Source: Chloroflexota bacterium (lineage in GTDB: Bacteria; Chloroflexota; Limnocylindria; Limnocylindrales; CSP1-4). From it: DNA of 64,000 nucleotides. Within the stretch, counting starts at the first letter, position 1. Each line of letters starts with the position of its first letter. Positions 1-64,000 of this stretch are shown piece after piece. The position numbers were made by a program, and so were the translations under genes. The notes beneath the pieces are model-generated. The model ran no database searches. It was not told the DNA's origin and saw only the letters and a list, made by a program, of their open reading frames with translations. The stretch is from NCBI GenBank assembly GCA_021783095.1, contig JAJXUG010000009.1, forward strand, positions 28,025 to 92,024, in the 5' to 3' direction.

Positions 1-95
1 GTTCCACGGGCCGAGTGTACGGGCTGGGGGCAGGCGGGTGCCCTCCGAGGACCAGCTGGGTGCGACGGCGTTGACGAGGGCCCCAGGGCCGGGGC

Positions 96-740
96 CTAGA
101 TGCTCCGCTTCACGGCTGCGTCCGCGAGCGCGTCGCCAGCCTCGCCGATCCGCAGGCCCACGACGTCCAGCCGCCGGATGAGGTCGCGCACCTTGAGCAG
201 CCCCACGGTCGCCTCGCCGCTCCGGTACAGCGCCGCCAGCTCGAGCTCGTACAGGCGCCGGATCTGGGCCCCCGCCCGCTTGGAGACCGAGGCGCGCTGC
301 CCGATCTGCGACGGCTCGTCCACGATCGAGCGGACGGCGTCCCGCAGCGACCCGAGGGCCAGGATCACCGCCTCGAGCAGCGGGACCAGCGCCGGCTCGA
401 CGGTCATCTCGAACAGGTCCCACTCGCGCAGGAAGTCGCGCAGGTTGTCCAGCACGTCGTCCACCAGCCGCGAGATCCGGAACAGGTCCTCGCGGTCGAT
501 CGGGGTCACCAGCGCCCGCGACAGGTCCGCGAGCAGCTCGGCGCGGAGGGCGTCGCCCTCGTGCTCGATCGCGATGATCTTCTCCCGGGCGTCCTCGCGG
601 GAGGTGATCCCGGACACGACGTCGCGAGCCAGCCTCGCGCCGGCGATCGTCGCGTCGAGGTGACCCACCAGCAGCTGCTCGAACACCCGGTTCGAGCCGC
701 CGCCCAGGTCGCGCAGCACCTTGAGGAGCGAGTAACTCAT
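96..740 (-). CDS. DUF47/PhoU-like phosphate-transport accessory protein (Pit accessory type)
   Basis: Last 214 codons of ORF 96..1181 (MSYSLLKVLRDLGG...). ATG at 738-740 overlaps the PiT stop at 737-739 (ATGA coupling). Helical PhoU/DUF47-like sequence. The upstream 147 codons of the ORF are Arg/Pro-rich and overlap PiT. Confidence 0.8.
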   Translation of the reverse strand: MSYSLLKVLRDLGGGSNRVFEQLLVGHLDATIAGARLARDVVSGITSREDAREKIIAIEHEGDALRAELLADLSRALVTPIDREDLFRISRLVDDVLDNLRDFLREWDLFEMTVEPALVPLLEAVILALGSLRDAVRSIVDEPSQIGQRASVSKRAGAQIRRLYELELAALYRSGEATVGLLKVRDLIRRLDVVGLRIGEAGDALADAAVKRSI

Positions 741-1693
741 CGAGCCCATCCTGCAACCACGGCGAACAGCGCCGCAATGACGACCGAGGCCGGAAGCGTG
801 ACGACCCAGGCGACGACGATCCGCGAAGCCTGCCCCCAGCGCACCTGGCGATAGGCGGCGCTCGCTCCCGCGCCCACCAGGGCTGCGGTTGTCGACTGCG
901 TCATGGACATGGGGGCGCCGAGCGCGGCACCGCCGAAGACCGAGAAGGCCGCGGAGATCTCTGCGATCGCGGTCTGGGCCGGGCGCGTGGGTGCAATCCC
1001 GCGCCCGAGCGCCGTTCCGTAGCGCGGGACCCCGAGGAGCGACCCGAACCCGAACAGCACCCCGATCGCGAGGAGCTCGAGCGGCTGCGGGCGGATGGTT
1101 GGGCCGACGGTCGTGGTCGCGATGGCCACCGACAGCACGGCGATCATCTTCTGGCCGTCGTTCGCCGCATAGGCGAGGCACTGGAGCAGGAATCCGCCGA
1201 CGCGCAGGATCGACAGTCGGGCGTGAAGTGGGCCACGGCGCGGCAGGGCCGGCAGCAGACTCTGGAGGACGAACGCGATCGCCCCGCTCGCGAGGGGCGC
1301 CAGTGCCCCGGCCACGAGCGTGAGCAGCACGGAGCCCCAGCCCACGGCGAGCCCGGACCCGAGGCCGACCCCCACGATCGCCCCGGTGAGCGACAGGGTG
1401 AGGCTGGTGGGCAGGCCCTGGCGCTGGAGCACGAACACGACCGCCACGGCGACCAGCACCGCGGCCAGCAGCGCCGAGCGACCGCTGTCGCCCTCGAAGG
1501 CCACGAGCCGGTGGACGAAGGTCGCCGCCACCTCCGTGCCGAGCAGCACGGGGCCAAGCGCGAGCACGACGGACAGCGTCACGAGAGCCGCCAGCGGTCT
1601 GACGAACCGGTCACCGAGGTTGAGCGCGACGAGGGCCGCGCCGTCGTTCGCTCCGCAGACGAGGGCGAATGCGAGAGCGGCCACGATCAACAC
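737..1693 (-). CDS. pit: Inorganic phosphate transporter, PiT family
   Basis: ORF 737..1951. GANDG motif occurs twice (VCGANDGAAL, AYAANDGQKM) in a polytopic membrane sequence. Start placed at GTG 1691-1693 (VLIVAALAFALVCGANDG). ATG at 1852 is the alternative but would add about 53 Arg/Pro-rich residues. Start uncertain. Confidence 0.8.
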   Translation of the reverse strand: MLIVAALAFALVCGANDGAALVALNLGDRFVRPLAALVTLSVVLALGPVLLGTEVAATFVHRLVAFEGDSGRSALLAAVLVAVAVVFVLQRQGLPTSLTLSLTGAIVGVGLGSGLAVGWGSVLLTLVAGALAPLASGAIAFVLQSLLPALPRRGPLHARLSILRVGGFLLQCLAYAANDGQKMIAVLSVAIATTTVGPTIRPQPLELLAIGVLFGFGSLLGVPRYGTALGRGIAPTRPAQTAIAEISAAFSVFGGAALGAPMSMTQSTTAALVGAGASAAYRQVRWGQASRIVVAWVVTLPASVVIAALFAVVAGWAR

Positions 1694-1873
1694 AGACAGA
1701 GCTCGGACAATCCTTGGGTCCCCTGCTGTGGTGATAGGCAGTGCACGCCCGCCGCAACCCGCCAACGAGCGGTCCTGCGGGCGATCGTCCGAGTATATGG
1801 GGGCGGCGGCAAGCGGCCGGAGCCTTGCGGTGATCCGGTTGACGCCGGTCATGGGGCAACCGGACCCGAGGGG

Positions 1874-1902
1874 TTGACAGGCCCGCGCTGCACGCCTAGG
1901 AT
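1874..1902 (+). promoter_or_regulatory. Candidate sigma70-type promoter of the ArsR-led operon (TTGACA-17 nt-TAGGAT)
   Basis: TTGACA at 1874-1879 and TAGGAT at 1897-1902 with a 17-nt spacer, about 40 nt upstream of the ArsR ATG at 1943. Confidence 0.5.
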
Positions 1903-1932
1903 CAACGCCCGTTGATATCAACTGCCGTTGAT
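1901..1932. promoter_or_regulatory. Tandem 16-bp palindromic operator pair (ATCAAC-N4-GTTGAT twice)
   Basis: ATCAACGCCCGTTGAT (1901-1916) is immediately followed by ATCAACTGCCGTTGAT (1917-1932). The pair overlaps the -10 element and sits between the divergent pit and arsR genes. Geometry fits a dimeric winged-helix (ArsR/SmtB) operator. Confidence 0.6.
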
Positions 1933-1942
1933 GTAACGGCGG

Positions 1943-2332
1943 ATGCAACACCAGGGAGCCAGCAGGCGCGTGTCACCTTCCCCGGCCCGGATCCGGAGCA
2001 CGATCGCGAGCGTCGTCGAGGTACCCGACGACCTTCGCGAGCTGCGCAAGGTCCACAAGGTGCTCGCGGACGCGAACCGCCTGCGCATCCTGCGGCGGCT
2101 GGCCGACGGGCCCGCCACCGTGAATAACCTGGTCGACGCCGTCGGCCTGTCGCAACCGCTCGTGTCGTGGCACCTGAGCAAGCTGCGCGAGGTCCACCTC
2201 GTCAGCGCCCGGCGCGTGGGCCGCGGGATCATGCACACCATCGAGCCCGAGGCGTTCGAGACCTTCGCAGCCCGCCAGTCGCGGGCGCTGGGCCTGGACG
2301 GGCAAGCGGCCCGAGGGAGGCACGACTCGTGA
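1943..2332 (+). CDS. ArsR/SmtB-family transcriptional regulator
   Basis: ORF 1943..2332. Winged-HTH signature LADANRLRILRRLADGPATVNNLVDAVGLSQPLVSWHLSKLREVHLV. Stop TGA 2330-2332 overlaps the next gene's GTG 2329-2331. Confidence 0.85.
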   Translation: MQHQGASRRVSPSPARIRSTIASVVEVPDDLRELRKVHKVLADANRLRILRRLADGPATVNNLVDAVGLSQPLVSWHLSKLREVHLVSARRVGRGIMHTIEPEAFETFAARQSRALGLDGQAARGRHDS

Positions 2333-3024
2333 GCGGAACCTTGATCTCGCCCGAGCTGCGGGCGAGGGTGAAGGGCCTGATGACCCCGATCGCGGTCGGT
2401 CTTGGCCGACTCGGCCTGACCCCGAACGCGCTCACGGTCATCGGCTTCCTGATCGCCTGCATCGCCGCGGTCGCGGCCGGGCTCCAGGCCTGGCTGGCAG
2501 CGGGGCTCCTCGTGATCTTCGGCGGCGTGTTCGACCTGTTCGACGGCGCGCTCGCGCGGGCGACGAACCGGGTGAGCAAGGTCGGCGCCTTCATGGACTC
2601 CACGTTCGACCGCTGGGGCGAGGGCGTCGTCTACGTCGGCATCACCGCAGGCGGGCTCGCCGCCGGCGTCGCTGCGATCGCGATCCTCGCCGCTGCCGCA
2701 ATGGCCTCGGCCTTCATGGTCAGCTACACCCGCGCCAAGGCCGAGAGCCTGGGCTTCGCGCCCGGCAGAGGCATGGCCAACGTCGGCCTCGCGCCCCGCG
2801 AGGTCCGGCTCGTCATCCTCACCGTCGGCCTGGTCTGGGCCGGCATCGCGGGCGTCCGCGCCGGGGAGTGCGCCAGCTCCCCGAACCTGCTCTGTTCCGG
2901 CGATGGGCCTGCGGGCACCGTCGTCCTCGAGGCCGCGCTCGGCCTGATCACCGTCCTCGCCACCATCACGACCGTCCAGCGCATCGTCGCCACGCTCCAG
3001 CAGGCCGCGGCCTCGGAGCGCTAG
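2329..3024 (+). CDS. pgsA: CDP-alcohol phosphatidyltransferase, likely phosphatidylinositol-phosphate synthase
   Basis: In-frame GTG at 2329 in ORF 2167..3024, preceded by GGGAGG (2315-2320). CDP-alcohol motif DLFDGALARATNRVSKVGAFMDSTFD. Sits directly upstream of ino1 and the PIM genes. Confidence 0.8.
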   Translation: MSGTLISPELRARVKGLMTPIAVGLGRLGLTPNALTVIGFLIACIAAVAAGLQAWLAAGLLVIFGGVFDLFDGALARATNRVSKVGAFMDSTFDRWGEGVVYVGITAGGLAAGVAAIAILAAAAMASAFMVSYTRAKAESLGFAPGRGMANVGLAPREVRLVILTVGLVWAGIAGVRAGECASSPNLLCSGDGPAGTVVLEAALGLITVLATITTVQRIVATLQQAAASER

Positions 3025-3075
3025 CCGGCGGGGCGCGCGCACCCCACGCATCCATACCCACGGAGGTCGATACCA

Positions 3076-4269
3076 GTGACCACCCCTAGCGAGAGCGCAC
3101 CCCAGACCGGGCACAAGATCCGCGTCGCGATCGTCGGCGTCGGCAACTGCGCGAGCAGCCTGATCCAGGGCCGCTACTACTACGAGAACGCGTCGGCCAC
3201 CGACTTCATCCCGGGGCTGATGCACGTCAAGCTCGGCGACTACCACATCAGCGACGTCGAGTTCGTGGCCGCCTTCGACGTCGACAAGGAGAAGGTCGGC
3301 AAGGACCTCTCCGAGGCGATCTTCTCGGGCCAGAACAACACGTACAAGTTCATGGACGTCCCGCACACGGGCGTGACCGTGGACCGCGGCATGACCCATG
3401 ACGGCCTGGGCAAGTACCTCTCGCAGGTCATCGAGAAGGCCCCCGGCCCCACGGCCGACGTGGTCGGGATCCTCAAGGAGCGCAAGGTCGACCTCGTCGT
3501 GTCCTACCTGCCGGTGGGCAGCGAGGAGGCCACGAAGTGGTACGTGGAGCAGGCGCTCGCGGCGGGCGTCGGCTTCATCAACGCCATCCCGGTGTTCATC
3601 GGGCGGGAGCCCTACTGGCAGCGGCGCTTCGCGGAGAAGGGCCTGCCGATCATCGGCGACGACATCAAGAGCCAGGTCGGCGCCACGATCAGCCACCGCG
3701 TGATGACCCGGCTGTTCATGGACCGCGGCGTCCGGCTGGACCGCACCTACCAGCTCAACTTCGGCGGCAACACGGACTTCATGAACATGCTCGAGCGCGA
3801 GCGCCTGGAGTCCAAGAAGATCTCCAAGACCAACGCGGTCACCTCGATGCTCGACTACGACATCGCGCCCGAGAACATCCACGTCGGACCGTCCGACTAC
3901 GTGCCCTGGCTCAAGGACCGCAAGTACTGCTACATCGTCATGGAGGGCACGACGTTCGGCGACGTGCCGCTCAAGGCGGAGCTCAAGCTCGAGGTCTGGG
4001 ACAGCCCCAACTCGGCGGGCGTCATCATCGACGCCATCCGCTGCCTCAAGATTGGTCTGGACCGGGGCCTCAAGGGTACCCTTGTGGCCGCGACGAGCTA
4101 CTTCATGAAGAGCCCGCCGATCCAGCTCCACGACGACATCGCCCGCGAGCGCGTCGAGGCCTTCATCCGCGGCGACGACAACGAGACGCTCGTCGGCACC
4201 GAGGAGTCGAAGGAGCACGCCAAGGCGCTGGCGACGAGCAGCAAGACGAAGGCACCCGCCAAGAAGTGA
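3076..4269 (+). CDS. ino1: myo-Inositol-1-phosphate synthase
   Basis: ORF 3076..4269. N-terminal Rossmann [18 protein letters not shown] and overall actinobacterial Ino1-type sequence. GGAGG lies upstream of the GTG start. Confidence 0.9.
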
Positions 4270-5351
4270 CCGAACCCAAGGAACGCAAGCTCGAGGCGCC
4301 GCACCGGCGCCTCGAGGCCACCCCTCCGCGCATCGTGGAGAAGGCGGCGGTTATCGGCTACAAGTCGATGGCCGCCGCTTTGGTGCATCTGCCGACCCGG
4401 CTGACCGTGCCGGTCATCGGCAGCTTCAACCAGCTCTCGTACCTGTTCTGGCCGAAGAAGCGGCACTTCTCGAACACCAACTTCGGCCACGTGCTGGGGC
4501 TCCCGCCCGACCATCCGCGGGTCCGCCGCTTGGCACTGCGGGCGTACCGGGAGTACGCGCGCTACATGGTCGAGATCATGCGGCTGCCCGCGCAGCCCGC
4601 CGACGACGTGGCGAAGCTGATCGCGGGCGACGGCGTGGACAGGATCGTCGACGCGTGGCGCGCCCACGGCAAGGCGATGATCGTGTGCGCCGGGCACGTG
4701 GGGAACAACGAGGCGGTCGCGGCCGGCGTGGCGTCGCGCGGCCTGCCCGCGAACGTCGTCGCCGACGACTCGGCGTTCCCCGAGATCTTCGAGATCCTGC
4801 GCCAGAACCGCGAGTCGTGGGGCGTGCACGTTGTGCCGTGGCGGAACCTGCGCGAGCTGTTCTCGATCCTGCGGCGCAAGGAGATCCTGGCGCTGCTCGT
4901 GGACTGGGGCTACCGGCCGGACGGCATCCCGGTCAAGCTGTTCGGCGCCTGGACCACGCTGCCCGCCGGTCCCGCGGTGCTCGCCGCCAAGACGGGAGCT
5001 GCCATCGCGCCCATGGAGGTCCGACGGATCACGGACGGGCGCTTCGAGGTGATCGCGGACGAGACGTTCACCGTGCCCTCATCGAACCCCGCCGACCTCC
5101 AGCGGGCCACCCAGCGGATCGCCGACGCCCTGGAGCGCACGATCGCCGCGGCACCGGTCCAGTGGTACAGCTTCAAGCCGATGTGGCCGGACAGCGATGC
5201 GGAGGCTGCCGAGCTCGAGCGCCGGGCCATGGAGATGCTCGCCGGGCGGTCCGGGATGCCGACTGGCGATGCGAATGCTGCGGCGGCCGACACGCCGGGC
5301 GCGGGCACGCCGGGCGCGGATGCCCCGGCGGCTGTCGGCGGACCGGTGTGA
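4266..5351 (+). CDS. Lysophospholipid (LPLAT/HtrB-PatA-like) acyltransferase, copy 1
   Basis: GTG 4266-4268 overlaps the ino1 stop 4267-4269, in frame with ORF 3537..5351. Sequence is LPLAT-like ([19 protein letters not shown]). The upstream part of the ORF overlaps ino1 in another frame. Confidence 0.75.
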
Positions 5352-6409
5352 CGGGCGACCCCGGGTCCGCAGGATCCGTAGAGTCCGTGAAGCCCGCCGG
5401 GTCCGCGAAGCACGGCGGCCCTGCGTCGGGTGACCGGCCGGCGGAGCGGAAGGACGCGAGCCCGGGCACCGGCACGAGCCTCAGAGGCAGCGCCATCGTG
5501 GCTGGGACGCGGCTGCTCGGCGCGCTGCCCGAAGGCCCGCTCGTCGCAGCGGCCGAGTCGATCGGCGAGCTGTGGTACCGCGTCGCGCCTGCCAAGGCGG
5601 CGCAGGCCCGCGCGAACCTCGGCCGCGTCTGCGAGGGGCTTGCGGCGCAGGGCCGCGGGTCCTCGCTGGTGCGGCGCGCGGCCACCGACCCGGATGCCCT
5701 GGAGTTGATCGTCCGGCGTGCCTTCCGCCACGCCGCCCGCTACTACCTCGAGATGGCGCGAGTCGGGAGCCGGGACGCTGCCGACACGTTGGCGCGCATG
5801 GACATCGAGACGCCCGGCGAGGTGACCGAGGCGCTTCGGTCCGGCAAACCCGTCATCCTCACGGGGCTTCACTACGGCTCGATCGAGGTGCCCGTGCTCG
5901 TCGTGAGCGAGATGGTGGGCCACCGCGTCACCGCGCCGATGGAGATCGTCGGCGACCCGGTGCTCGCGCGGTGGTTCATGGACTCGCGGAAACGCTCGGG
6001 TGTGAACGTGGTGCCGTTGAGCGAGGCGCGTCCCGCGCTGATGGCGGCCATCAAGCGCGGCGAGTCTGTGGGCATGGTGGCGGACCGCGACCTGCTCCAC
6101 AACGGGATCATGGTGCCGTTCTTCGGGCACCCGGCGCCGCTTCCCGCCGGACCGGCGTTGCTGGCGGTCGAGACGGGGCTGCCCATCTACGCCGGCTCGG
6201 CAAGGCGGGCTCCGCACCTGCGCTACCGCGGCAAGCTGATCCAGATCCCGACCGACGCCAGGGGGCGCCTGCGCGAGCGCGTCACCACCATCACCACCGA
6301 GATGGCCAAGGTGTTCGAGACGCTGCTGGCCGACGGCCCCGAGCAGTGGTTCGGGGCCTTCCACCCGATCTGGCCCGACCTGGCCATCACCGAAGGGGAT
6401 GACGCGTGA
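5348..6409 (+). CDS. Lysophospholipid (LPLAT/PatA-like) acyltransferase, copy 2
   Basis: GTG 5348-5350 overlaps the previous stop 5349-5351, in frame with ORF 4655..6409. Paralogous layout (GLHYGSIEVP, MVADRDLLHNG). Confidence 0.75.
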   Translation: MTGDPGSAGSVESVKPAGSAKHGGPASGDRPAERKDASPGTGTSLRGSAIVAGTRLLGALPEGPLVAAAESIGELWYRVAPAKAAQARANLGRVCEGLAAQGRGSSLVRRAATDPDALELIVRRAFRHAARYYLEMARVGSRDAADTLARMDIETPGEVTEALRSGKPVILTGLHYGSIEVPVLVVSEMVGHRVTAPMEIVGDPVLARWFMDSRKRSGVNVVPLSEARPALMAAIKRGESVGMVADRDLLHNGIMVPFFGHPAPLPAGPALLAVETGLPIYAGSARRAPHLRYRGKLIQIPTDARGRLRERVTTITTEMAKVFETLLADGPEQWFGAFHPIWPDLAITEGDDA

Positions 6410-7212
6410 CCGAGGATTCGCTCGAGCGGCTTGGGCGGGCCGACCTCCACGTCCACACCTGGGCATCGGACGGCACGGCGTCCGTGGTGGACGTGCTGGA
6501 GCACGTCGAGGCCACCGGGTTCCTCGACGTGGTCGCCATCGCCGACCACGAGCGGATCGACGCAGGGCTGGCGGGTCGCGAGATCGCCCGTGATCGAGGA
6601 ATGAACGTGGCGGTCATCGTGGGCGAGGAGATCACCACCCGGGGCGGCCACCTGCTCGGCCTGTTCCTGGAGCGCCCGGTGCCGCCCTGGAAGAGCCTCC
6701 GCTGGTCGATCGAGGCGGTGCACGACCAGGGCGGTATCGCGATCCCGGCGCATCCGTTCGCGCCCGTCCACATCTGCGCGCAGGGCTTCTCCCTGCGCCC
6801 CCTGGTGACCTCGGACGACCCGGCGGTTCGACCCGACGCGCTCGAGACCTTCAACCCCACCGCGCTTGGCAAATGGGGCCACCGCGCCAGCGTCAGGTTC
6901 GCGAAGGAGCACGGGTTGGCCGAGGTGGGCAACAGCGACGCCCACACCAACGTCGCCATCGCCTCGGGCTGGTCGACGTTCCCGGGCCGGACGCCCGACG
7001 AGTTGCGCGCCGCGATCGCCGCCGGCACCACAGCGCCCCATGGCTCGTTCCACGGCTCACTCGGCCAGATCGGGGTCTACCGGCGCCAACTGTCCAAGTA
7101 CGCGCGCGACTTCGCGGCCGACACCAACGGGCGGATCCGCCGCAACGGGACGGGCCGCGACCTCGGGTATCCCGGCGGCACCGAGCGTCCGCCCCGGTTC
7201 CGCGCGGGGTAG
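6406..7212 (+). CDS. PHP-domain metal-dependent phosphoesterase
   Basis: ORF 6406..7212. PHP motifs ADLHVHTWASDG, IADHE, IAIPAHP and GNSDAH. The GTG start overlaps the upstream stop by 4 nt. Confidence 0.8.
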   Translation: MTEDSLERLGRADLHVHTWASDGTASVVDVLEHVEATGFLDVVAIADHERIDAGLAGREIARDRGMNVAVIVGEEITTRGGHLLGLFLERPVPPWKSLRWSIEAVHDQGGIAIPAHPFAPVHICAQGFSLRPLVTSDDPAVRPDALETFNPTALGKWGHRASVRFAKEHGLAEVGNSDAHTNVAIASGWSTFPGRTPDELRAAIAAGTTAPHGSFHGSLGQIGVYRRQLSKYARDFAADTNGRIRRNGTGRDLGYPGGTERPPRFRAG

Positions 7213-7221
7213 GCTTCCCGC

Positions 7222-8409
7222 GTGAAGATCGGCCTCGTCTCGCCCTACGTGTACCCGCTCCCGGGCGGCGTCACCCAGCACGTCCGGTACTTGTACGAGA
7301 ACCTCCGGCTGCGCGGCCACGACGTCCGCATCATCACGTCCTCGCACGGCCTCCAGCGCTCGTCAGAGGGCGACGTCATCCGCCTCGGCAAGGGCTTCTC
7401 GATGCCGGCCAACGGCTCGATGGGGACGATCACGGTCTCGCCCCGGTTCCTGAGCCAGGTGCACGCGATCCTGGAGCGCGAGCGCTTCGACCTGCTCCAC
7501 TTCCACGAGCCGTTCGTGCCGTTCCTGTCGCCGGTCGTGCTCCGGCTCTCGGACAGCGTCAACATCGGCACCTTCCACGCCTACGGGGGCTGGTCGCCCG
7601 CCTATGAGTTTGGCAGCCGCGTCCTCCGGGGCGACGCGGCCCGGCTGCACGGGCGGATCGCGGTGTCGGCGGCGGCGCGCCACTTCATCGACCGCTACTT
7701 CCCGGGCGACTACAAGGTGATCCCCAACGGCGTCGACGCCGATCGGTACGGTCGAGCGGTGCCGCTGGCCCGCTGGAGGGACGGCACGCCGAACATCCTG
7801 TTCGTCGGGCGGTTCGAGCCGCGCAAGGGCGTGCTCGACCTGCTCAAGGCCTACCGCCAGATCCGCAAGGACGGCGTCGAGGCGAGGCTCCTGATGGTGG
7901 GCGGCGGCCCGCAGGAGCGCGAGGCGCGCCGCTACGTGGCGACGCGGCGGCTCAGCGGCGTGGAGTTCCTGGGCCGCGTCTCCGACGACGAGAAGCTCCA
8001 GTTGTTCCGAACCGCAGACGTCTACACCTCGCCTGCCACCGGCCGGGAGTCGTTCGGCATCGTGCTGCTCGAGGCCATGGCCGCGGGCGCGCCGATCGTG
8101 GCCTCGGACATCCACGGCTACAAGGGCGTGGTCCGGCGGGGCCGAGAGGCGCTGCTGGTGCCGCCGCACGAGCCCAAGGAGCTCGCCGCCGCGATCGAGC
8201 GGCTGCTGGGCGACCGTGAGCTGGCCGCGCACATGTCGGCGAACGGGCTGGTGCGCGCCGAGGAGTTCTCCTGGCCGCGGGTGACCGCCAAGGTGGACGA
8301 CTACTACGGCTTCGTGATCCGTCGCCTCGCCGCCGCCGGGCAGCTCCCGGCTGGGTTCCACGCCGAGGTGCCGCAGTCGCCGCGGATCGGGGTGGGCCCA
8401 GCGGGCTGA
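7222..8409 (+). CDS. pimA: GT4 glycosyltransferase, PimA-like phosphatidylinositol mannosyltransferase
   Basis: ORF 7222..8409. N-terminus MKIGLVSPYVYPLPGGVTQHV resembles mycobacterial PimA. GT-B C-terminal E-x7-E region (ESFGIVLLEAMAAG). Lies in a PI/PIM gene context. Confidence 0.75.
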   Translation: MKIGLVSPYVYPLPGGVTQHVRYLYENLRLRGHDVRIITSSHGLQRSSEGDVIRLGKGFSMPANGSMGTITVSPRFLSQVHAILERERFDLLHFHEPFVPFLSPVVLRLSDSVNIGTFHAYGGWSPAYEFGSRVLRGDAARLHGRIAVSAAARHFIDRYFPGDYKVIPNGVDADRYGRAVPLARWRDGTPNILFVGRFEPRKGVLDLLKAYRQIRKDGVEARLLMVGGGPQEREARRYVATRRLSGVEFLGRVSDDEKLQLFRTADVYTSPATGRESFGIVLLEAMAAGAPIVASDIHGYKGVVRRGREALLVPPHEPKELAAAIERLLGDRELAAHMSANGLVRAEEFSWPRVTAKVDDYYGFVIRRLAAAGQLPAGFHAEVPQSPRIGVGPAG

Positions 8410-8456
8410 GGAGCCACGTGCGGGCCCGCGTAAGCATCTCGTCCCCGGGGCTCCTC
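8408..8456. terminator. Possible bidirectional stem-loop between convergent genes
   Basis: GAGGAGCC (8408-8415) pairs with GGCTCCTC (8449-8456). An internal GCGGGCCCGC palindrome is present. No U-tract. Confidence 0.3.
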
Positions 8457-8464
8457 GCCTGGCG

Positions 8465-11400
8465 CTAGGCCTCGCCCGTCGCCCCCGGGTGCGGCCCGCT
8501 CGTGGGCGTCTCACCGCCGCCGCCCTGACCAGCCTCGCGAGCCTCCTCGGCCAGCGCTTGGCGCCATGTCCACGCCGAGTACGCCACCGCGATCGAGGCG
8601 AGCACCAGGAACACCACCAGGATGAAGAACCGGATGTCGGAGAACGATGTCGCGCCCGTGCGGTTCGCCTGGTTCGACCAGAACTGGAACGGGTAGAGGT
8701 AAGTCGGCAGCACGCCCTGGTACCACGGCAGCAGGCTCGACGGCAGCGGCAGGCCCGAGATGTCCGGGTACAGCAGCACGAAGTTGACCGCGATCGCCGC
8801 CACGAGCCCGCCGACGAACCGGCGGGCGTCGCGCGCCGTCACGATCTGGGATGCGATCAGGCCCGTCAGGGCCAGGCCGAGGATCGCGATCGGCTCCGGC
8901 GAGATGCCGCTGATCGAGAACAGCGCGCCGTCCGCAGGCAGCAGCCGCGTCAGGAGCGCGAGCGCCACCACCACGATGCCGGTGGCGAGCAGGCTCTGCG
9001 CATCGCGCGCCTCGAGCGGCCTGCCGTCGGGGCGCGGGCGGCTCAGCTTGACGAGCTGCCAGACGAGGAGAGCGCCGCCGACCAGCAGGACGAGCACGAG
9101 CGCCCCGACTGACGGCGTCACGACCAGGTTGCCGGGGTTGCCGTTGCACGCCTGCGAGCCCTTGTCGACCAGGTCGACGCCCGCGATGCCGCAGAGCGGG
9201 AGGCGGAACACCCACAGGATCGCCGGGCCCATGACGCCCACCGCGGCGGCGACCCGGGCGAGGAGCCAGGTCCGCCTCGAGGCGCCGTTCCACACTTCGG
9301 CCGTGAAGTACGCCAGCGCGATGATCAGGAACGGCAGACTCGTGTAGTAGTGGTACTGGAACGCAGCCCGGTCGATCCTCGCCCAGGAGATCCACTGCGC
9401 GAGGAAGCCGATCAGGAGCAGGGCGAGCGGCAGGCTGCGACGCTTGAACGCCTGGTAGGCGGCGAACGCCATGGCAGGGATCGACATCCACCAGATGGCG
9501 AGGGTCCCCGCGTCGTAGATGGCGCCGCTGCGGTCGTTGGCGAAGCTGTCCTGGTAGAACCACACGGGCTTGAGGTTGAGCGGCCAGGCCCACCAGGGCG
9601 AGCTTGCCGGGTGGGTCGTCGCCAGGTCGTTGTGGTACTGGTACATCTGACCGGTGAGGTCGAGGAGCGTCTGCCCGGTGTGGCCCGGCGGCCAGCCATG
9701 GGGGAACCCGGGGAACCCGGCGGTCACGATCTGGTGGTTCTCCACGTTGGCCCACGGGATGTAGAGCAGCACGTAGACGACCAGCGGCACCACCAGCAGG
9801 CAGGCCGCCCACCACAGCACCGACAGCCCCAGCCCGTCACCCAGGCGCAGCCAGCCCTCGGGGGGCGGGTCCGAGACGAGCCGCGGGCGTTCCGGGTCGG
9901 GCAGCGCCATCGGGCCGATGCCCATCCGGCCGGCGACGTTGAACGCGAGGTACGCGAGGCCGCCAAGCACGATGAGCAGGAGGGCCAGGGGGAGCGGCGT
10001 CAGCTTGAGCGGGCCCAGGGCGATCGAGCTGCCCACCTTGCCCAGCGCGATCGCGGCCAGCGCCAGCAGGATGCCCGCGGCCGCCGGCCCGCCCACCGCG
10101 AACCGGATCTCGTCGTCCGACCACGCGATCGGCCGGTAGACGGAGATCGCCACCGCGGCCAGCGTCAGCACGATCATGATCAGCGGGAAGATCACGTTGC
10201 CGACAGACCCGCTGTCGCTCGGCACCTCGAGCGCCATCCAGCCCAGCAGCGCAGTTGCGGCCACCATGCCCAGGATCAGGACGATGCGGCCGAACGCGGA
10301 CCGGAGCAGGATCAGGATCCCGAGCGCGCCGATGGCGTACGCCGCCACCCATTTCGAACCGAGGGCGAGGCCCAGCAGCACCCCGATGACCGGCATGAGC
10401 GCCCAGAACCACTTCCGTGGGCGTGGTTCCACCCAGAGCCAGGCGAACAGCACGTAGGCGGCGAGCAGGAAGAAGCCGACGTAGACGTCGTTCATCGCGA
10501 TGCGGCTCTGGACGAACATCAGCCCGTCGAGCAGCACGAACAGCCCTGCGAGGCCGGCGACCAGGCGGCGCTTGAACAGGATCCGCGTCAGCAGGTAGAT
10601 CAGGCCGACGCTGAGCGCGCCGAGGATCACGCCCGGCATGCGCCACGAGAAGTCGTAGTGGCCGATGTCGAGCTGGGACACCTGGCCCGCGGCGGAGAAC
10701 GCGAGGATCTCGCCCTGGCTGCTCGTCGGGTAGAGCTCATTGTGGTCCATCACCAGGGCGCTGGGGGTGAACCCGAGCTTGTGGTCCGCGAAGACGGCGT
10801 TGCCGTGCGGCTCGACGACGTAGACCGTGGGCTCGCCTGTGCCCGGGGTCTGGCCCAGGACCTCGACCATCTGCGCTGACTCGTCGAACAGGACCCGCGT
10901 CACCCGCCCCGGCATCTGCAGCATGTTCTGGTCGGCGTTGAAGGAGGGTCCCGCTGCCGCATCCTTGCCGGACGTGAGGATCCAGGCGAGCTGCGGCGTG
11001 GTCCCGTCCTTGCTCTCGGTGCTGACGTACAGCTGGTTCCCCGTGCTGAGGCCGGTGACGCTGGCGATGCCGAAGGCTGGGCCGGGGAGCAGGACGCGGT
11101 CGGCGACCACGGCGTTGTCGGCCAGCATCTCGACGCCCCGCGCGTCCGCGACGGCCAGGAGGGGCGCCTGGGCGATCGCGATGCCGGGCAGCTTCTTCGC
11201 GTCGATCGCCGCCTGGAGCTTGGCCCGGGTGTCGCTGTCGAGCGTCGCGTCCAGGACGACGCTGGCGGCGTTCGTGGTCTCGAGGGCCTTCTGGTAGGCC
11301 GCAGCGCTGCCGCCGGTGATGCCCGCGAGGGTCTTGGCGGTCGTCGGGGCGTCCTGCACGCTCGCCAGCGTCGCCACCAGCGCGTCGCCCTCGCCCATGT

Positions 11401-13759
11401 CGGTCATGTCGGTCGCGCCGTTGAACTTGGTCGCGCCGATCACCTTTCCCGTCGTCGCCGACCCGGGCGTCGCGTCCACGATCGCCACGGACCCGTCTGC
11501 GAAGCGGGCGGCCAGCCGCGCGCCGTTGTCCCAGGCCACGACCTGGACGGGCCCAGAGGCGAGCGTCCCGAGATCGGTGAGGGGTGAGGGCTGGGCGCCG
11601 CTCACGCCCGCCCGGACCTGGTCGAGCGAGGTGGCGTCGACGGTGTCGAGCGCACCCGTGCTGGTCGCCACCGTGACGACGTGGTCGGTGTCGTCATACG
11701 TCACCGCCGATGCGCCCGGGATGTCCCAGGTCGCCTCGACCTTCCGGGTCTGCAGGTCGTAGGCGATGAGCTGGCTGCCGGTCACCGCCCAGACACGGTC
11801 GCCGTCGCGCGCGTCGGGCGAGGTGGCGTCCGGATACCGGGGCTCGATCACCGCGTCCTTCACGCTCACGCCGAGGTCGCTCGAGGCCGCCACGTCGTGG
11901 CCCGCGAAGGCCACGATGCCGCCGGCGATCATGTACTTCGCGAGGTGCGGGTGGGTCCACTCGTAGATGTTGTGCGAGATGCCGTAGCGCCAGTCCTGGA
12001 GGAACTCCGTCGCCGTCCGGGCGTGGTAGACCTCGTCGAAGTGCATCCGGGCGGGCTCGGCCAGGCGGTATGTGCGCAGGCACATGGCCGCGAGCACCAG
12101 GACGATGATCATCCACAGGTCGAGCCGGTCGAGCCGGCCGCCCTTCTCGCCCTTGAGGGTCGCCGAGCGGTCGGGGCGGATCGGCGTCTCGGCGACCTTG
12201 GCGCGCAGCCAGCGGATCGGGCTCATGACCGCGAGCGACGGGCGGTCGAACCAGGCCGGGACGAGCCCCCCGGGGGCAATCTGGGACAGCGAGGCTGCGG
12301 CTCCGGGCGCCGCGCCGGCCGCGGGCCTCTCCGGCCGGTAGGGAGCCTCGAATTCGTGCTCCTGGGCGGCCCGGGCGGCGGCGGCCGCGTCGTCCTCGAG
12401 CTCGGTCTCGAGATGCCGTGCAGCGCCGTCCCGCAGCTGGGCGAGCGACCACAGGAACACGCCCGTGATCGTGAGCGCCACGAGCGTGATCCCCGTGGAG
12501 CTGTGGACCGCCGGGCCGATCCCCAGCCAGTCGCTGATCGAGGGGTTGTCGGGGTAGATCGTGGTCAGGACCACGTACATGTTGAGGAAGACTGCGATCG
12601 AGGCCAGGGCGTAGGCGATCCGCCACCGCCACGAGAACGCCAGCAGGATCGCGGCGAGGGCGAACAGCGGGTACAGGTAGCGCTCGTGGACCCGGGTGGG
12701 GACCGCGAAGAACGCCAACGCCAGCACACAGACGCCCACCAGGATCGTGCGCCGGTCCGGCCGGCGCGCGACGAGCAGCGACACGCCCAGGATCACGGCG
12801 CCGAGGAGCACCGCGCCCAGGACGACCGCCGGCACGCCGAGGAACGAGACGTAGGGGCCGGTGGCCGGGGGGAATGGCGGCGAGTCGAGCGTCCAGCCGC
12901 CGGTCTGGGCCATGCTGCCGTTGCCCGCGCCCACCAGTGCCCAGAGGTTGTAGGCGTTCACCGTCAGGTACGGGTAGCCGGCGGCCGTCTTGAACAGCTG
13001 GTCGAGGAGGCCGGTGAGCGACAGCCCGAACGGCGCCGAGAGCGCGATGGCGGTGAGGAAGCCGGCGACGCCGGTCGAGATGATCCGCACGGGGCCGCGG
13101 ATGGTGCGCTCCAGCCCGATCCCGGTGGGCTCGGGCGCCGGCTCATCGCCCCAGCTCCCGGCTGGCCACAGCGCGCGGCGGATGGTCACCGCAGCCACCA
13201 GGAACGCGAGGATCCCCAGCTGCGGCTTGATCAGGGCGGCCGCCACCGCGAGGATCGCCGACCGCTCGGTCCGGCCCCGCCACAGCTCGCGGATCGAGAG
13301 CAGCATGAACACCACGCCGAACGAGTCGACCTGGCCCCAGACCACCGAGTCGAACCAGGAGATCGGGTTGAACACCGCCACGGCGGCGGCGATCAGCGCC
13401 GAGCGCCGGGAGACGCCCAGCTCCTGCGCCATGTCGTAGACCAGCCAGCCGATCGCGAGGTCGGCGAGGATGGCGGGGATCTTGATGAGGTCGCCGATCC
13501 CGCCCAGGAGGTTGCCGACGACCCCCACGAGCCACAGGGCGTAGAGGTAGCCCGGCGTGTAGTCGTGGAAGCCGGGCCGGGCGTAGAAGCCCCAGAGGCC
13601 GTTCGTCGCCAGGTCATTCGCCCAGCCGCGGAAGCTGGCGAGGTCGTTGGCGAACCCGGAGCCGGGCAGGAGATATGCCAATATCAGCCGGGCGACGAGC
13701 CCGATCACAAGGATCGCGGCGATCTCGCGGCCGATGCCTCGTCGGGGGGTATCGTCCAT
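8465..13759 (-). CDS. Giant two-module GT-C membrane glycosyltransferase (Gpi18/ALG-like module fused to PMT/GT39-like module)
   Basis: ORF 8465..13801, 1778 aa. The N-terminal module has DYTPGYLY and WGQVDSF motifs. The second module has HFDEVYHARTA and HPHLAKYMIAGG (PMT loop-1 DE motif). About 420 aa of soluble repeat-like insert and many TM helices. ATG at 13757-13759 (MDDTPRRG) preferred; GTG at 13801 is possible. Confidence 0.75.
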   Translation of the reverse strand: MDDTPRRGIGREIAAILVIGLVARLILAYLLPGSGFANDLASFRGWANDLATNGLWGFYARPGFHDYTPGYLYALWLVGVVGNLLGGIGDLIKIPAILADLAIGWLVYDMAQELGVSRRSALIAAAVAVFNPISWFDSVVWGQVDSFGVVFMLLSIRELWRGRTERSAILAVAAALIKPQLGILAFLVAAVTIRRALWPAGSWGDEPAPEPTGIGLERTIRGPVRIISTGVAGFLTAIALSAPFGLSLTGLLDQLFKTAAGYPYLTVNAYNLWALVGAGNGSMAQTGGWTLDSPPFPPATGPYVSFLGVPAVVLGAVLLGAVILGVSLLVARRPDRRTILVGVCVLALAFFAVPTRVHERYLYPLFALAAILLAFSWRWRIAYALASIAVFLNMYVVLTTIYPDNPSISDWLGIGPAVHSSTGITLVALTITGVFLWSLAQLRDGAARHLETELEDDAAAAARAAQEHEFEAPYRPERPAAGAAPGAAASLSQIAPGGLVPAWFDRPSLAVMSPIRWLRAKVAETPIRPDRSATLKGEKGGRLDRLDLWMIIVLVLAAMCLRTYRLAEPARMHFDEVYHARTATEFLQDWRYGISHNIYEWTHPHLAKYMIAGGIVAFAGHDVAASSDLGVSVKDAVIEPRYPDATSPDARDGDRVWAVTGSQLIAYDLQTRKVEATWDIPGASAVTYDDTDHVVTVATSTGALDTVDATSLDQVRAGVSGAQPSPLTDLGTLASGPVQVVAWDNGARLAARFADGSVAIVDATPGSATTGKVIGATKFNGATDMTDMGEGDALVATLASVQDAPTTAKTLAGITGGSAAAYQKALETTNAASVVLDATLDSDTRAKLQAAIDAKKLPGIAIAQAPLLAVADARGVEMLADNAVVADRVLLPGPAFGIASVTGLSTGNQLYVSTESKDGTTPQLAWILTSGKDAAAGPSFNADQNMLQMPGRVTRVLFDESAQMVEVLGQTPGTGEPTVYVVEPHGNAVFADHKLGFTPSALVMDHNELYPTSSQGEILAFSAAGQVSQLDIGHYDFSWRMPGVILGALSVGLIYLLTRILFKRRLVAGLAGLFVLLDGLMFVQSRIAMNDVYVGFFLLAAYVLFAWLWVEPRPRKWFWALMPVIGVLLGLALGSKWVAAYAIGALGILILLRSAFGRIVLILGMVAATALLGWMALEVPSDSGSVGNVIFPLIMIVLTLAAVAISVYRPIAWSDDEIRFAVGGPAAAGILLALAAIALGKVGSSIALGPLKLTPLPLALLLIVLGGLAYLAFNVAGRMGIGPMALPDPERPRLVSDPPPEGWLRLGDGLGLSVLWWAACLLVVPLVVYVLLYIPWANVENHQIVTAGFPGFPHGWPPGHTGQTLLDLTGQMYQYHNDLATTHPASSPWWAWPLNLKPVWFYQDSFANDRSGAIYDAGTLAIWWMSIPAMAFAAYQAFKRRSLPLALLLIGFLAQWISWARIDRAAFQYHYYTSLPFLIIALAYFTAEVWNGASRRTWLLARVAAAVGVMGPAILWVFRLPLCGIAGVDLVDKGSQACNGNPGNLVVTPSVGALVLVLLVGGALLVWQLVKLSRPRPDGRPLEARDAQSLLATGIVVVALALLTRLLPADGALFSISGISPEPIAILGLALTGLIASQIVTARDARRFVGGLVAAIAVNFVLLYPDISGLPLPSSLLPWYQGVLPTYLYPFQFWSNQANRTGATSFSDIRFFILVVFLVLASIAVAYSAWTWRQALAEEAREAGQGGGGETPTSGPHPGATGEA

Positions 13760-13820
13760 CGTGCGCCCCCGGCCGGGCACGCCCGAGCCGGAAGCGGTCA
13801 CGGGACCCTCCTAGCGAGCG

Positions 13821-15347
13821 TTGAAGGTGGATCGGAGTATAACCGAGGGCCCCCTGACGGCCCCCGTTGTCAGCGGTTCCCGCGAGCGCCTGGTGGCCAT
13901 CGGCGTCGGGCTGCTGCTGGCCGCGGCCGCCTTCGCCGTCTACTGGGTGTCGCACCCGGAACGCTACAACCAGTACATCCACTTCGTGTGGCAGGCCGAC
14001 GCCTTCCTCCACGGGCGGGCGTGGATCCCGTACCCGATCCAGGACGGGGTCAACCAGGTGACCGGCGTCGCCTACCCGGGCGTCCCCGACAACGCCTACT
14101 ACCAGGACGTCTACCCGCTCCGGGACGCAGCCGGGCAGGACATCGGTCGGGTGCTCCTCCCGTTCCCGCCGCTCCCCGCGGTGGTGCTGATGCCGTTCGT
14201 CGCGCTGTTCGGGCTGTTCACCGACGAGGAGACGATCGCGATCTGGCTCGGGGCCGCGGGCGTCCTGGCCACGTGGTGGATGCTGGGCGGCCTGCGCCTG
14301 CGCACCTCGACGCGGGCCGTCGTGACGATCATCTTCGCGACCGGCACCGCCTGGTGGTGGGCGTCGGCCAAGGGCACCACCTGGTACCTGGCCCACCTCG
14401 TGGCGCTCAGCCTGGCAATGCTCGCGGTGGGGGTGACGCTCCGCCACGACCGGCGGGCCGCGGACGAGACGATCGCCGAGGAGGACGCCCGCGTCGCCGG
14501 TCAACTCGACGGGGGCGCGCCCGGGAGCTCCTGGCTGCGCCGCCTGTGGGCGGGCACGTGGCCGCTCGACCGCTCGCAGATGCTGGCCGGGCTGCTCCTG
14601 GGCCTGAGCGCCACCGCCCGCCTGCCGCTGGTCCTCGCGGCGCCGTGGTTCGTCTTCGTGGGCGGCGGCGCCACGCGTCTCCGACGGACGGTGTCCACCG
14701 GCGTCGGCGCGTTCCTGCCGGTGGCCGCGCTCCTCGTCTACACCTTCGCGACCACCGGCTCGGTCATGAGCCCGGGCTACGACTACCAGTACCAGCTCGA
14801 GGCGAACGGCTACCCGACGCTGGGCTACCACCCGGACTGGTCGATCGAGGACGTCCGCTACATCCCGCAGAACCTGCTGATCATGTTCGGCTCGCTGCCC
14901 GTCGTCGCGCCCGACATCAAGCCCAACACGCTGGGCTTCGGCGATCCGGTCCCGCTGTGCGTCCCGCCCGACACGCACCGCTCGCTGCTCGACCCGGCCT
15001 GCCCGCTGGCGATGCCCGTGGACATTGGCACGAGCATCCTGCTCTCGGCGCCCGGGCTGCTGCTGGCGCTGCTCGCCTTCCGGCGCCCGCGCTCGGCGAG
15101 GCTCAGGGTGGGCGCCACGGCAGCCGTCGTGATCATCGGGCTGTTCAACCTCGCGCACTTCAGCCAGGGCTGGGTGCAGTGGGGCTACCGGTTCTCGCTC
15201 GACTTCATGCCGTTCCTGCTGCCGCTGGTCGCGCTCGGCGCGGCGCGCGCGGACGGGCGGCCGCGGCTGGCGGCCTACGGGCTGCTCGTCGCGGGGTTGG
15301 CCGTCAACCTGTGGGGCGTGGCGTGGGGGCAGACGCTTGGCTGGTAG
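13821..15347 (+). CDS. Polytopic GT-C-type glycosyltransferase-like membrane protein
   Basis: ORF 13821..15347 with TTG start. Multi-TM, with an LLPFPPLPAVVLMPF loop motif typical of ArnT/PMT-like GT-C enzymes. Divergent from the giant GT-C gene. Confidence 0.6.
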   Translation: MKVDRSITEGPLTAPVVSGSRERLVAIGVGLLLAAAAFAVYWVSHPERYNQYIHFVWQADAFLHGRAWIPYPIQDGVNQVTGVAYPGVPDNAYYQDVYPLRDAAGQDIGRVLLPFPPLPAVVLMPFVALFGLFTDEETIAIWLGAAGVLATWWMLGGLRLRTSTRAVVTIIFATGTAWWWASAKGTTWYLAHLVALSLAMLAVGVTLRHDRRAADETIAEEDARVAGQLDGGAPGSSWLRRLWAGTWPLDRSQMLAGLLLGLSATARLPLVLAAPWFVFVGGGATRLRRTVSTGVGAFLPVAALLVYTFATTGSVMSPGYDYQYQLEANGYPTLGYHPDWSIEDVRYIPQNLLIMFGSLPVVAPDIKPNTLGFGDPVPLCVPPDTHRSLLDPACPLAMPVDIGTSILLSAPGLLLALLAFRRPRSARLRVGATAAVVIIGLFNLAHFSQGWVQWGYRFSLDFMPFLLPLVALGAARADGRPRLAAYGLLVAGLAVNLWGVAWGQTLGW

Positions 15348-17049
15348 CGCCGGGGCAGGCGCAGCGCCCGACGAGCAGGGCGTCGCGGGCGTCGCGACCG
15401 GCGACGACGAGGCGTCGCCACCGTCGGGCGCGGAGAGCCCATCGGGCCCGTCCTCGCGATGGCGCCAACCCGACCGCGCGCCAGTCGCCGCCCTGCTCGT
15501 CGCCTTCGCCGCGCTGGGCGTGTACCAGACCACGCTGCTGCCCGGACTCGGCTACTGGGACACCGCCGAGGCGCAGACCGTCCTGCCGCTGCTGGGGACG
15601 ATGCACCCGACGGGCTTTCCGGCGTTCGTCGTCATCGGCTGGCTGTTCTCCATCGTCACCGCGCCGCTGGGCCAGCCGGCGTTCCTGATGAACCTGATGG
15701 CTGCCACCTGTGCCGCGGTTGCCGCCGGCGGAACGGTGCTGATCGCGCGCCGCCTCCACGTCCCGCTGCCGATCGCGGCGGCCGCAGGCATCGGCTTCGC
15801 GCTCACGCCCATCGTCTGGCACATCTCGAGCGCCGCGGACGCCCACGCGCTGCACATCGCGCTGGTCGTGGCGCTGACCCTCGCGCTCCTGCGCTGGAAG
15901 GCGCTCGTCGACGGCCGACGCGACCGCCCCGGCGATGCCGCGTACCGGCGGCGCGGCGACCGGGCCGTCGTGCTGGCGGCCGCGATCTACGGAGTGGCGG
16001 CCGCGAACCACGGCCTGGCGCTCATCCTCGCGCCGTCGATCGTGCTGTTCGTCCTGGCCGTCGAGCCGAGGGTGCTGTCCCGCCCGCGGCTCGTCCTCGC
16101 CGCGGTGGGGACGGCGCTGGGCGTGGCCGCGCTGCTGTACCTGGAGCTGCCGCTCCGCGCCGGGCTCCTCCGCGCCCCGCTGGTGTACGGCCACCCGGAG
16201 ACCTGGAGCGGGTTCTGGGCGATCGTCCTCGCCAAGCAGTTCCAGGGCGACCTCAACATGCTTGCTGACCTGCCCGGCAAGTTCTGGGCCCTGGCCAGAC
16301 TGGCGTCGGACCAGTACGGGCCGCTCCTCGCGCTGGTCCCGGTCGGGCTGCTCGTGACCGCGGTGAAGCAGCCCAAGTACGCCCTGTTCTCGGGCACGGC
16401 CGTGCTGGTCACGGTGGTCTTCGCGAACTCGTACGCGAACGCCGACATCACCCGCTACTACCTCGGGCCCGCCTTCTTCGTGTGGACGTGGCTCGCGATC
16501 CTCGCGGCCGCGGTGGTCGAGGCGATCCTGCGGCGCGCGGGCACGCACGAGGCCGACCTCGACGAGCTCGATGGCGAACCCTCGGTCGCCCTCCCCGGGC
16601 GGCGCCGGCTCGCCATCTCCCCGGCCGTCGCGCTCGCGTTCGCGGCCGCGCTGCTGGTGCCCACAGCGCTGGGGCTGAGCGCGCGCTGGACGACCGCCGA
16701 CCAGCCGGCGGACTCAGGGGCACAGGCGTGGCTGGACCAGGCCTTCGGCACGATGCGCCCCAACGCCGTGGTGATCTCGTGGTGGAGCTACTCGACGCCG
16801 ATGTGGTACGGCCGGGACGTGGAGCACCGCCGGCCCGACCTGCTGATCATCGACGACAGCAATCGCGTCTGGGACCAGCTGGGCTCGGTGCCCGACGTCA
16901 TCGACAGGTACCTGGGCACCCGGCCCGTCTACGTCATCCGCCAGTCAGATTTGGACATCCAGACTCTCGCGCAGCGATATGCGATCCAGCCCGTCCGTCG
17001 CCCCGGTAACCTCTTCCTCGTCACGGGCCGCTTGGGGACCACACCATGA
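15337..17049 (+). CDS. DUF2723-like (TMEM260-type) GT-C membrane glycosyltransferase
   Basis: ORF 15337..17049. TTG start overlaps the upstream stop region. GYWDTAEAQ and HPTGFPAF motifs and a polytopic N-terminal half resemble DUF2723. Confidence 0.6.
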   Translation: MAGSAGAGAAPDEQGVAGVATGDDEASPPSGAESPSGPSSRWRQPDRAPVAALLVAFAALGVYQTTLLPGLGYWDTAEAQTVLPLLGTMHPTGFPAFVVIGWLFSIVTAPLGQPAFLMNLMAATCAAVAAGGTVLIARRLHVPLPIAAAAGIGFALTPIVWHISSAADAHALHIALVVALTLALLRWKALVDGRRDRPGDAAYRRRGDRAVVLAAAIYGVAAANHGLALILAPSIVLFVLAVEPRVLSRPRLVLAAVGTALGVAALLYLELPLRAGLLRAPLVYGHPETWSGFWAIVLAKQFQGDLNMLADLPGKFWALARLASDQYGPLLALVPVGLLVTAVKQPKYALFSGTAVLVTVVFANSYANADITRYYLGPAFFVWTWLAILAAAVVEAILRRAGTHEADLDELDGEPSVALPGRRRLAISPAVALAFAAALLVPTALGLSARWTTADQPADSGAQAWLDQAFGTMRPNAVVISWWSYSTPMWYGRDVEHRRPDLLIIDDSNRVWDQLGSVPDVIDRYLGTRPVYVIRQSDLDIQTLAQRYAIQPVRRPGNLFLVTGRLGTTP

Positions 17050-17831
17050 TCACCGCAGCCGCACCCGGCGCCATCCCGGCCCGCGTGCCGCGCTTGTCGT
17101 ACTTCTTTCCGGCGCACAACGAGGAGGCCAACATCGAGGCCCTCGTGGCCGAGGCGCTGGACGCCCTCCCGACGCTGGCCGAGACCTTCGAGATCATCGC
17201 CGTCAATGACGGCTCGAAGGACCGGACCGGCGAGATCGCCGACCGGCTGGCGGCCGAGCACCCGGACATCGTGCGGGCGGTCCACCTGCGGCCCAACCGG
17301 GGCTACGGCGGTGCGCTCCGGGCGGGGTTCGAGGCGTCGCGGTACGAGCTGCTCGCGTTCACCGACGGCGACCGCCAGTTCAGGGTGGCGGACATCGGCC
17401 GGCTGACGGCGCGGATGGCCCAGGCCGACAATCCTGACGTCGTCGTGGGGTACCGGATCAAGCGTGCGGACCCGCTCGTGCGCGTCCTGTACGCCCGGAC
17501 CTACAAGCTCGCCAACCGGATCTTCTTCGGGTTGCGCGTGACCGACGTGGACTGCGCCTGCAAGCTGTTCCACCGGGCGGCGCTCGAGGGCGTGCGGGTC
17601 GAGTCCGGCGGCGCCTTCTTCTCGGCCGAGCTGCTCAACCGGATCCGGCAGGCCGGGCGGTCGATCGCCGAGGTGGGCGTGCCGCACTACGCACGGGTCG
17701 CGGGTTCGCCCACGGGCGCGAAGCCGGCTGTGGTCTGGCGCGCGGTGAGGGACTTCTGGCTCCTACGCTTGCGCTTGTGGGCCAACCGCGACAGGGCGAT
17801 GAAGCGCGGGCGGCCGATCCTGGGCGAGTAG
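17046..17831 (+). CDS. GT2 polyprenyl-phosphate sugar synthase (Ppm1/DPM1/GtrB-like)
   Basis: ORF 17046..17831. ATGA overlap with the upstream gene. GT-A motifs IIAVNDGSKD and FTDGD. Confidence 0.8.
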   Translation: MITAAAPGAIPARVPRLSYFFPAHNEEANIEALVAEALDALPTLAETFEIIAVNDGSKDRTGEIADRLAAEHPDIVRAVHLRPNRGYGGALRAGFEASRYELLAFTDGDRQFRVADIGRLTARMAQADNPDVVVGYRIKRADPLVRVLYARTYKLANRIFFGLRVTDVDCACKLFHRAALEGVRVESGGAFFSAELLNRIRQAGRSIAEVGVPHYARVAGSPTGAKPAVVWRAVRDFWLLRLRLWANRDRAMKRGRPILGE

Positions 17832-17923
17832 CCGGGAGGCCCGGCGAGCGCCGCGGTTCGGCGACCAGCGGAAAGAGGGGCGCGCGCCCGGCGTGTGGCT
17901 GGACCCGGTGGGCGCCGAACGCG

Positions 17924-18544
17924 CTAGGAGTCGCCCTTGCCGCCCGAGCCGCCGCCCTTCTCCTCCGGGTCGAGCGAGTTGATGAAGTCGCGGAAGATCG
18001 AGAGCGACGCGGCGTCCACCGCGCCCCCGACGCTCTCCCGCGGCACCGGCCGGCCCTGCTCCTGCGACGCGGCGCTCCGCAGTTCGCGGCCAGCGCTCTC
18101 CTCGTCGTCGTCGTCCGCCTCGAGGTCGATGAGCTTGGCCGCGCTGTCGAGCACGGCGGGCGACGCGAAGATCGGCACCTCGAGGCGCACCGCGAGCGCG
18201 ATCGCGTCGGACGGGCGGGCATCCACGTCGTGGCGGGCGCCCGAGGTGGCGATCTCCAGCCGGGCGTGGAACGTCTCGTCGGCGAGCGACACGATGACGA
18301 TGCGCTCGACGCGCCCGCCGAGCTCGGTGATCACCGACCCGAGGAGGTCGTGGGTGAGGGGCCGCTCCGGCGTCACCCCCTGGAGCCGCATCGCGATCGC
18401 GCTCGCCTCCCACGGCCCGATCCAGATCGGCAGGATCCGGCCGTGGCCAGCCTCTTTGAGCAGCAGCACGTGGCGGCCTGTCGACATCTGGACCCGCACG
18501 CTCTCGACGATCATCTCGAGCGCGTCGTCGCGCTTCTCGGCCAT
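17924..18544 (-). CDS. Bifunctional nuclease (BFN/DUF151) family protein
   Basis: Last 206 codons of ORF 17924..18832, starting MAEKRDDALEMIVESVRV (ATG 18542-18544). BFN-like core RILPIWIGPWEASAIA...THDLL. Confidence 0.75.
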   Translation of the reverse strand: MAEKRDDALEMIVESVRVQMSTGRHVLLLKEAGHGRILPIWIGPWEASAIAMRLQGVTPERPLTHDLLGSVITELGGRVERIVIVSLADETFHARLEIATSGARHDVDARPSDAIALAVRLEVPIFASPAVLDSAAKLIDLEADDDDEESAGRELRSAASQEQGRPVPRESVGGAVDAASLSIFRDFINSLDPEEKGGGSGGKGDS

Positions 18545-18551
18545 GGGCCGA

Positions 18552-19244
18552 TTATCCCACCGATCGGCCAAGGCGAAGCGGCAGGGCCATGACGGCCCCG
18601 GCGACGAAACCCGCGATGTGCGCGTACACGGCGACTCCGCCGGTGAGGTCCGTCGAGCCCAGCGCGGCGACGCCGTCGACCACCTGGAGCAGGAACCAGT
18701 ACCCCAGCAGGATCGCCGCCGGGACCGCGACCAACTGGTAGAAGAACCCCAGGAACACGAGCGACTGGATCCGCGCCCGCGGGTAGAGGACCAGGTACGC
18801 GCCGAGCACCGCGGAGATCGCCCCGGAGGCACCGATCATGGGCAGCTCCGACGCCGGGCTCTCGAGGGTCTGCCCGGCCGCCGCGGCGACGCCGCCGATG
18901 AGGTAGAGGGCGAGGAACGCGACGGGGCCGAATCGGTCCTCCACGCGGCCGCCGAAGATCCACAGGAACAGCATGTTGCCCAGGATGTGGGCCCAGCCTC
19001 CGTGGAGGAACATGCTGGTGAACACGGCGAGCATGGGCTGGGAGAGCAGGTGGCCCGCCTTGGCCTCGCCGACCACCGCCCTGGGGACCAGGCCCCAGTT
19101 CTTGGCGAGGTCCTCCAGCGCGCCGTCACCGCCGGCGGTCACCAGCCACAGCTCCCAGGCGAACACCAGGGAGCATGCGGCGACCAGCGCCAGCGTGACG
19201 ATTGCCTGGCGACGCCGCGGGTTGGCGTCGCGGAGGGGGATCAC
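18552..19244 (-). CDS. Rhomboid-family intramembrane serine protease
   Basis: ORF 18552..19244. HGGWAHILGNMLFLW and GASGAISAVLG catalytic motifs. GTG start. Confidence 0.85.
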   Translation of the reverse strand: MIPLRDANPRRRQAIVTLALVAACSLVFAWELWLVTAGGDGALEDLAKNWGLVPRAVVGEAKAGHLLSQPMLAVFTSMFLHGGWAHILGNMLFLWIFGGRVEDRFGPVAFLALYLIGGVAAAAGQTLESPASELPMIGASGAISAVLGAYLVLYPRARIQSLVFLGFFYQLVAVPAAILLGYWFLLQVVDGVAALGSTDLTGGVAVYAHIAGFVAGAVMALPLRLGRSVG

Positions 19245-19259
19245 GGTCCGGTTCGGCGA

Positions 19260-21596
19260 TCAGGACGGCTTCGGTGACGGACGCGGCGTCTTGGTCGGCC
19301 TCGTCGTCTTGGTCGGCCTCGTCGACTGCGAGGGCGAGGGCGAGGGCGAGGCGGAGGGCGAGGCGGAGGGTGCCGGCTGCGCCTCGGTCAGCGGCGCCGT
19401 GTACAGGCTGTTGCTCGATACCCACCACATCGTGGGCGGCACGTCTGGCCCGGGCGCGGGAAGGACGTCGAACCCCTGGAAGTCCGTCCAGGCCACGCCG
19501 CCCGCGGCCGCCACGTACTGCGCCACGTACTTGCCGCCGTTCTTGGCGAAGGCGACCACGCGGTCGTTCGTGGCGTCCCAGGCGTAGAGGGTGCCCGTGC
19601 CCTTGGAGTAGGAGCCGTCGGGCAGGTTCGGCGACACCACCTGGGTGTAGTTCGCGCTGGGCCGGAGGTCGGTGTCGGGCAGGCTCGCGGGCTTCCAGCC
19701 GCTGGTCGGGATCAGGCGCTCGAGCACCCCGTTCTCGGTGGCGTAGATGTCGCCGTCGATCAGCAGCGACGTGATTCCGCTGACGTCCCTCGCTGCTGGC
19801 AGGCGCGCGACCGGGTCCGTCGTGTAGCCGGAGCCGTCGCTGTTCGGCGCCAGCTTCATGATGTTCTGCTGGGACGGCTCGACGATGTACAGCAGGTAGA
19901 AGGACTGCGAGAAGTTGGACACGAAGGTGCTGATCACCTTGACGTCCGTGCCCCAGGTCGTCGAGCCCGGGATGTTGACCTTGACGAGCGTGCCCTTGCC
20001 GGCCGTGCCGATGGGCCGCCAGCGCCAGAGGATGTTGCGCGCGTCCAGGATCAGGATGTCGTGGCCGCCCACGGTCAGGAACTTCGGGTCGCCGAGCTTG
20101 CCCGACGGCGTCGACTGGCCGGACTTGTAGACAGCCGTGGCGGCCTTCTTGGCGAGGTCGATCCGCCACACCGTCCCGGTCCCCGTGTCGAGCACGTAGG
20201 GGGCCCCGTCGTTGCCGCGAACCACCGTCGTGAGGTGGACGGCACCGGCGCTGGCGGGGAACGTGAACGACGCCGTGGAGGCGACGTGGACCACGTCATA
20301 GAGGGTGTCGAGCCCGGCGTTGATCTCGGCGCGGAGGGGCGCGGTGAGGCTGGCCGGGTAGCCGGCCTGCTCGGCCTTGGCGAGCTCGTCGTTCGCCGTC
20401 TGGAGCAGCTGGAGCGCCTGGGTCGGGTCGTTCTGAATGAGGTCCTGCCCGGAGCCGTTGAGCTTGCCGAGGGCCTGGGTGGCGGCGTCGAAGGCCTGTT
20501 GCGCGGCCGCGGCCGACGGGATCGTCTGCCCCGGCTTGGGCTTGGCGGCGTCGCCCCAGAAGTACATCGCGGCGATGAGCACGGCGGTCACGCCGACGAT
20601 CGCCAGGAACGCGACAGCAGCCCGCTGCTGGGTCCTGAGCCTCGCGGACGTGGCGCTGACCCGGCGGGACTGGGGCGTGCGCATCGGGAGGACGTCCTGG
20701 ATCCGCCACACGAGCCGCTGGAACCCGTTGCCGGCGGCGGTTCGCGCCCGCGCCGCCCCGTCGCCCACGGCCGCCGCGCCAGCGGCCACCGAGTCTGCGA
20801 TCGGGATCGGCCCCCTGTCCGGCGTCCCCGCGAGCGGCTCGGCAGGGTGCACCGGGACGAGCGTCTTCTGCTTGAACGTCGCGCCCACCTCGGTGGCCTC
20901 GAAGGCGATGGCGCCGTCACTGCCCCGCCCGTCAGCCGCCACGAACCGGGCGTGGACGTGCTCGACGGCCGACTGGGGGTGGAGCGTGACCAGCGCGTCC
21001 TTGAGCGTGTCGGTCCCGACGCGGGCCATGAGGTTGGCGGAGATGAGGCACAGGGCGTCGCCCACCGCGAGCTCCCCGCGCCAGACCTCGGGGATCAGCT
21101 CCGTGGCGGGCAGCCCGCGCTCGGCGTTGGGGTCGGGGAGCGTGGACAGGCGCGCCTGGCGGATGAGGTAGGCCTCGGCCGGCCCGACCGTGGCGACGTA
21201 CATCTCCCGGCCGCGGACCACGGCCACCGCCACGCCGATGGGCCCGGTGCCGTCCGCCGAGCTGCCGAGGCCGAGCCGGTCGCGCTGGTGGGTGAGCTTC
21301 TTGTTGGCCGAGGCCAGGACCTTGACCAGGCACTGGCGGATGCCGGCCGACTCGTCGTAGTAGTACTCGTCGCGGACCGCCTCGGCGACCAGGCGGGTGG
21401 CCTCGCGCGCCTTCGCGCCCGGCACCCGCGATGTGACCAGCAGGTACAGGTTGCCCTTGGTCCGAGCCACGGACCCGACGGACGGCTCGACGACCACGGC
21501 GGTGTCCGGCGAGTCCTGCAGCCGGTCCTGGTCCGTGACGGCGCCGAGCTTCAGTTGGAGACGGACGGCCAAGTGGCGAGCCTCACTGGTGATCAC
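19260..21596 (-). CDS. Membrane protein with degenerate PP2C-like N-terminal domain, one TM, beta-propeller-like ectodomain and Pro/Ser/Thr-rich tail
   Basis: ORF 19260..21596. PP2C-like layout (VATVGPAEAYLIRQ, AVGDALCLISANL) but the usual metal-binding Asp motifs are not evident. C-terminal SPSASPSPSPSQSTRPTKTTRPTKT. Confidence 0.5.
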   Translation of the reverse strand: MITSEARHLAVRLQLKLGAVTDQDRLQDSPDTAVVVEPSVGSVARTKGNLYLLVTSRVPGAKAREATRLVAEAVRDEYYYDESAGIRQCLVKVLASANKKLTHQRDRLGLGSSADGTGPIGVAVAVVRGREMYVATVGPAEAYLIRQARLSTLPDPNAERGLPATELIPEVWRGELAVGDALCLISANLMARVGTDTLKDALVTLHPQSAVEHVHARFVAADGRGSDGAIAFEATEVGATFKQKTLVPVHPAEPLAGTPDRGPIPIADSVAAGAAAVGDGAARARTAAGNGFQRLVWRIQDVLPMRTPQSRRVSATSARLRTQQRAAVAFLAIVGVTAVLIAAMYFWGDAAKPKPGQTIPSAAAAQQAFDAATQALGKLNGSGQDLIQNDPTQALQLLQTANDELAKAEQAGYPASLTAPLRAEINAGLDTLYDVVHVASTASFTFPASAGAVHLTTVVRGNDGAPYVLDTGTGTVWRIDLAKKAATAVYKSGQSTPSGKLGDPKFLTVGGHDILILDARNILWRWRPIGTAGKGTLVKVNIPGSTTWGTDVKVISTFVSNFSQSFYLLYIVEPSQQNIMKLAPNSDGSGYTTDPVARLPAARDVSGITSLLIDGDIYATENGVLERLIPTSGWKPASLPDTDLRPSANYTQVVSPNLPDGSYSKGTGTLYAWDATNDRVVAFAKNGGKYVAQYVAAAGGVAWTDFQGFDVLPAPGPDVPPTMWWVSSNSLYTAPLTEAQPAPSASPSASPSPSPSQSTRPTKTTRPTKTPRPSPKPS
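19288..19370. repeat. Coding microsatellite-like tract (18-bp unit x2, GAGGGC x3, GAGGCGGAGGGC x2)
   Basis: GTCTTGGTCGGCCTCGTC at 19288-19305 is repeated at 19306-19323, followed by GAGGGC-type repeats at 19330-19370. The tract encodes the PT/SP-rich C-terminal tail of the 778-aa protein. Confidence 0.85.
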
Positions 21597-21677
21597 GGAC
21601 CACGGTATGAGCAGCGACGCGCGTCGGGGAGGCAGGGTGACGCGGAAGGCCCCCCGAACCCGCGGAATGGTGCCGGA

Positions 21678-22046
21678 TTATACGCGCCGCGGGCCCGATC
21701 CCCGTCCTCCTGACGACCCGCCGGTGAGACGCAGGAACCTCGCCGCCGTTCCGCCGGGGGCCGCGGCGAACGCGGCGAGCAGTTCCATGGCGCGCATCCG
21801 GAGCTCGGCGGCGACGATGGGCTCGTCTGCCTCGACCACCACGGTGTCGGGCTCGAGGGCCACGAGCCGGCACGCCCCGACGGCCGGGGGGACGCGCTCC
21901 GCGACCAGCGCGTCCCAGGTGGCGATGGCTCGGGCGAGGCGAAGCTCGTCCTCCAGGCCGAACCGTCGGGCGGTCGCTGGGAGCAGATCCCCGATCCGGT
22001 CGGGGCGCCTGCGGCGGGCGCGGGCGTCGCCGTCGTCGCTGCTCAT
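21678..22046 (-). CDS. DUF721 (DciA-like) protein
   Basis: ORF 21678..22154. Conserved position directly after recF. Start at M37 (MSSDDGDARARRRRPDRIGDLL) preferred; ATG at 22154 is possible. Confidence 0.65.
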   Translation of the reverse strand: MSSDDGDARARRRRPDRIGDLLPATARRFGLEDELRLARAIATWDALVAERVPPAVGACRLVALEPDTVVVEADEPIVAAELRMRAMELLAAFAAAPGGTAARFLRLTGGSSGGRGSGPRRV

Positions 22047-22188
22047 CGGGCTCGCCCAGACGCCGTCCGCCACGACGCGCTCGGGGTGAGTCGGCGCGCC
22101 CGCCGACTCGGAGCCGCCCTGTGGGGCCCAGATGGCGCCCACGGCCGCGGCCACGCCGTCGCCATGGCGCGGACGGCCCGTTCCTGAC

Positions 22189-23340
22189 TCATCCCCCGCG
22201 CTCCAGCACCGCGGCCCCGTCAGGGCCCGTCCTGACCGCCCAGGCGGTCCCGATCGACCGCAGCGCGGGGTCGATGTCCTCGAGCGTGGTTGTCGTCACG
22301 AACGCCTGTGGCAGGGCGGCGATCCGGCGGACCAGGTGCGCCCGGCGGTCGGGGTCGAGTTCGCTGAACACGTCGTCGAGGAGGAGCAGCGGCGGCTGAC
22401 CGTCCTGCGCCGTCAGCAGGTCGAGCTCGGCCAGCTTGAACGCGAGGATTGCCGTGCGCTGCTGGCCCCGCGACGCGAAGGAGGCGAGCGGCCGGCCGCC
22501 CATCTCGAACACGAGGTCGTCGCGGTGCGGACCGATCAGCGTCGTGCCGTTCCAGACCTCCTTGTCGGCCGTCTCGGCCAGGCGGCGGGCGAGCGCGTCC
22601 CGCACGGTCTCCCCGGGCTCCTGCGGTGCATTGGTCGCGTAGGTGACCTCCAAACGGCCGGTGTCCGCCTCGTCCGGCGCGATCTCCGCGTGGGCCGCCG
22701 CGAGCGGCTCGGCCAAGGCGAGGAGCAGCCGGTGGCGCTCGGCCCGGACAGCGGCGCCCGCCTCGAGCAGCTGCCCGTCCCAGAACTTGAGCTCGGCTCG
22801 CGTCGCCTGCTCCTCGCGAATGAGGCGCAGCAGCCCGTTGCGCTGCTGGAGCGCCCGGCCGTAGGTCGCCAAGTCGCGCTCGTAGGCCGGCGAGCGCTGT
22901 CCGGCCAACGCGTCGAGGGCCTCGCGCCGGAGCGATGGCGGGCCCGACACCAGCAGCATGTCCTCGGGCGCGAACATGACCGTCCGAAGCGTCCCGGCGA
23001 GGGCCGCCGCCCGACGGGCCACACCGTTGACGCGGATTCGCTTCCGGGCGCCTCCGGAAGCGGTCCGCACCAGCGCCACCTCGATCGCGTCGCGCTGCTC
23101 GGGCGAGGCGTCCGGAGGGCCCACCCGGGCCTCGACGCGCGCCAGCTCCTGGCCCCACCGGACAAGCTCCCCCTCGGCCCCCGTCCGGTGCGAGCGGCCC
23201 CAGGCGAGCAGGACGATCGCCTCGAGGAGGCTCGTCTTGCCGGCCGCGTTGGGCCCGTGGACCAACTGCGGCCCGGACTCGAACAGGGCGTCGAGGACCG
23301 CGTACCCGCGCAGGTCGCGGATCGAGATCCCGCGCAGGAT
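22189..23340 (-). CDS. recF: DNA replication/repair protein RecF
   Basis: ORF 22189..23265 starts inside the Walker A region (GPNAAGKT). The conserved RecF N-terminus ILRGISIRDLRGYAVLDALFESGPQ continues in frame upstream with no ATG/GTG/TTG. Start therefore assigned to ATC 23338-23340 (or CTG 23335-23337). Confidence 0.85.
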   Translation of the reverse strand: MLRGISIRDLRGYAVLDALFESGPQLVHGPNAAGKTSLLEAIVLLAWGRSHRTGAEGELVRWGQELARVEARVGPPDASPEQRDAIEVALVRTASGGARKRIRVNGVARRAAALAGTLRTVMFAPEDMLLVSGPPSLRREALDALAGQRSPAYERDLATYGRALQQRNGLLRLIREEQATRAELKFWDGQLLEAGAAVRAERHRLLLALAEPLAAAHAEIAPDEADTGRLEVTYATNAPQEPGETVRDALARRLAETADKEVWNGTTLIGPHRDDLVFEMGGRPLASFASRGQQRTAILAFKLAELDLLTAQDGQPPLLLLDDVFSELDPDRRAHLVRRIAALPQAFVTTTTLEDIDPALRSIGTAWAVRTGPDGAAVLERGG

Positions 23341-23384
23341 CGGCGCCGCGAGGGGCGCCCCGTCGACGCCCGGATCCGTGTCCG

Positions 23385-24500
23385 TCAGGACGTCGTCCGC
23401 ACGGGCATCACGACGTGGACGTAGGCCGCGTCGCCCACAGGCCGGAACACGCCCGGCGAGAGGGGCCCATTGAGCTCGAGGGCGAACCGGTCGGCCGCCA
23501 CGTTGGTGAGCACGTCGTTGAGGTAGCGGGCGTTGAAGGCGATGGTCGTCTGGTCACCCTCGGTGGCTGCCTCGACGTCGCCGGTGTAGTCGCCCACCTC
23601 GGCGGCTGCGCTGACGGTGATCCCGGCGCCCTCGCCGCCCACCTGGAGCTTGACGATGTTGGCAGACGAGCTCGCGATCAACGCGGCGGGCCGGACGGCG
23701 CGAAGCAGCTCCTCGCGGTCGAACTCGGCGCTGGTGGCGTGGGTCGCGGGCAGGACCTGCTGGTAGTTGGGGAACTGGCCGTCGATGAGGCGCGACACGA
23801 TGTCGATCCCCTCGAGGTGGAACAGCACCTGATTGCGTGCCTGGGCGAGCACCAGCTCGACCGGATCGTCCGTGTCGGCGAGGACGCGCTCGAGCTCGTG
23901 GAGCGAGCGGGCCGGGATGACCACCGAGACGGCCTCGACCGGGTCGAGGACGTCGATCGTCCGCACGGCGATGCGGTAGTTGTCGGCTGCGGCGAGCGTC
24001 AGCCGGTCGCCCTCGAACTTGGCCAGGACGCCGGTCAGGATCGGCCGAGCCTCGTCGCTCGCGGCGGCGAACGTCACCTCGGCCAGCGCGCGGCGGAGGA
24101 CCTTCTGGCTGATCCGCGTCGTCGGGCGCTCGCCGGCGGTCTGGATCGTCGGGAACTCGTCCGCGTCGATGCCCTTCACGTGCGTCGCGAACCGCCCGCA
24201 CCGGATGTGCAGCGTGTCGGTCCCCTGGAGCTCGAGGTCCACCTTCTCGGACGAGGGCAGGGCGCCCACGAGGTCGGTGAGGAGCCGGGCCGGGATCGTG
24301 GTCGCGCCCTCGGTGTCGATCCGGCCGGGGATCCAGCACGTGATGCCGATCTCGAGGTTCGTGGCGGTCAGCTTCAGGCCGGCGTCCTCGGTCCGGAGCA
24401 GCACGTTGGCCAGCACCGGGAGCGTGCTCCGGCTCGAGACAGCCCGCGACACGACCGACAGGCCGCGCGCCAGGTTCTCCTGCATCACCGAGAGTTTCAC
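23385..24500 (-). CDS. dnaN: DNA polymerase III beta sliding clamp
   Basis: ORF 23385..24500. Typical DnaN N-terminus KLSVMQENLARGLSVVSRAVSSRSTLPVLANVLL. GTG start. Confidence 0.95.
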   Translation of the reverse strand: MKLSVMQENLARGLSVVSRAVSSRSTLPVLANVLLRTEDAGLKLTATNLEIGITCWIPGRIDTEGATTIPARLLTDLVGALPSSEKVDLELQGTDTLHIRCGRFATHVKGIDADEFPTIQTAGERPTTRISQKVLRRALAEVTFAAASDEARPILTGVLAKFEGDRLTLAAADNYRIAVRTIDVLDPVEAVSVVIPARSLHELERVLADTDDPVELVLAQARNQVLFHLEGIDIVSRLIDGQFPNYQQVLPATHATSAEFDREELLRAVRPAALIASSSANIVKLQVGGEGAGITVSAAAEVGDYTGDVEAATEGDQTTIAFNARYLNDVLTNVAADRFALELNGPLSPGVFRPVGDAAYVHVVMPVRTTS

Positions 24501-24943
24501 GGGTTGTCTCCGCTCTGTGTCGGGGCCGGCGGCGGGCGTCGTCTGGGGTGCACCCGGCTCCCGGTGGGCGCAAGACAGTTCGCGAGCCGCGTTGATTCTC
24601 TGGGTAGAAGTGTGCCCTATCTTCTCATTCCGTCATCACCATCATCATGCCGTGGACGGTGGGGATCGCGCCGCACCCGCGTGCGGCAGGGCGCTGTTGG
24701 CCGAGCCGCTGTTCGACGTGGACCAGCGCGGACCGCTCGGGGATTGGCGGTGGACGCGGTGGTGGACAGACGGCCGCGCACCGCCGTGACCGTCCACGAC
24801 GACCTGCAGAAGGCCCAGTTGTCCTGATTCGCGTCCCCGTCTCGTGGCGGGCCCGACCACAGCACGGGTCGGTTGTCCACCGGTTGTCGACCGCCGTTCG
24901 GCCCCGCTCGCCGGTCGAGGCGCGGCCTGGTCCGGGAGGCCCG
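24501..24943. other. Candidate chromosomal replication origin (oriC): DnaA-box cluster plus AT-rich element
   Basis: DnaA-box-like 9-mers: TTGTCCACC 24873-24881, TTGTCGACC 24884-24892, TTGTCCTGA 24819-24827, and CTGTCCACC as reverse complement at 24761-24769. Further GTCCAC cores at 24651-24659, 24717-24725, 24749-24757 and 24790-24798. A 60-nt stretch at 24590-24650 is about 47% GC against a roughly 70% background. Confidence 0.6.
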
Positions 24944-25543
24944 TCAAGTCCCGGCTGCGCCCGGCGCCGGGGGGCGGGCGTCGTCGCGCAGCAGCGCGTA
25001 GAAGACGTCGTCCTCGGGCAGCCCGTCGCGGTCGAGGTCCCAGCCGCGGCGGACACCCTCTCGGTAGAAGCCAGCCCGCAGGGCCACGCGCCCGGACGCT
25101 TCGTTGTCGGGATGCGTGAACAACTCGAGGCGTACGAGCCCAGTGACCTCGAACGACCAGTCCCCCACCAGCCGAAGCGCGCGCGTGGCCATCCCGCGGC
25201 CGCGGCCCCAGGGGGCCAGCCAGTAGCCCAGCTCCGCCCGGTGCTCGGCGCGAAGGTGCCGCGCGATCGCGCCCATGACCTCGCCGGTCATGGCGTCGGT
25301 GATGGCGAAGGAGCGCTCCGTCTCGCCGTCCCAGTCCGCGCGGCGCCGGGCGACGAACCTCCGCGCCGTGGCGGCCGTGTAGGGCTGCGGGATCGGCACG
25401 AACCGGGCGATCAACGGGTCCTGGCAGGCCGTGAACACGGCCGGCGCGTCGTCCGGCTCGAACGCCCGAAGCGCCACCACACCGTCGGTCAGGACCACGG
25501 GCGGCTCGCCCACCCCGCTCACCCCCATTCGGCCTGGCGCCAA
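24944..25543 (-). CDS. GNAT-family N-acetyltransferase (RimJ/RimL-like)
   Basis: ORF 24944..25543. GNAT core AELGYWLAPWGRGRGMATRALRLV. Start may be M6 at 25528. Confidence 0.75.
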   Translation of the reverse strand: MAPGRMGVSGVGEPPVVLTDGVVALRAFEPDDAPAVFTACQDPLIARFVPIPQPYTAATARRFVARRRADWDGETERSFAITDAMTGEVMGAIARHLRAEHRAELGYWLAPWGRGRGMATRALRLVGDWSFEVTGLVRLELFTHPDNEASGRVALRAGFYREGVRRGWDLDRDGLPEDDVFYALLRDDARPPAPGAAGT

Positions 25544-25546
25544 CGC

Positions 25547-26911
25547 CTACTCGGAGTAGATCAACTCCCGGACGGCGGCGACCTCGCGGCGCAGCTCGTC
25601 GTTGACCTGGATCTCGCGGTTGATCTTGTCGCACGCGTGGAGCACGGTGCTGTGGTCCCGGCCGCCCAGCTCGGCGCCGATCCGGAGCAGCGAGACGTCC
25701 GTCTCCTCGCGCATCAGGAACATCGCGATCTGCCGCGGCATGACGATGCTCTTCTCGCGCTTCTGGCCGCGCAGCACGTCCATGGCCACCCCGTAGTAGT
25801 CCGAGACCGCCTTGGCGATCCGCTCCGGCGTGACTTGGCGCTTCTTGGGGTTGTAGAGGACGTTCGAGAGCACGGCCTGGGCCAGCTCGATCGAGATCGG
25901 CATCGCGCCCATCGACGCGTACGCGACGATGCGGTTGAGCGCGCCCTCGAGCTCGCGCACGTTGGACACGACCTTGCGGGCGACGAACTCGATCACGTCC
26001 GACCCGATCGGCGTGCCCTGCTCCTCCGCCTTCGCGCGCAGGATGGCGATGCGGGTCTCGAGGTCCGGCACGGTCAGGTCCGCGATCAGCCCCCACTCGA
26101 AGCGGCTGCGGAGCCGCTCCTCGAGGGTGAGGATGGCCTTGGGCGGCCGATCCGAGGACAGGACGATCTGCTTGCCGTCCTCGTGGATCGCGTTGAACGT
26201 GTGGAAGAACTCCTCCTGCGTCCGCTCCTTGTCGGCGATGAACTGGATGTCGTCGATCAGGAGGAGGTCGATCCGGCGGTAGCGGGCGCGGAACTCGTCG
26301 ATCCTGCCCTGCTGGATCGAGGTGATGAACTCGTTGGTGAACTTCTCGCTGGTGGCGTAGACGACGCGCTTGCGCGGGAACTTGGTCGCGACGGCGTTGC
26401 CGATGGAGTGCATCAGGTGCGTCTTGCCCAGGCCCACGCCGCCGTAGAGGAACAGCGGGTTGTAGGCGTGGCCCGGGCGCTCGGCGACCGAGAGGGCCGC
26501 GGCGTGGGCCAGCCGGTTGGCCGACCCGACGATGAAGTTGCCGAACGTGTAGCGGGCGTTGAGGTTGGAGGCCCCAGCGGCAGCCCCATCCGGCGCGCCC
26601 ACGCGGGTGGGCTCGACGCGAACGGGCTGGGAGGCGATCGAGGCCGCCTGCTCGGCGATCGCCTCGCCCCCGCTGACCACGAAGTCGACCTGGACGCTGT
26701 AGCCCACGACCCGGGCCAGCGTCTGCGAGATCAGCGAGCGGTACCGGCCCTCGAGCCAGTCCTTGGCGAACGCATTGGGGACCGCGATTCGGAACCGCCG
26801 CTCGTCCACCTCCACGAGTTGGGTGTCACGGAGCCAGGTCTCGAAATTGGCAGGCGACAACGACACCTGCAGCTCCCCCAGGGCCGCGCGCCAGACCTGC
26901 TTCGCGTCCAT
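25547..26911 (-). CDS. dnaA: Chromosomal replication initiator DnaA
   Basis: Codons 101-554 of ORF 25547..27211, starting MDAKQVWRAALGELQ (ATG 26909-26911). AAA+ motif LFLYGGVGLGKTHL. C-terminal DnaA-box binding domain (DHSTVLHA). Confidence 0.95.
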   Translation of the reverse strand: MDAKQVWRAALGELQVSLSPANFETWLRDTQLVEVDERRFRIAVPNAFAKDWLEGRYRSLISQTLARVVGYSVQVDFVVSGGEAIAEQAASIASQPVRVEPTRVGAPDGAAAGASNLNARYTFGNFIVGSANRLAHAAALSVAERPGHAYNPLFLYGGVGLGKTHLMHSIGNAVATKFPRKRVVYATSEKFTNEFITSIQQGRIDEFRARYRRIDLLLIDDIQFIADKERTQEEFFHTFNAIHEDGKQIVLSSDRPPKAILTLEERLRSRFEWGLIADLTVPDLETRIAILRAKAEEQGTPIGSDVIEFVARKVVSNVRELEGALNRIVAYASMGAMPISIELAQAVLSNVLYNPKKRQVTPERIAKAVSDYYGVAMDVLRGQKREKSIVMPRQIAMFLMREETDVSLLRIGAELGGRDHSTVLHACDKINREIQVNDELRREVAAVRELIYSE

Positions 26912-27233
26912 CCTGCGATCGCCATCCCTGTTAGCCGATGCGTCAGTGGGTACCGCCGGATGCGGGGCCCGAGCCGGGAAGCAGCCGTCGGAGGACCGCG
27001 GCGTCCGCGCTCCCAAGTCGCCGATGAGCGTGAGGCCGGCCGGCGCGGGGCCTTGTCGGCCCCCCGTAGCGGCCTCCCGGCGGCCTGAGGCTGGGGAACA
27101 ATACACCGCCCCCCAGGGCCCTGCAAGGCGATTCCGATATACTCCAAGGGGGTATCCAGATGGTGCCCGGCACGGGCCTCCGGGCCGTTCCACAGGACGG
27201 TCTGGGGCCAACCGGAAGCCAGCCCGCGCGTGT

Positions 27234-27263
27234 TTGACACCCCCTTCCCTGGCGGCCTATCAT
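27234..27263 (+). promoter_or_regulatory. Candidate promoter for rpmH-rnpA-yidD-yidC-jag (TTGACA-18 nt-TATCAT)
   Basis: TTGACA at 27234-27239 and TATCAT at 27258-27263, about 115 nt upstream of the rpmH ATG. Confidence 0.45.
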
Positions 27264-27376
27264 CCCACCGACGAACACGCGCCGTCGCGCTTTCGGGCGC
27301 TCGGCGCGTTTGCGTGCCTCTAGGGGTCGGAGCCTCCGGGTCCCAAGGCTGATGGAGAGGATCACGGACAGTCCCG

Positions 27377-27514
27377 ATGGGCAAGCCGACGTTTCAGCCC
27401 AAGAAGCGCCATCGCGCAAAGGAGCACGGGTTCCGCGCCCGCATGAAGACGGCGGGCGGCCGGCGCGTCCTCGCGCAGCGGCGGGCGAGGGGCCGGAAGC
27501 TGCTCTCGGCCTGA
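27377..27514 (+). CDS. rpmH: 50S ribosomal protein L34
   Basis: Not in the ORF track because it is under 60 aa. Manual translation gives [45 protein letters not shown], ending TGA 27512-27514. Canonical position upstream of rnpA. Confidence 0.95.
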
Positions 27515-27552
27515 TCGCCGACGGGCGCAGTCACAACTCGCTGCGGCTCGTC

Positions 27553-27888
27553 ATGCTCTCTCGCCCGGGCGATTTCGCCAGGCTGGCGGAGAGGGGCGTT
27601 GCCAAGACGCACCCACTGCTCGTCGGGCGCTTCGCGCGGACGGACCTTGACCAGACCAGGTTCGGATTCGCCACCGGCAAGCGGCTTGGGGGAGCCGTCG
27701 TCCGGAACCGGGTCCGACGCCGAATCCGAGAGGAGCTCAGGGCGATGGCGCCCACGTTCCAGCCGGGCTGGGACGTCCTCATCATCGCCAGGCCGGCGCT
27801 CGTCCAAGCCGACCAGACCGCGCTGGTCGGGGCGTTGCGCCGGGTCCTCCGTTCGGGAGGCGTGCTCGGAGGTCAGTCTGATTCGTGA
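27553..27888 (+). CDS. rnpA: Ribonuclease P protein component
   Basis: In frame with ORF 27310..27888. First canonical start after rpmH is ATG 27553 ([15 protein letters not shown]...). RnpA-like [10 protein letters not shown] motif. The true start could be a few codons upstream. Confidence 0.8.
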
Positions 27889-28103
27889 GTCGAGCAGGGG
27901 TCTGGGTCGGGACGAGGCTTATCCGCCTCTACCGCGTCGTGTTCGCGTGGCTGCCCTCGAGCTGCCGCTTCGAACCCACGTGCTCTCGCTACACGGAACA
28001 GGCGATCGTCAAGTACGGGCTGCTGCGAGGCAGCTGGATGGGCGCCAAGCGCATCGGACGATGCAACCCCTGGAACCCGGGCGGCTATGACCCGGTCCCC
28101 TAA
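27885..28103 (+). CDS. yidD: Membrane protein insertion efficiency factor YidD
   Basis: ORF 27885..28103. Conserved [15 protein letters not shown] and [14 protein letters not shown]. 4-nt overlap with rnpA. Confidence 0.9.
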
Positions 28104-29322
28104 CGGATACGAGAGCGACAGCGTGACCCGCCTTCAGCACCTCCTCGTCCGGCTGGCGCCGCTGCTCCTGCTGGGCGCGATCACCCTGATCGTGGCGGCC
28201 TGCGTCCCCTCCGGCAGCGGTGCCGGCGCCTCGGGCTCGGGCGCGCTGGCGTCGCCGGTCCACTCCCAGGCGCCGCTCGAGCCGGCCCACCTCACCGCCA
28301 GCCCGTTCGACCTGCTGGCGACGCTGTTCACGCCGATCTTCCAGCTGCTGTTCATCTCGCTGGTGGTGCTCTACAAGCTGAGCGGCAACATGCTGGTCGC
28401 GATCCTGCTGCTGACCGTCATCCTCAAGGCCATCACAACGCCGATCACGCGCAAGCAGCTCGTGAGCTCGCGCATGACCCAGCTGCTCCAGCCCGAGGTC
28501 AAGGAGATCCAGCGCAAGTACAAGGGCGACCGCGTGAAGCAGCAGGCGGCCGTTCAGGAGTACTACCGCCAGCGCGGCGTGAACCCGGCGGGAGGCTGCC
28601 TGCCGATGCTCCTGACGATGGGCCTCCTGATCCCGATGTACTCGGTGTTCAGCCAGGGCCTCACCAACTACGACATCACGCCGATGCTCAGGGTCGGCCC
28701 CATCGACTTCGGCCAGATCCTGGGCGTCACCTGCCCCAACGCGATCACCGGCCCGCAGTTCAACGCCGTGCACGGGTACGTGACGAACCCGTGCCTCGCG
28801 GCAACCGACTTCGGCATCAACTGGGGCATCCCCGAGCCCATGACCACGGGCCTGTTCATCGCCGGGTTCGGGCTGAGCATCCTGGCGATCATCTCGTCGC
28901 TGGTGCAGCTGCTCTCGTCGCGCCAGATGCTGCCGCCGATCGACCCGCGGACCGCGGATGACGCCAACGTCAAGACCCAGCGGCAGATGGCCTACTTCCT
29001 GCCGTTCATCTCCATCCTGTACGGCGGCGTCGTGCCGGCCGGCCTGATGCTCTACTGGATCGCGAGCTCCGCGATCTCCATCGGGCAGCAGTTCCTCGTG
29101 CTCGGCTTCGGCGGGATGTTCCCCCTGTTCGGGTGGACGCCCCGGTTCGCGCGCGACTACCGTCCGCGCTACCACGTCACATTGCCCGAGCCCATCAAGA
29201 CAGGCGCAACCACGGGCGCGGCGGAGCGCTCGAAGATCGTTGACCGGGACCTGTCCGCCCGGTCGACCATCCGGCCCAACCCCAACCGCTCCAGGAGCGG
29301 GCGACGAGGGAGACGACGCTGA
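28087..29322 (+). CDS. yidC: Membrane protein insertase YidC
   Basis: ORF 28087..29322. YidC/Oxa1 core ([44 protein letters not shown]). A lipobox-like LIVAAC is near the N-terminus. GTG 28123 is an alternative start. Confidence 0.9.
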
Positions 29323-29323
29323 C

Positions 29324-30430
29324 ATGAGCGAGTACCAGGAGTTCACCGGCAAGTCGGTCGAGGAGGCCATCAAGGCCGCCTGCGATCAGTTCGGCGTGGG
29401 TCTCGGCGATCTCGACTTCGAGATCCTCACGCCCGGCAGCCGCGGCGTGCTGGGCATGGGCGCCGAGCCGGCCCGCATCGTGGCCGCACCGAGGAGCGCG
29501 CTCGGCGGCGCCGCCCCGAAGCGCGAGGCGGCCGAGGCGACGCCGCTGCCCGCAGCGCGCCCACGCGAGGATCGGCCCTTCGGGGACCGGGACCGCGATC
29601 GCGACCGGGGCCGTGGCTTCGACCGTGACCGCGGCCCGCGCCGCGACGACCGCGGACCGCGCCGCGAGGACCGGCCGTTTGCGGAGCGGCCCGCCGGCGG
29701 CGGTGAGCGGCCCGTTCCGGCTGGCGGCGAGCGAGTGCCCCGCAGCAGCTTCGGCGACCGCGACCGCGACCGCGACCGCGGCCCGCGCCGCGAGGACCGG
29801 GCCCCCGCCCGGCCGCAGGAGCGGAATCGGGTCCACGACCGCCCGGCGGGCGAGCACACGCGCGGCGGGTCTGAGCTGTCCGCCGCCGAGGTCGCGGCCG
29901 TGACGAGCGCCCGCGGATCCCTCGCCATGGAGCGCGCCGAGCTCGAGGCCGCCGAGGCGTCGCCCGAGGCGCTCCAGGCGGGCAGGGAGATCCTCGAGAC
30001 CCTGATGGGCCACCTCGGCTTCCAGGGGGTCTCCGTCGAGGTCCGCGAGGGCGAGACCAGTCGGCTCAATGTGGTGGGCGACGGCGGCGACCGCGAGGCC
30101 CTCGGATCCCTGATCGGGCGCAAGGGCGAGCGGCTCTCCGCGCTGCAGCACCTCGTCAACCTCATGCTCTCGCGCCGCACGGGACAGTGGACCCGTGTGC
30201 TCGTCGACGTCGAGGACTACCGCGGGCGCCGGGAGCGCCAGCTGGTGGACCTCGCCACTCGGGCCGCCGAGCGCGTCGTGGAGACGGGCAAGATGCTCCA
30301 GCTCGAGCCGATGCCGGCTCTGGAGCGTCGCTGGATCCACATTGCCCTGCGGGACAACCCCGGCGTGTCCACCCAGTCGATCGGCGAGGAGCCGAATCGC
30401 CGGGTCGTGGTCCTGCCGCGCAACCCCTAG
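29324..30430 (+). CDS. jag: Jag/KhpB-type RNA-binding protein (Jag_N, KH, R3H) with Arg/Asp-rich linker
   Basis: Codons 29-396 of ORF 29240..30430, starting MSEYQEFTGKSVEEAIKAACDQFGV (ATG 29324, 1 nt after the yidC stop). The C-terminus has an R3H-like LEPMPALERRWIHIAL. Confidence 0.85.
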   Translation: MSEYQEFTGKSVEEAIKAACDQFGVGLGDLDFEILTPGSRGVLGMGAEPARIVAAPRSALGGAAPKREAAEATPLPAARPREDRPFGDRDRDRDRGRGFDRDRGPRRDDRGPRREDRPFAERPAGGGERPVPAGGERVPRSSFGDRDRDRDRGPRREDRAPARPQERNRVHDRPAGEHTRGGSELSAAEVAAVTSARGSLAMERAELEAAEASPEALQAGREILETLMGHLGFQGVSVEVREGETSRLNVVGDGGDREALGSLIGRKGERLSALQHLVNLMLSRRTGQWTRVLVDVEDYRGRRERQLVDLATRAAERVVETGKMLQLEPMPALERRWIHIALRDNPGVSTQSIGEEPNRRVVVLPRNP

Positions 30431-30592
30431 CCCCGCTCAGGCGTCACACGCCGGCCGGGCTCGTCGCCCGACGCATGCAACGTTCGTCTCCGCCCGAGAC
30501 GCTCGTCGCATGACAGATCCACGAGATCGCGCGAAGATGGCGCGACCGTCGGGACTCCGCCCGGCTTCTGGTGACCTGCGCATGAGCACCCA

Positions 30593-32767
30593 ATGACAGA
30601 TTTGCCCGAACCCGCGGCCGACGAGACCGCAGCTGCCCGCCCCCCCGAGGTCCCCGCGCCCGCCCCGGCCGAGCCGGAGGCCACTGGCGATCCCGAACTG
30701 GCGGCGCTCGTCCGCGCCCACGCAGCACCTGCGGGCGACCCGGAGCTCGCGGCGCTCGTCGCTCGCGCCCCGACGGCGGTTCCGGGGGCCGCCGCCCTGC
30801 GGGCCGCTGCGCCCGAGGCAACGCGTGACGCGGCACCCGAGCCTTCGGCGGTCGCCAGCGAGTCCCCGACCGTCGCGATCCAGACCGGCAGCCCTGTCGC
30901 CGAGGCCGAGTTCCCGGTCGCCCCCGTCGCCGCCCCCTCGCCCTCCGCCGACTCCCCGCGCCCGTCCTCGCATCGCGGCCGCTCGCTGTTCTTCCGCTTC
31001 GCCTTCGCCTTCGTGTTCGGGGTCGTGCTGGTGGGCGCGATCGGCGCCGGCGCCCTCTACGCGTGGGGCCTGCAGTACGACGGCCGGGTCCTGCCCGGTG
31101 TCCGCCTCGGCAGCACCGACCTCTCCGGGCTGACTGCCGACCAGGCCCGGGCCGCCATCGCCAAGGCGCTCGACCCCCTGGCCAACGGCGAGGTGGTCCT
31201 CAACGGGCCCGACGGCAAGGCCACGCTCGCGTTCGGCGACCTCGGCCGCGGACCCGACATCGGCGGCCTCCTCGACGCCGCGCTGGGCGCCGGGCGCCAG
31301 GGCGAGTTGTTCGCCGACCTCATCGGCGGCCCCCAGGCCGCGCTCCACGGGGTCACGATCGCCCCGGCCGTGACCTACGACCGCGCCAAGCTCGTCGCCG
31401 CGGTGGACGCTCTCGCTGCGGGGATCGACCAGGCCGCGTCCGACGCGACCGTGTCAGTCGGGGCGGACGGCACCTACAGCGTCACGGCCGCGAAGGATGG
31501 CCGGGCCGTGGACCAGGCGGCGCTGCTCACCGCCCTTGACCAGAAGCTCTCGGCGCTCGACGCCCCGGCGGAGATCACGCTCGACGTCCCGGTTGCGACG
31601 GTCCCGCCGACCGTTTCGACCACCGCCGCGGAGACCGCGATGGCCGCCGCGAATCGGATGGCCGCGGACCTCGTGATCGCCCGAGGGTCGGACACCTGGA
31701 CGATCAGCAGCGACAGCCTTCGCCCGCTGATCACCTTCACCGTCGGCCAGGACGGGAGCCTCACCCCGGCCTTCCAGTCGGCCGGCCTCGATCCGTTGGT
31801 CAGGCAGCTCGCCAAGCAGGTCAACCAGACCGCCCAGGACGCGCAGCTCAGGCTGGTGGGCAACCACGTGGTCGCCAGCGGCGCGAGTCGCGAGGGGCGC
31901 ACGCTCGACGTGGCCGGCATGGAGGCCGCGATCGTCAGCCAGATCGCGGCACGGCAGGCGGGCACGGCGGTCGAGCCGCTGGCCCTGGTCGTGAAGGCGG
32001 TGCAGCCGAAGCTGTCGACGGCCCAGGCCACGGCCTTCGCCGCCGAGATGGTCCCCATCAGCTCGTTCAGCATCTACTACTGGGTCCTCATCAACAACTA
32101 CTGGGGCGCGAACATCGAGGCGCCGGCCACCAAGATCAGCGGGACAGTGGTGCCCGCAGGCGGGACCTTCGACTTCTGGAAGGTCGTCGGCGATCTCCAC
32201 AAGATCCCGGGCGTGGGCCCGGGCAACGCGATCGAAGGCGGGAAGATCACCGTCACCGGAGCGTTCGGCGGCGGCATCTGCACGACGTCCACCACGCTGT
32301 TCAACGCCGCGCTGAGGGCGGGCATGGTGCCGGGCGCGCGGCAGAACCACAACGAGTTCATCGACCGGTATCCCCCGGGCCTCGACGCCACGGTGTGGAT
32401 CGTGGGCAACGCCAAGCAGACGATGAGCTTCACCAACGACACCGCGTATCCCATCCTGATCCAGCGGATCATCAGCAACGCCGGCGGAGGGAAGCGCTGG
32501 CTGACGTTCAAGATCTGGAGCGTGCCGAACGGCCGGACGACCAAGATCAGCAACCTGGTCATCCAGCCCGGCCCCGTTGCGGTTGACACCATCGAGAAGG
32601 ACCCGACGCATCCCGTAGGCTGGTCGTACCGAGTCAACACCCCGGTGAACGGCGCCAAGGTGTGGGTCACGGTGACGATCTACGACCACGGCAAGCTCCA
32701 CTGGACCAAGCGGTACTTCTCGAACTACCCGGCGGTCAACGGCGTCCTCCAGGTCGGCACCGGCTAG
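30593..32767 (+). CDS. VanW-family protein with N-terminal Pro/Ala-rich region and TM anchor
   Basis: ORF 30593..32767. VanW-like C-terminal region (GGGICTTSTTLFNAALRAG, IDRYPPGLDATV). Confidence 0.75.
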   Translation: MTDLPEPAADETAAARPPEVPAPAPAEPEATGDPELAALVRAHAAPAGDPELAALVARAPTAVPGAAALRAAAPEATRDAAPEPSAVASESPTVAIQTGSPVAEAEFPVAPVAAPSPSADSPRPSSHRGRSLFFRFAFAFVFGVVLVGAIGAGALYAWGLQYDGRVLPGVRLGSTDLSGLTADQARAAIAKALDPLANGEVVLNGPDGKATLAFGDLGRGPDIGGLLDAALGAGRQGELFADLIGGPQAALHGVTIAPAVTYDRAKLVAAVDALAAGIDQAASDATVSVGADGTYSVTAAKDGRAVDQAALLTALDQKLSALDAPAEITLDVPVATVPPTVSTTAAETAMAAANRMAADLVIARGSDTWTISSDSLRPLITFTVGQDGSLTPAFQSAGLDPLVRQLAKQVNQTAQDAQLRLVGNHVVASGASREGRTLDVAGMEAAIVSQIAARQAGTAVEPLALVVKAVQPKLSTAQATAFAAEMVPISSFSIYYWVLINNYWGANIEAPATKISGTVVPAGGTFDFWKVVGDLHKIPGVGPGNAIEGGKITVTGAFGGGICTTSTTLFNAALRAGMVPGARQNHNEFIDRYPPGLDATVWIVGNAKQTMSFTNDTAYPILIQRIISNAGGGKRWLTFKIWSVPNGRTTKISNLVIQPGPVAVDTIEKDPTHPVGWSYRVNTPVNGAKVWVTVTIYDHGKLHWTKRYFSNYPAVNGVLQVGTG

Positions 32768-32800
32768 CTGCGACCCGCGTCAGCGTCGGCAGCCTCGACC

Positions 32801-32899
32801 ATGGACCTCGGACTCTACGTGCGCGGCGTCGCGATAGGGTTCGCGGTGGCCCTGGCGCTCGGCCCGGTCGGGCTGCTGGCAGGGCAGGCGGCCGCGTGA
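32801..32899 (+). pseudogene. Possible N-terminal remnant of a LysE/RhtB-type exporter (32-codon micro-ORF)
   Basis: Manual translation MDLGLYVRGVAIGFAVALALGPVGLLAGQAAA-stop resembles a LysE-family N-terminus (GF..A...GP.G). Its TGA (32897-32899) overlaps the GTG of the next gene. Could equally be a small membrane peptide or chance. Confidence 0.25.
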
Positions 32900-33675
32900 G
32901 CGGCGCCCGTCCCCGCCCGACCGCGCGCCGCCCGGACGGCAGCGGCTCCGACGGGCGCCGTCCCCCCGTCGACGGCCTGCCCGCCGCGGCCATCTTCGAC
33001 TGGGACGGCACCATCGTCGACACGCTGCCGCTGATCTACCGCGCCAACGTCATCGTCCTGGGAGAGTTGGGCATCACCATGAGCCGCACCTGGTTCCGCG
33101 AGAGGCACTCGCCCGACTGGCGCCGCGGGTACCGGGAGCTGGGCGTGCCGGAGCACCTCTGGGACCAGACGGCGGCGCGCTGGGCCGAGGAGATGGGGCG
33201 CATGCGGCCGAGGGCCCTGCCCTGGGTCCGGCGCGCACTGCGCCAGCTCCGCCGCAACGGCGTCCGGCTGGGGCTGGTCACGGCGTCCACCCGCGGCGTG
33301 GTGGAGCCCAGCCTCAAGCGGCTCAACCTTGCCGGGCTGTTCGAGACCGCGTGGTACGCGGACGACGTGCGGGAGAACAAGCCCCACCCCGAGGCCCTGC
33401 TGCTCGCCCTCCGCGATCTGGGGCTGGCGGCCGAGCAGACCGTCTACGTGGGCGACACGACCGTGGACCTCGAGATGGCGCGCGCGGCCGGCGCGCGATT
33501 CGCCGCCGTGGGCGCGACCACGGCGGAGCCCGTGTTCCGGGCCGCCGGGGTCGACCGCGTCTGGATCGGCGTCGGGGCGTGGACGGACGAGCTGCTCGCC
33601 TCGGCAAGGGGCGGCGGCGGGGCTCCGACGGGGCCGAAACCGCGCCGAGCGCCGAGAGCCGAACACCGCGGCTAG
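32896..33675 (+). CDS. HAD-superfamily hydrolase (phosphoglycolate phosphatase-like)
   Basis: In-frame GTG 32896 in ORF 32662..33675. HAD motif I AAIFDWDGTIVDT, motif II LVTAS, motif IV YVGDTTVD. Confidence 0.8.
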   Translation: MSGARPRPTARRPDGSGSDGRRPPVDGLPAAAIFDWDGTIVDTLPLIYRANVIVLGELGITMSRTWFRERHSPDWRRGYRELGVPEHLWDQTAARWAEEMGRMRPRALPWVRRALRQLRRNGVRLGLVTASTRGVVEPSLKRLNLAGLFETAWYADDVRENKPHPEALLLALRDLGLAAEQTVYVGDTTVDLEMARAAGARFAAVGATTAEPVFRAAGVDRVWIGVGAWTDELLASARGGGGAPTGPKPRRAPRAEHRG

Positions 33676-34790
33676 CCGCCCGCCTCCTTCGCCAGCACGG
33701 CCCTGACCTCGGCGGCGATCTGGACGTCCTCGCGCGAGGCGATGACCAGCGACCGCGCCGCCGCGCCGGCAGCGCCGATCTCGCGGTCGCCGTCGCCGTC
33801 CGCGGCATTGCGCGCCGGGTCGATGGCGATCCCGAGGTACCCGAGCCCGTCTGCGGCCATCGCGCGGACCGGCGCCGACCGCTCCCCGACGCCGCCGGTG
33901 AACACGATGGCGTCGAGCCCGCCCAGCGACGCGGTCATCGCCGCGATCGAGGCGCGGAGCCGATGGAGGTAGACCTCGAGCGCCAGGCGCATCCTGGGCT
34001 CACCGGCCTCGGCGCCGACGAGGACCGCACGCATGTCCGACGTCCCGGCGAGTCCCAGAAGGCCCGAGCGGTGCTCCAGCGTCGCCGCAAGCTCGGCGGG
34101 CGGCATCCCCACGTGGTCCGCCAGCCACAGCACGAGACCCGGGTCCACCGAGCCCGAACGCGTGGCCATGACGAGGCCCTCGAGGGGCGTGAACCCCATC
34201 GTGGTGTCCACCGAGCGCCCCCCGCGCACGGCCGCGAGCGACGCGCCCGCGCCCAGGTGGCAGGTGACCAGTCGGAGGTCTGCGATTGGGACCCCCAGCA
34301 CCTCGCCTGCGCGCCGGGTCGCATAGGCGTGGGAGAGGCCGTGGAACCCATACCGGCGCAGGTCCCAGCGCTGCCGCCAGGGGGCCGGGAGCGCGTAGGT
34401 CGAGGCGGCGTCGGGCATGGAGGCGTGGAATGCGGTGTCGAAGCTGGCCACGGCAGGCGTCGACGGGAGGGCGGCGGTCACCGCATCGAGCGCAGTCAAC
34501 GCCTTGGGCTGGTGGAGCGGCGCCAGGCTGGTCAGCGCCGCGATCCGCGTCCGGACCCGCTCCTCAAGACGGACGGGCCCGAGGAACGCGGTCCCGCCGT
34601 GCACGATGCGGTGCCCGACGGCATCGACCTGGCCCAGCCCGGCGACGGCCTCGCCGACCTCCCCCGCGTCCTCCGCGCCCCTCGGCGGCGGCAGGTCGAT
34701 CGACCCGACGACCTCGTCGGCGCGGCCGAGGACGCGGAGCTTCAGGCTCGACGAGCCCGCGTTGACGACGAGGATCCGCTCCGGGTTCAC
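33672..34790 (-). CDS. ackA: Acetate kinase
   Basis: Last 372 codons of the chimeric ORF 33672..37103. GTG 34788-34790 overlaps the xfp stop (GTGA). [12 protein letters not shown] and HRIVHGG motifs. Confidence 0.9.
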
Positions 34791-37177
34791 GCGGGGTCGG
34801 CCGGCCACGTCCAGTCGGCGACCTCGGGCGCGTCCTCGCCCTCGAGCCGGGTGTACGCCCGCGCCTCGAGCCGCTTGTCCTGCATCAACTGACGGACGTG
34901 CGCGGCCTTCGGCCCGAGGCCCGGAACGCGGTCGATCACGTCGATCACGAGGTGGTACCGGTCGAGGTCGTTGAGCATCACCATGTCGAACGGGGTGGTG
35001 GTGGTCCCCTCCTCCTTGTAGCCGCGCACGTGCAGGTTGGCGTGGTTCGTGCGGCGGTACGTCAGGCGGTGGATCAGCCAGGGGTAGCCGTGGTAGGCGA
35101 AGACGACGGGCTTGGTGGTGGTGAACAGGGCGTCGAACTCCGCGTTTGACAGGCCGTGCGGGTGCTCGCGCTCGTCCTGGAGCCGCATGAGGTCCACCAC
35201 GTTGATGAAGCGGACCCTGAGCTCGGGCAGGTGCGTCCGGATCAGGTCCGCGGCGGCGAGCGCCTCGATCGTCGGGACGTCGCCGGCGGAGGCGAGCACC
35301 ACGTCCGGCTCGCTGCCCTGGTCGTTGCTCGCCCACTCCCAGATCCCGATGCCGCGGGTGCAGTGCAGGATGGCCTGGTCCATCGTCAGCCAGTTGGGGC
35401 TCATCTGCTTGCCGGCGACGATGACGTTCACGTAGTTGCGGCTGCGCAGGCAGTGGTCGGCGACCGAGAGCAGGGTGTTCGCGTCGGGCGGCAGGTAGAC
35501 ACGAATGACGTCGGCCTTCTTGTTGACGACGTGGTCGATGAAGCCCGGGTCCTGGTGCGAGAAGCCGTTGTGGTCCTGCCGCCAGACGAGCGAGCTGAGC
35601 ACGTAGTTGAGCGAGGCGACCGGCCGGCGCCACGGGATGTCGCGGGTCACCTTGAGCCACTTGGCGTGCTGGTTGAACATCGAGTCGATGATGTGGATGA
35701 ACGCCTCGTAGCAGTTGAACAGGCCGTGGCGGCCGGTCAGGAGGTAGCCCTCGAGCCAGCCCTGGCACTGGTGCTCGGAGAGGACCTCCATGACGCGGCC
35801 ATCGGGCGCGAGGTGGTCGTCGGTGGGCAGGAACTCGGCCATCCACGTGCGGTCCGTGGCGTCGAGGACGGCGCCCAGGCGGTTGGATGCCGTCTCGTCC
35901 GGGCCGAACACCCGGAACCTGTCCATGTTGCGGGCCATGACGTCGCGGATGAACCCGCCCAGGACGCGGGTCGCCTCCGAGCTGCTCCCGCCGGGGCGCG
36001 GCACGTCCACGGCGTAGTCGCGGAAGTCGGGCAGGACGAGGTCGCGCAGCAGCTCGCCGCCGTTGGCCACGGGGTTCGCGCTCATGCGCCGGTACGCCTT
36101 GGGAGCCAGCGCGGCGATCTCGGGCCGCAGCGCGCCAGCCTCGTCGAACAGCTCCTCCGGCCGGTAGGAGCGCATCCACGACTCGAGCATCGCCCGGTGG
36201 TCGGCGTTCGTCCGCACCTCGCCGAACGGCACCTGGTGCGAGCGCCAGGTGCCCTCGACCGGCAGGCCGCCAACCTCCTTGGGCCCCGTCCAGCCCTTGG
36301 GTGTCCGGAGCACGATCATCGGCCAGCGCGGGCGCTCGGTGACGCCGTCCTCGCGAGCGGTCTTCTGGATCCGCGTGATCTCGGCCACCACCTCGTCGAG
36401 GGTCGCCGCCAGTTGCTGGTGGACCTCGGCCGGGTCGTCGCCCTCCACGAAATACGGCTTGTGGCCGTAGCCCTCCATCAGCGCCGCGAGCTCCGCGCGC
36501 GGGATCCGCGCCAGCACGGTGGGGTTCGCGATCTTGTAGCCGTTGAGGTGGAGGATCGGCAGCACGGCGCCGTCTCGGGCCGGGTCGAGGAACTTGTTGG
36601 AGTGCCAGCTCGTGGCGAGCGGACCCGTCTCGGCCTCGCCGTCGCCCACGACCGCGCACACCAGCAGGTCCGGGTTGTCGAGCGCCGCGCCGTAGGCGTG
36701 CGAGAGCGCGTAGCCGAGCTCGCCGCCCTCGTGGATCGAGCCAGGGGTCTCCGGCGCGACGTGGCTCGGGATGCCGCCCGGGAAGGAGAACTGCCGGAAC
36801 AGCTTGCGCAGACCCTCGGCGTCGCGCGTGATCGACGGGTAGACCTCGGAGTAGGTCCCCTCGAGGTAGGCGTTGGCGACGATGCCGGGACCGCCGTGCC
36901 CGGGGCCGATCACGTAGATGGCGTTGAGGTCCCAGGCGCGGATGACCCGGTTCATGTGGACGTAGATCATGTTGAGGCCCGGCGTCGTGCCCCAGTGGCC
37001 GAGCAGTCGGGGCTTGACGTGCTCGGGGAGCAGCGGCTCGCGGAGCAGCGGGTTGTCGAGCAGGTAGATCTGGCCCACCGAGAGGTAGTTGGCCGCGCGC
37101 CACCAGGCGTCGATCAGCCGGAGCTCGTCGTCCGAGAGCGGATTCCGCAGGGTGATGGGCGTGGTGGCCTGGGCCAT
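34787..37177 (-). CDS. xfp: Xylulose-5-phosphate/fructose-6-phosphate phosphoketolase
   Basis: ORF 34787..37177, 796 aa. Signatures [15 protein letters not shown] and [15 protein letters not shown]. Confidence 0.95.
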
Positions 37178-37556
37178 GGTGTGGAGCCCTCCCGATACAG
37201 ATGCCGGGACCTTAGCCTACGCCGGGCACATTGCCGCCACGTTTCCGGCCCCTCTGGGGCCTAACGGATCGCGATTTCAAGGTGCCGAACCGCCCTCGCG
37301 AGCGACCTGGCGGCCGCCTACGCTCCGGAGATCGCGGTTCGGCGTGCACGGCCGTCCGGCCGGACTACGCGGACCACATGGCCGTTCGTGCGCGGGCTGC
37401 TCAGCCCGGAATCACGGGACGGAGGTGGGGGGACCAGCGGGGCCCCGGGTTGGTACCGTTCATCGGTCCGGGCCGTGGAAGCGGCCGGTCAGCGCGTCCC
37501 CCCGGCGCAGCCAACTCGATCATCGCCGCCTCGCGCGGCCCGCTCCGGTAGGTGCC

Positions 37557-39449
37557 ATGCACTGCATCGTCCTCGTCAAGCAGGTTCCGGACGTCAGCAA
37601 CATCCCCGAAGACGCATGGGACCGTGAGAAGGGCACGCTGCGCCGCGGTCTCCTCGACAGCGTCCTCAACCCGCTCGACCTCCACGCGCTCAGCTTCGCC
37701 AAGCGGATCACGGCGGGCGATCCGGACGCCAAGACCATCTATCTCACCATGGGCCCGCCGCAGGCCCGCGACGTGCTGCTCGACTGCATCTCCCGGGCGC
37801 CGGGCGAGGCCGTGCTGCTCACCGACCGATCGCTCGGCGGCGCTGACACGGTCTCGACCGCCTACTCGCTGGCCCAGGCGATCCGGCGCATCGAGCGCGA
37901 CCTGTTCGACGGCAGCCGCCAGTACGTGATCGTCACGGGCATGCAGTCCGTGGACGGCGACACCGCGCAGGTCCCGCCCCAGCTCGCCGAGGACCTCGGC
38001 GTGGACCAGGTGGCGTACGCCCAGGACGTCCACACGGAGCCCGCGCTCACGTTCCGGCGCATCGGCGCGGCCGGCACGGAGGACGTCGTCCCGGAGCGCT
38101 TCCCGGTCGTGGTGACCGTGACGGCCTGCACGGACACGCTGTACGCCGGCTTCCACGCCGCACGCGCAGCGCGAAGCGCCACGATCCACACCTGGAGCGC
38201 CGCCGACGTCGAGGCGAAGCCCGACCGCGTGGGCCTCAAGGGCTCGCGGACCACGGTGTACCGCATCTTCTCCCCGTCCGAGGACCGCGCGAAGCAGTGC
38301 GAGATGGTGAGCGACCCGGCGGACCTCGTGAGGAAGGTCCGGGCGAAGTACCGCCTCGCCGGCGGCGGACCGGCCGCCCATGAGGAGGGCGCCTACGCGC
38401 TTGACGGCCGCGCGCCCACGTACCACGGCGAGTTCTGGATCCTCGCCGAGCGCGAGGGCGACGGCATCAAGTCGGTCTCGCTCGAGCTCCTGGGCAAGAG
38501 CCGCGAGCTGGCGGCGTTCCTGGGCGAGAAGGTGGGCGTGGTCCTGCCCTGCGACGTTGCGGGCGACCTGCCGGCCGAGCTCATCGCCCACGGCGCTGAC
38601 GTGGTCTACGCCATCGAGCACCCCCTGCTCGCCACGTTCTCGCCCGTCCCGTTCAAGACCGCAGTCGCGGCGGTCGTCCGCGAGCGCCATCCGCAGGTCA
38701 TGCTGTTCGGCGCCACGCCGATGGGCCGCGAGCTCGCCCCGCGCATCGCCTACGCCTGCGACTCCGGCCTGACCGCCGACTGCACCAAGCTCGAGATCGG
38801 CGACCACACCAAGGGCGGCAACGCCCTGGTGGGGATCCTCAAGCAGACCCGGCCGGCGCTGGGCGGCAACATCATGGCCACGATCATGACCAAGGACTCG
38901 CCCACCCAGATGGCGACCGTCCGCCCGGGCGTGTTCAAGATTCCGCCGCGCGACGACGCGCGCACGGGGGACGTCGTGCTGATCACGCCGGACCTCGGGG
39001 CGGATCTCGTCGGGGCCGCGGTCACGCCGGTCGAGTCCTTCGTGTCCAAGGTGAACATCCGGGACGCCAAGATCATCGTCTCGGGCGGGCACGGGATCCG
39101 CACCCGCGCGGACTTCGACCGCCTGCTCCAGCCGCTCGCCGACAGCCTCGGCGACCTGCTCGGCGACGGCGCCAAGGTGGCCGCCAGCCGCCACGCGGTC
39201 GAGGACGGCTTCCGCACCCACGACTACCAGGTTGGCCAGACCGGCCAGACCGTGGCCCCCAAGCTCTACGTGGCCGTCGGCATCTCGGGCGCCGTGCAGC
39301 ACGTGTCGGGAATGCAGATGTCGGACACCGTGATCGCCATCAACAAGGATCCGAGGGCGCGGATCTTCAACTACGCGGACTTCGGCATCGTCGGCGATCT
39401 CGAGACGGTCGTCCCACAGCTGACTCGCGCGGCGCAGGAGGCCAAGTGA
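37557..39449 (+). CDS. Fused electron transfer flavoprotein beta-alpha (EtfB/FixA-EtfA/FixB) polypeptide
   Basis: ATG 37557 in frame with ORF 37089..39449. The N-terminal half is EtfB-like (MHCIVLVKQVPD, TGMQSVDGDTAQV). The C-terminal half is EtfA-like (IVSGGHGI, PKLYVAVGISGAVQH). No stop lies between the halves. Confidence 0.85.
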   Translation: MHCIVLVKQVPDVSNIPEDAWDREKGTLRRGLLDSVLNPLDLHALSFAKRITAGDPDAKTIYLTMGPPQARDVLLDCISRAPGEAVLLTDRSLGGADTVSTAYSLAQAIRRIERDLFDGSRQYVIVTGMQSVDGDTAQVPPQLAEDLGVDQVAYAQDVHTEPALTFRRIGAAGTEDVVPERFPVVVTVTACTDTLYAGFHAARAARSATIHTWSAADVEAKPDRVGLKGSRTTVYRIFSPSEDRAKQCEMVSDPADLVRKVRAKYRLAGGGPAAHEEGAYALDGRAPTYHGEFWILAEREGDGIKSVSLELLGKSRELAAFLGEKVGVVLPCDVAGDLPAELIAHGADVVYAIEHPLLATFSPVPFKTAVAAVVRERHPQVMLFGATPMGRELAPRIAYACDSGLTADCTKLEIGDHTKGGNALVGILKQTRPALGGNIMATIMTKDSPTQMATVRPGVFKIPPRDDARTGDVVLITPDLGADLVGAAVTPVESFVSKVNIRDAKIIVSGGHGIRTRADFDRLLQPLADSLGDLLGDGAKVAASRHAVEDGFRTHDYQVGQTGQTVAPKLYVAVGISGAVQHVSGMQMSDTVIAINKDPRARIFNYADFGIVGDLETVVPQLTRAAQEAK

Positions 39450-41029
39450 TGGACGGCATCGACATCCTGATCGTCGGCGCCGGCCCGGCCGGGCTGGCCG
39501 CGGGCATCCGCGCCAAGCAGGTCGCGAAGGACGCCGGCCGCGAGCTGGCGGTGGCCGTCATCGACAAAGCGCCCGCGGCGGGCAACCACGTGCTGTCGGG
39601 TGCGGCCTTCGAGCCCGCCGTCCTCGACGACCTGCTCCCCGGCTGGCGCGAGGTCCGCCACTCGTTCACCGACACGATGGTCCCGGTCCAGCGCGAGGAC
39701 ATGATGTTCCTCCGCGCGAAGGGCGCCAACCGGATCCCGCCGCTCGTGATCCCGTCGCGGATGCACCACACCGGCGACGTCATCATCTCCGCCACGCGCC
39801 TGGCGCAGTTCCTCGCCGAGCAGGCGACCAGGCTGGGCGTCGAGGTCTACCACGGGTACACGGCACGATCGCTGATCGTCGAGGACGGGGTCCTGCGGGG
39901 GGTTCGCCTCGCTGAGCTCGGCCTCCGCGCAGACGGCACGCCGAAGGGCAACCACATCCCGGCCGAGGAGGTCCGCGCCCCGGTCACGATCCTCGCCGAC
40001 GGGACGCACGGCGTGCTGTCGGGGGCATTCGCCCAGCAGTTCGGCGCGGCGCATCCGCAGACCCTCTCGCTGGGCATGAAGGCCATCGTCCAGTTCCCCG
40101 AGCCGAGCCCGTTCGGCAACAACCGCGTCATGCACACGCTGGGCTACCCGCTGCCGCCGTCGGTGTTCGGCGGGGGGTTCCTCTACTCGCTGGGCGAGAA
40201 GACCGTCGCCGTCGGCCTGATCCTGGGCCTCGACTGGAAGTACGGCGACCTCGACCCGCAGCGCGAGTTCGAGACCTTCCGGGCCCACCCCTACATCAGC
40301 CGCCTGCTCCAGGGCGGCGTGACCGTGGCCACCGGGGCCAAGACGATCCCGGAGGGCGGCCTCGCGTCGATCGGCGCCGTGTCAGCGCCGGGCGGCATGG
40401 TTGTCGGCGACGGCGCCGGCTTCGTCAACATGGAGAAGATCAAGGGCATCCACTACGCGATCCGCTCGGGCATGTGCGCGGCCGAGACCGCGGTCGACGC
40501 GCTGGGCGAGAACGGCGCGGTGGGCTCGCTCGATGGGTATCGCGCCAAGCTCGAGGCCGCGGGCGTGCTCGCGGACATGCGCCACGCCCGCAACTACCGG
40601 CAGGTGTTCGCGAAGGGCGGACTGTTCCTCGGCACGCCGCTGTCGCTGGTGTCGTCGGCGATCCCCAAGCAGCTCGGCCACCACCGCGACGGAGCGGCGA
40701 CCAAGAAGGGGGCCCGCCTCAACCGCCCCGACCCGGGCCGCATGGACGGCGCCACGTTCGTGGCCCTGACTGGCACGCTCCACCGCGAGGACGAGCCGTC
40801 GCACATCACGATCAAGGACCCGGCGCAGTGCGTGACCTGTGAGGCCGACTACGCGAACGCCTGCACGCACTTCTGCCCGGGCCAGGTGTACCGCTGGGAT
40901 GGCGACAGGATCGTCCTGTCCCCGTCGAACTGCCTGCACTGCATGAGCTGCACGGTGAAGTGCCCGACGCTCAACATCGACTGGGTGCCGCCCGAGGGCG
41001 GCGAGGGGCCGCACTACAAGCAGCTCTGA
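39446..41029 (+). CDS. Electron transfer flavoprotein-quinone oxidoreductase (FixC-FixX-like, FAD plus 4Fe-4S)
   Basis: ORF 39446..41029. FAD motif DILIVGAGPAGLAAG. C-terminal ferredoxin-like CxxC clusters (CVTCEADYANACTHFCP, CLHCMSCTVKCP). ATGA overlap with the etf gene. Confidence 0.85.
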   Translation: MMDGIDILIVGAGPAGLAAGIRAKQVAKDAGRELAVAVIDKAPAAGNHVLSGAAFEPAVLDDLLPGWREVRHSFTDTMVPVQREDMMFLRAKGANRIPPLVIPSRMHHTGDVIISATRLAQFLAEQATRLGVEVYHGYTARSLIVEDGVLRGVRLAELGLRADGTPKGNHIPAEEVRAPVTILADGTHGVLSGAFAQQFGAAHPQTLSLGMKAIVQFPEPSPFGNNRVMHTLGYPLPPSVFGGGFLYSLGEKTVAVGLILGLDWKYGDLDPQREFETFRAHPYISRLLQGGVTVATGAKTIPEGGLASIGAVSAPGGMVVGDGAGFVNMEKIKGIHYAIRSGMCAAETAVDALGENGAVGSLDGYRAKLEAAGVLADMRHARNYRQVFAKGGLFLGTPLSLVSSAIPKQLGHHRDGAATKKGARLNRPDPGRMDGATFVALTGTLHREDEPSHITIKDPAQCVTCEADYANACTHFCPGQVYRWDGDRIVLSPSNCLHCMSCTVKCPTLNIDWVPPEGGEGPHYKQL

Positions 41030-41047
41030 GGCAGATCTGGACGATGT

Positions 41048-41071
41048 GAGGGCCCGGCTCGCCGGGCCCTC
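41048..41071 (+). terminator. Stem-loop downstream of ETF-QO (10-bp GC stem, 4-nt loop)
   Basis: GAGGGCCCGG (41048-41057), loop CTCG, CCGGGCCCTC (41062-41071). Begins 19 nt after the stop. No U-tract. Confidence 0.5.
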
Positions 41072-41185
41072 GACGATTCCGAGCTCGGCCCGGCGGCCCA
41101 GGGCTCGCGAGATCCACCCGCGCGCGCCTGCCGTAGGCTTCACTTGAGTGGCGGCCGCGGGTGCCGTCGTGACCGAGGAGCCTCC

Positions 41186-41383
41186 ATGCGCGCGTCCCGC
41201 CTCGTCGTCGCCGTCATCGTCGGCCTGCTCGGGCTGGTCTGGCTGGGACAGGGCCTGGGCTATATCGGCGGCAGCTTCATGACCGGCAGCCAGTTCTGGG
41301 CGACGATCGGGACGCTGCTGCTCGTGGTCGCCCTGGCGATCGTCGTCCTCGAGGCGCGGCGGGGGCGCCGCACGACGGGCTAG
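41186..41383 (+). CDS. Small two-TM membrane protein (hypothetical)
   Basis: ATG 41186 (M15 of ORF 41144..41383) is preceded by GAGGAG (41175-41180). MRASRLVVAVIVGLLGLVWLG... contains two hydrophobic helices. Confidence 0.5.
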   Translation: MRASRLVVAVIVGLLGLVWLGQGLGYIGGSFMTGSQFWATIGTLLLVVALAIVVLEARRGRRTTG

Positions 41384-41628
41384 GCGGGCGGCCGCTCGCT
41401 GCCGGGGGTTTGCCGACCGGGCCCCCACGAGAAGGGGGGCCGAGTCGTGCCCGAATGGGGACGATCGGGTTGTGGCCCAGACTCCGGCGCGCCGATAGCC
41501 TTGGTCGGTGAGTCGCACGAAGGGGGGCCGACGGTCTTGACAGGCCCAATGCAGCTGCAGGCCGCCATCGCACGCCAGTTGCCCGCGAGCGCCTGGGGCG
41601 TGCGCGCCGCGGACCTCAAGCCCTTCAC

Positions 41629-42705
41629 ATGTTCCGCTGCCGGGACCTGGCGGGCGAGCTGGCGGCCGAGGCTGGCCTGAGCGTCAGCGAGGTCGGCGAG
41701 GTGGTCTGGTCCGCCATGCTGCACGACATCGGCAAGCTCTACATCCCCGACCGCGTCCTGCTCAAGCCCGGCGTCCTCGACGAGGAGGAGTGGCGCCTGA
41801 TGCGGATGCACCCGATCCGCGGCGCCGAGCTCCTGGAGCACGGCCAGAGCCTCGCGGCCGCGCGGAACATCGCTCGCTGGCACCACGAGAACCTCGACGG
41901 CTCGGGCTATCCGGACGGCCTCCGCGGCAGCGCGATCCCGCTCGAGGCGCGCATCGTCCGCATGGTCGACGCGTGGGACGCCATGACCAACGATCGGCCC
42001 TACCGGGCTGCGATGTCGGCCGAGCGCGCGCTCGAGGAGCTGCGTCGGTACTCGGGCAGCGCGTTCGACCCCGAGCTCGTCGAGTTGTTCACGCGCCTGG
42101 CGCTCGATTGCCTCTGCAGTTGCCGAGGCGATCGACCTCGACTGCCCCAAGTCCTGGCCGATGCCACCCGGATACTGGCCGATCGCGGCGGGTCTGGGAA
42201 GTTGTCGTGGCTGCCGCCGCCGGTGGCGAGGCGCCGCGCACGAGCGCCGCGCGGTCACCGCTTGGGGCAGAAGCGGTGTGGTTCGGCGATCGCTGAGCGC
42301 GGAAATGACGTCGGCCAACTATTGGGTCAGCGAATCCGACATCGGCCAACTATTGGGGCAGAAGACCCTGGCCGATGCGAGCATTCGAGGCGTCGAGGAG
42401 GGAGCGCCGGCCATCTGCCCCAAGTCCTGGCCGATGCGCGGGTGGCGGCATGGGCCGTGCCGCTGGCGTGGATGGCGACGACTCCGTCACGTGCCTACGC
42501 CGCCTCGCCGCACCGAGCGCCCCCCCGAGGTGCCAGCGGGCGGGACGCGCAGGCCCGCGCCGTCACCAGAGCGCGGCTGATGCGCCCTAGCCGCGGACCT
42601 CACGAAGACGATGTTCAGGGGGTCGGCTCTCGCGGGGGATTCTCCGCGAGGAACTGCTCGATCGTTCGGGAGTCGAAGCCGTCCCAGACCATGAAGAAGA
42701 CCTGA
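41629..42705 (+). pseudogene. HD-GYP phosphodiesterase domain gene, apparently N-terminally truncated with a degenerate 3' tail
   Basis: ORF 41629..42705. HD-GYP motifs HDIGK, HHENLDGSGYP and DAWDAMTNDRPYR lie within about 41626-42100. The first conserved His is the codon just before the ATG. The frame opens only at 41512 and has no ATG/GTG/TTG upstream. The last roughly 190 codons are Arg-rich, repeat-containing, and overlap the convergent gene. Confidence 0.55.
42142..42437. repeat. Cluster of short direct and palindromic repeats at the core/island junction
   Basis: 23-nt direct repeat CTGCCCCAAGTCCTGGCCGATGC at 42142-42164 and 42415-42437. 16-nt TCGGCCAACTATTGGG (palindromic core CCAA-N3-TTGG) at 42311-42326 and 42342-42357. 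TTGGGGCAGAAG at 42262-42273 and 42353-42364. Confidence 0.8.
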
Positions 42706-44102
42706 TGCGCCGTCCGGGAGAGGAGTCGGAGTGCATCGGCGAGGTCCTGGTCAGGTAGCGGCGCGACAGCCCGGCGGACCTCGGGATCCTGGATCACCCG
42801 CTCGATCGCGGGCTCCGTGCGGTGCGCGTAGAACTGGCCGAAGCTGGGGTAGGCGTTCCTCGGCCGGTCCGTCTCGGCAAGTGTGGCGAGGTCCTGGAGG
42901 GCGTCGAACTGGCAGAGGCTGTCGAGCACGGCGCCGTCGACCTCTGCGCGCTCGTCAGGCCGCAGGCAGTCGGTGGCGAGTGCCAGCTGCTCAGCGGCCT
43001 TGAGGACCGAGACCTCGACCTGGCGGCCACCGCTCTCCCGCTGCAGAAGCATGCCTCGGGCCGCATAGACGAGGGCGTGGCGGAGCCAGGTCCGGCCGAG
43101 CTGGGCGAACCGCTCCCGGTCGCCGGGCTCGAGGGCCAGGCGCCGGACCATGGACCAGCGGCGCTGCCGCACGGCGAGGCCGCCGACGGCAAACACCCGC
43201 AGAGCGACCTCGAGCCAGATCCGATCGGCCGCGATCCCCGCTGTCCCGGGACGGGCGAACTGTTCGTGGCCGACCTCGTAGGCGTCGCTGAGCGCGGCGA
43301 CGGATCCGATGAGCAGCCAGTCGAGGTCGAGGAGGATGGCGAGTGACAGCAGGCACCCCACCCTGTCGAGGACCCCGCGCAGGCCCTCGAGGTCGTCCTG
43401 CTCGACGCGTTCGACCACGACCGGCTTGATCCGAGCGAGCAGCAGGCGGATCGGGACGGTGTCGCCGACGCGGACGAGCTGCGCCGCCCGCGCCCCGAAG
43501 GGGCCGAGCTCCTCCTCGAAGCCAATCCCCGGCCGCTCGGCCGCGGGCGCCGCCGCCGCTGTCAGGTCCGCCGCCCACTCGCGCCGCACCCGCGTCCGCT
43601 CCTGCTCGACGAACCGGTCACGGAGTCGGGCCATGTCCGGGTGGGTCACGCGAACGCTGGCAGTGCCGCGCCGGACGAGCACGTCAGCCTCTCGGAAGAC
43701 CGTCGTCTGGCGGCCGTCCTCCTCGTACTGGCCGTCTGCGGACAGGATGGCGAAGCCGTTCGGGTGCGGGCCGATCCACATGAGGGCGAGGGCCACGCCG
43801 TCGATCTCGTGCACGGCGCAGCGGAGGTCGACGTCGGGGAGGTAGCGGCGGACTCGCCCGCGGATCGTCGCCTCGTCGAAGTCTCGGCGGGCCGTCGGCC
43901 CGAGTCCGACGGGCGTCCCGTCGTCGGCGGCGCCGACCACGATGTAGCCCCCCTCGGCCGACATCGCCGCCATGTCCTTGACCAGCTCGACGAGGTCCCG
44001 CCGGACGGCGAGGTCGGCCGCGGACTTGAAGTCGAGGCCCTCGAACTCGTGCTGCTCGGCGAGCAGCTCGCGGAGCTGGTCCGCGTCGAGACGTGTCGTC
44101 AT
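42615..44102 (-). CDS. AlbA_2 (Schlafen-like) DNA-binding domain protein with uncharacterised C-terminal domain
   Basis: ORF 42615..44102. N-terminal EQHEFEGLDFKSAADL...AEGGYIVVGAADDGTPVGL matches the AlbA_2 pattern. About 300 aa of unassigned helical C-terminus. Confidence 0.55.
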   Translation of the reverse strand: MTTRLDADQLRELLAEQHEFEGLDFKSAADLAVRRDLVELVKDMAAMSAEGGYIVVGAADDGTPVGLGPTARRDFDEATIRGRVRRYLPDVDLRCAVHEIDGVALALMWIGPHPNGFAILSADGQYEEDGRQTTVFREADVLVRRGTASVRVTHPDMARLRDRFVEQERTRVRREWAADLTAAAAPAAERPGIGFEEELGPFGARAAQLVRVGDTVPIRLLLARIKPVVVERVEQDDLEGLRGVLDRVGCLLSLAILLDLDWLLIGSVAALSDAYEVGHEQFARPGTAGIAADRIWLEVALRVFAVGGLAVRQRRWSMVRRLALEPGDRERFAQLGRTWLRHALVYAARGMLLQRESGGRQVEVSVLKAAEQLALATDCLRPDERAEVDGAVLDSLCQFDALQDLATLAETDRPRNAYPSFGQFYAHRTEPAIERVIQDPEVRRAVAPLPDQDLADALRLLSRTAHQVFFMVWDGFDSRTIEQFLAENPPREPTP

Positions 44103-44220
44103 GCCCGCAGGGTACCGAGCCTGTAACGGCTCGGTCAGGCCCTTCGGTAGGCGCGTTGGGAGCCGGCGGGGGCGCGGCGCGGTCCTGAGAGGCGCGGGTC
44201 ACGCCACCAGTTGAGCCCGC

Positions 44221-44706
44221 TTGTCCACGATGGCGGCGGCGAGCTCGGGCACCTCCACTCGCAGCGTCGAGGGCCGCATCATGATCGCCGTCGCCGCGCA
44301 CCACGGCGAGTCAAGCTTCGGGGGGCTCACGAGGGCAACGGGCGTCCGGCTCGGCGAGATGGGTGAGGGCGGCTGGGCGGGGTGCCATCAAGGCAGCGGG
44401 CCGTGTCCCGAGGCGAACGCGGACGCTGACCCCGCTCACCCCTTCTACGGGCAGGAGATGGTGTTCACCGGCGCCCTCGCGTCGATGACACGGCGCAGGC
44501 GTGGGATCGGGTCGCCGAGGTCGGCGGGCGCCCTGCGCCGGGCGTCACGAAGCACACCAACATCCTCGTGATCGGGTATCAGGACGCCAGCAAGCTGAGG
44601 CCGGGCGAGGAGCGCCAAGGCCCGCAAGGCGCGGGACCTCCGGCTGGCCGCGCAGCAGATCGAGATCCTGCCGGAGCTCGACTTCGTGCGCCTCCTCATG
44701 GCCTGA
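44221..44706 (+). pseudogene. Frameshifted remnant of an exonuclease-BRCT type gene (C-terminal BRCT domain)
   Basis: HPFYGQEMVFTGALASMTR (frame 1, from 44437) continues as AQAWDRVAEVGGRPAPGVTKHTNILVIGYQDASKLRPGEE (frame 0, from 44493). It then reads AKARKARDLRLAAQQIEILPELDFVRLLMA-stop (frame 1, from 44614, TGA 44704-44706). Two frame changes are needed to read one BRCT-like domain, and no intact upstream catalytic domain is present. Confidence 0.55.
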
Positions 44707-44741
44707 GAGCGCGGCGGAAGGTCTGGGGCACGGCGGCCCCT

Positions 44742-45311
44742 TCAGCACAATCGACGCGTTTGCCGACGCGATGCGCACCTTGAGGTGCCGCTGCCGCCAG
44801 GGCGTCCCGGCCATCCGTGCCTGAGGGCGCGGTCCGCGCGAACCAGCCCGAGGCACGCGGCCCACACCGCCGCCGCGTAGGCGATCTCGAGGCCGGCAAC
44901 CAGCTGGTCCTTCGCGGCGGCGATGAAGAACGCGGCCGACGCGGCCCAGACGAGGACGCCGAAGGCGCGGACGACGGGCGCGAGGTACATGACCGTCGGC
45001 CGCCGCAGGATCGCGAGGCGCCCGCGGAGCCGCCGGTCGACCGCGACGATCGGCGGGCCGAGCGCCGCCACGGCGGCGGCGAACGCGTTGACCGCCAGGG
45101 CCAGCGACGCGGTGAGGTCGGCTGCCGGGCCAGGCTGCACGATGGTGATGGCCAGCATCCACACGCAGCCGACGACGCCGAGCGAGGCAAGCCTGACAGC
45201 CTGGGAGGTCGAGCGCGCTCCGAGGACCCCGGCCGCGAGGTAGAGCGCCAGGGCGACGGGCGGCTCGCGACAGGCGGCGAGGTAGGCGTCGATCGCCGCG
45301 ACGCCCGTCAC
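44742..45311 (-). CDS. Multi-pass (about 5 TM) membrane protein translationally coupled to the E1 gene
   Basis: Last 189 codons of ORF 44742..46742. GTG 45309-45311 overlaps the E1 stop 45308-45310 (GTGA). Hydrophobic segments include VALALYLAAGVLGA, LGVVGCVWMLAITIV, LALAVNAFAAAVAAL, LAPVVRAFGVLVWAASAAFFIAAA and LEIAYAAAVWAACLGLV. Confidence 0.6.
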   Translation of the reverse strand: MTGVAAIDAYLAACREPPVALALYLAAGVLGARSTSQAVRLASLGVVGCVWMLAITIVQPGPAADLTASLALAVNAFAAAVAALGPPIVAVDRRLRGRLAILRRPTVMYLAPVVRAFGVLVWAASAAFFIAAAKDQLVAGLEIAYAAAVWAACLGLVRADRALRHGWPGRPGGSGTSRCASRRQTRRLC

Positions 45312-46687
45312 GTGCCTGCCCTCACGAAGCCGCTGTTCGGCGGGGCCGGCAGGCGGTTGGGGGCTGTCCGGGCGAACGCCGCGTCGGCGAGGGAGATCGA
45401 GACAGCCTCGAGCCTCACGCCGCCGTGGAGGTGCCGGAGCAGGTCGGCGACGCCGAGGGCGCCAGCGACCGCCCCAACGAAGGCGGCGCCCGCCGTGCGG
45501 CCCGCGAGCTCGGCGACCCCGCAGGCCGCGGCGTCCCGCGACATCCCGCGAGCCTCCAGCTCGCGGATCGCGGCGGCGTAGGCGGGCGCTGCCGCGAGGT
45601 CGCCAGGGCTGCGAGCCGGCGCCTCGGGGAAGGCGTCTGCCGCCCTCCGCGATCCGGGGAAGCTCTGGAGCACGATGTCGAGGTACCGGGCGCCGCGCCC
45701 AAGGCCCGCGTCGACAGCGTACGCGAGCCCCGCGGCCTCGAGGCTGCGCCTCGGCTCCGGCTTGTCGAACCCGGCCAGGGCCATCGCGGGCTCCGTGGCG
45801 TCGCCCGCGAAGCCCGCGCCAAAGCGCCGCTCGGAGATGAACGTCGCCAGCCCCCTCGACTCGAGCTCCCGCGCCACGGCGCGGGCCTTGCTCCGGCCGA
45901 CGTCGCCGGCCGCGAGCAGGAGCCCGGTGTCGAGGTTCGCGGTGACGGCGCGCTCCGGGTCCACCAGCCCGATGCAGACGCCCGGGTCGTGCCCGTAGGG
46001 GAGCGAGCCGATGGCCCACGCGTTGGCCTGCCCGAGGTGGCCGACGCCGAGCAGCCACAGCGCGGACGGCAGGTAGGCGAGCGACGCGCCCCTCCCGTCG
46101 GCGTCGCGCCAGTCGAGGTCGGGCCGCCAGAGCGAGACGCCGGCATCGCGGCGCGCGGCGAGGGCGATGCCCTTGGCGGCCTGGAACGCCTCCGAGACCG
46201 CGATCGCGCCGGCGACAACGCCAGCCAGCGGCATCCCGTCGCCCTCTGGCAGGCGGCGACCGGCATCGGTCGTCACCCCGCCGGCCCATCCGTCCCAGGT
46301 TGCGTGGATCGCTGTCGCGGGCGCGGCTGCGGCGCCACCGCCGATCACGACCACCACCGGGACCTCGTCCCCGTCTCCCGAGGCGCGAGCGGCGCCGGCC
46401 CGGGCCAGGGCGTCGTCGAGGCGCTCGCCCCGGCCCCAGCCGTGGCGCAGGATGGGATTCCCGGCCGCAGCGACGGACACGCCGCCCTTGAAGGCGCGGA
46501 CTCCGCACCGGAGCGCGGTGAGGAAGGCCGCGGTGGCCGTGGCGGAATCCTCCCAGCCGCTGCCCATCGCGATCCCGAGCCGCCGTCGGCGGGCGAGGGC
46601 GGCAGACTCGGCGATCGTGGCGGCCGTCCCGTCGTCGAGGTCGATCTTGTCGGTGCGGCCGAGCTCGTCGGGATCGATCACGGCCAC
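45308..46687 (-). CDS. E1-like (ThiF/MoeB/UBA-family) activating enzyme, BilD-like
   Basis: In-frame GTG at 46685-46687, or GTG at 46679-46681 overlapping the JAB stop, in ORF 45308..47122. Rossmann-type LLGVGHLGQANAWAI. Sits in an operon with Ubl, E2 and JAB genes. Confidence 0.7.
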   Translation of the reverse strand: MAVIDPDELGRTDKIDLDDGTAATIAESAALARRRRLGIAMGSGWEDSATATAAFLTALRCGVRAFKGGVSVAAAGNPILRHGWGRGERLDDALARAGAARASGDGDEVPVVVVIGGGAAAAPATAIHATWDGWAGGVTTDAGRRLPEGDGMPLAGVVAGAIAVSEAFQAAKGIALAARRDAGVSLWRPDLDWRDADGRGASLAYLPSALWLLGVGHLGQANAWAIGSLPYGHDPGVCIGLVDPERAVTANLDTGLLLAAGDVGRSKARAVARELESRGLATFISERRFGAGFAGDATEPAMALAGFDKPEPRRSLEAAGLAYAVDAGLGRGARYLDIVLQSFPGSRRAADAFPEAPARSPGDLAAAPAYAAAIRELEARGMSRDAAACGVAELAGRTAGAAFVGAVAGALGVADLLRHLHGGVRLEAVSISLADAAFARTAPNRLPAPPNSGFVRAGT

Positions 46688-47181
46688 CTCCCCACGTAGA
46701 GGCGGCGCTCTGCGTCGCGCCCCGTCCAGCTCGTCCACGCACCGCCGCCGTCGTGGCGGTGGACGCCGACCTCGCGCGGCCGAACCGTGCGGGCGGCGAG
46801 GTCGGGCACGATGAGCGCGACGTGCCCGCGCCTGCCCACCATCGACGACCCGCGGTCGATGCTGCTCTGGTCCACCCAGCTCGCCGGGTGCGTGTGGACG
46901 TCGCCGATGACGGCGAGGGCCTCGCGCCGGCACAGGTCCCACAGCGCGGAGAAGGCGGGCGCGTGCAGGGCCACGCCGCCGTCGAGCGCGTCCGGGTCGA
47001 GGTCGTCGAAGTAGACGATCCGCGTCACGCGCCACTCGGCTGTCGATGGGGCCAGGAGGAAGGCGCCCGACTCCCGCTCGCCTCCGGCCCGCCGGCCGAG
47101 CTCGCCGACCAGGCCCGCCCACGACGACCGGCCGAAGCGCAGGAGCGCTCCCCGTCCGAAGAGCCGCTCAGACGCCCGCAT
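46678..47181 (-). CDS. JAB/MPN (JAMM) metallopeptidase, deubiquitinase-like (BilC-like)
   Basis: ORF 46678..47181. Intact JAMM motif: E in GERESGAFLL, then HTHPASWVDQSSID (H-x-H-x7-S-x2-D). Confidence 0.85.
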   Translation of the reverse strand: MRASERLFGRGALLRFGRSSWAGLVGELGRRAGGERESGAFLLAPSTAEWRVTRIVYFDDLDPDALDGGVALHAPAFSALWDLCRREALAVIGDVHTHPASWVDQSSIDRGSSMVGRRGHVALIVPDLAARTVRPREVGVHRHDGGGAWTSWTGRDAERRLYVGRWP

Positions 47182-47632
47182 ACTCGTCGCTCATGAGCAT
47201 CTCGGAGAGCAGCCGCAGGCACAGGGTGATGTCCTTCGTCGGATCCCACGCCCAGGACCGGTGCTCGTCGCGCCAGTTGGGGTGGCCGGCCAGCGCCACG
47301 CGGTCGCAGGGCACGTAGAGCGCCGACCCCGACTCCCAGTCTGTGCGGAAGGCGCGCTCGGCACGGCCGCCCTTGGGGCGTGCCGCCTGCCCCGCCTGCG
47401 TGTTGGCGGCGACGTCCCACGGCGTCGCCGTCGGCGCCTGCGCCGGGTAGCCGGACAGCTCGAACCGCAGGGTGAAGGCGTCGGGCGCGCCGACGCGGGC
47501 GGCCGCCCGGACCGCGATCCAGGCGTGCGGCCAGGAGATCCCGAGCAGCCACCAGAGCCCCTCCTCGACGCCTGCGCGGTACGCGGCGCCGAGGAGGTGG
47601 TCGCGGAAGGTTCGCTCGTCGGGCGCGAGCAC
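47168..47632 (-). CDS. Prokaryotic E2-like (UBC-fold) conjugating enzyme, BilB-like
   Basis: ORF 47168..47632. UBC-like FTLRFELSGYPAQAPTATPWD followed by a candidate catalytic Cys in ALYVPCDR. Overlaps the JAB start by 14 nt. Confidence 0.7.
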   Translation of the reverse strand: MLAPDERTFRDHLLGAAYRAGVEEGLWWLLGISWPHAWIAVRAAARVGAPDAFTLRFELSGYPAQAPTATPWDVAANTQAGQAARPKGGRAERAFRTDWESGSALYVPCDRVALAGHPNWRDEHRSWAWDPTKDITLCLRLLSEMLMSDEYAGV

Positions 47633-47633
47633 G

Positions 47634-48092
47634 CTACCCCTCGAACTTGTGCTGCGGCACGAGGTTCAGGCAGACCGAGCACGCCGCGTCGGCCAGGCCG
47701 CCGACGTGCTCGGACAGGTCCGGCTCGTCCTGGGTGCCGCAGACTTGGAAGGTGTAGGTCGCCCGCTCGGCGTCGGACAGGCCGAAGCCATTGGGGCCCG
47801 TCGCCCAGGCGAGGATCGCCCGCAGCGCCTTGGCCGGCGGCTCGTCGGTCGTCTTGTCCACCCCGTTGAACGACACGGTCACGGCGACCCGGCGGCAGGT
47901 CCCCGCGAACAGGCGGGCACCGGCGGCCACGCCTTGGCTGTCGAGCGTGGCGCTCGCGTCGAGGGGCTCGTCGCGCCCGTCCGCGAACAGCTCGCCGCTC
48001 GCCCCGGCGCGGCCCATCAGCTCGGCCGGCGTGTCGCTAGGCTCGACCGACACAACGGACCGCGACCGGCCCTGGCCCACGAACAAGTCCAT
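47634..48092 (-). CDS. Ubiquitin-like protein, tandem beta-grasp (multiubiquitin/BilA-like), ending in Gly
   Basis: ORF 47634..48092, 152 aa. Two roughly 70-aa halves. C-terminus ...LVPQHKFEG-stop exposes a terminal glycine. Strong SD (GGAGGAGG) upstream. 1-nt gap to the E2 gene. Confidence 0.65.
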   Translation of the reverse strand: MDLFVGQGRSRSVVSVEPSDTPAELMGRAGASGELFADGRDEPLDASATLDSQGVAAGARLFAGTCRRVAVTVSFNGVDKTTDEPPAKALRAILAWATGPNGFGLSDAERATYTFQVCGTQDEPDLSEHVGGLADAACSVCLNLVPQHKFEG

Positions 48093-48191
48093 CGCGACCT
48101 CCTCCGGCCTCGGCCGGGGTGTACCATCGTTGCTGTACCGGACGTGTGACGGAGATCCGGTGCCGGTACTAGCGGTAGGAGTGTACCAGAA
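48093..48191. promoter_or_regulatory. Divergent promoter/operator region between the Ubl operon and the XRE-ImmA pair
   Basis: 99-bp spacer. GTGTACC at 48119-48125 and 48181-48187. Inverted repeat GTACCGG (48135-48141) / CCGGTAC (48163-48169). SD AGGAG (48177-48181) lies 10 nt before the XRE GTG. Confidence 0.5.
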
Positions 48192-48650
48192 GTGGATCGC
48201 CGGTCAATGCATGATTCTGACCTGCGCGCCCTCGGCGGCCGTGCCGCCGCCCTCCGCAAGAAGCGCGGCCTCAGCCTCCGCGACGCCGCCGCGGAGATCG
48301 GGATCTCGTTCAACACGCTCGCCCGCGTGGAGAAGGGCCACCTGCCCGACTTGCAGAACCTGCAGCGGATCCAGGCATGGCTCGGCGACACCCCGGCCCG
48401 ACCCGCGCCAGCGCCCGGGGTCTCGACGCCCGAGGCCATCGCGAGCCACCTGCAGACCGACCCCATGCTGCCGCCCGAGGCCGCTGCGCGCATCGCCGGC
48501 ATCGTCCGCGACCTCTACGAGGCCCTCGCGAAGACGCCGGCCGCCACTCCGGTCCACCTGCGCGCAGCGCGGACGTTCTCGCCCGACGCCTCACGCGAGC
48601 TCGCCGACATCCTGGCGCGGATGCACGAGCGACTGATGAGCGGCGCCTGA
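48192..48650 (+). CDS. XRE-family helix-turn-helix regulator (CapH-like)
   Basis: ORF 48192..48650. HTH LRKKRGLSLRDAAAEIGISFNTLARVEKG. GTG start with a good SD. Confidence 0.8.
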   Translation: MDRRSMHDSDLRALGGRAAALRKKRGLSLRDAAAEIGISFNTLARVEKGHLPDLQNLQRIQAWLGDTPARPAPAPGVSTPEAIASHLQTDPMLPPEAAARIAGIVRDLYEALAKTPAATPVHLRAARTFSPDASRELADILARMHERLMSGA

Positions 48651-49225
48651 TGCTGCCGCGCGGCTTCAAGGCCGAGGCCGAGCGCAGGGCGGTCACGCTC
48701 CGCGCTGAGATGGGTCTGCGCCCCACCGACCCAGTCGAGGCGGCCGCCGTGGCTGCCCATCTGCGGATCGGCTTCCGGCGGGCGGACGAGCTGATCCCGA
48801 TCCAGGCCCTCGAGGCGCTGGAGCGGACCCAGCCCGGCTGCTTCTCGGCGTGCACCCTCCCCGGACCGACCGGTCCCGTCGTGATCACGAACCCGTTGAA
48901 CTCGCTGGGCCGACAGCAGAGCGACGCCTTCCACGAGATCAGCCACCTCGTGCTCCGGCACCAGATGCGGACCCTCGAGCGTGTGGGAGACCTCGTGTTC
49001 TTCACCTGCGACTCTGACGACGAGGAGCAGGCGAACTCGCTCGCCGCCACCCTCCTCCTCCCGAGGCCCGCCCTGGTCGCGGCTCATGCCCGGGGGATGG
49101 GCGTCGCGGCGATCGCCGAGACCTACGGCGTCAGCGAGCAGCTCGCCCGTTGGCGGCTGAACGCCTCCGGCGTCGCGATCCAGATCCGACGGCGAGAGCC
49201 CGCCGCCCGAGGCGCTACCGCATAG
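48650..49225 (+). CDS. ImmA/IrrE-family zinc metallopeptidase (CapP-like)
   Basis: ATG 48650-48652 shares one base with the XRE stop (TGATG), in frame with ORF 48377..49225. HExxH motif in AFHEISHLVL. Confidence 0.8.
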   Translation: MLPRGFKAEAERRAVTLRAEMGLRPTDPVEAAAVAAHLRIGFRRADELIPIQALEALERTQPGCFSACTLPGPTGPVVITNPLNSLGRQQSDAFHEISHLVLRHQMRTLERVGDLVFFTCDSDDEEQANSLAATLLLPRPALVAAHARGMGVAAIAETYGVSEQLARWRLNASGVAIQIRRREPAARGATA

Positions 49226-49336
49226 AGCAAGAGGAGGCGCTCTCTCGAAGCCCGTGACGGGCACGGAGCGAGGAGCAGTCGCCACGGGGCCACAGATGAC
49301 ACCGGGAGGTCGGCGTAGGATCGAACAGGATCCGCA

Positions 49337-50614
49337 TTGCCGACGCGATCCTCAGACCGACGACGCATGACCGACGAACCGTCGCTCCCGCAGGCTGACG
49401 AAGAGAGCCCAGAAGCTGTACTGCTGCGCGCGCTGTCACTCCTGTTGCGCGGGGCCGGTTCCGACCCGCTCGCGCCAGCGGCCGCGCCCGTGCCGGAGCC
49501 ACTCCTCTCGGTCGCGGACGCGGCCGGCTACCTCAACGTCTCGACCACGACCGTCCGCAACCTCGCGATCGGCGGCAAGCTGCGGTCGGCCCGCATCGGT
49601 GACCGCATCCGCTTCCGTCGCGCCTGGCTCGACGCGTGGATCGACGAGGGTGGCGGCGAGGTTCCCGCCCCGCCGCCACCCGAGCCACGGGCTGCGCCAG
49701 CACGCGCGCAAGCTGCCCGGCCACCGAGGCCCGCACGCCCCAAGTCGCCGCCCAAGCCCAAGCCCCCGACCTGCATCCAGAGCGTCAACGGCGTCGAACT
49801 CCGGCTCCTGTCCGACGCTGGTCGAGGAACCGTCTACACGTGGCACGCCGGCGATACGCGGCCACTCTGCGGCGCCGATGGACGCTGGAGCCGTTCGCTG
49901 AGGCGCTGCCCCGTCGCCACGTTCTGTGCGAGGTGCCTCACCGCATTGGCGGCCATGCCAGGCACCGACCTCTCCCTGTTCGGGATCGGGCACGTGTACA
50001 TGCTCCGCATGACAACCCGCGGCGCGACGCCGACCCCGATCCGCGCCGGATACCACGAGGGTGACGGTGCCAAGACGCTCTGCGGGAAACGGGAGGGGCC
50101 TTGGGCCCTTACGGAACGGAAGCCGCAGACTCGCGAGTGCTTCGATTGCGATCACCGCGTCCGTTGGCGCAACCGCGACCTGGACAGCTCGTTCCTGGTG
50201 CCACGCCCGATGACGCCCCTGTGCCTCCTCGTCGACGCGGGACCCCTGGATCCGAGGGTCGTCGACCTGGCGGCCCGACACCCTGGTGCTGTCGAGGTGC
50301 GGCAGGCAGCCGAGCCGCTCCCGGAGGACTTCAGCTGGCAGTGGGCGCGGTGGGACCCCGCCTTTGCCGCGGCCACCCCGGTCGGATCGTTCCAGGCGCC
50401 CGACGCGTCCATCACCGGGCCACGGACGCACTGGACGAAGTGGACGCTGTCCGATCGGAGCGATGTGGGCACGCAGTTCGACGACAAGTTCGCGGACCGG
50501 ATGGAGGATTGGGCGACCACGGTAGAGCGGGCTTACGCCCTGTACGCTCGCTGGCACAGGGAGGTTGCCCCGCGTCGTGCGGGCCGGCAACGTGGAGGTC
50601 CAGGGCGCGCCTGA
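49337..50614 (+). CDS. Excisionase-type HTH (MerR-like) protein with Pro-rich linker and duplicated Cys-rich modules
   Basis: ORF 49337..50614; M11 at 49367 is an alternative start. HTH_17-like LLSVADAAGYLNVSTTTVRNLAIGGKLRSARIGDRIRFRRAWLDAWI. Two related modules: WHAGDTRPLCG...CPVATFCARC and YHEGDGAKTLCG...CFDCDH. Confidence 0.6.
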   Translation: MPTRSSDRRRMTDEPSLPQADEESPEAVLLRALSLLLRGAGSDPLAPAAAPVPEPLLSVADAAGYLNVSTTTVRNLAIGGKLRSARIGDRIRFRRAWLDAWIDEGGGEVPAPPPPEPRAAPARAQAARPPRPARPKSPPKPKPPTCIQSVNGVELRLLSDAGRGTVYTWHAGDTRPLCGADGRWSRSLRRCPVATFCARCLTALAAMPGTDLSLFGIGHVYMLRMTTRGATPTPIRAGYHEGDGAKTLCGKREGPWALTERKPQTRECFDCDHRVRWRNRDLDSSFLVPRPMTPLCLLVDAGPLDPRVVDLAARHPGAVEVRQAAEPLPEDFSWQWARWDPAFAAATPVGSFQAPDASITGPRTHWTKWTLSDRSDVGTQFDDKFADRMEDWATTVERAYALYARWHREVAPRRAGRQRGGPGRA

Positions 50615-50790
50615 TGTGGCGTGAGGCGGCCTACGCAGCCCAGAGGGAATACGTCCTCGGGGAGCTCGTCGGCGGCCGCATGCCAACAGGTGCCGCGTGC
50701 GCCAGCGGAGCCGATCAGGCGTAGCAACAATGCAATCGCCAGCCGCTGATAGGGGCGAGCTGGTCGGACAGCATTCGATCTGGGGGAAAC

Positions 50791-52542
50791 ATGGCCGACG
50801 AGACAAGCGCCCTAAGCGTCGTGGTGGACCGACTGGCAGGTGCTTGCGCCGCACGCCAGTGGCACGAGGTCTCTGAGGCGCTGCGGGAGGAACCGCTGTC
50901 CGAACAGGACAGGAATGCCGTCAGGTGGCATGTCGTCGCATTCGACTATGAGCTCGTCCAGCCGGCCGGGCGGCCACATGGGCCTCGCGAGCCAGCACTC
51001 CTCCCCAAAGCGCTCTTCGAGGGCGGGGGATCCTATCCCCCGCCCGTCGAGGAGCTGCCCCAAGAAGCGGTCGTGGCGTGGCGAGAAGCCGCCACGGTGG
51101 CCCCAACGCCGCTCATGGCCGCGAGGTACCGAGACCTCCTGTGGCACCGTCGGGAGGGGCGGGCGGTGGAACATGCTCTTGCCGCAATTGGCGCCTACCT
51201 CGACCTTGCCAACGATCCCGACGCGCATGACGGGATCATGGTCGTGTCGGCGTCGTCACGGGCGCTCGAACTATCGCGAATGATCAACGCAGTCAACCTG
51301 CAGCGGCTGTCGGTCGCGGCTGCCGTCAGCGGGGCGACACGCGAACTCGACCTCGAGCGGCCGCGCCCGGGTATCGCGATCCGATTGTTGGCGCTACTCC
51401 ACCAACTGCCCGTCGTCGAGAGGCCACCCGAGCTCAAGCCGCTCCTCCTGCGATGCGAGGACGCCTTCGGCACAGACGCATACGTGTGCGAGGACGTGGC
51501 TGAGATGCTCATTGGCCATTCCTCTGACGATGCAGAACGGGCTGCAACAATCGCACGACAGATCGCGAGGTGGGAGTCGCGCCACGAGCGTGGGCTTGGG
51601 CGCCTGACTGATCTCCGGGATGCGGCGATCTTCGCCGAGTCATACGGTGCTGGAGATGAGGCCCGGCGACTGCGCCGCCTCGCCGAGCGCATTCCCCCGG
51701 CGGACCTGGAGCTACAGACGATCACCGGGGAATTCGAGATCCCCACGGCGCAGGTCGATGAGCTCATAGCGATCCTGGTCGGAGATGACGACTATGTCTC
51801 CGGTTTGCTGCGTGTCGGTTCTTATGGTCCTCCGAGCGGCGACCCTGAACGGACCGCCGAGGTCGTCAGGGACATCGCCGAAGCGACGCCATTCCTTCAC
51901 CTCGGGCAGCGAACGGTTCTCGGTCCAGAGGGGTCCATCCTGCGCGTCACGCAGTCCGTCGACGAGGCCATCGAAGTCGAGATTCCGAGACATGAGGCCA
52001 CCTCGATCTCCCTAACGAGCCACGTCCTCGCGCGAGCGCTGGATGAGCTGGCCGAGCGCTACGGGGTGCCCGAAGTAGCCGCCCTGACATTGGCGCTCAC
52101 ATCCGACTTCGTGCTACAGCCGACCGCTGAAGCTTTCGCACGTGCGATCAGGCACTATCACGCAGCCGAGTTTGACGCAGCCGGCCATCTCACCGCTCCA
52201 CGTATCGAGCGGCCAATTCGTGCGATTGCGCGGGCGCTCGGGATCTCGGTGACGACGCCTCCTGCCGGCGACCGTCCGGGCGGTGTTCGCTCCGTGGGCG
52301 ATCTCCTCCACGACCTTCGAGGCAGCTTGCCCGAGCCTTGGCGCCGCTACTACATGAACTTGCTCGTCGATCCCTTCGGCCTGAATCTGCGTAACTCCAT
52401 CTCCCACAGCCTCATCGACTACGTCGATCGACCAACGTCGGCGATCTTGATCCATGCCGCAGTCCGCCTCACCCTCTTCGGCATCGTCGATCCAGCGGCC
52501 AACGTCGATCCAGCGGCCGACACCGCTCAGGCGCCCGAGTGA
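50791..52542 (+). CDS. Hypothetical 583-aa protein, DUF4209-like C-terminus
   Basis: ORF 50791..52542 with SD GGGGGA upstream. C-terminal LVDPFGLNLRNSISHSL motif (NLRNxxxH) resembles DUF4209-type proteins. By eye, GC content looks lower than in the flanking genes; not computed. Confidence 0.45.
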   Translation: MADETSALSVVVDRLAGACAARQWHEVSEALREEPLSEQDRNAVRWHVVAFDYELVQPAGRPHGPREPALLPKALFEGGGSYPPPVEELPQEAVVAWREAATVAPTPLMAARYRDLLWHRREGRAVEHALAAIGAYLDLANDPDAHDGIMVVSASSRALELSRMINAVNLQRLSVAAAVSGATRELDLERPRPGIAIRLLALLHQLPVVERPPELKPLLLRCEDAFGTDAYVCEDVAEMLIGHSSDDAERAATIARQIARWESRHERGLGRLTDLRDAAIFAESYGAGDEARRLRRLAERIPPADLELQTITGEFEIPTAQVDELIAILVGDDDYVSGLLRVGSYGPPSGDPERTAEVVRDIAEATPFLHLGQRTVLGPEGSILRVTQSVDEAIEVEIPRHEATSISLTSHVLARALDELAERYGVPEVAALTLALTSDFVLQPTAEAFARAIRHYHAAEFDAAGHLTAPRIERPIRAIARALGISVTTPPAGDRPGGVRSVGDLLHDLRGSLPEPWRRYYMNLLVDPFGLNLRNSISHSLIDYVDRPTSAILIHAAVRLTLFGIVDPAANVDPAADTAQAPE

Positions 52543-52742
52543 GGGCATCGCGTCGACAGCGTCTGTCGGAGCGTCACTCTCGCGTGCTCACTGACGCAAG
52601 AGTTTGCTGATCGAGGCGTGACGGCCAAGCTGACACAGCGGAGTGCAGACTGCGCTGCAGACAGACCACTGCGCTCCCCGCTCCATAGAATGGGAGCGCC
52701 CGCGAGAGGCGGTCCGCAAACGTTCGCCGGGGGAGGTCCAGC

Positions 52743-56329
<3,587 letters not shown>

Positions 56330-56333
<4 letters not shown>

Positions 56334-59300
56334 CCTACCGCAAGAAGCTCATCGAGGTCGCACTCCCGCTAGAGAAGATTAACGCGGCGTGCGCGCGGGA
56401 GAAGGCGATTCGCCACGGTCACCCCAGCACCCTGCACCTCTGGTGGGCGCGTCGGCCGCTTGCAGCCGCCCGGGCGGTCATCTTCAGCCAGATGGTGGAC
56501 GACCCGACCGAATACGTGGATGTGCTCAGGGCTGACCCAAAGCTCCATCGGAAGGCCGAGACTGCCCTCAAGGCGAGACAGAAGCTCTGGGAGGAAGCGC
56601 GGTCGCTCGCTGACAAGGCCAGGGGCACGGGACTGCAGGTCCCCGAACCCGGACCTGAGCCCACGCTCGAGGAAACACTCGCGGATCAGGAGCGTCAGCG
56701 GTTGTTCAGGATCATCGAGGACCTCGTGAAGTGGGAAGGCACCACCGACGAGACGGTGCTACGGCGGGCACGCGATGAGATCTGGGCCAGCTGGCGGCGG
56801 ACATGCCTCGAAGCGGTCGACGACCCGCGAGCGAAGGAGTTGTTCGACCGGCATGAGCTGCCGGCCTTTCACGACCCGTTTGCCGGCGGCGGCGCCCTGA
56901 CGCTAGAGGCACAGAGGCTCGGTCTCGAGAGTTACGCGTCTGATCTCAACCCGGTGGCGGTCCTGATCAACAAGGCGATGATCGAGATCCCGCCCGGGTT
57001 CTCGGGGCAACCGCCCGTGAACGGCGAGTGGCGCACCGATCGGACGCTCCTCGCACGCGAGTTACGCGGCGCACAGGGCCTCGCCGAGGACGTCCGCTAT
57101 TACGGCAAGTGGATGCGCGACGAGGCCGAGCGCCGGATCGGCCACCTTTATCCGAGTGTCGAGGTCACGTCAGGGATGGCGCGGGAGCGGCAGGATCTGC
57201 GCCCATATGTCGGCAGGTCGCTCACCGTTATCGCATGGCTGTGGGCGCGGACCGTGAGGAGTCCGAACCCTGCCTTTTCGCATGTGGAAGTACCCCTCGC
57301 ATCCACATTCCTTCTCGCCGGAATGGCCGGCAGAGAGGCCTATGTCGAGCCGGTTATCCAGGACGGCGGGTACCGCTTCACCGTGAAGACGGGCAACCGG
57401 AGTGAGGCGGTCGCGGCGAAGAATGGCACCAAGCTGTCGCGTGGGGCGAACTTCTCTTGCCTGATGTCGGGTTCCCCGATCGAAGGCGACTACATCAAGG
57501 CCGAAGGCAGGGCCGGGCGCATGGGCGCCCGCCTGATGGCCATCGTCGCCGAGGGTGACCGGGGTCGCGTCTACCTCGCGCCCACGCCTGAGATGGAGGC
57601 CATCGCGCTCACAGCGCGGCCGACTTGGAAGCCGGACACGCAATTGCCGGCCGACCCGCGTTCCCATTGGACACCTCCATATGGGCTGACAACCTACGGT
57701 GACTTGTTCACGAATCGCCAGCTCGTCGCGCTGACGACGTTCGCTGACCTGGTCCTGGAGGCACGCGAGCAGGTGCAGCACGACGCTCTCGCTGCCGGCC
57801 TCTCCAGCGATCCGAAGCCGCTCCGTGACGGAGGGCGAGGCGCGCCGGCCTATGCCGACGCGGTAGGTGTCTATCTCGGCCTCGCCATGAGCCGCTTTAC
57901 TGACCGCAACAACTCGTTGTGCTCCTGGGACAGTGGCCCAGCGGGGACGAAATCATCGACCGGCGGCTCGGCCCGAACCGCGTCGATCCGAAACCTCTTC
58001 TCTCGCCAGGCAGTCCCCATGGCCTGGGACTTCGCTGAAGCCAACCCTTTCAGTGACTCTGGAGGCAGCTATGCGAGTGCTGCGGAATGGATCGTCCCCG
58101 CGATCCGCGGCCTGCCCGGCCTCGTCGCGGGTCATGCTGAGACGGCCGACGCCGCGACTCAGAGTTTGACCCAAGGAAGGGTCGTGTCCACGGATCCGCC
58201 CTACTACGACAACATCGGGTACGCCGATCTCTCTGACTTCTTCTACGTCTGGCTGCGGAGATCGCTCCGCCGGATCTTCCCGGACCTGTTCGCCACACTC
58301 GCCGTGCCGAAGGCCGAGGAACTCGTGGCGACCCCATATCGACATGGCAGCAAGGAAGCGGCGGAGACGTTCTTCCTCGACGGGATGACCCAGGCGATGC
58401 ACCGACTCGCCGAGCAGTCGCACCCGGCCTTCCCCGTCACGATCTACTACGCGTTCAAGCAGGCAGAGAGCGACGGCGCGGACGGCACGACGAACACCGG
58501 CTGGGACACCTTCCTGGCGGCCGTGATCCGGGCCGGCTTCGCGGTCACAGGCACATGGCCGATGCGAACCGAACTCGGCAACCGGATGATCGGATCCGGG
58601 ACCAACGCACTGGCGTCGAGCATTGTCATCGTCTGCCGCCCGCAGCGTGCTGACGCCGCGACCGCGACTCGACGGGAGTACGCAGCGGCGTTGAGGGCCG
58701 AGATGCCGGCAGCCGTCGCCGACCTCCAGCGAGGCAGCATCGCCCCTGTGGACCTCTCGCAGGCTGCCGTCGGCCCGGGCATGGCGATCTTTACGAGGTA
58801 CCTCCAGGTCCTCGACGCCCAGGGCAGACCCCTGTCGGTGAGCGAGGCGATCGCCATGATCAATGCGACCCTTGACGAAGTGCTCGCCGAGCAGGAGGGC
58901 GACTTCGACCCCGACACGCGCTGGGCGCTCGCCTGGTTCGAGCACGTCGGCTTCGAGGAGGGCGAGTTCGGCATCGCGGAGACGCTGTCCAAGGCCAAGG
59001 TCACGAGTGTCGCCGGGATGGTCGAGGCCGGGATCGTCGCCGCAGGGCGTGGCAAGGTTCGCCTTCTCCGACCTGACGAGCTTCCCGCCGACTGGAACCC
59101 TGCGACGGACAGCCGCCTCACGGCCTGGGAGGTGGTGCACCACTTGGTCCGAGCAAGCGGCGGTGCCAACGGGAGCGAGTCCGCTGCCGCTGAGCTCGTC
59201 GCCAAGCTTGGTGCGCGAGCCGAAGTCGCCCGCGAGTTGGCATACCGCCTGTTCGCTCTGAGCGACCGCAAGAAGCGGTACGCCGACGCTCAGGCGTACA

Positions 59301-59407
59301 ACGGTCTGATCCAGAGCTGGCCCGAGATCACCCGCCTCGCCCACGAGGGCGGCGAGACAGTGGTCTCTCGGCCGGGACTCTTCGACGCACTGGAGGACGG
59401 GGGGTAG
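56330..59407 (+). CDS. DUF1156-domain DNA methyltransferase (DPPY type)
   Basis: ORF 56330..59407. ATGA overlap with the helicase. DUF1156-like N-terminus (IRHGHPSTLHLWWARRP). SAM motif DPFAGGGALTLEA. Catalytic STDPPYYDNIGYADLSDFFYVWLRR. Confidence 0.85.
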
Positions 59408-59410
59408 CGC

Positions 59411-62173
59411 ATGAGTTCCGCATGGGACTGGCCGGGGTCGCGTTGGTGGCGTGTCGATCTCCACGCGCACTCACCCGCTTCCCATGACTTCAAGCCTGAC
59501 ACCGATCGAGAACCCGCCGACTGGGCGCGATGGGTCGCGGCGGCGAAAGACGCCGGCCTGCAGGCTGTAGGGCTCACCGACCACAACACGCCAGCCGGTA
59601 TCACCGCCGTCCAGACCGCCGCCACCGCTCAGGGCGTCGCGGTGTTTCCTGGGGTCGAGCTGACAGTCGGCGGCATCCACTTGCTCTGTCTCTTTGACCC
59701 AAACGCCACGCGAGACGACCTCGTTGCCCTGCTGTCGAGGGTGGGCATCGAGCCGGCCTTCTTCGGTCAACAAGATGCGTGTGCGGCCAAGAGCATCACC
59801 GAGGCGATCGACATCGCTTCTGCTGCGGGTGCGGTGGTTGTGGCTGCCCACATCAACGGGCCCAAGGGCGTGCTTGGGGAGCTCACTGGACAGGAGCGGA
59901 TCAAGGCCCTGAAGGCGCCGGGGCTTGTTGCTGCCGAACTCGCCCCACTCCCACTCGATGCGACCGGATGGCTCGACCCACTCGGCACTGATGTCGAGGC
60001 ATGGCTCGACGGCACAAATACGCAGGCGCGTGGGATCGCCAGAGTCCAGTTTTCTGACAGCCATGCGTTCGATCAAGCTGGACGGCGCTTCACGTGGGTG
60101 AAGATGACGCGCCCGACCGTGGAGGGCCTACGCCTTGCATTGCTGGACGGGTCCGGGTCACTGATCGCGGCAGAACAAGCGAATCCGGTGCAACCCAACC
60201 GCCACGCTAGTAACGCCATCGAGAGCATCACCGTGCGGCAGGCCAAGTACATGGGCCGCTGGACGGATCCGAAGTCACCGTGCCCATTCACCGTGGAACT
60301 CAACCCGTGGCTGAATGCCATCATCGGCGGTCGCGGCACTGGCAAGTCGACCCTGGTCGACTTGTGCCGCGCCACCCTTCGCCGCGAGGCTGAGCTGGGT
60401 GGCGATGACAACTCGTTGCACCAAGCGTTCAGTAGCAGGATGCGGGTCCCAGGCACACGTCGCGAGGAGGGCCTCCTCACGACTCAAACGGCAGTGGAGG
60501 TCACGTACCGCAAGGACGGCGAGCGCTTCATCATCGCGTGGGATCAGGACGGCGACTCGCCTCCGATCGTGCGCCTAGACGGCGGCGAGCGCTTCCCCGA
60601 GGAGGGCGACGTTCGTGATCGCTTCCCCATTCGCATCTACAGCCAGAAGCAGCTCTTTGATCTGGCCAAGGAGCCCAATGCTCTCCTAGCTGTGATCGAT
60701 GACAGCGCCGTCGTCCGGGGCGCCGAGCTCGGGCGACAGCGCAAAGAGGCCGAGACGAAGTACCTGTCGCTATGCGCTGAAGCACGTGCTCTTCGCGCCC
60801 AAGTCGCCGATCTGCCGGGCCGAACCGCAGCGCTGGCCGACGTGCGCCGGAAGCTAGAGGTGCTCCAGCAGGGCGGCCACGCGAAGACCCTGAGCGACTA
60901 TCGGACGCGCCACGAGCAGGACCTCACGTGGCACGGGATACAGGAGGCGGCCGCCGATGCTCTGGACGAAGTCGGCCGTGCCGCGGGCGATGGCCTCGCG
61001 GTGGCCGATCTGATTGCGGGTGAGGGCGACGCTGCGGTCGCGGCCCTTCTGCGAGCGTACGAGGGCGTCCGCGAGGGGCTTGCCGCGCTCCAGAAGACCG
61101 TGCTCGAGGCGGTCGAGCAAACTCGTGCACACATCGAGGCAACCCTAGCCGGCAACGACGCAGCGGCCTGGCGGTCAGCTGTCGAGGCCAGCCAGCTCGC
61201 GTACGAGGCGGTCAACGAACAGCTCGCGGCAGCCGGCATCGCGGATCCGAACCAGTACCGTGATCTGCTTCAGCGCTCCGCGACACTCGAGCAGGAGATC
61301 GCGGTACTGGAGAAGCGCCGCGTGACCGCAGGGGAACGCGAGCAGGAGGCTGCCGCTGAGCTGAGCCGCTACCGCGAGCTCCGAATGGACCTCACAAGGA
61401 CTCGAAAGGAGTTCGTGGAGGCGGTCTCAGGCGAGCTGATCAGGGTTGAGATCAGGGACTTCGCACAGCGCGATGGTCTCGAGGAATTCCTTCGTGACGC
61501 TCTTGGCATCAGTCGATTCGATGACGACTACCGCTTCCTGACCGAGCAGATGGCCCCTGCGGCCGACCAGCCTTGGGGCTTCGCAAGGCTCGACGAAAGG
61601 GTCGCCCGCCTGCGCGATGTACTTTCCGACCCGAAGGGGCAGTGGGACGCGAAGGACAGGCGCTTTGACGCGGCGCTGCGCAAGGTCCAGCCCGAACGCA
61701 TCGACCGTGTCGCTCTCTACCTCCCCGAGGATTCGGTCGAGGTGAGCTTCCGCGAGGTCCGAGACGGGGGCGCCGCTTGGCGCCAGCTCGCGCAGGGCTC
61801 TCCGGGTCAGCAGACTGCCGCACTCCTTGCGTTTGTACTCGGCCACGGAGAGGACCCAATACTCCTCGACCAACCGGAGGACGACCTCGACAACACCCTC
61901 ATCTACGAAGTCCTCGTTCGCCGCCTGCGCGAGATCAAGCCAACTCGTCAGGTCATCGTCGTGACACACAACGCCAACCTCGTGGTGCACGGAGATGCCG
62001 AGCTCGTGGTGTCCCTCGAGGCTCGCGGTGGGCAGACGCAGGTCGCCTTCTCCGGGGGCCTCCAAGAGCAGAAAGCGCGGGACGAGATCTGCCGTGTGAT
62101 GGAAGGAGGACGAGACGCATTCGAGTCGCGATACCGCCGAATCATGCTCGGGAGCGGGCGGCGCAACGCCTGA
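59411..62173 (+). CDS. PHP-domain phosphoesterase fused to SMC/ABC-type (RecF/RecN-like) ATPase
   Basis: ORF 59411..62173. PHP motifs VDLHAHSPASHD and GLTDHN. Walker A IIGGRGTGKST, coiled-coil middle region, Walker B/D-loop ILLDQPEDDLD. Confidence 0.75.
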   Translation: MSSAWDWPGSRWWRVDLHAHSPASHDFKPDTDREPADWARWVAAAKDAGLQAVGLTDHNTPAGITAVQTAATAQGVAVFPGVELTVGGIHLLCLFDPNATRDDLVALLSRVGIEPAFFGQQDACAAKSITEAIDIASAAGAVVVAAHINGPKGVLGELTGQERIKALKAPGLVAAELAPLPLDATGWLDPLGTDVEAWLDGTNTQARGIARVQFSDSHAFDQAGRRFTWVKMTRPTVEGLRLALLDGSGSLIAAEQANPVQPNRHASNAIESITVRQAKYMGRWTDPKSPCPFTVELNPWLNAIIGGRGTGKSTLVDLCRATLRREAELGGDDNSLHQAFSSRMRVPGTRREEGLLTTQTAVEVTYRKDGERFIIAWDQDGDSPPIVRLDGGERFPEEGDVRDRFPIRIYSQKQLFDLAKEPNALLAVIDDSAVVRGAELGRQRKEAETKYLSLCAEARALRAQVADLPGRTAALADVRRKLEVLQQGGHAKTLSDYRTRHEQDLTWHGIQEAAADALDEVGRAAGDGLAVADLIAGEGDAAVAALLRAYEGVREGLAALQKTVLEAVEQTRAHIEATLAGNDAAAWRSAVEASQLAYEAVNEQLAAAGIADPNQYRDLLQRSATLEQEIAVLEKRRVTAGEREQEAAAELSRYRELRMDLTRTRKEFVEAVSGELIRVEIRDFAQRDGLEEFLRDALGISRFDDDYRFLTEQMAPAADQPWGFARLDERVARLRDVLSDPKGQWDAKDRRFDAALRKVQPERIDRVALYLPEDSVEVSFREVRDGGAAWRQLAQGSPGQQTAALLAFVLGHGEDPILLDQPEDDLDNTLIYEVLVRRLREIKPTRQVIVVTHNANLVVHGDAELVVSLEARGGQTQVAFSGGLQEQKARDEICRVMEGGRDAFESRYRRIMLGSGRRNA

Positions 62174-62210
62174 TTCCCATGGTCGCTAGGGAGTTGGCGA
62201 AGGAGTAGGC

Positions 62211-64000
<1,790 letters not shown>

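What the first reader, a model, noticed from the sequence alone, without database searches (positions are those of the whole stretch)
44742..48092. Complete Ubl-E2-JAB-E1 operon (Bil-type bacterial ubiquitination module) with a fifth, coupled membrane gene
Five minus-strand genes are packed with almost no spacing.
- **Ubl:** a 152-aa tandem beta-grasp-like protein that ends exactly in Gly (KFEG-stop).
- **E2:** follows after a 1-nt gap. It has UBC-like FTLRFELSGYPAQAP and a Cys in YVPCD.
- **JAB:** overlaps the E2 by 14 nt and carries an intact JAMM motif (E...HTHPx7SxxD).
- **E1:** ThiF/E1-like (GVGHLGQ), with a start at or overlapping the JAB stop.
- **TM gene:** a 189-aa, roughly 5-TM protein joined to the E1 by a GTGA overlap.

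The order Ubl, E2, DUB, E1 matches the multiubiquitin-E2-JAB-E1 operons predicted by comparative genomics and studied as BilABCD antiphage systems. There is no CD-NTase, so this is not CBASS.
Basis: partly seen in the sequence, partly recalled or inferred. Interest (0 to 1): 0.85.

Follow-up and report, generated by a model that had tools for sequence, protein, structure and literature searches.

The report
Bil ubiquitin-like antiphage operon, Chloroflexota
This is an intact copy of the already described bacterial "Bil" antiphage system, which tags phage proteins with a ubiquitin-like protein; the only unusual parts are a rare small membrane gene fused onto its end and a repressor/protease switch next to it.

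Summary
Five minus-strand genes are tightly coupled, with a 1-nt gap, a 14-nt overlap and two GTGA overlaps.

The first four genes are a canonical Type I BilABCD system:
- Each matches its PADLOC model over the full length (BilA 6e-31, BilB 4e-54, BilC 6e-53, BilD 8e-126).
- The residues shown by mutagenesis to be essential in Collimonas Bil are present: BilA C-terminal Gly152, BilB Cys109, BilC JAMM Asp109, BilD Cys387 and the G-loop.

The two operons share a conserved 99-bp control region carrying three GGTACA repeats.

The fifth gene is a real protein of four to five transmembrane helices:
- It has coding-type GC3.
- A 47%-identical homologue sits in the same overlapping position in the sister operon.
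- It is very rare, with five relatives among 1.84 billion representative proteins.
- It is absent from more than 80 other Bil operons, and its distant relatives lie outside Bil loci.

Its functional link to Bil is therefore unproven.

The host is a Chloroflexota MAG, and the locus sits in a defence island (Hma-like, Ppl-like, PDC-S39-like).

Verdict: a new member of a known kind, of modest interest.

The parts
47634..48092 (-). [quoted passage not shown]
   Evidence: PADLOC BilA 5.8e-31, residues 11-152 on model positions 16-162 of 162. Precomputed Pfam hit BilA_UBL_2. A family profile hits linear di-ubiquitin at 4e-8 with two stretches. The terminal Gly aligns in 72/74 homologues, and 51/73 end exactly on it.
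47168..47632 (-). bilB: E2-type conjugating enzyme, 154 aa, putative catalytic Cys109 in YVPCDR
   Evidence: PADLOC BilB 4.4e-54. Pfam PF24702 (DUF7665/BilB-like) 4.5e-43. Cys109 is present in 61/79 homologues; Y106, P108, D110, H117 and W120 are near-invariant. It corresponds by position to Collimonas C113, whose mutation abolishes defence.
46678..47181 (-). bilC: JAB/JAMM deubiquitinase-type metallopeptidase, 167 aa
   Evidence: PADLOC BilC 6.3e-53. Pfam Prok-JAB 4.9e-4, below its cut-off. A family profile hits the solved E. aridi BilC (8tyx_B) at 1.8e-12. E37, H96, H98, S106 and D109 are conserved in 79-82 of 82 homologues.
45308..46681 (-). bilD: E1 activating enzyme, 457 aa, with nucleotide loop G212xGxxG217 and catalytic Cys387
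   Evidence: PADLOC BilD 8e-126 full length. Precomputed Pfam hit BilD_N. A family profile hits ThiF at 6.7e-4 over positions 200-319. G212, G214, G217, D241, K265, R267 and C387 are invariant in 83/83. Collimonas G219A and C385A abolish defence.
44742..45311 (-). Fifth gene: 189-aa protein with 4-5 TM helices and conserved AVDR..R and LVRADR motifs, translationally coupled to bilD; role unknown
   Evidence: GC3 0.91. GTGA overlap with bilD. A 47%-identical homologue (E 3e-40) sits in the same ATGA-overlapping position in the sister operon L001. Only 5 relatives in 1.84e9 representatives. No hit in Pfam, PADLOC, NCBIfam or PHROGs. The AF2 model is all-helical with pLDDT 64.
48093..48191 (.). 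Divergent control region between bilA and the HTH gene: three GGTACA repeats and a sigma-70-like promoter pointing into bil
   Evidence: 78% column identity with the equivalent region of L001 and L002, higher than the nucleotide identity of the coding genes to L001 (60-71%). GGTACA at 48120, 48134 and 48182, against 20 copies in the whole 64 kb. TTGACC-16-TACACT on the minus strand at 48207..48180.
48192..48650 (+). CapH-like XRE-family HTH repressor, 152 aa
   Evidence: Pfam HTH_3 5.6e-10. PADLOC capH 5e-5. Same divergent position in L001, L002, L092 and the P0010 contig; in L093 the caller lists only the M78 gene, and a local profile finds HTH similarity beside it.
48650..49225 (+). CapP/ImmA/IrrE-like M78 zinc peptidase, 191 aa, HEISH motif, start overlapping the HTH stop by 1 nt
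   Evidence: Pfam Peptidase_M78 1.8e-13. PADLOC capP 4.9e-8, model positions 4-142 of 242 only. PHROG metallo-protease 1e-12.

Best explanation
The locus is an intact Type I BilABCD antiphage ubiquitin-like conjugation system in a Chloroflexota genome.

**Mechanism, inferred from family membership and from published work on the Collimonas system.**
1. BilD (E1) adenylates the free C-terminal Gly152 of BilA and takes it onto Cys387 as a thioester.
2. BilA passes to Cys109 of BilB (E2).
3. BilA is then ligated to lysines of phage structural proteins. In the studied case the target is the central tail fibre, which yields defective or non-infective virions.
4. BilC (JAMM) removes or edits conjugates. 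Because BilA already ends in Gly, no C-terminal pre-processing is needed.

**Regulation, inferred.** Expression is probably held off by the divergently encoded XRE repressor, which would bind the GGTACA repeats. It would be released when the adjacent M78 peptidase cleaves the repressor, following the CapH/CapP paradigm.

**Fifth gene.** It is a genuine small membrane protein, co-translated with bilD. It was acquired once in the common ancestor of this operon and its sister. It is most likely a lineage-specific add-on that the core reaction does not need. Whether it acts with Bil is open.
For: **Shown here**
- Full-length PADLOC hits to all four Bil models and Pfam Bil family names.
- The gene order bilA-B-C-D holds wherever several of the four genes were detected across the 84 related loci.
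- Catalytic residues are present and conserved.
- The BilA profile hits di-ubiquitin at 4e-8.
- The BilC profile hits solved BilC at 1.8e-12.
- The BilD profile hits ThiF at 6.7e-4.
- The HTH and M78 genes match capH and capP models and sit divergently on a conserved intergenic region with a locally enriched repeat.
- The same regulator pair is present in L001, L002, L092 and the P0010 contig (BilD at least 50% identical); in L093 the M78 gene was called and the HTH was seen only with a local profile.
- The fifth gene has coding composition, a conserved start overlap and a conserved N-terminus MTGV in L001. The flanking genes of the two loci differ. The two BilD sequences are sisters in an NJ tree.
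- The locus lies in a defence island.

**From the literature**
- G163, E1 C385 and G219, E2 C113 and DUB D115 are essential for defence, and the conjugation target is the central tail fibre.
- CapH/CapP pairs sit divergently upstream of immune operons, including 15% of Type II Bil operons.
Against: - No function was tested. Conjugation, the target and defence are all inferred by homology.
- The UBC fold of BilB could not be shown here. Its profile hits nothing in the PDB. hhalign against canonical E2s gives only 9.9% probability. The single-sequence AF2 model is poor, with pLDDT 50, and Foldseek on it gives noise.
- The M78 protein is 191 aa and covers only the first 142 of 242 positions of the capP model. 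It probably lacks the C-terminal GAF sensor domain of true CapP.
- The fifth gene is absent from the next-closest operons L002 and L092 and from 80 others.
- Its dN/dS against L001 is higher than that of the enzymes, 0.58 versus about 0.3.
- In the only other operon with the fifth gene (L001), bilA and bilB carry frameshifts. That copy may be decaying or badly assembled.
Confidence: 0.88

Rival explanations
1. The fifth gene is a true fifth Bil component in this subclade. It would be a membrane partner that localises the conjugation machinery at the envelope, or a membrane effector or target controlled by BilA conjugation.
For: - The start codon overlaps the bilD stop in both genomes that have it, GTGA here and ATGA in L001.
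- It travels with the M78-HTH-bilABCD block while the flanking genes differ.
- The ORF is kept intact at 47% identity with dN/dS below 1.
- Unrelated small multi-TM ORFs also abut bilD in L093, L038/L053 and L040.
Against: - It is present in only 2 lineages of more than 85 Bil operons, and absent from the sister pair L002/L092.
- Its distant relatives P0118-P0120 sit in non-Bil contexts.
- Four-gene Bil operons defend on their own in E. coli.
- Multi-TM ORFs abut bilD in about 6% of loci. By my own rough estimate this is near what chance adjacency would give; it was not tested.
- Those other TM ORFs show no homology to the fifth gene.
Confidence: 0.28
2. The fifth gene is an unrelated passenger. 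It would be a small membrane protein of unknown, non-Bil function that was captured at the 3' end of the operon and is co-transcribed by accident of position.
For: - Rarity and patchy distribution.
- Family members occur outside Bil loci.
- Selection is relaxed relative to the enzymes.
- The gene content downstream of bilD is highly variable across loci.
Against: The overlapping start codon and the N-terminus are both conserved across operons whose BilD proteins are only 62% identical. This argues for more than accidental adjacency.
Confidence: 0.6
3. The fifth ORF is a spurious open frame of the kind high-GC DNA produces.
For: High-GC DNA yields many long false ORFs, as the lists show. There is no family hit in four libraries. 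The last ~25 codons lack GC3 bias.
Against: GC3 is 0.91 in frame over about 160 codons. A homologue at E 3e-40 has the same length and position. Three further relatives lie in unrelated genomes and share the motifs AVDR and LVRADR.
Confidence: 0.04
4. The operon belongs to another E1/Ubl system: Type II Bil (CEHH/6C), CBASS Cap2/Cap3, or a ThiF/MoeB sulfur-carrier pathway.
For: All of these share an E1-like adenylation domain, a beta-grasp protein and, for some, a JAB peptidase. The BilD profile's only PDB hit is ThiF.
Against: - The E2 and JAB genes exclude a sulfur-carrier pathway.
- No CD-NTase and no E1-E2 fusion is present.
- The BilD and BilB profiles do not detect the solved Type II E. 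aridi proteins.
- BilA has two Ubl domains and no residues after the terminal Gly, the Type I pattern.
Confidence: 0.02

Closest known systems
Type I BilABCD (bacterial ISG15-like) antiphage system, e.g. Collimonas sp. OK412 (Millman et al. 2022; Hör et al. 2023/2024)
   Same: Four genes in the order Ubl-E2-JAB-E1. BilA has two ubiquitin-like domains and ends in Gly. The E1 Cys and G-loop, the E2 Cys and the JAMM Asp all sit at the equivalent positions. All four PADLOC models match full length.
   Different: The host is Chloroflexota rather than the Alpha- and Betaproteobacteria first described. The closest BilD in the databases is only 62% identical. There is a divergent HTH + M78 regulator pair and an extra coupled membrane gene.
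Type II BilABCD (CEHH/6C) operons, e.g. Ensifer aridi TW10 (Chambers et al. 2023/2024; PDB 8TYX/8TYY)
   Same: Same gene order and the same chemistry. The BilC profile matches the solved DUB at 1.8e-12. 15% of these operons carry divergent CapH/CapP.
   Different: The E1 and E2 are not detectable by sequence profile. Type II Ubls often carry up to 9 residues after the Gly and need BilC pre-processing; here BilA ends on the Gly.
CapH/CapP (and DdrO/IrrE, ImmR/ImmA) repressor-protease switches
   Same: An XRE HTH gene followed by an M78 HExxH peptidase gene, upstream of and divergent from an immune operon with a shared control region.
   Different: The peptidase is short (191 aa) and matches only the N-terminal 142 of 242 capP model positions. 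The GAF sensor domain is probably missing, which makes it more ImmA-like. The inducing signal is unknown.
Type II CBASS Cap2/Cap3
   Same: E1, E2 and JAB chemistry used in antiphage defence.
   Different: Here there is no CD-NTase, no E1-E2 fusion and no cyclic-nucleotide effector, and a dedicated Ubl is present.

Membership tests
Type I BilABCD | Four co-directional genes in the order bilA (Ubl), bilB (E2), bilC (JAB), bilD (E1) | tested here: met
   Coordinates and junctions. Each gene matches its own PADLOC model full length. The same order is seen in the related loci where several of the genes were detected.
Type I BilABCD | BilA with two fused ubiquitin-like domains and a conserved C-terminal glycine | tested here: met
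   The family profile hits linear di-ubiquitin at 4e-8 with two stretches, and ISG15 weakly. The protein ends ...KFEG. The Gly column is 72/74.
Type I BilABCD | BilB: E2 (UBC-like) fold with a catalytic cysteine | tested here: inconclusive
   Cys109 is present and aligns with the majority Cys, 61/79. Family membership is strong. The UBC fold itself was not demonstrated: no PDB profile hit, hhalign 9.9%, AF2 pLDDT 50 and uninformative Foldseek.
Type I BilABCD | BilC: JAMM motif E...HxH-x7-S-xx-D | tested here: met
   E37, H96, H98, S106 and D109 are conserved in 79-82 of 82. The profile hits solved BilC at 1.8e-12.
Type I BilABCD | BilD: E1 with an adenylation GxGxxG loop and a catalytic cysteine | tested here: met
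   G212, G214, G217 and C387 are invariant in 83/83. ThiF similarity covers the adenylation domain. The precomputed Pfam hit is BilD_N.
Type I BilABCD | Ubl conjugation to phage proteins and protection from phage | not testable with these tools
   Requires expression, mass spectrometry and plaque assays.
Type II BilABCD (CEHH/6C) | Proteins cluster with E. aridi-type E1 and CEHH E2; the Ubl is commonly followed by a short tail after the Gly | tested here: not met
   The BilD and BilB profiles do not detect the solved E. aridi chains. BilA ends on the Gly.
CBASS type II | A CD-NTase plus a Cap2 E1-E2 fusion and Cap3 | tested here: not met
   No CD-NTase or Cap2 hit among the five operon proteins or the ten neighbours scanned with PADLOC.
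CapH/CapP regulator module | An XRE HTH repressor and an M78 HExxH peptidase encoded together, upstream of and divergent from the regulated immune operon | tested here: met
   HTH_3 5.6e-10 and capH 5e-5. Peptidase_M78 1.8e-13 and capP 4.9e-8. HEISH motif. Divergent arrangement on a conserved 99-bp region.
CapH/CapP regulator module | CapP three-domain architecture with a C-terminal GAF sensor domain | tested here: inconclusive
   The protein is 191 aa and the match ends at capP model position 142 of 242. The architecture is described. No structure was predicted.
CapH/CapP regulator module | ssDNA or DNA-damage-stimulated cleavage of the repressor, and derepression | not testable with these tools
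   Biochemical assay needed.

The most novel reading that the evidence does not exclude
In one Chloroflexota subclade, Bil has recruited a dedicated small membrane protein as a fifth subunit. This would tie ubiquitin-like conjugation to the cell envelope, either as an anchor placing the E1-E2 machinery where phage tails assemble or enter, or as a membrane effector switched by BilA conjugation. A wider reading follows from the related loci. Type I Bil operons may be modular, with variable 3' add-ons and a near-universal M78-peptidase partner in three architectures, none of which appears in the four-gene model.
Probability: 0.25. Interest if true: 0.55.

Novelty: new member of a known kind. Interest (0 to 1): 0.3.

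Why it matters
Bil is one of the few bacterial systems shown to carry out true ubiquitin-like conjugation, and it bears on the origin of eukaryotic ubiquitination.

This copy adds little to the core story:
- It extends the family to Chloroflexota.
- It gives a clean example with native CapH/CapP-like control.

The parts worth a specialist's time are peripheral:
- A very rare membrane protein is translationally coupled to the E1.
- In the comparison set, many Type I Bil operons carry a large M78-UvrD-nuclease gene just upstream.
- About a fifth of BilB 'E2' proteins in that set lack the catalytic cysteine.

If these peripheral patterns hold up, they would change how Bil regulation and chemistry are pictured. 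They are properties of the family, not of this window.

Tried and rejected
- **PDB search with single sequences of BilA-D.** Nothing useful came back; BilC versus 8tyx_B gave only E 0.18. Family profiles worked for BilA, BilC and BilD but not BilB.
- **UBC fold for BilB.** The single-sequence AF2 model was poor and Foldseek on it gave noise.
- **Fifth protein.**
  - There was no hit in Pfam, PADLOC, NCBIfam or PHROGs.
  - The word-indexed search found only the protein itself.
  - AF2 gave pLDDT 64, and Foldseek found no match at E of 0.001 or better.
  - No close relatives appeared in JGI metagenome contigs or GTDB species representatives. A five-sequence alignment was too diverse to make search patterns.
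  - hhalign against the unrelated TM ORFs of L093 and L038 was negative.
- **First BilD locus scan.** Run with a single protein, it found nothing. It succeeded with an alignment.
- **RNA genes.** No tRNA gene or Rfam family is present anywhere in the window, so there is no tRNA-linked island boundary. No intrinsic terminator was found after the fifth gene.
- **Long ORFs after bilD in L032, L057 and L084.** I rejected these as high-GC antisense artefacts, judging from their sequences.
- **M78 census.** My iterated M78 profile drifted by absorbing the giant upstream proteins. I re-did the census with a narrow HMM, direct phmmer and Pfam.

Full report
**1. What is there**

The region lies in 72% GC DNA. 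Reading the minus strand gives five tightly packed genes.

| Gene | Coordinates | Length | Start and junction |
|---|---|---|---|
| bilA | 47634-48092 | 152 aa | ATG; ends KFEG-TAG |
| bilB | 47168-47632 | 154 aa | GTG; 1-nt gap after bilA |
| bilC | 46678-47181 | 167 aa | 14-nt overlap with bilB |
| bilD | 45308-46681 | 457 aa | GTG in a GTGA overlap with the bilC stop, preceded by GGGGAGG |
| fifth gene | 44742-45311 | 189 aa | GTG in a GTGA overlap with the bilD stop |

Third-position GC is 0.91-0.96 in all five frames, the signature of real genes in such DNA.

**2. Identity of the first four genes**

Each matches one PADLOC model over essentially its whole length: BilA 5.8e-31, BilB 4.4e-54, BilC 6.3e-53 and BilD 8e-126.
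- Pfam gives DUF7665 (listed as BilB-like in the precomputed annotations) at 4.5e-43 for BilB.
- The precomputed annotations for the window's own proteins read BilA_UBL_2, BilB-like and BilD_N.
- I collected 80 further Bil loci from one-genome-per-species contigs and several closer relatives from metagenomes. Wherever several of the four genes were detected, they lie in the order bilA-B-C-D.

Residue conservation across these loci is as follows.
- The BilA terminal Gly column is 72/74. Of 73 homologues, 51 end exactly on it, and most of the rest have a short tail after it.
- BilB Cys109 is present in 61/79, with Y106, P108, D110, H117 and W120 near-invariant.
- BilC E37, H96, H98, S106 and D109 are conserved in 79-82 of 82.
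- BilD G212, G214, G217, D241, K265, R267 and C387 are 83/83.

These correspond by position to the residues whose mutation abolishes defence in the Collimonas system: BilA G163, E2 C113, DUB D115, and E1 G219 and C385.

Fold-level checks with family profiles against PDB sequences gave mixed results.
- BilA hits linear di-ubiquitin at 4e-8 with two stretches.
- BilC hits the solved Ensifer aridi BilC at 1.8e-12.
- BilD hits ThiF at 6.7e-4 over the adenylation domain.
- BilB hits nothing. My attempts to show a UBC fold directly failed, so that one feature rests on family membership and the literature.

**3. Type I, not Type II, and not CBASS**

Chambers et al. separate Type II (CEHH/6C) operons from the original Type I.
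- Here BilA has two Ubl domains and ends on the glycine.
- The BilD and BilB profiles do not detect the solved Type II proteins.
- The PADLOC Bil models match the window's proteins end to end.
- No CD-NTase or Cap2-like fusion appears among the five operon proteins or the ten neighbours scanned.

**4.

Two plus-strand genes are transcribed divergently from bilA. Their open frames overlap by 1 nt.
- An XRE HTH protein lies at 48192-48650 (HTH_3 5.6e-10; capH 5e-5).
- An M78 peptidase with an HEISH motif lies at 48650-49225 (Peptidase_M78 1.8e-13; capP 4.9e-8).

The 99-bp spacer has three notable features.
- It is 78% identical column by column to the spacers of L001 and L002. That exceeds the 60-71% nucleotide identity of the coding genes compared with L001.
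- It holds three GGTACA copies, against 20 in the whole 64 kb.
- It contains a sigma-70-like promoter aimed into bil.

This is the arrangement described for CapH/CapP, including for 15% of Type II Bil operons. The same pair is present in L001, L002, L092 and the P0010 contig, all with BilD at least 50% identical to the window's. In L093 the gene caller lists only the M78 gene, and a local profile finds HTH similarity beside it. One caveat applies. The peptidase is short and matches only the first 142 of 242 capP positions, so it probably lacks the GAF sensor domain and is closer to ImmA.

**5. The fifth gene**

It is a real protein.
- It has coding composition over about 160 codons.
- It has four strong and one weaker hydrophobic segments. 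The AF2 model is all-helical but of low confidence, pLDDT 64.
- A homologue in locus L001, a Chloroflexota MAG, is 47% identical over 162 residues at E 3e-40.
- That homologue starts with the same MTGV, in an ATGA overlap with the bilD stop.

BilD of the window and of L001 are sisters in a neighbour-joining tree. The next pair (L092, L002) lacks the gene. The genes flanking the M78-HTH-bilABCD-fifth-gene block differ between the window and L001, so the block moved or was retained as a unit.

The evidence against a general role is stronger.
- An exhaustive phmmer scan of 1.84 billion representatives found only five family members.
- The three distant members lie in non-Bil contexts.
- None of 80 other Bil loci has a homologue.
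- No close relative exists in JGI metagenome contigs or GTDB representatives.
- No library knows the family.
- dN/dS against L001 is 0.58, compared with about 0.3 for BilC and BilD.
- bilA and bilB of L001 carry frameshifts.

A few other operons have unrelated small multi-TM ORFs abutting bilD: L093, L038/L053 and L040. This is about 6% of loci, which by my own rough estimate is near what chance adjacency would give. These ORFs show no homology to the fifth gene.

My reading is that the fifth gene is a genuine, co-translated, lineage-specific add-on. I put a real functional tie to Bil at about 0.25-0.3.

**6. Mechanism**

The gene content, motifs and conservation are shown here. The following steps are inferred by homology to the Collimonas work.
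1. BilD adenylates BilA Gly152 and forms a thioester on Cys387.
2. BilA transfers to BilB Cys109.
3. BilA is ligated to lysines of phage structural proteins, the central tail fibre in the model case. This gives tail-less or non-infective particles.
4. BilC edits or removes conjugates.

No pre-processing is needed because BilA ends on the Gly. The switch is inferred from the CapH/CapP paradigm: the repressor sits on the GGTACA repeats and is cleaved by the M78 peptidase under infection or DNA-damage stress.

**7. Context**

The host is a Chloroflexota bacterium.
- The neighbouring ETF-QO gene is 94% identical to that of an 'uncultured Chloroflexia' MAG.
- The same locus occurs in MAG GCA_027325005.1.

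The operon sits in a defence island that contains:
- a PDC-S39-like DUF7380/DUF4209 protein;
- an HmaA-like SNF2 helicase and an HmaB-like DUF1156 methylase, both at E = 0;
- a Ppl-like PHP-ATPase at 4e-108;
- a Schlafen/AlbA_2 protein.

**8. Verdict**

This is a well-preserved new member of a known, experimentally characterised system. The more intriguing things I saw are family-wide patterns in the comparison loci, listed under 'noticed in passing'.

Noticed in passing
Related loci, e.g. L062:1-3426(+), L020:13-3354(+); 40 of 84 Bil loci: A conserved ORF of mostly 1,000-1,140 aa lies directly upstream of bilA on the same strand, with a gap mostly 100-250 nt. It has an N-terminal Peptidase_M78 domain, a UvrD-type helicase and a C-terminal PD-(D/E)XK nuclease. 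Other loci carry a divergent HTH-M78 fusion, or a split HTH + M78 pair as in the window. An M78 peptidase in one of three architectures therefore accompanies many, perhaps most, Type I Bil operons. This was not mentioned in the Bil papers I read.
   Followed up: partly
Related loci L012, L013, L014-L019, L021, L022, L032, L041, L057, L069, L074, L084, L085, L088 (bilB): In 18 of 79 Bil operons, the BilB residue aligned with the catalytic Cys is W, F, V, M or L, and 9 of these BilB proteins contain no cysteine at all. The BilD Cys stays invariant, and where BilA was recovered it mostly still ends in ...EG. This looks like a Cys-less 'E2' clade, mostly in Actinomycetota and Chloroflexota MAGs. 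The window's own BilB has the Cys.
   Followed up: partly
window 44430-44712 (+): The plus strand between the fifth gene and the AlbA_2 gene carries a sequence that I read as a BRCT-domain-like remnant (…FYGQEMVFTGAL… / …AWDRVAEVGGRPAPGVTKHTNILVIGY… / …IEILPELDFVRLLMA*). The recognition is by eye and no profile search was run. It is split over two reading frames, so it appears to be a frameshifted pseudogene fragment converging on the 3' end of the operon.
   Followed up: no
window 50791-62173 (+): A defence island lies next to Bil. It holds a PDC-S39-like DUF7380/DUF4209 protein (50791-52542), an HmaA-like SNF2 helicase (53079-56333, E = 0), an HmaB-like DUF1156 adenine methylase (56330-59407, E = 0) and a Ppl-like PHP + ATPase protein (59411-62173, 4e-108). 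From about 56 kb onward this stretch has lower GC (0.65-0.67) than the window average.
   Followed up: partly
window 42615-44102 (-); L093:7155-8348: A 495-aa Schlafen/AlbA_2-domain protein follows the operon on the same strand after a 640-bp gap. L093 also has an AlbA_2 protein after its own, unrelated, small TM ORF downstream of bilD. The two AlbA_2 proteins are not otherwise similar, so this may be coincidence.
   Followed up: partly
L001:4598-5520: In the only other operon that carries the fifth gene, bilA and bilB are broken by several frameshifts, and the HTH and M78 genes look truncated. bilC, bilD and the fifth gene are intact. This could be decay of that copy or an indel-prone assembly.
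   Followed up: no
window 49337-50614 (+): A 425-aa protein has an N-terminal HTH_17/excisionase-like domain (PHROG 'excisionase and transcriptional regulator', 8e-11) and an otherwise unknown C-terminal part. It lies between the M78 gene and the PDC-S39-like gene, which hints at a mobile-element origin for the island.
   Followed up: no
window 44742-44830 (-): The last ~25 codons of the fifth gene (…HGWPGRPGGSGTSRCASRRQTRRLC) lose the GC3 bias, 0.67 against more than 0.9 elsewhere. They are not conserved in the L001 homologue, so the native C-terminus may be shorter or recently altered.
   Followed up: no
L043:5228-6883: In one Streptosporangiaceae MAG, the ORF whose start overlaps the bilD stop is an HTH-M78 fusion protein, placed downstream instead of upstream of the operon. 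The HTH-M78 identification rests on reading the sequence and a weak local M78 HMM hit (8.6e-5).
   Followed up: no
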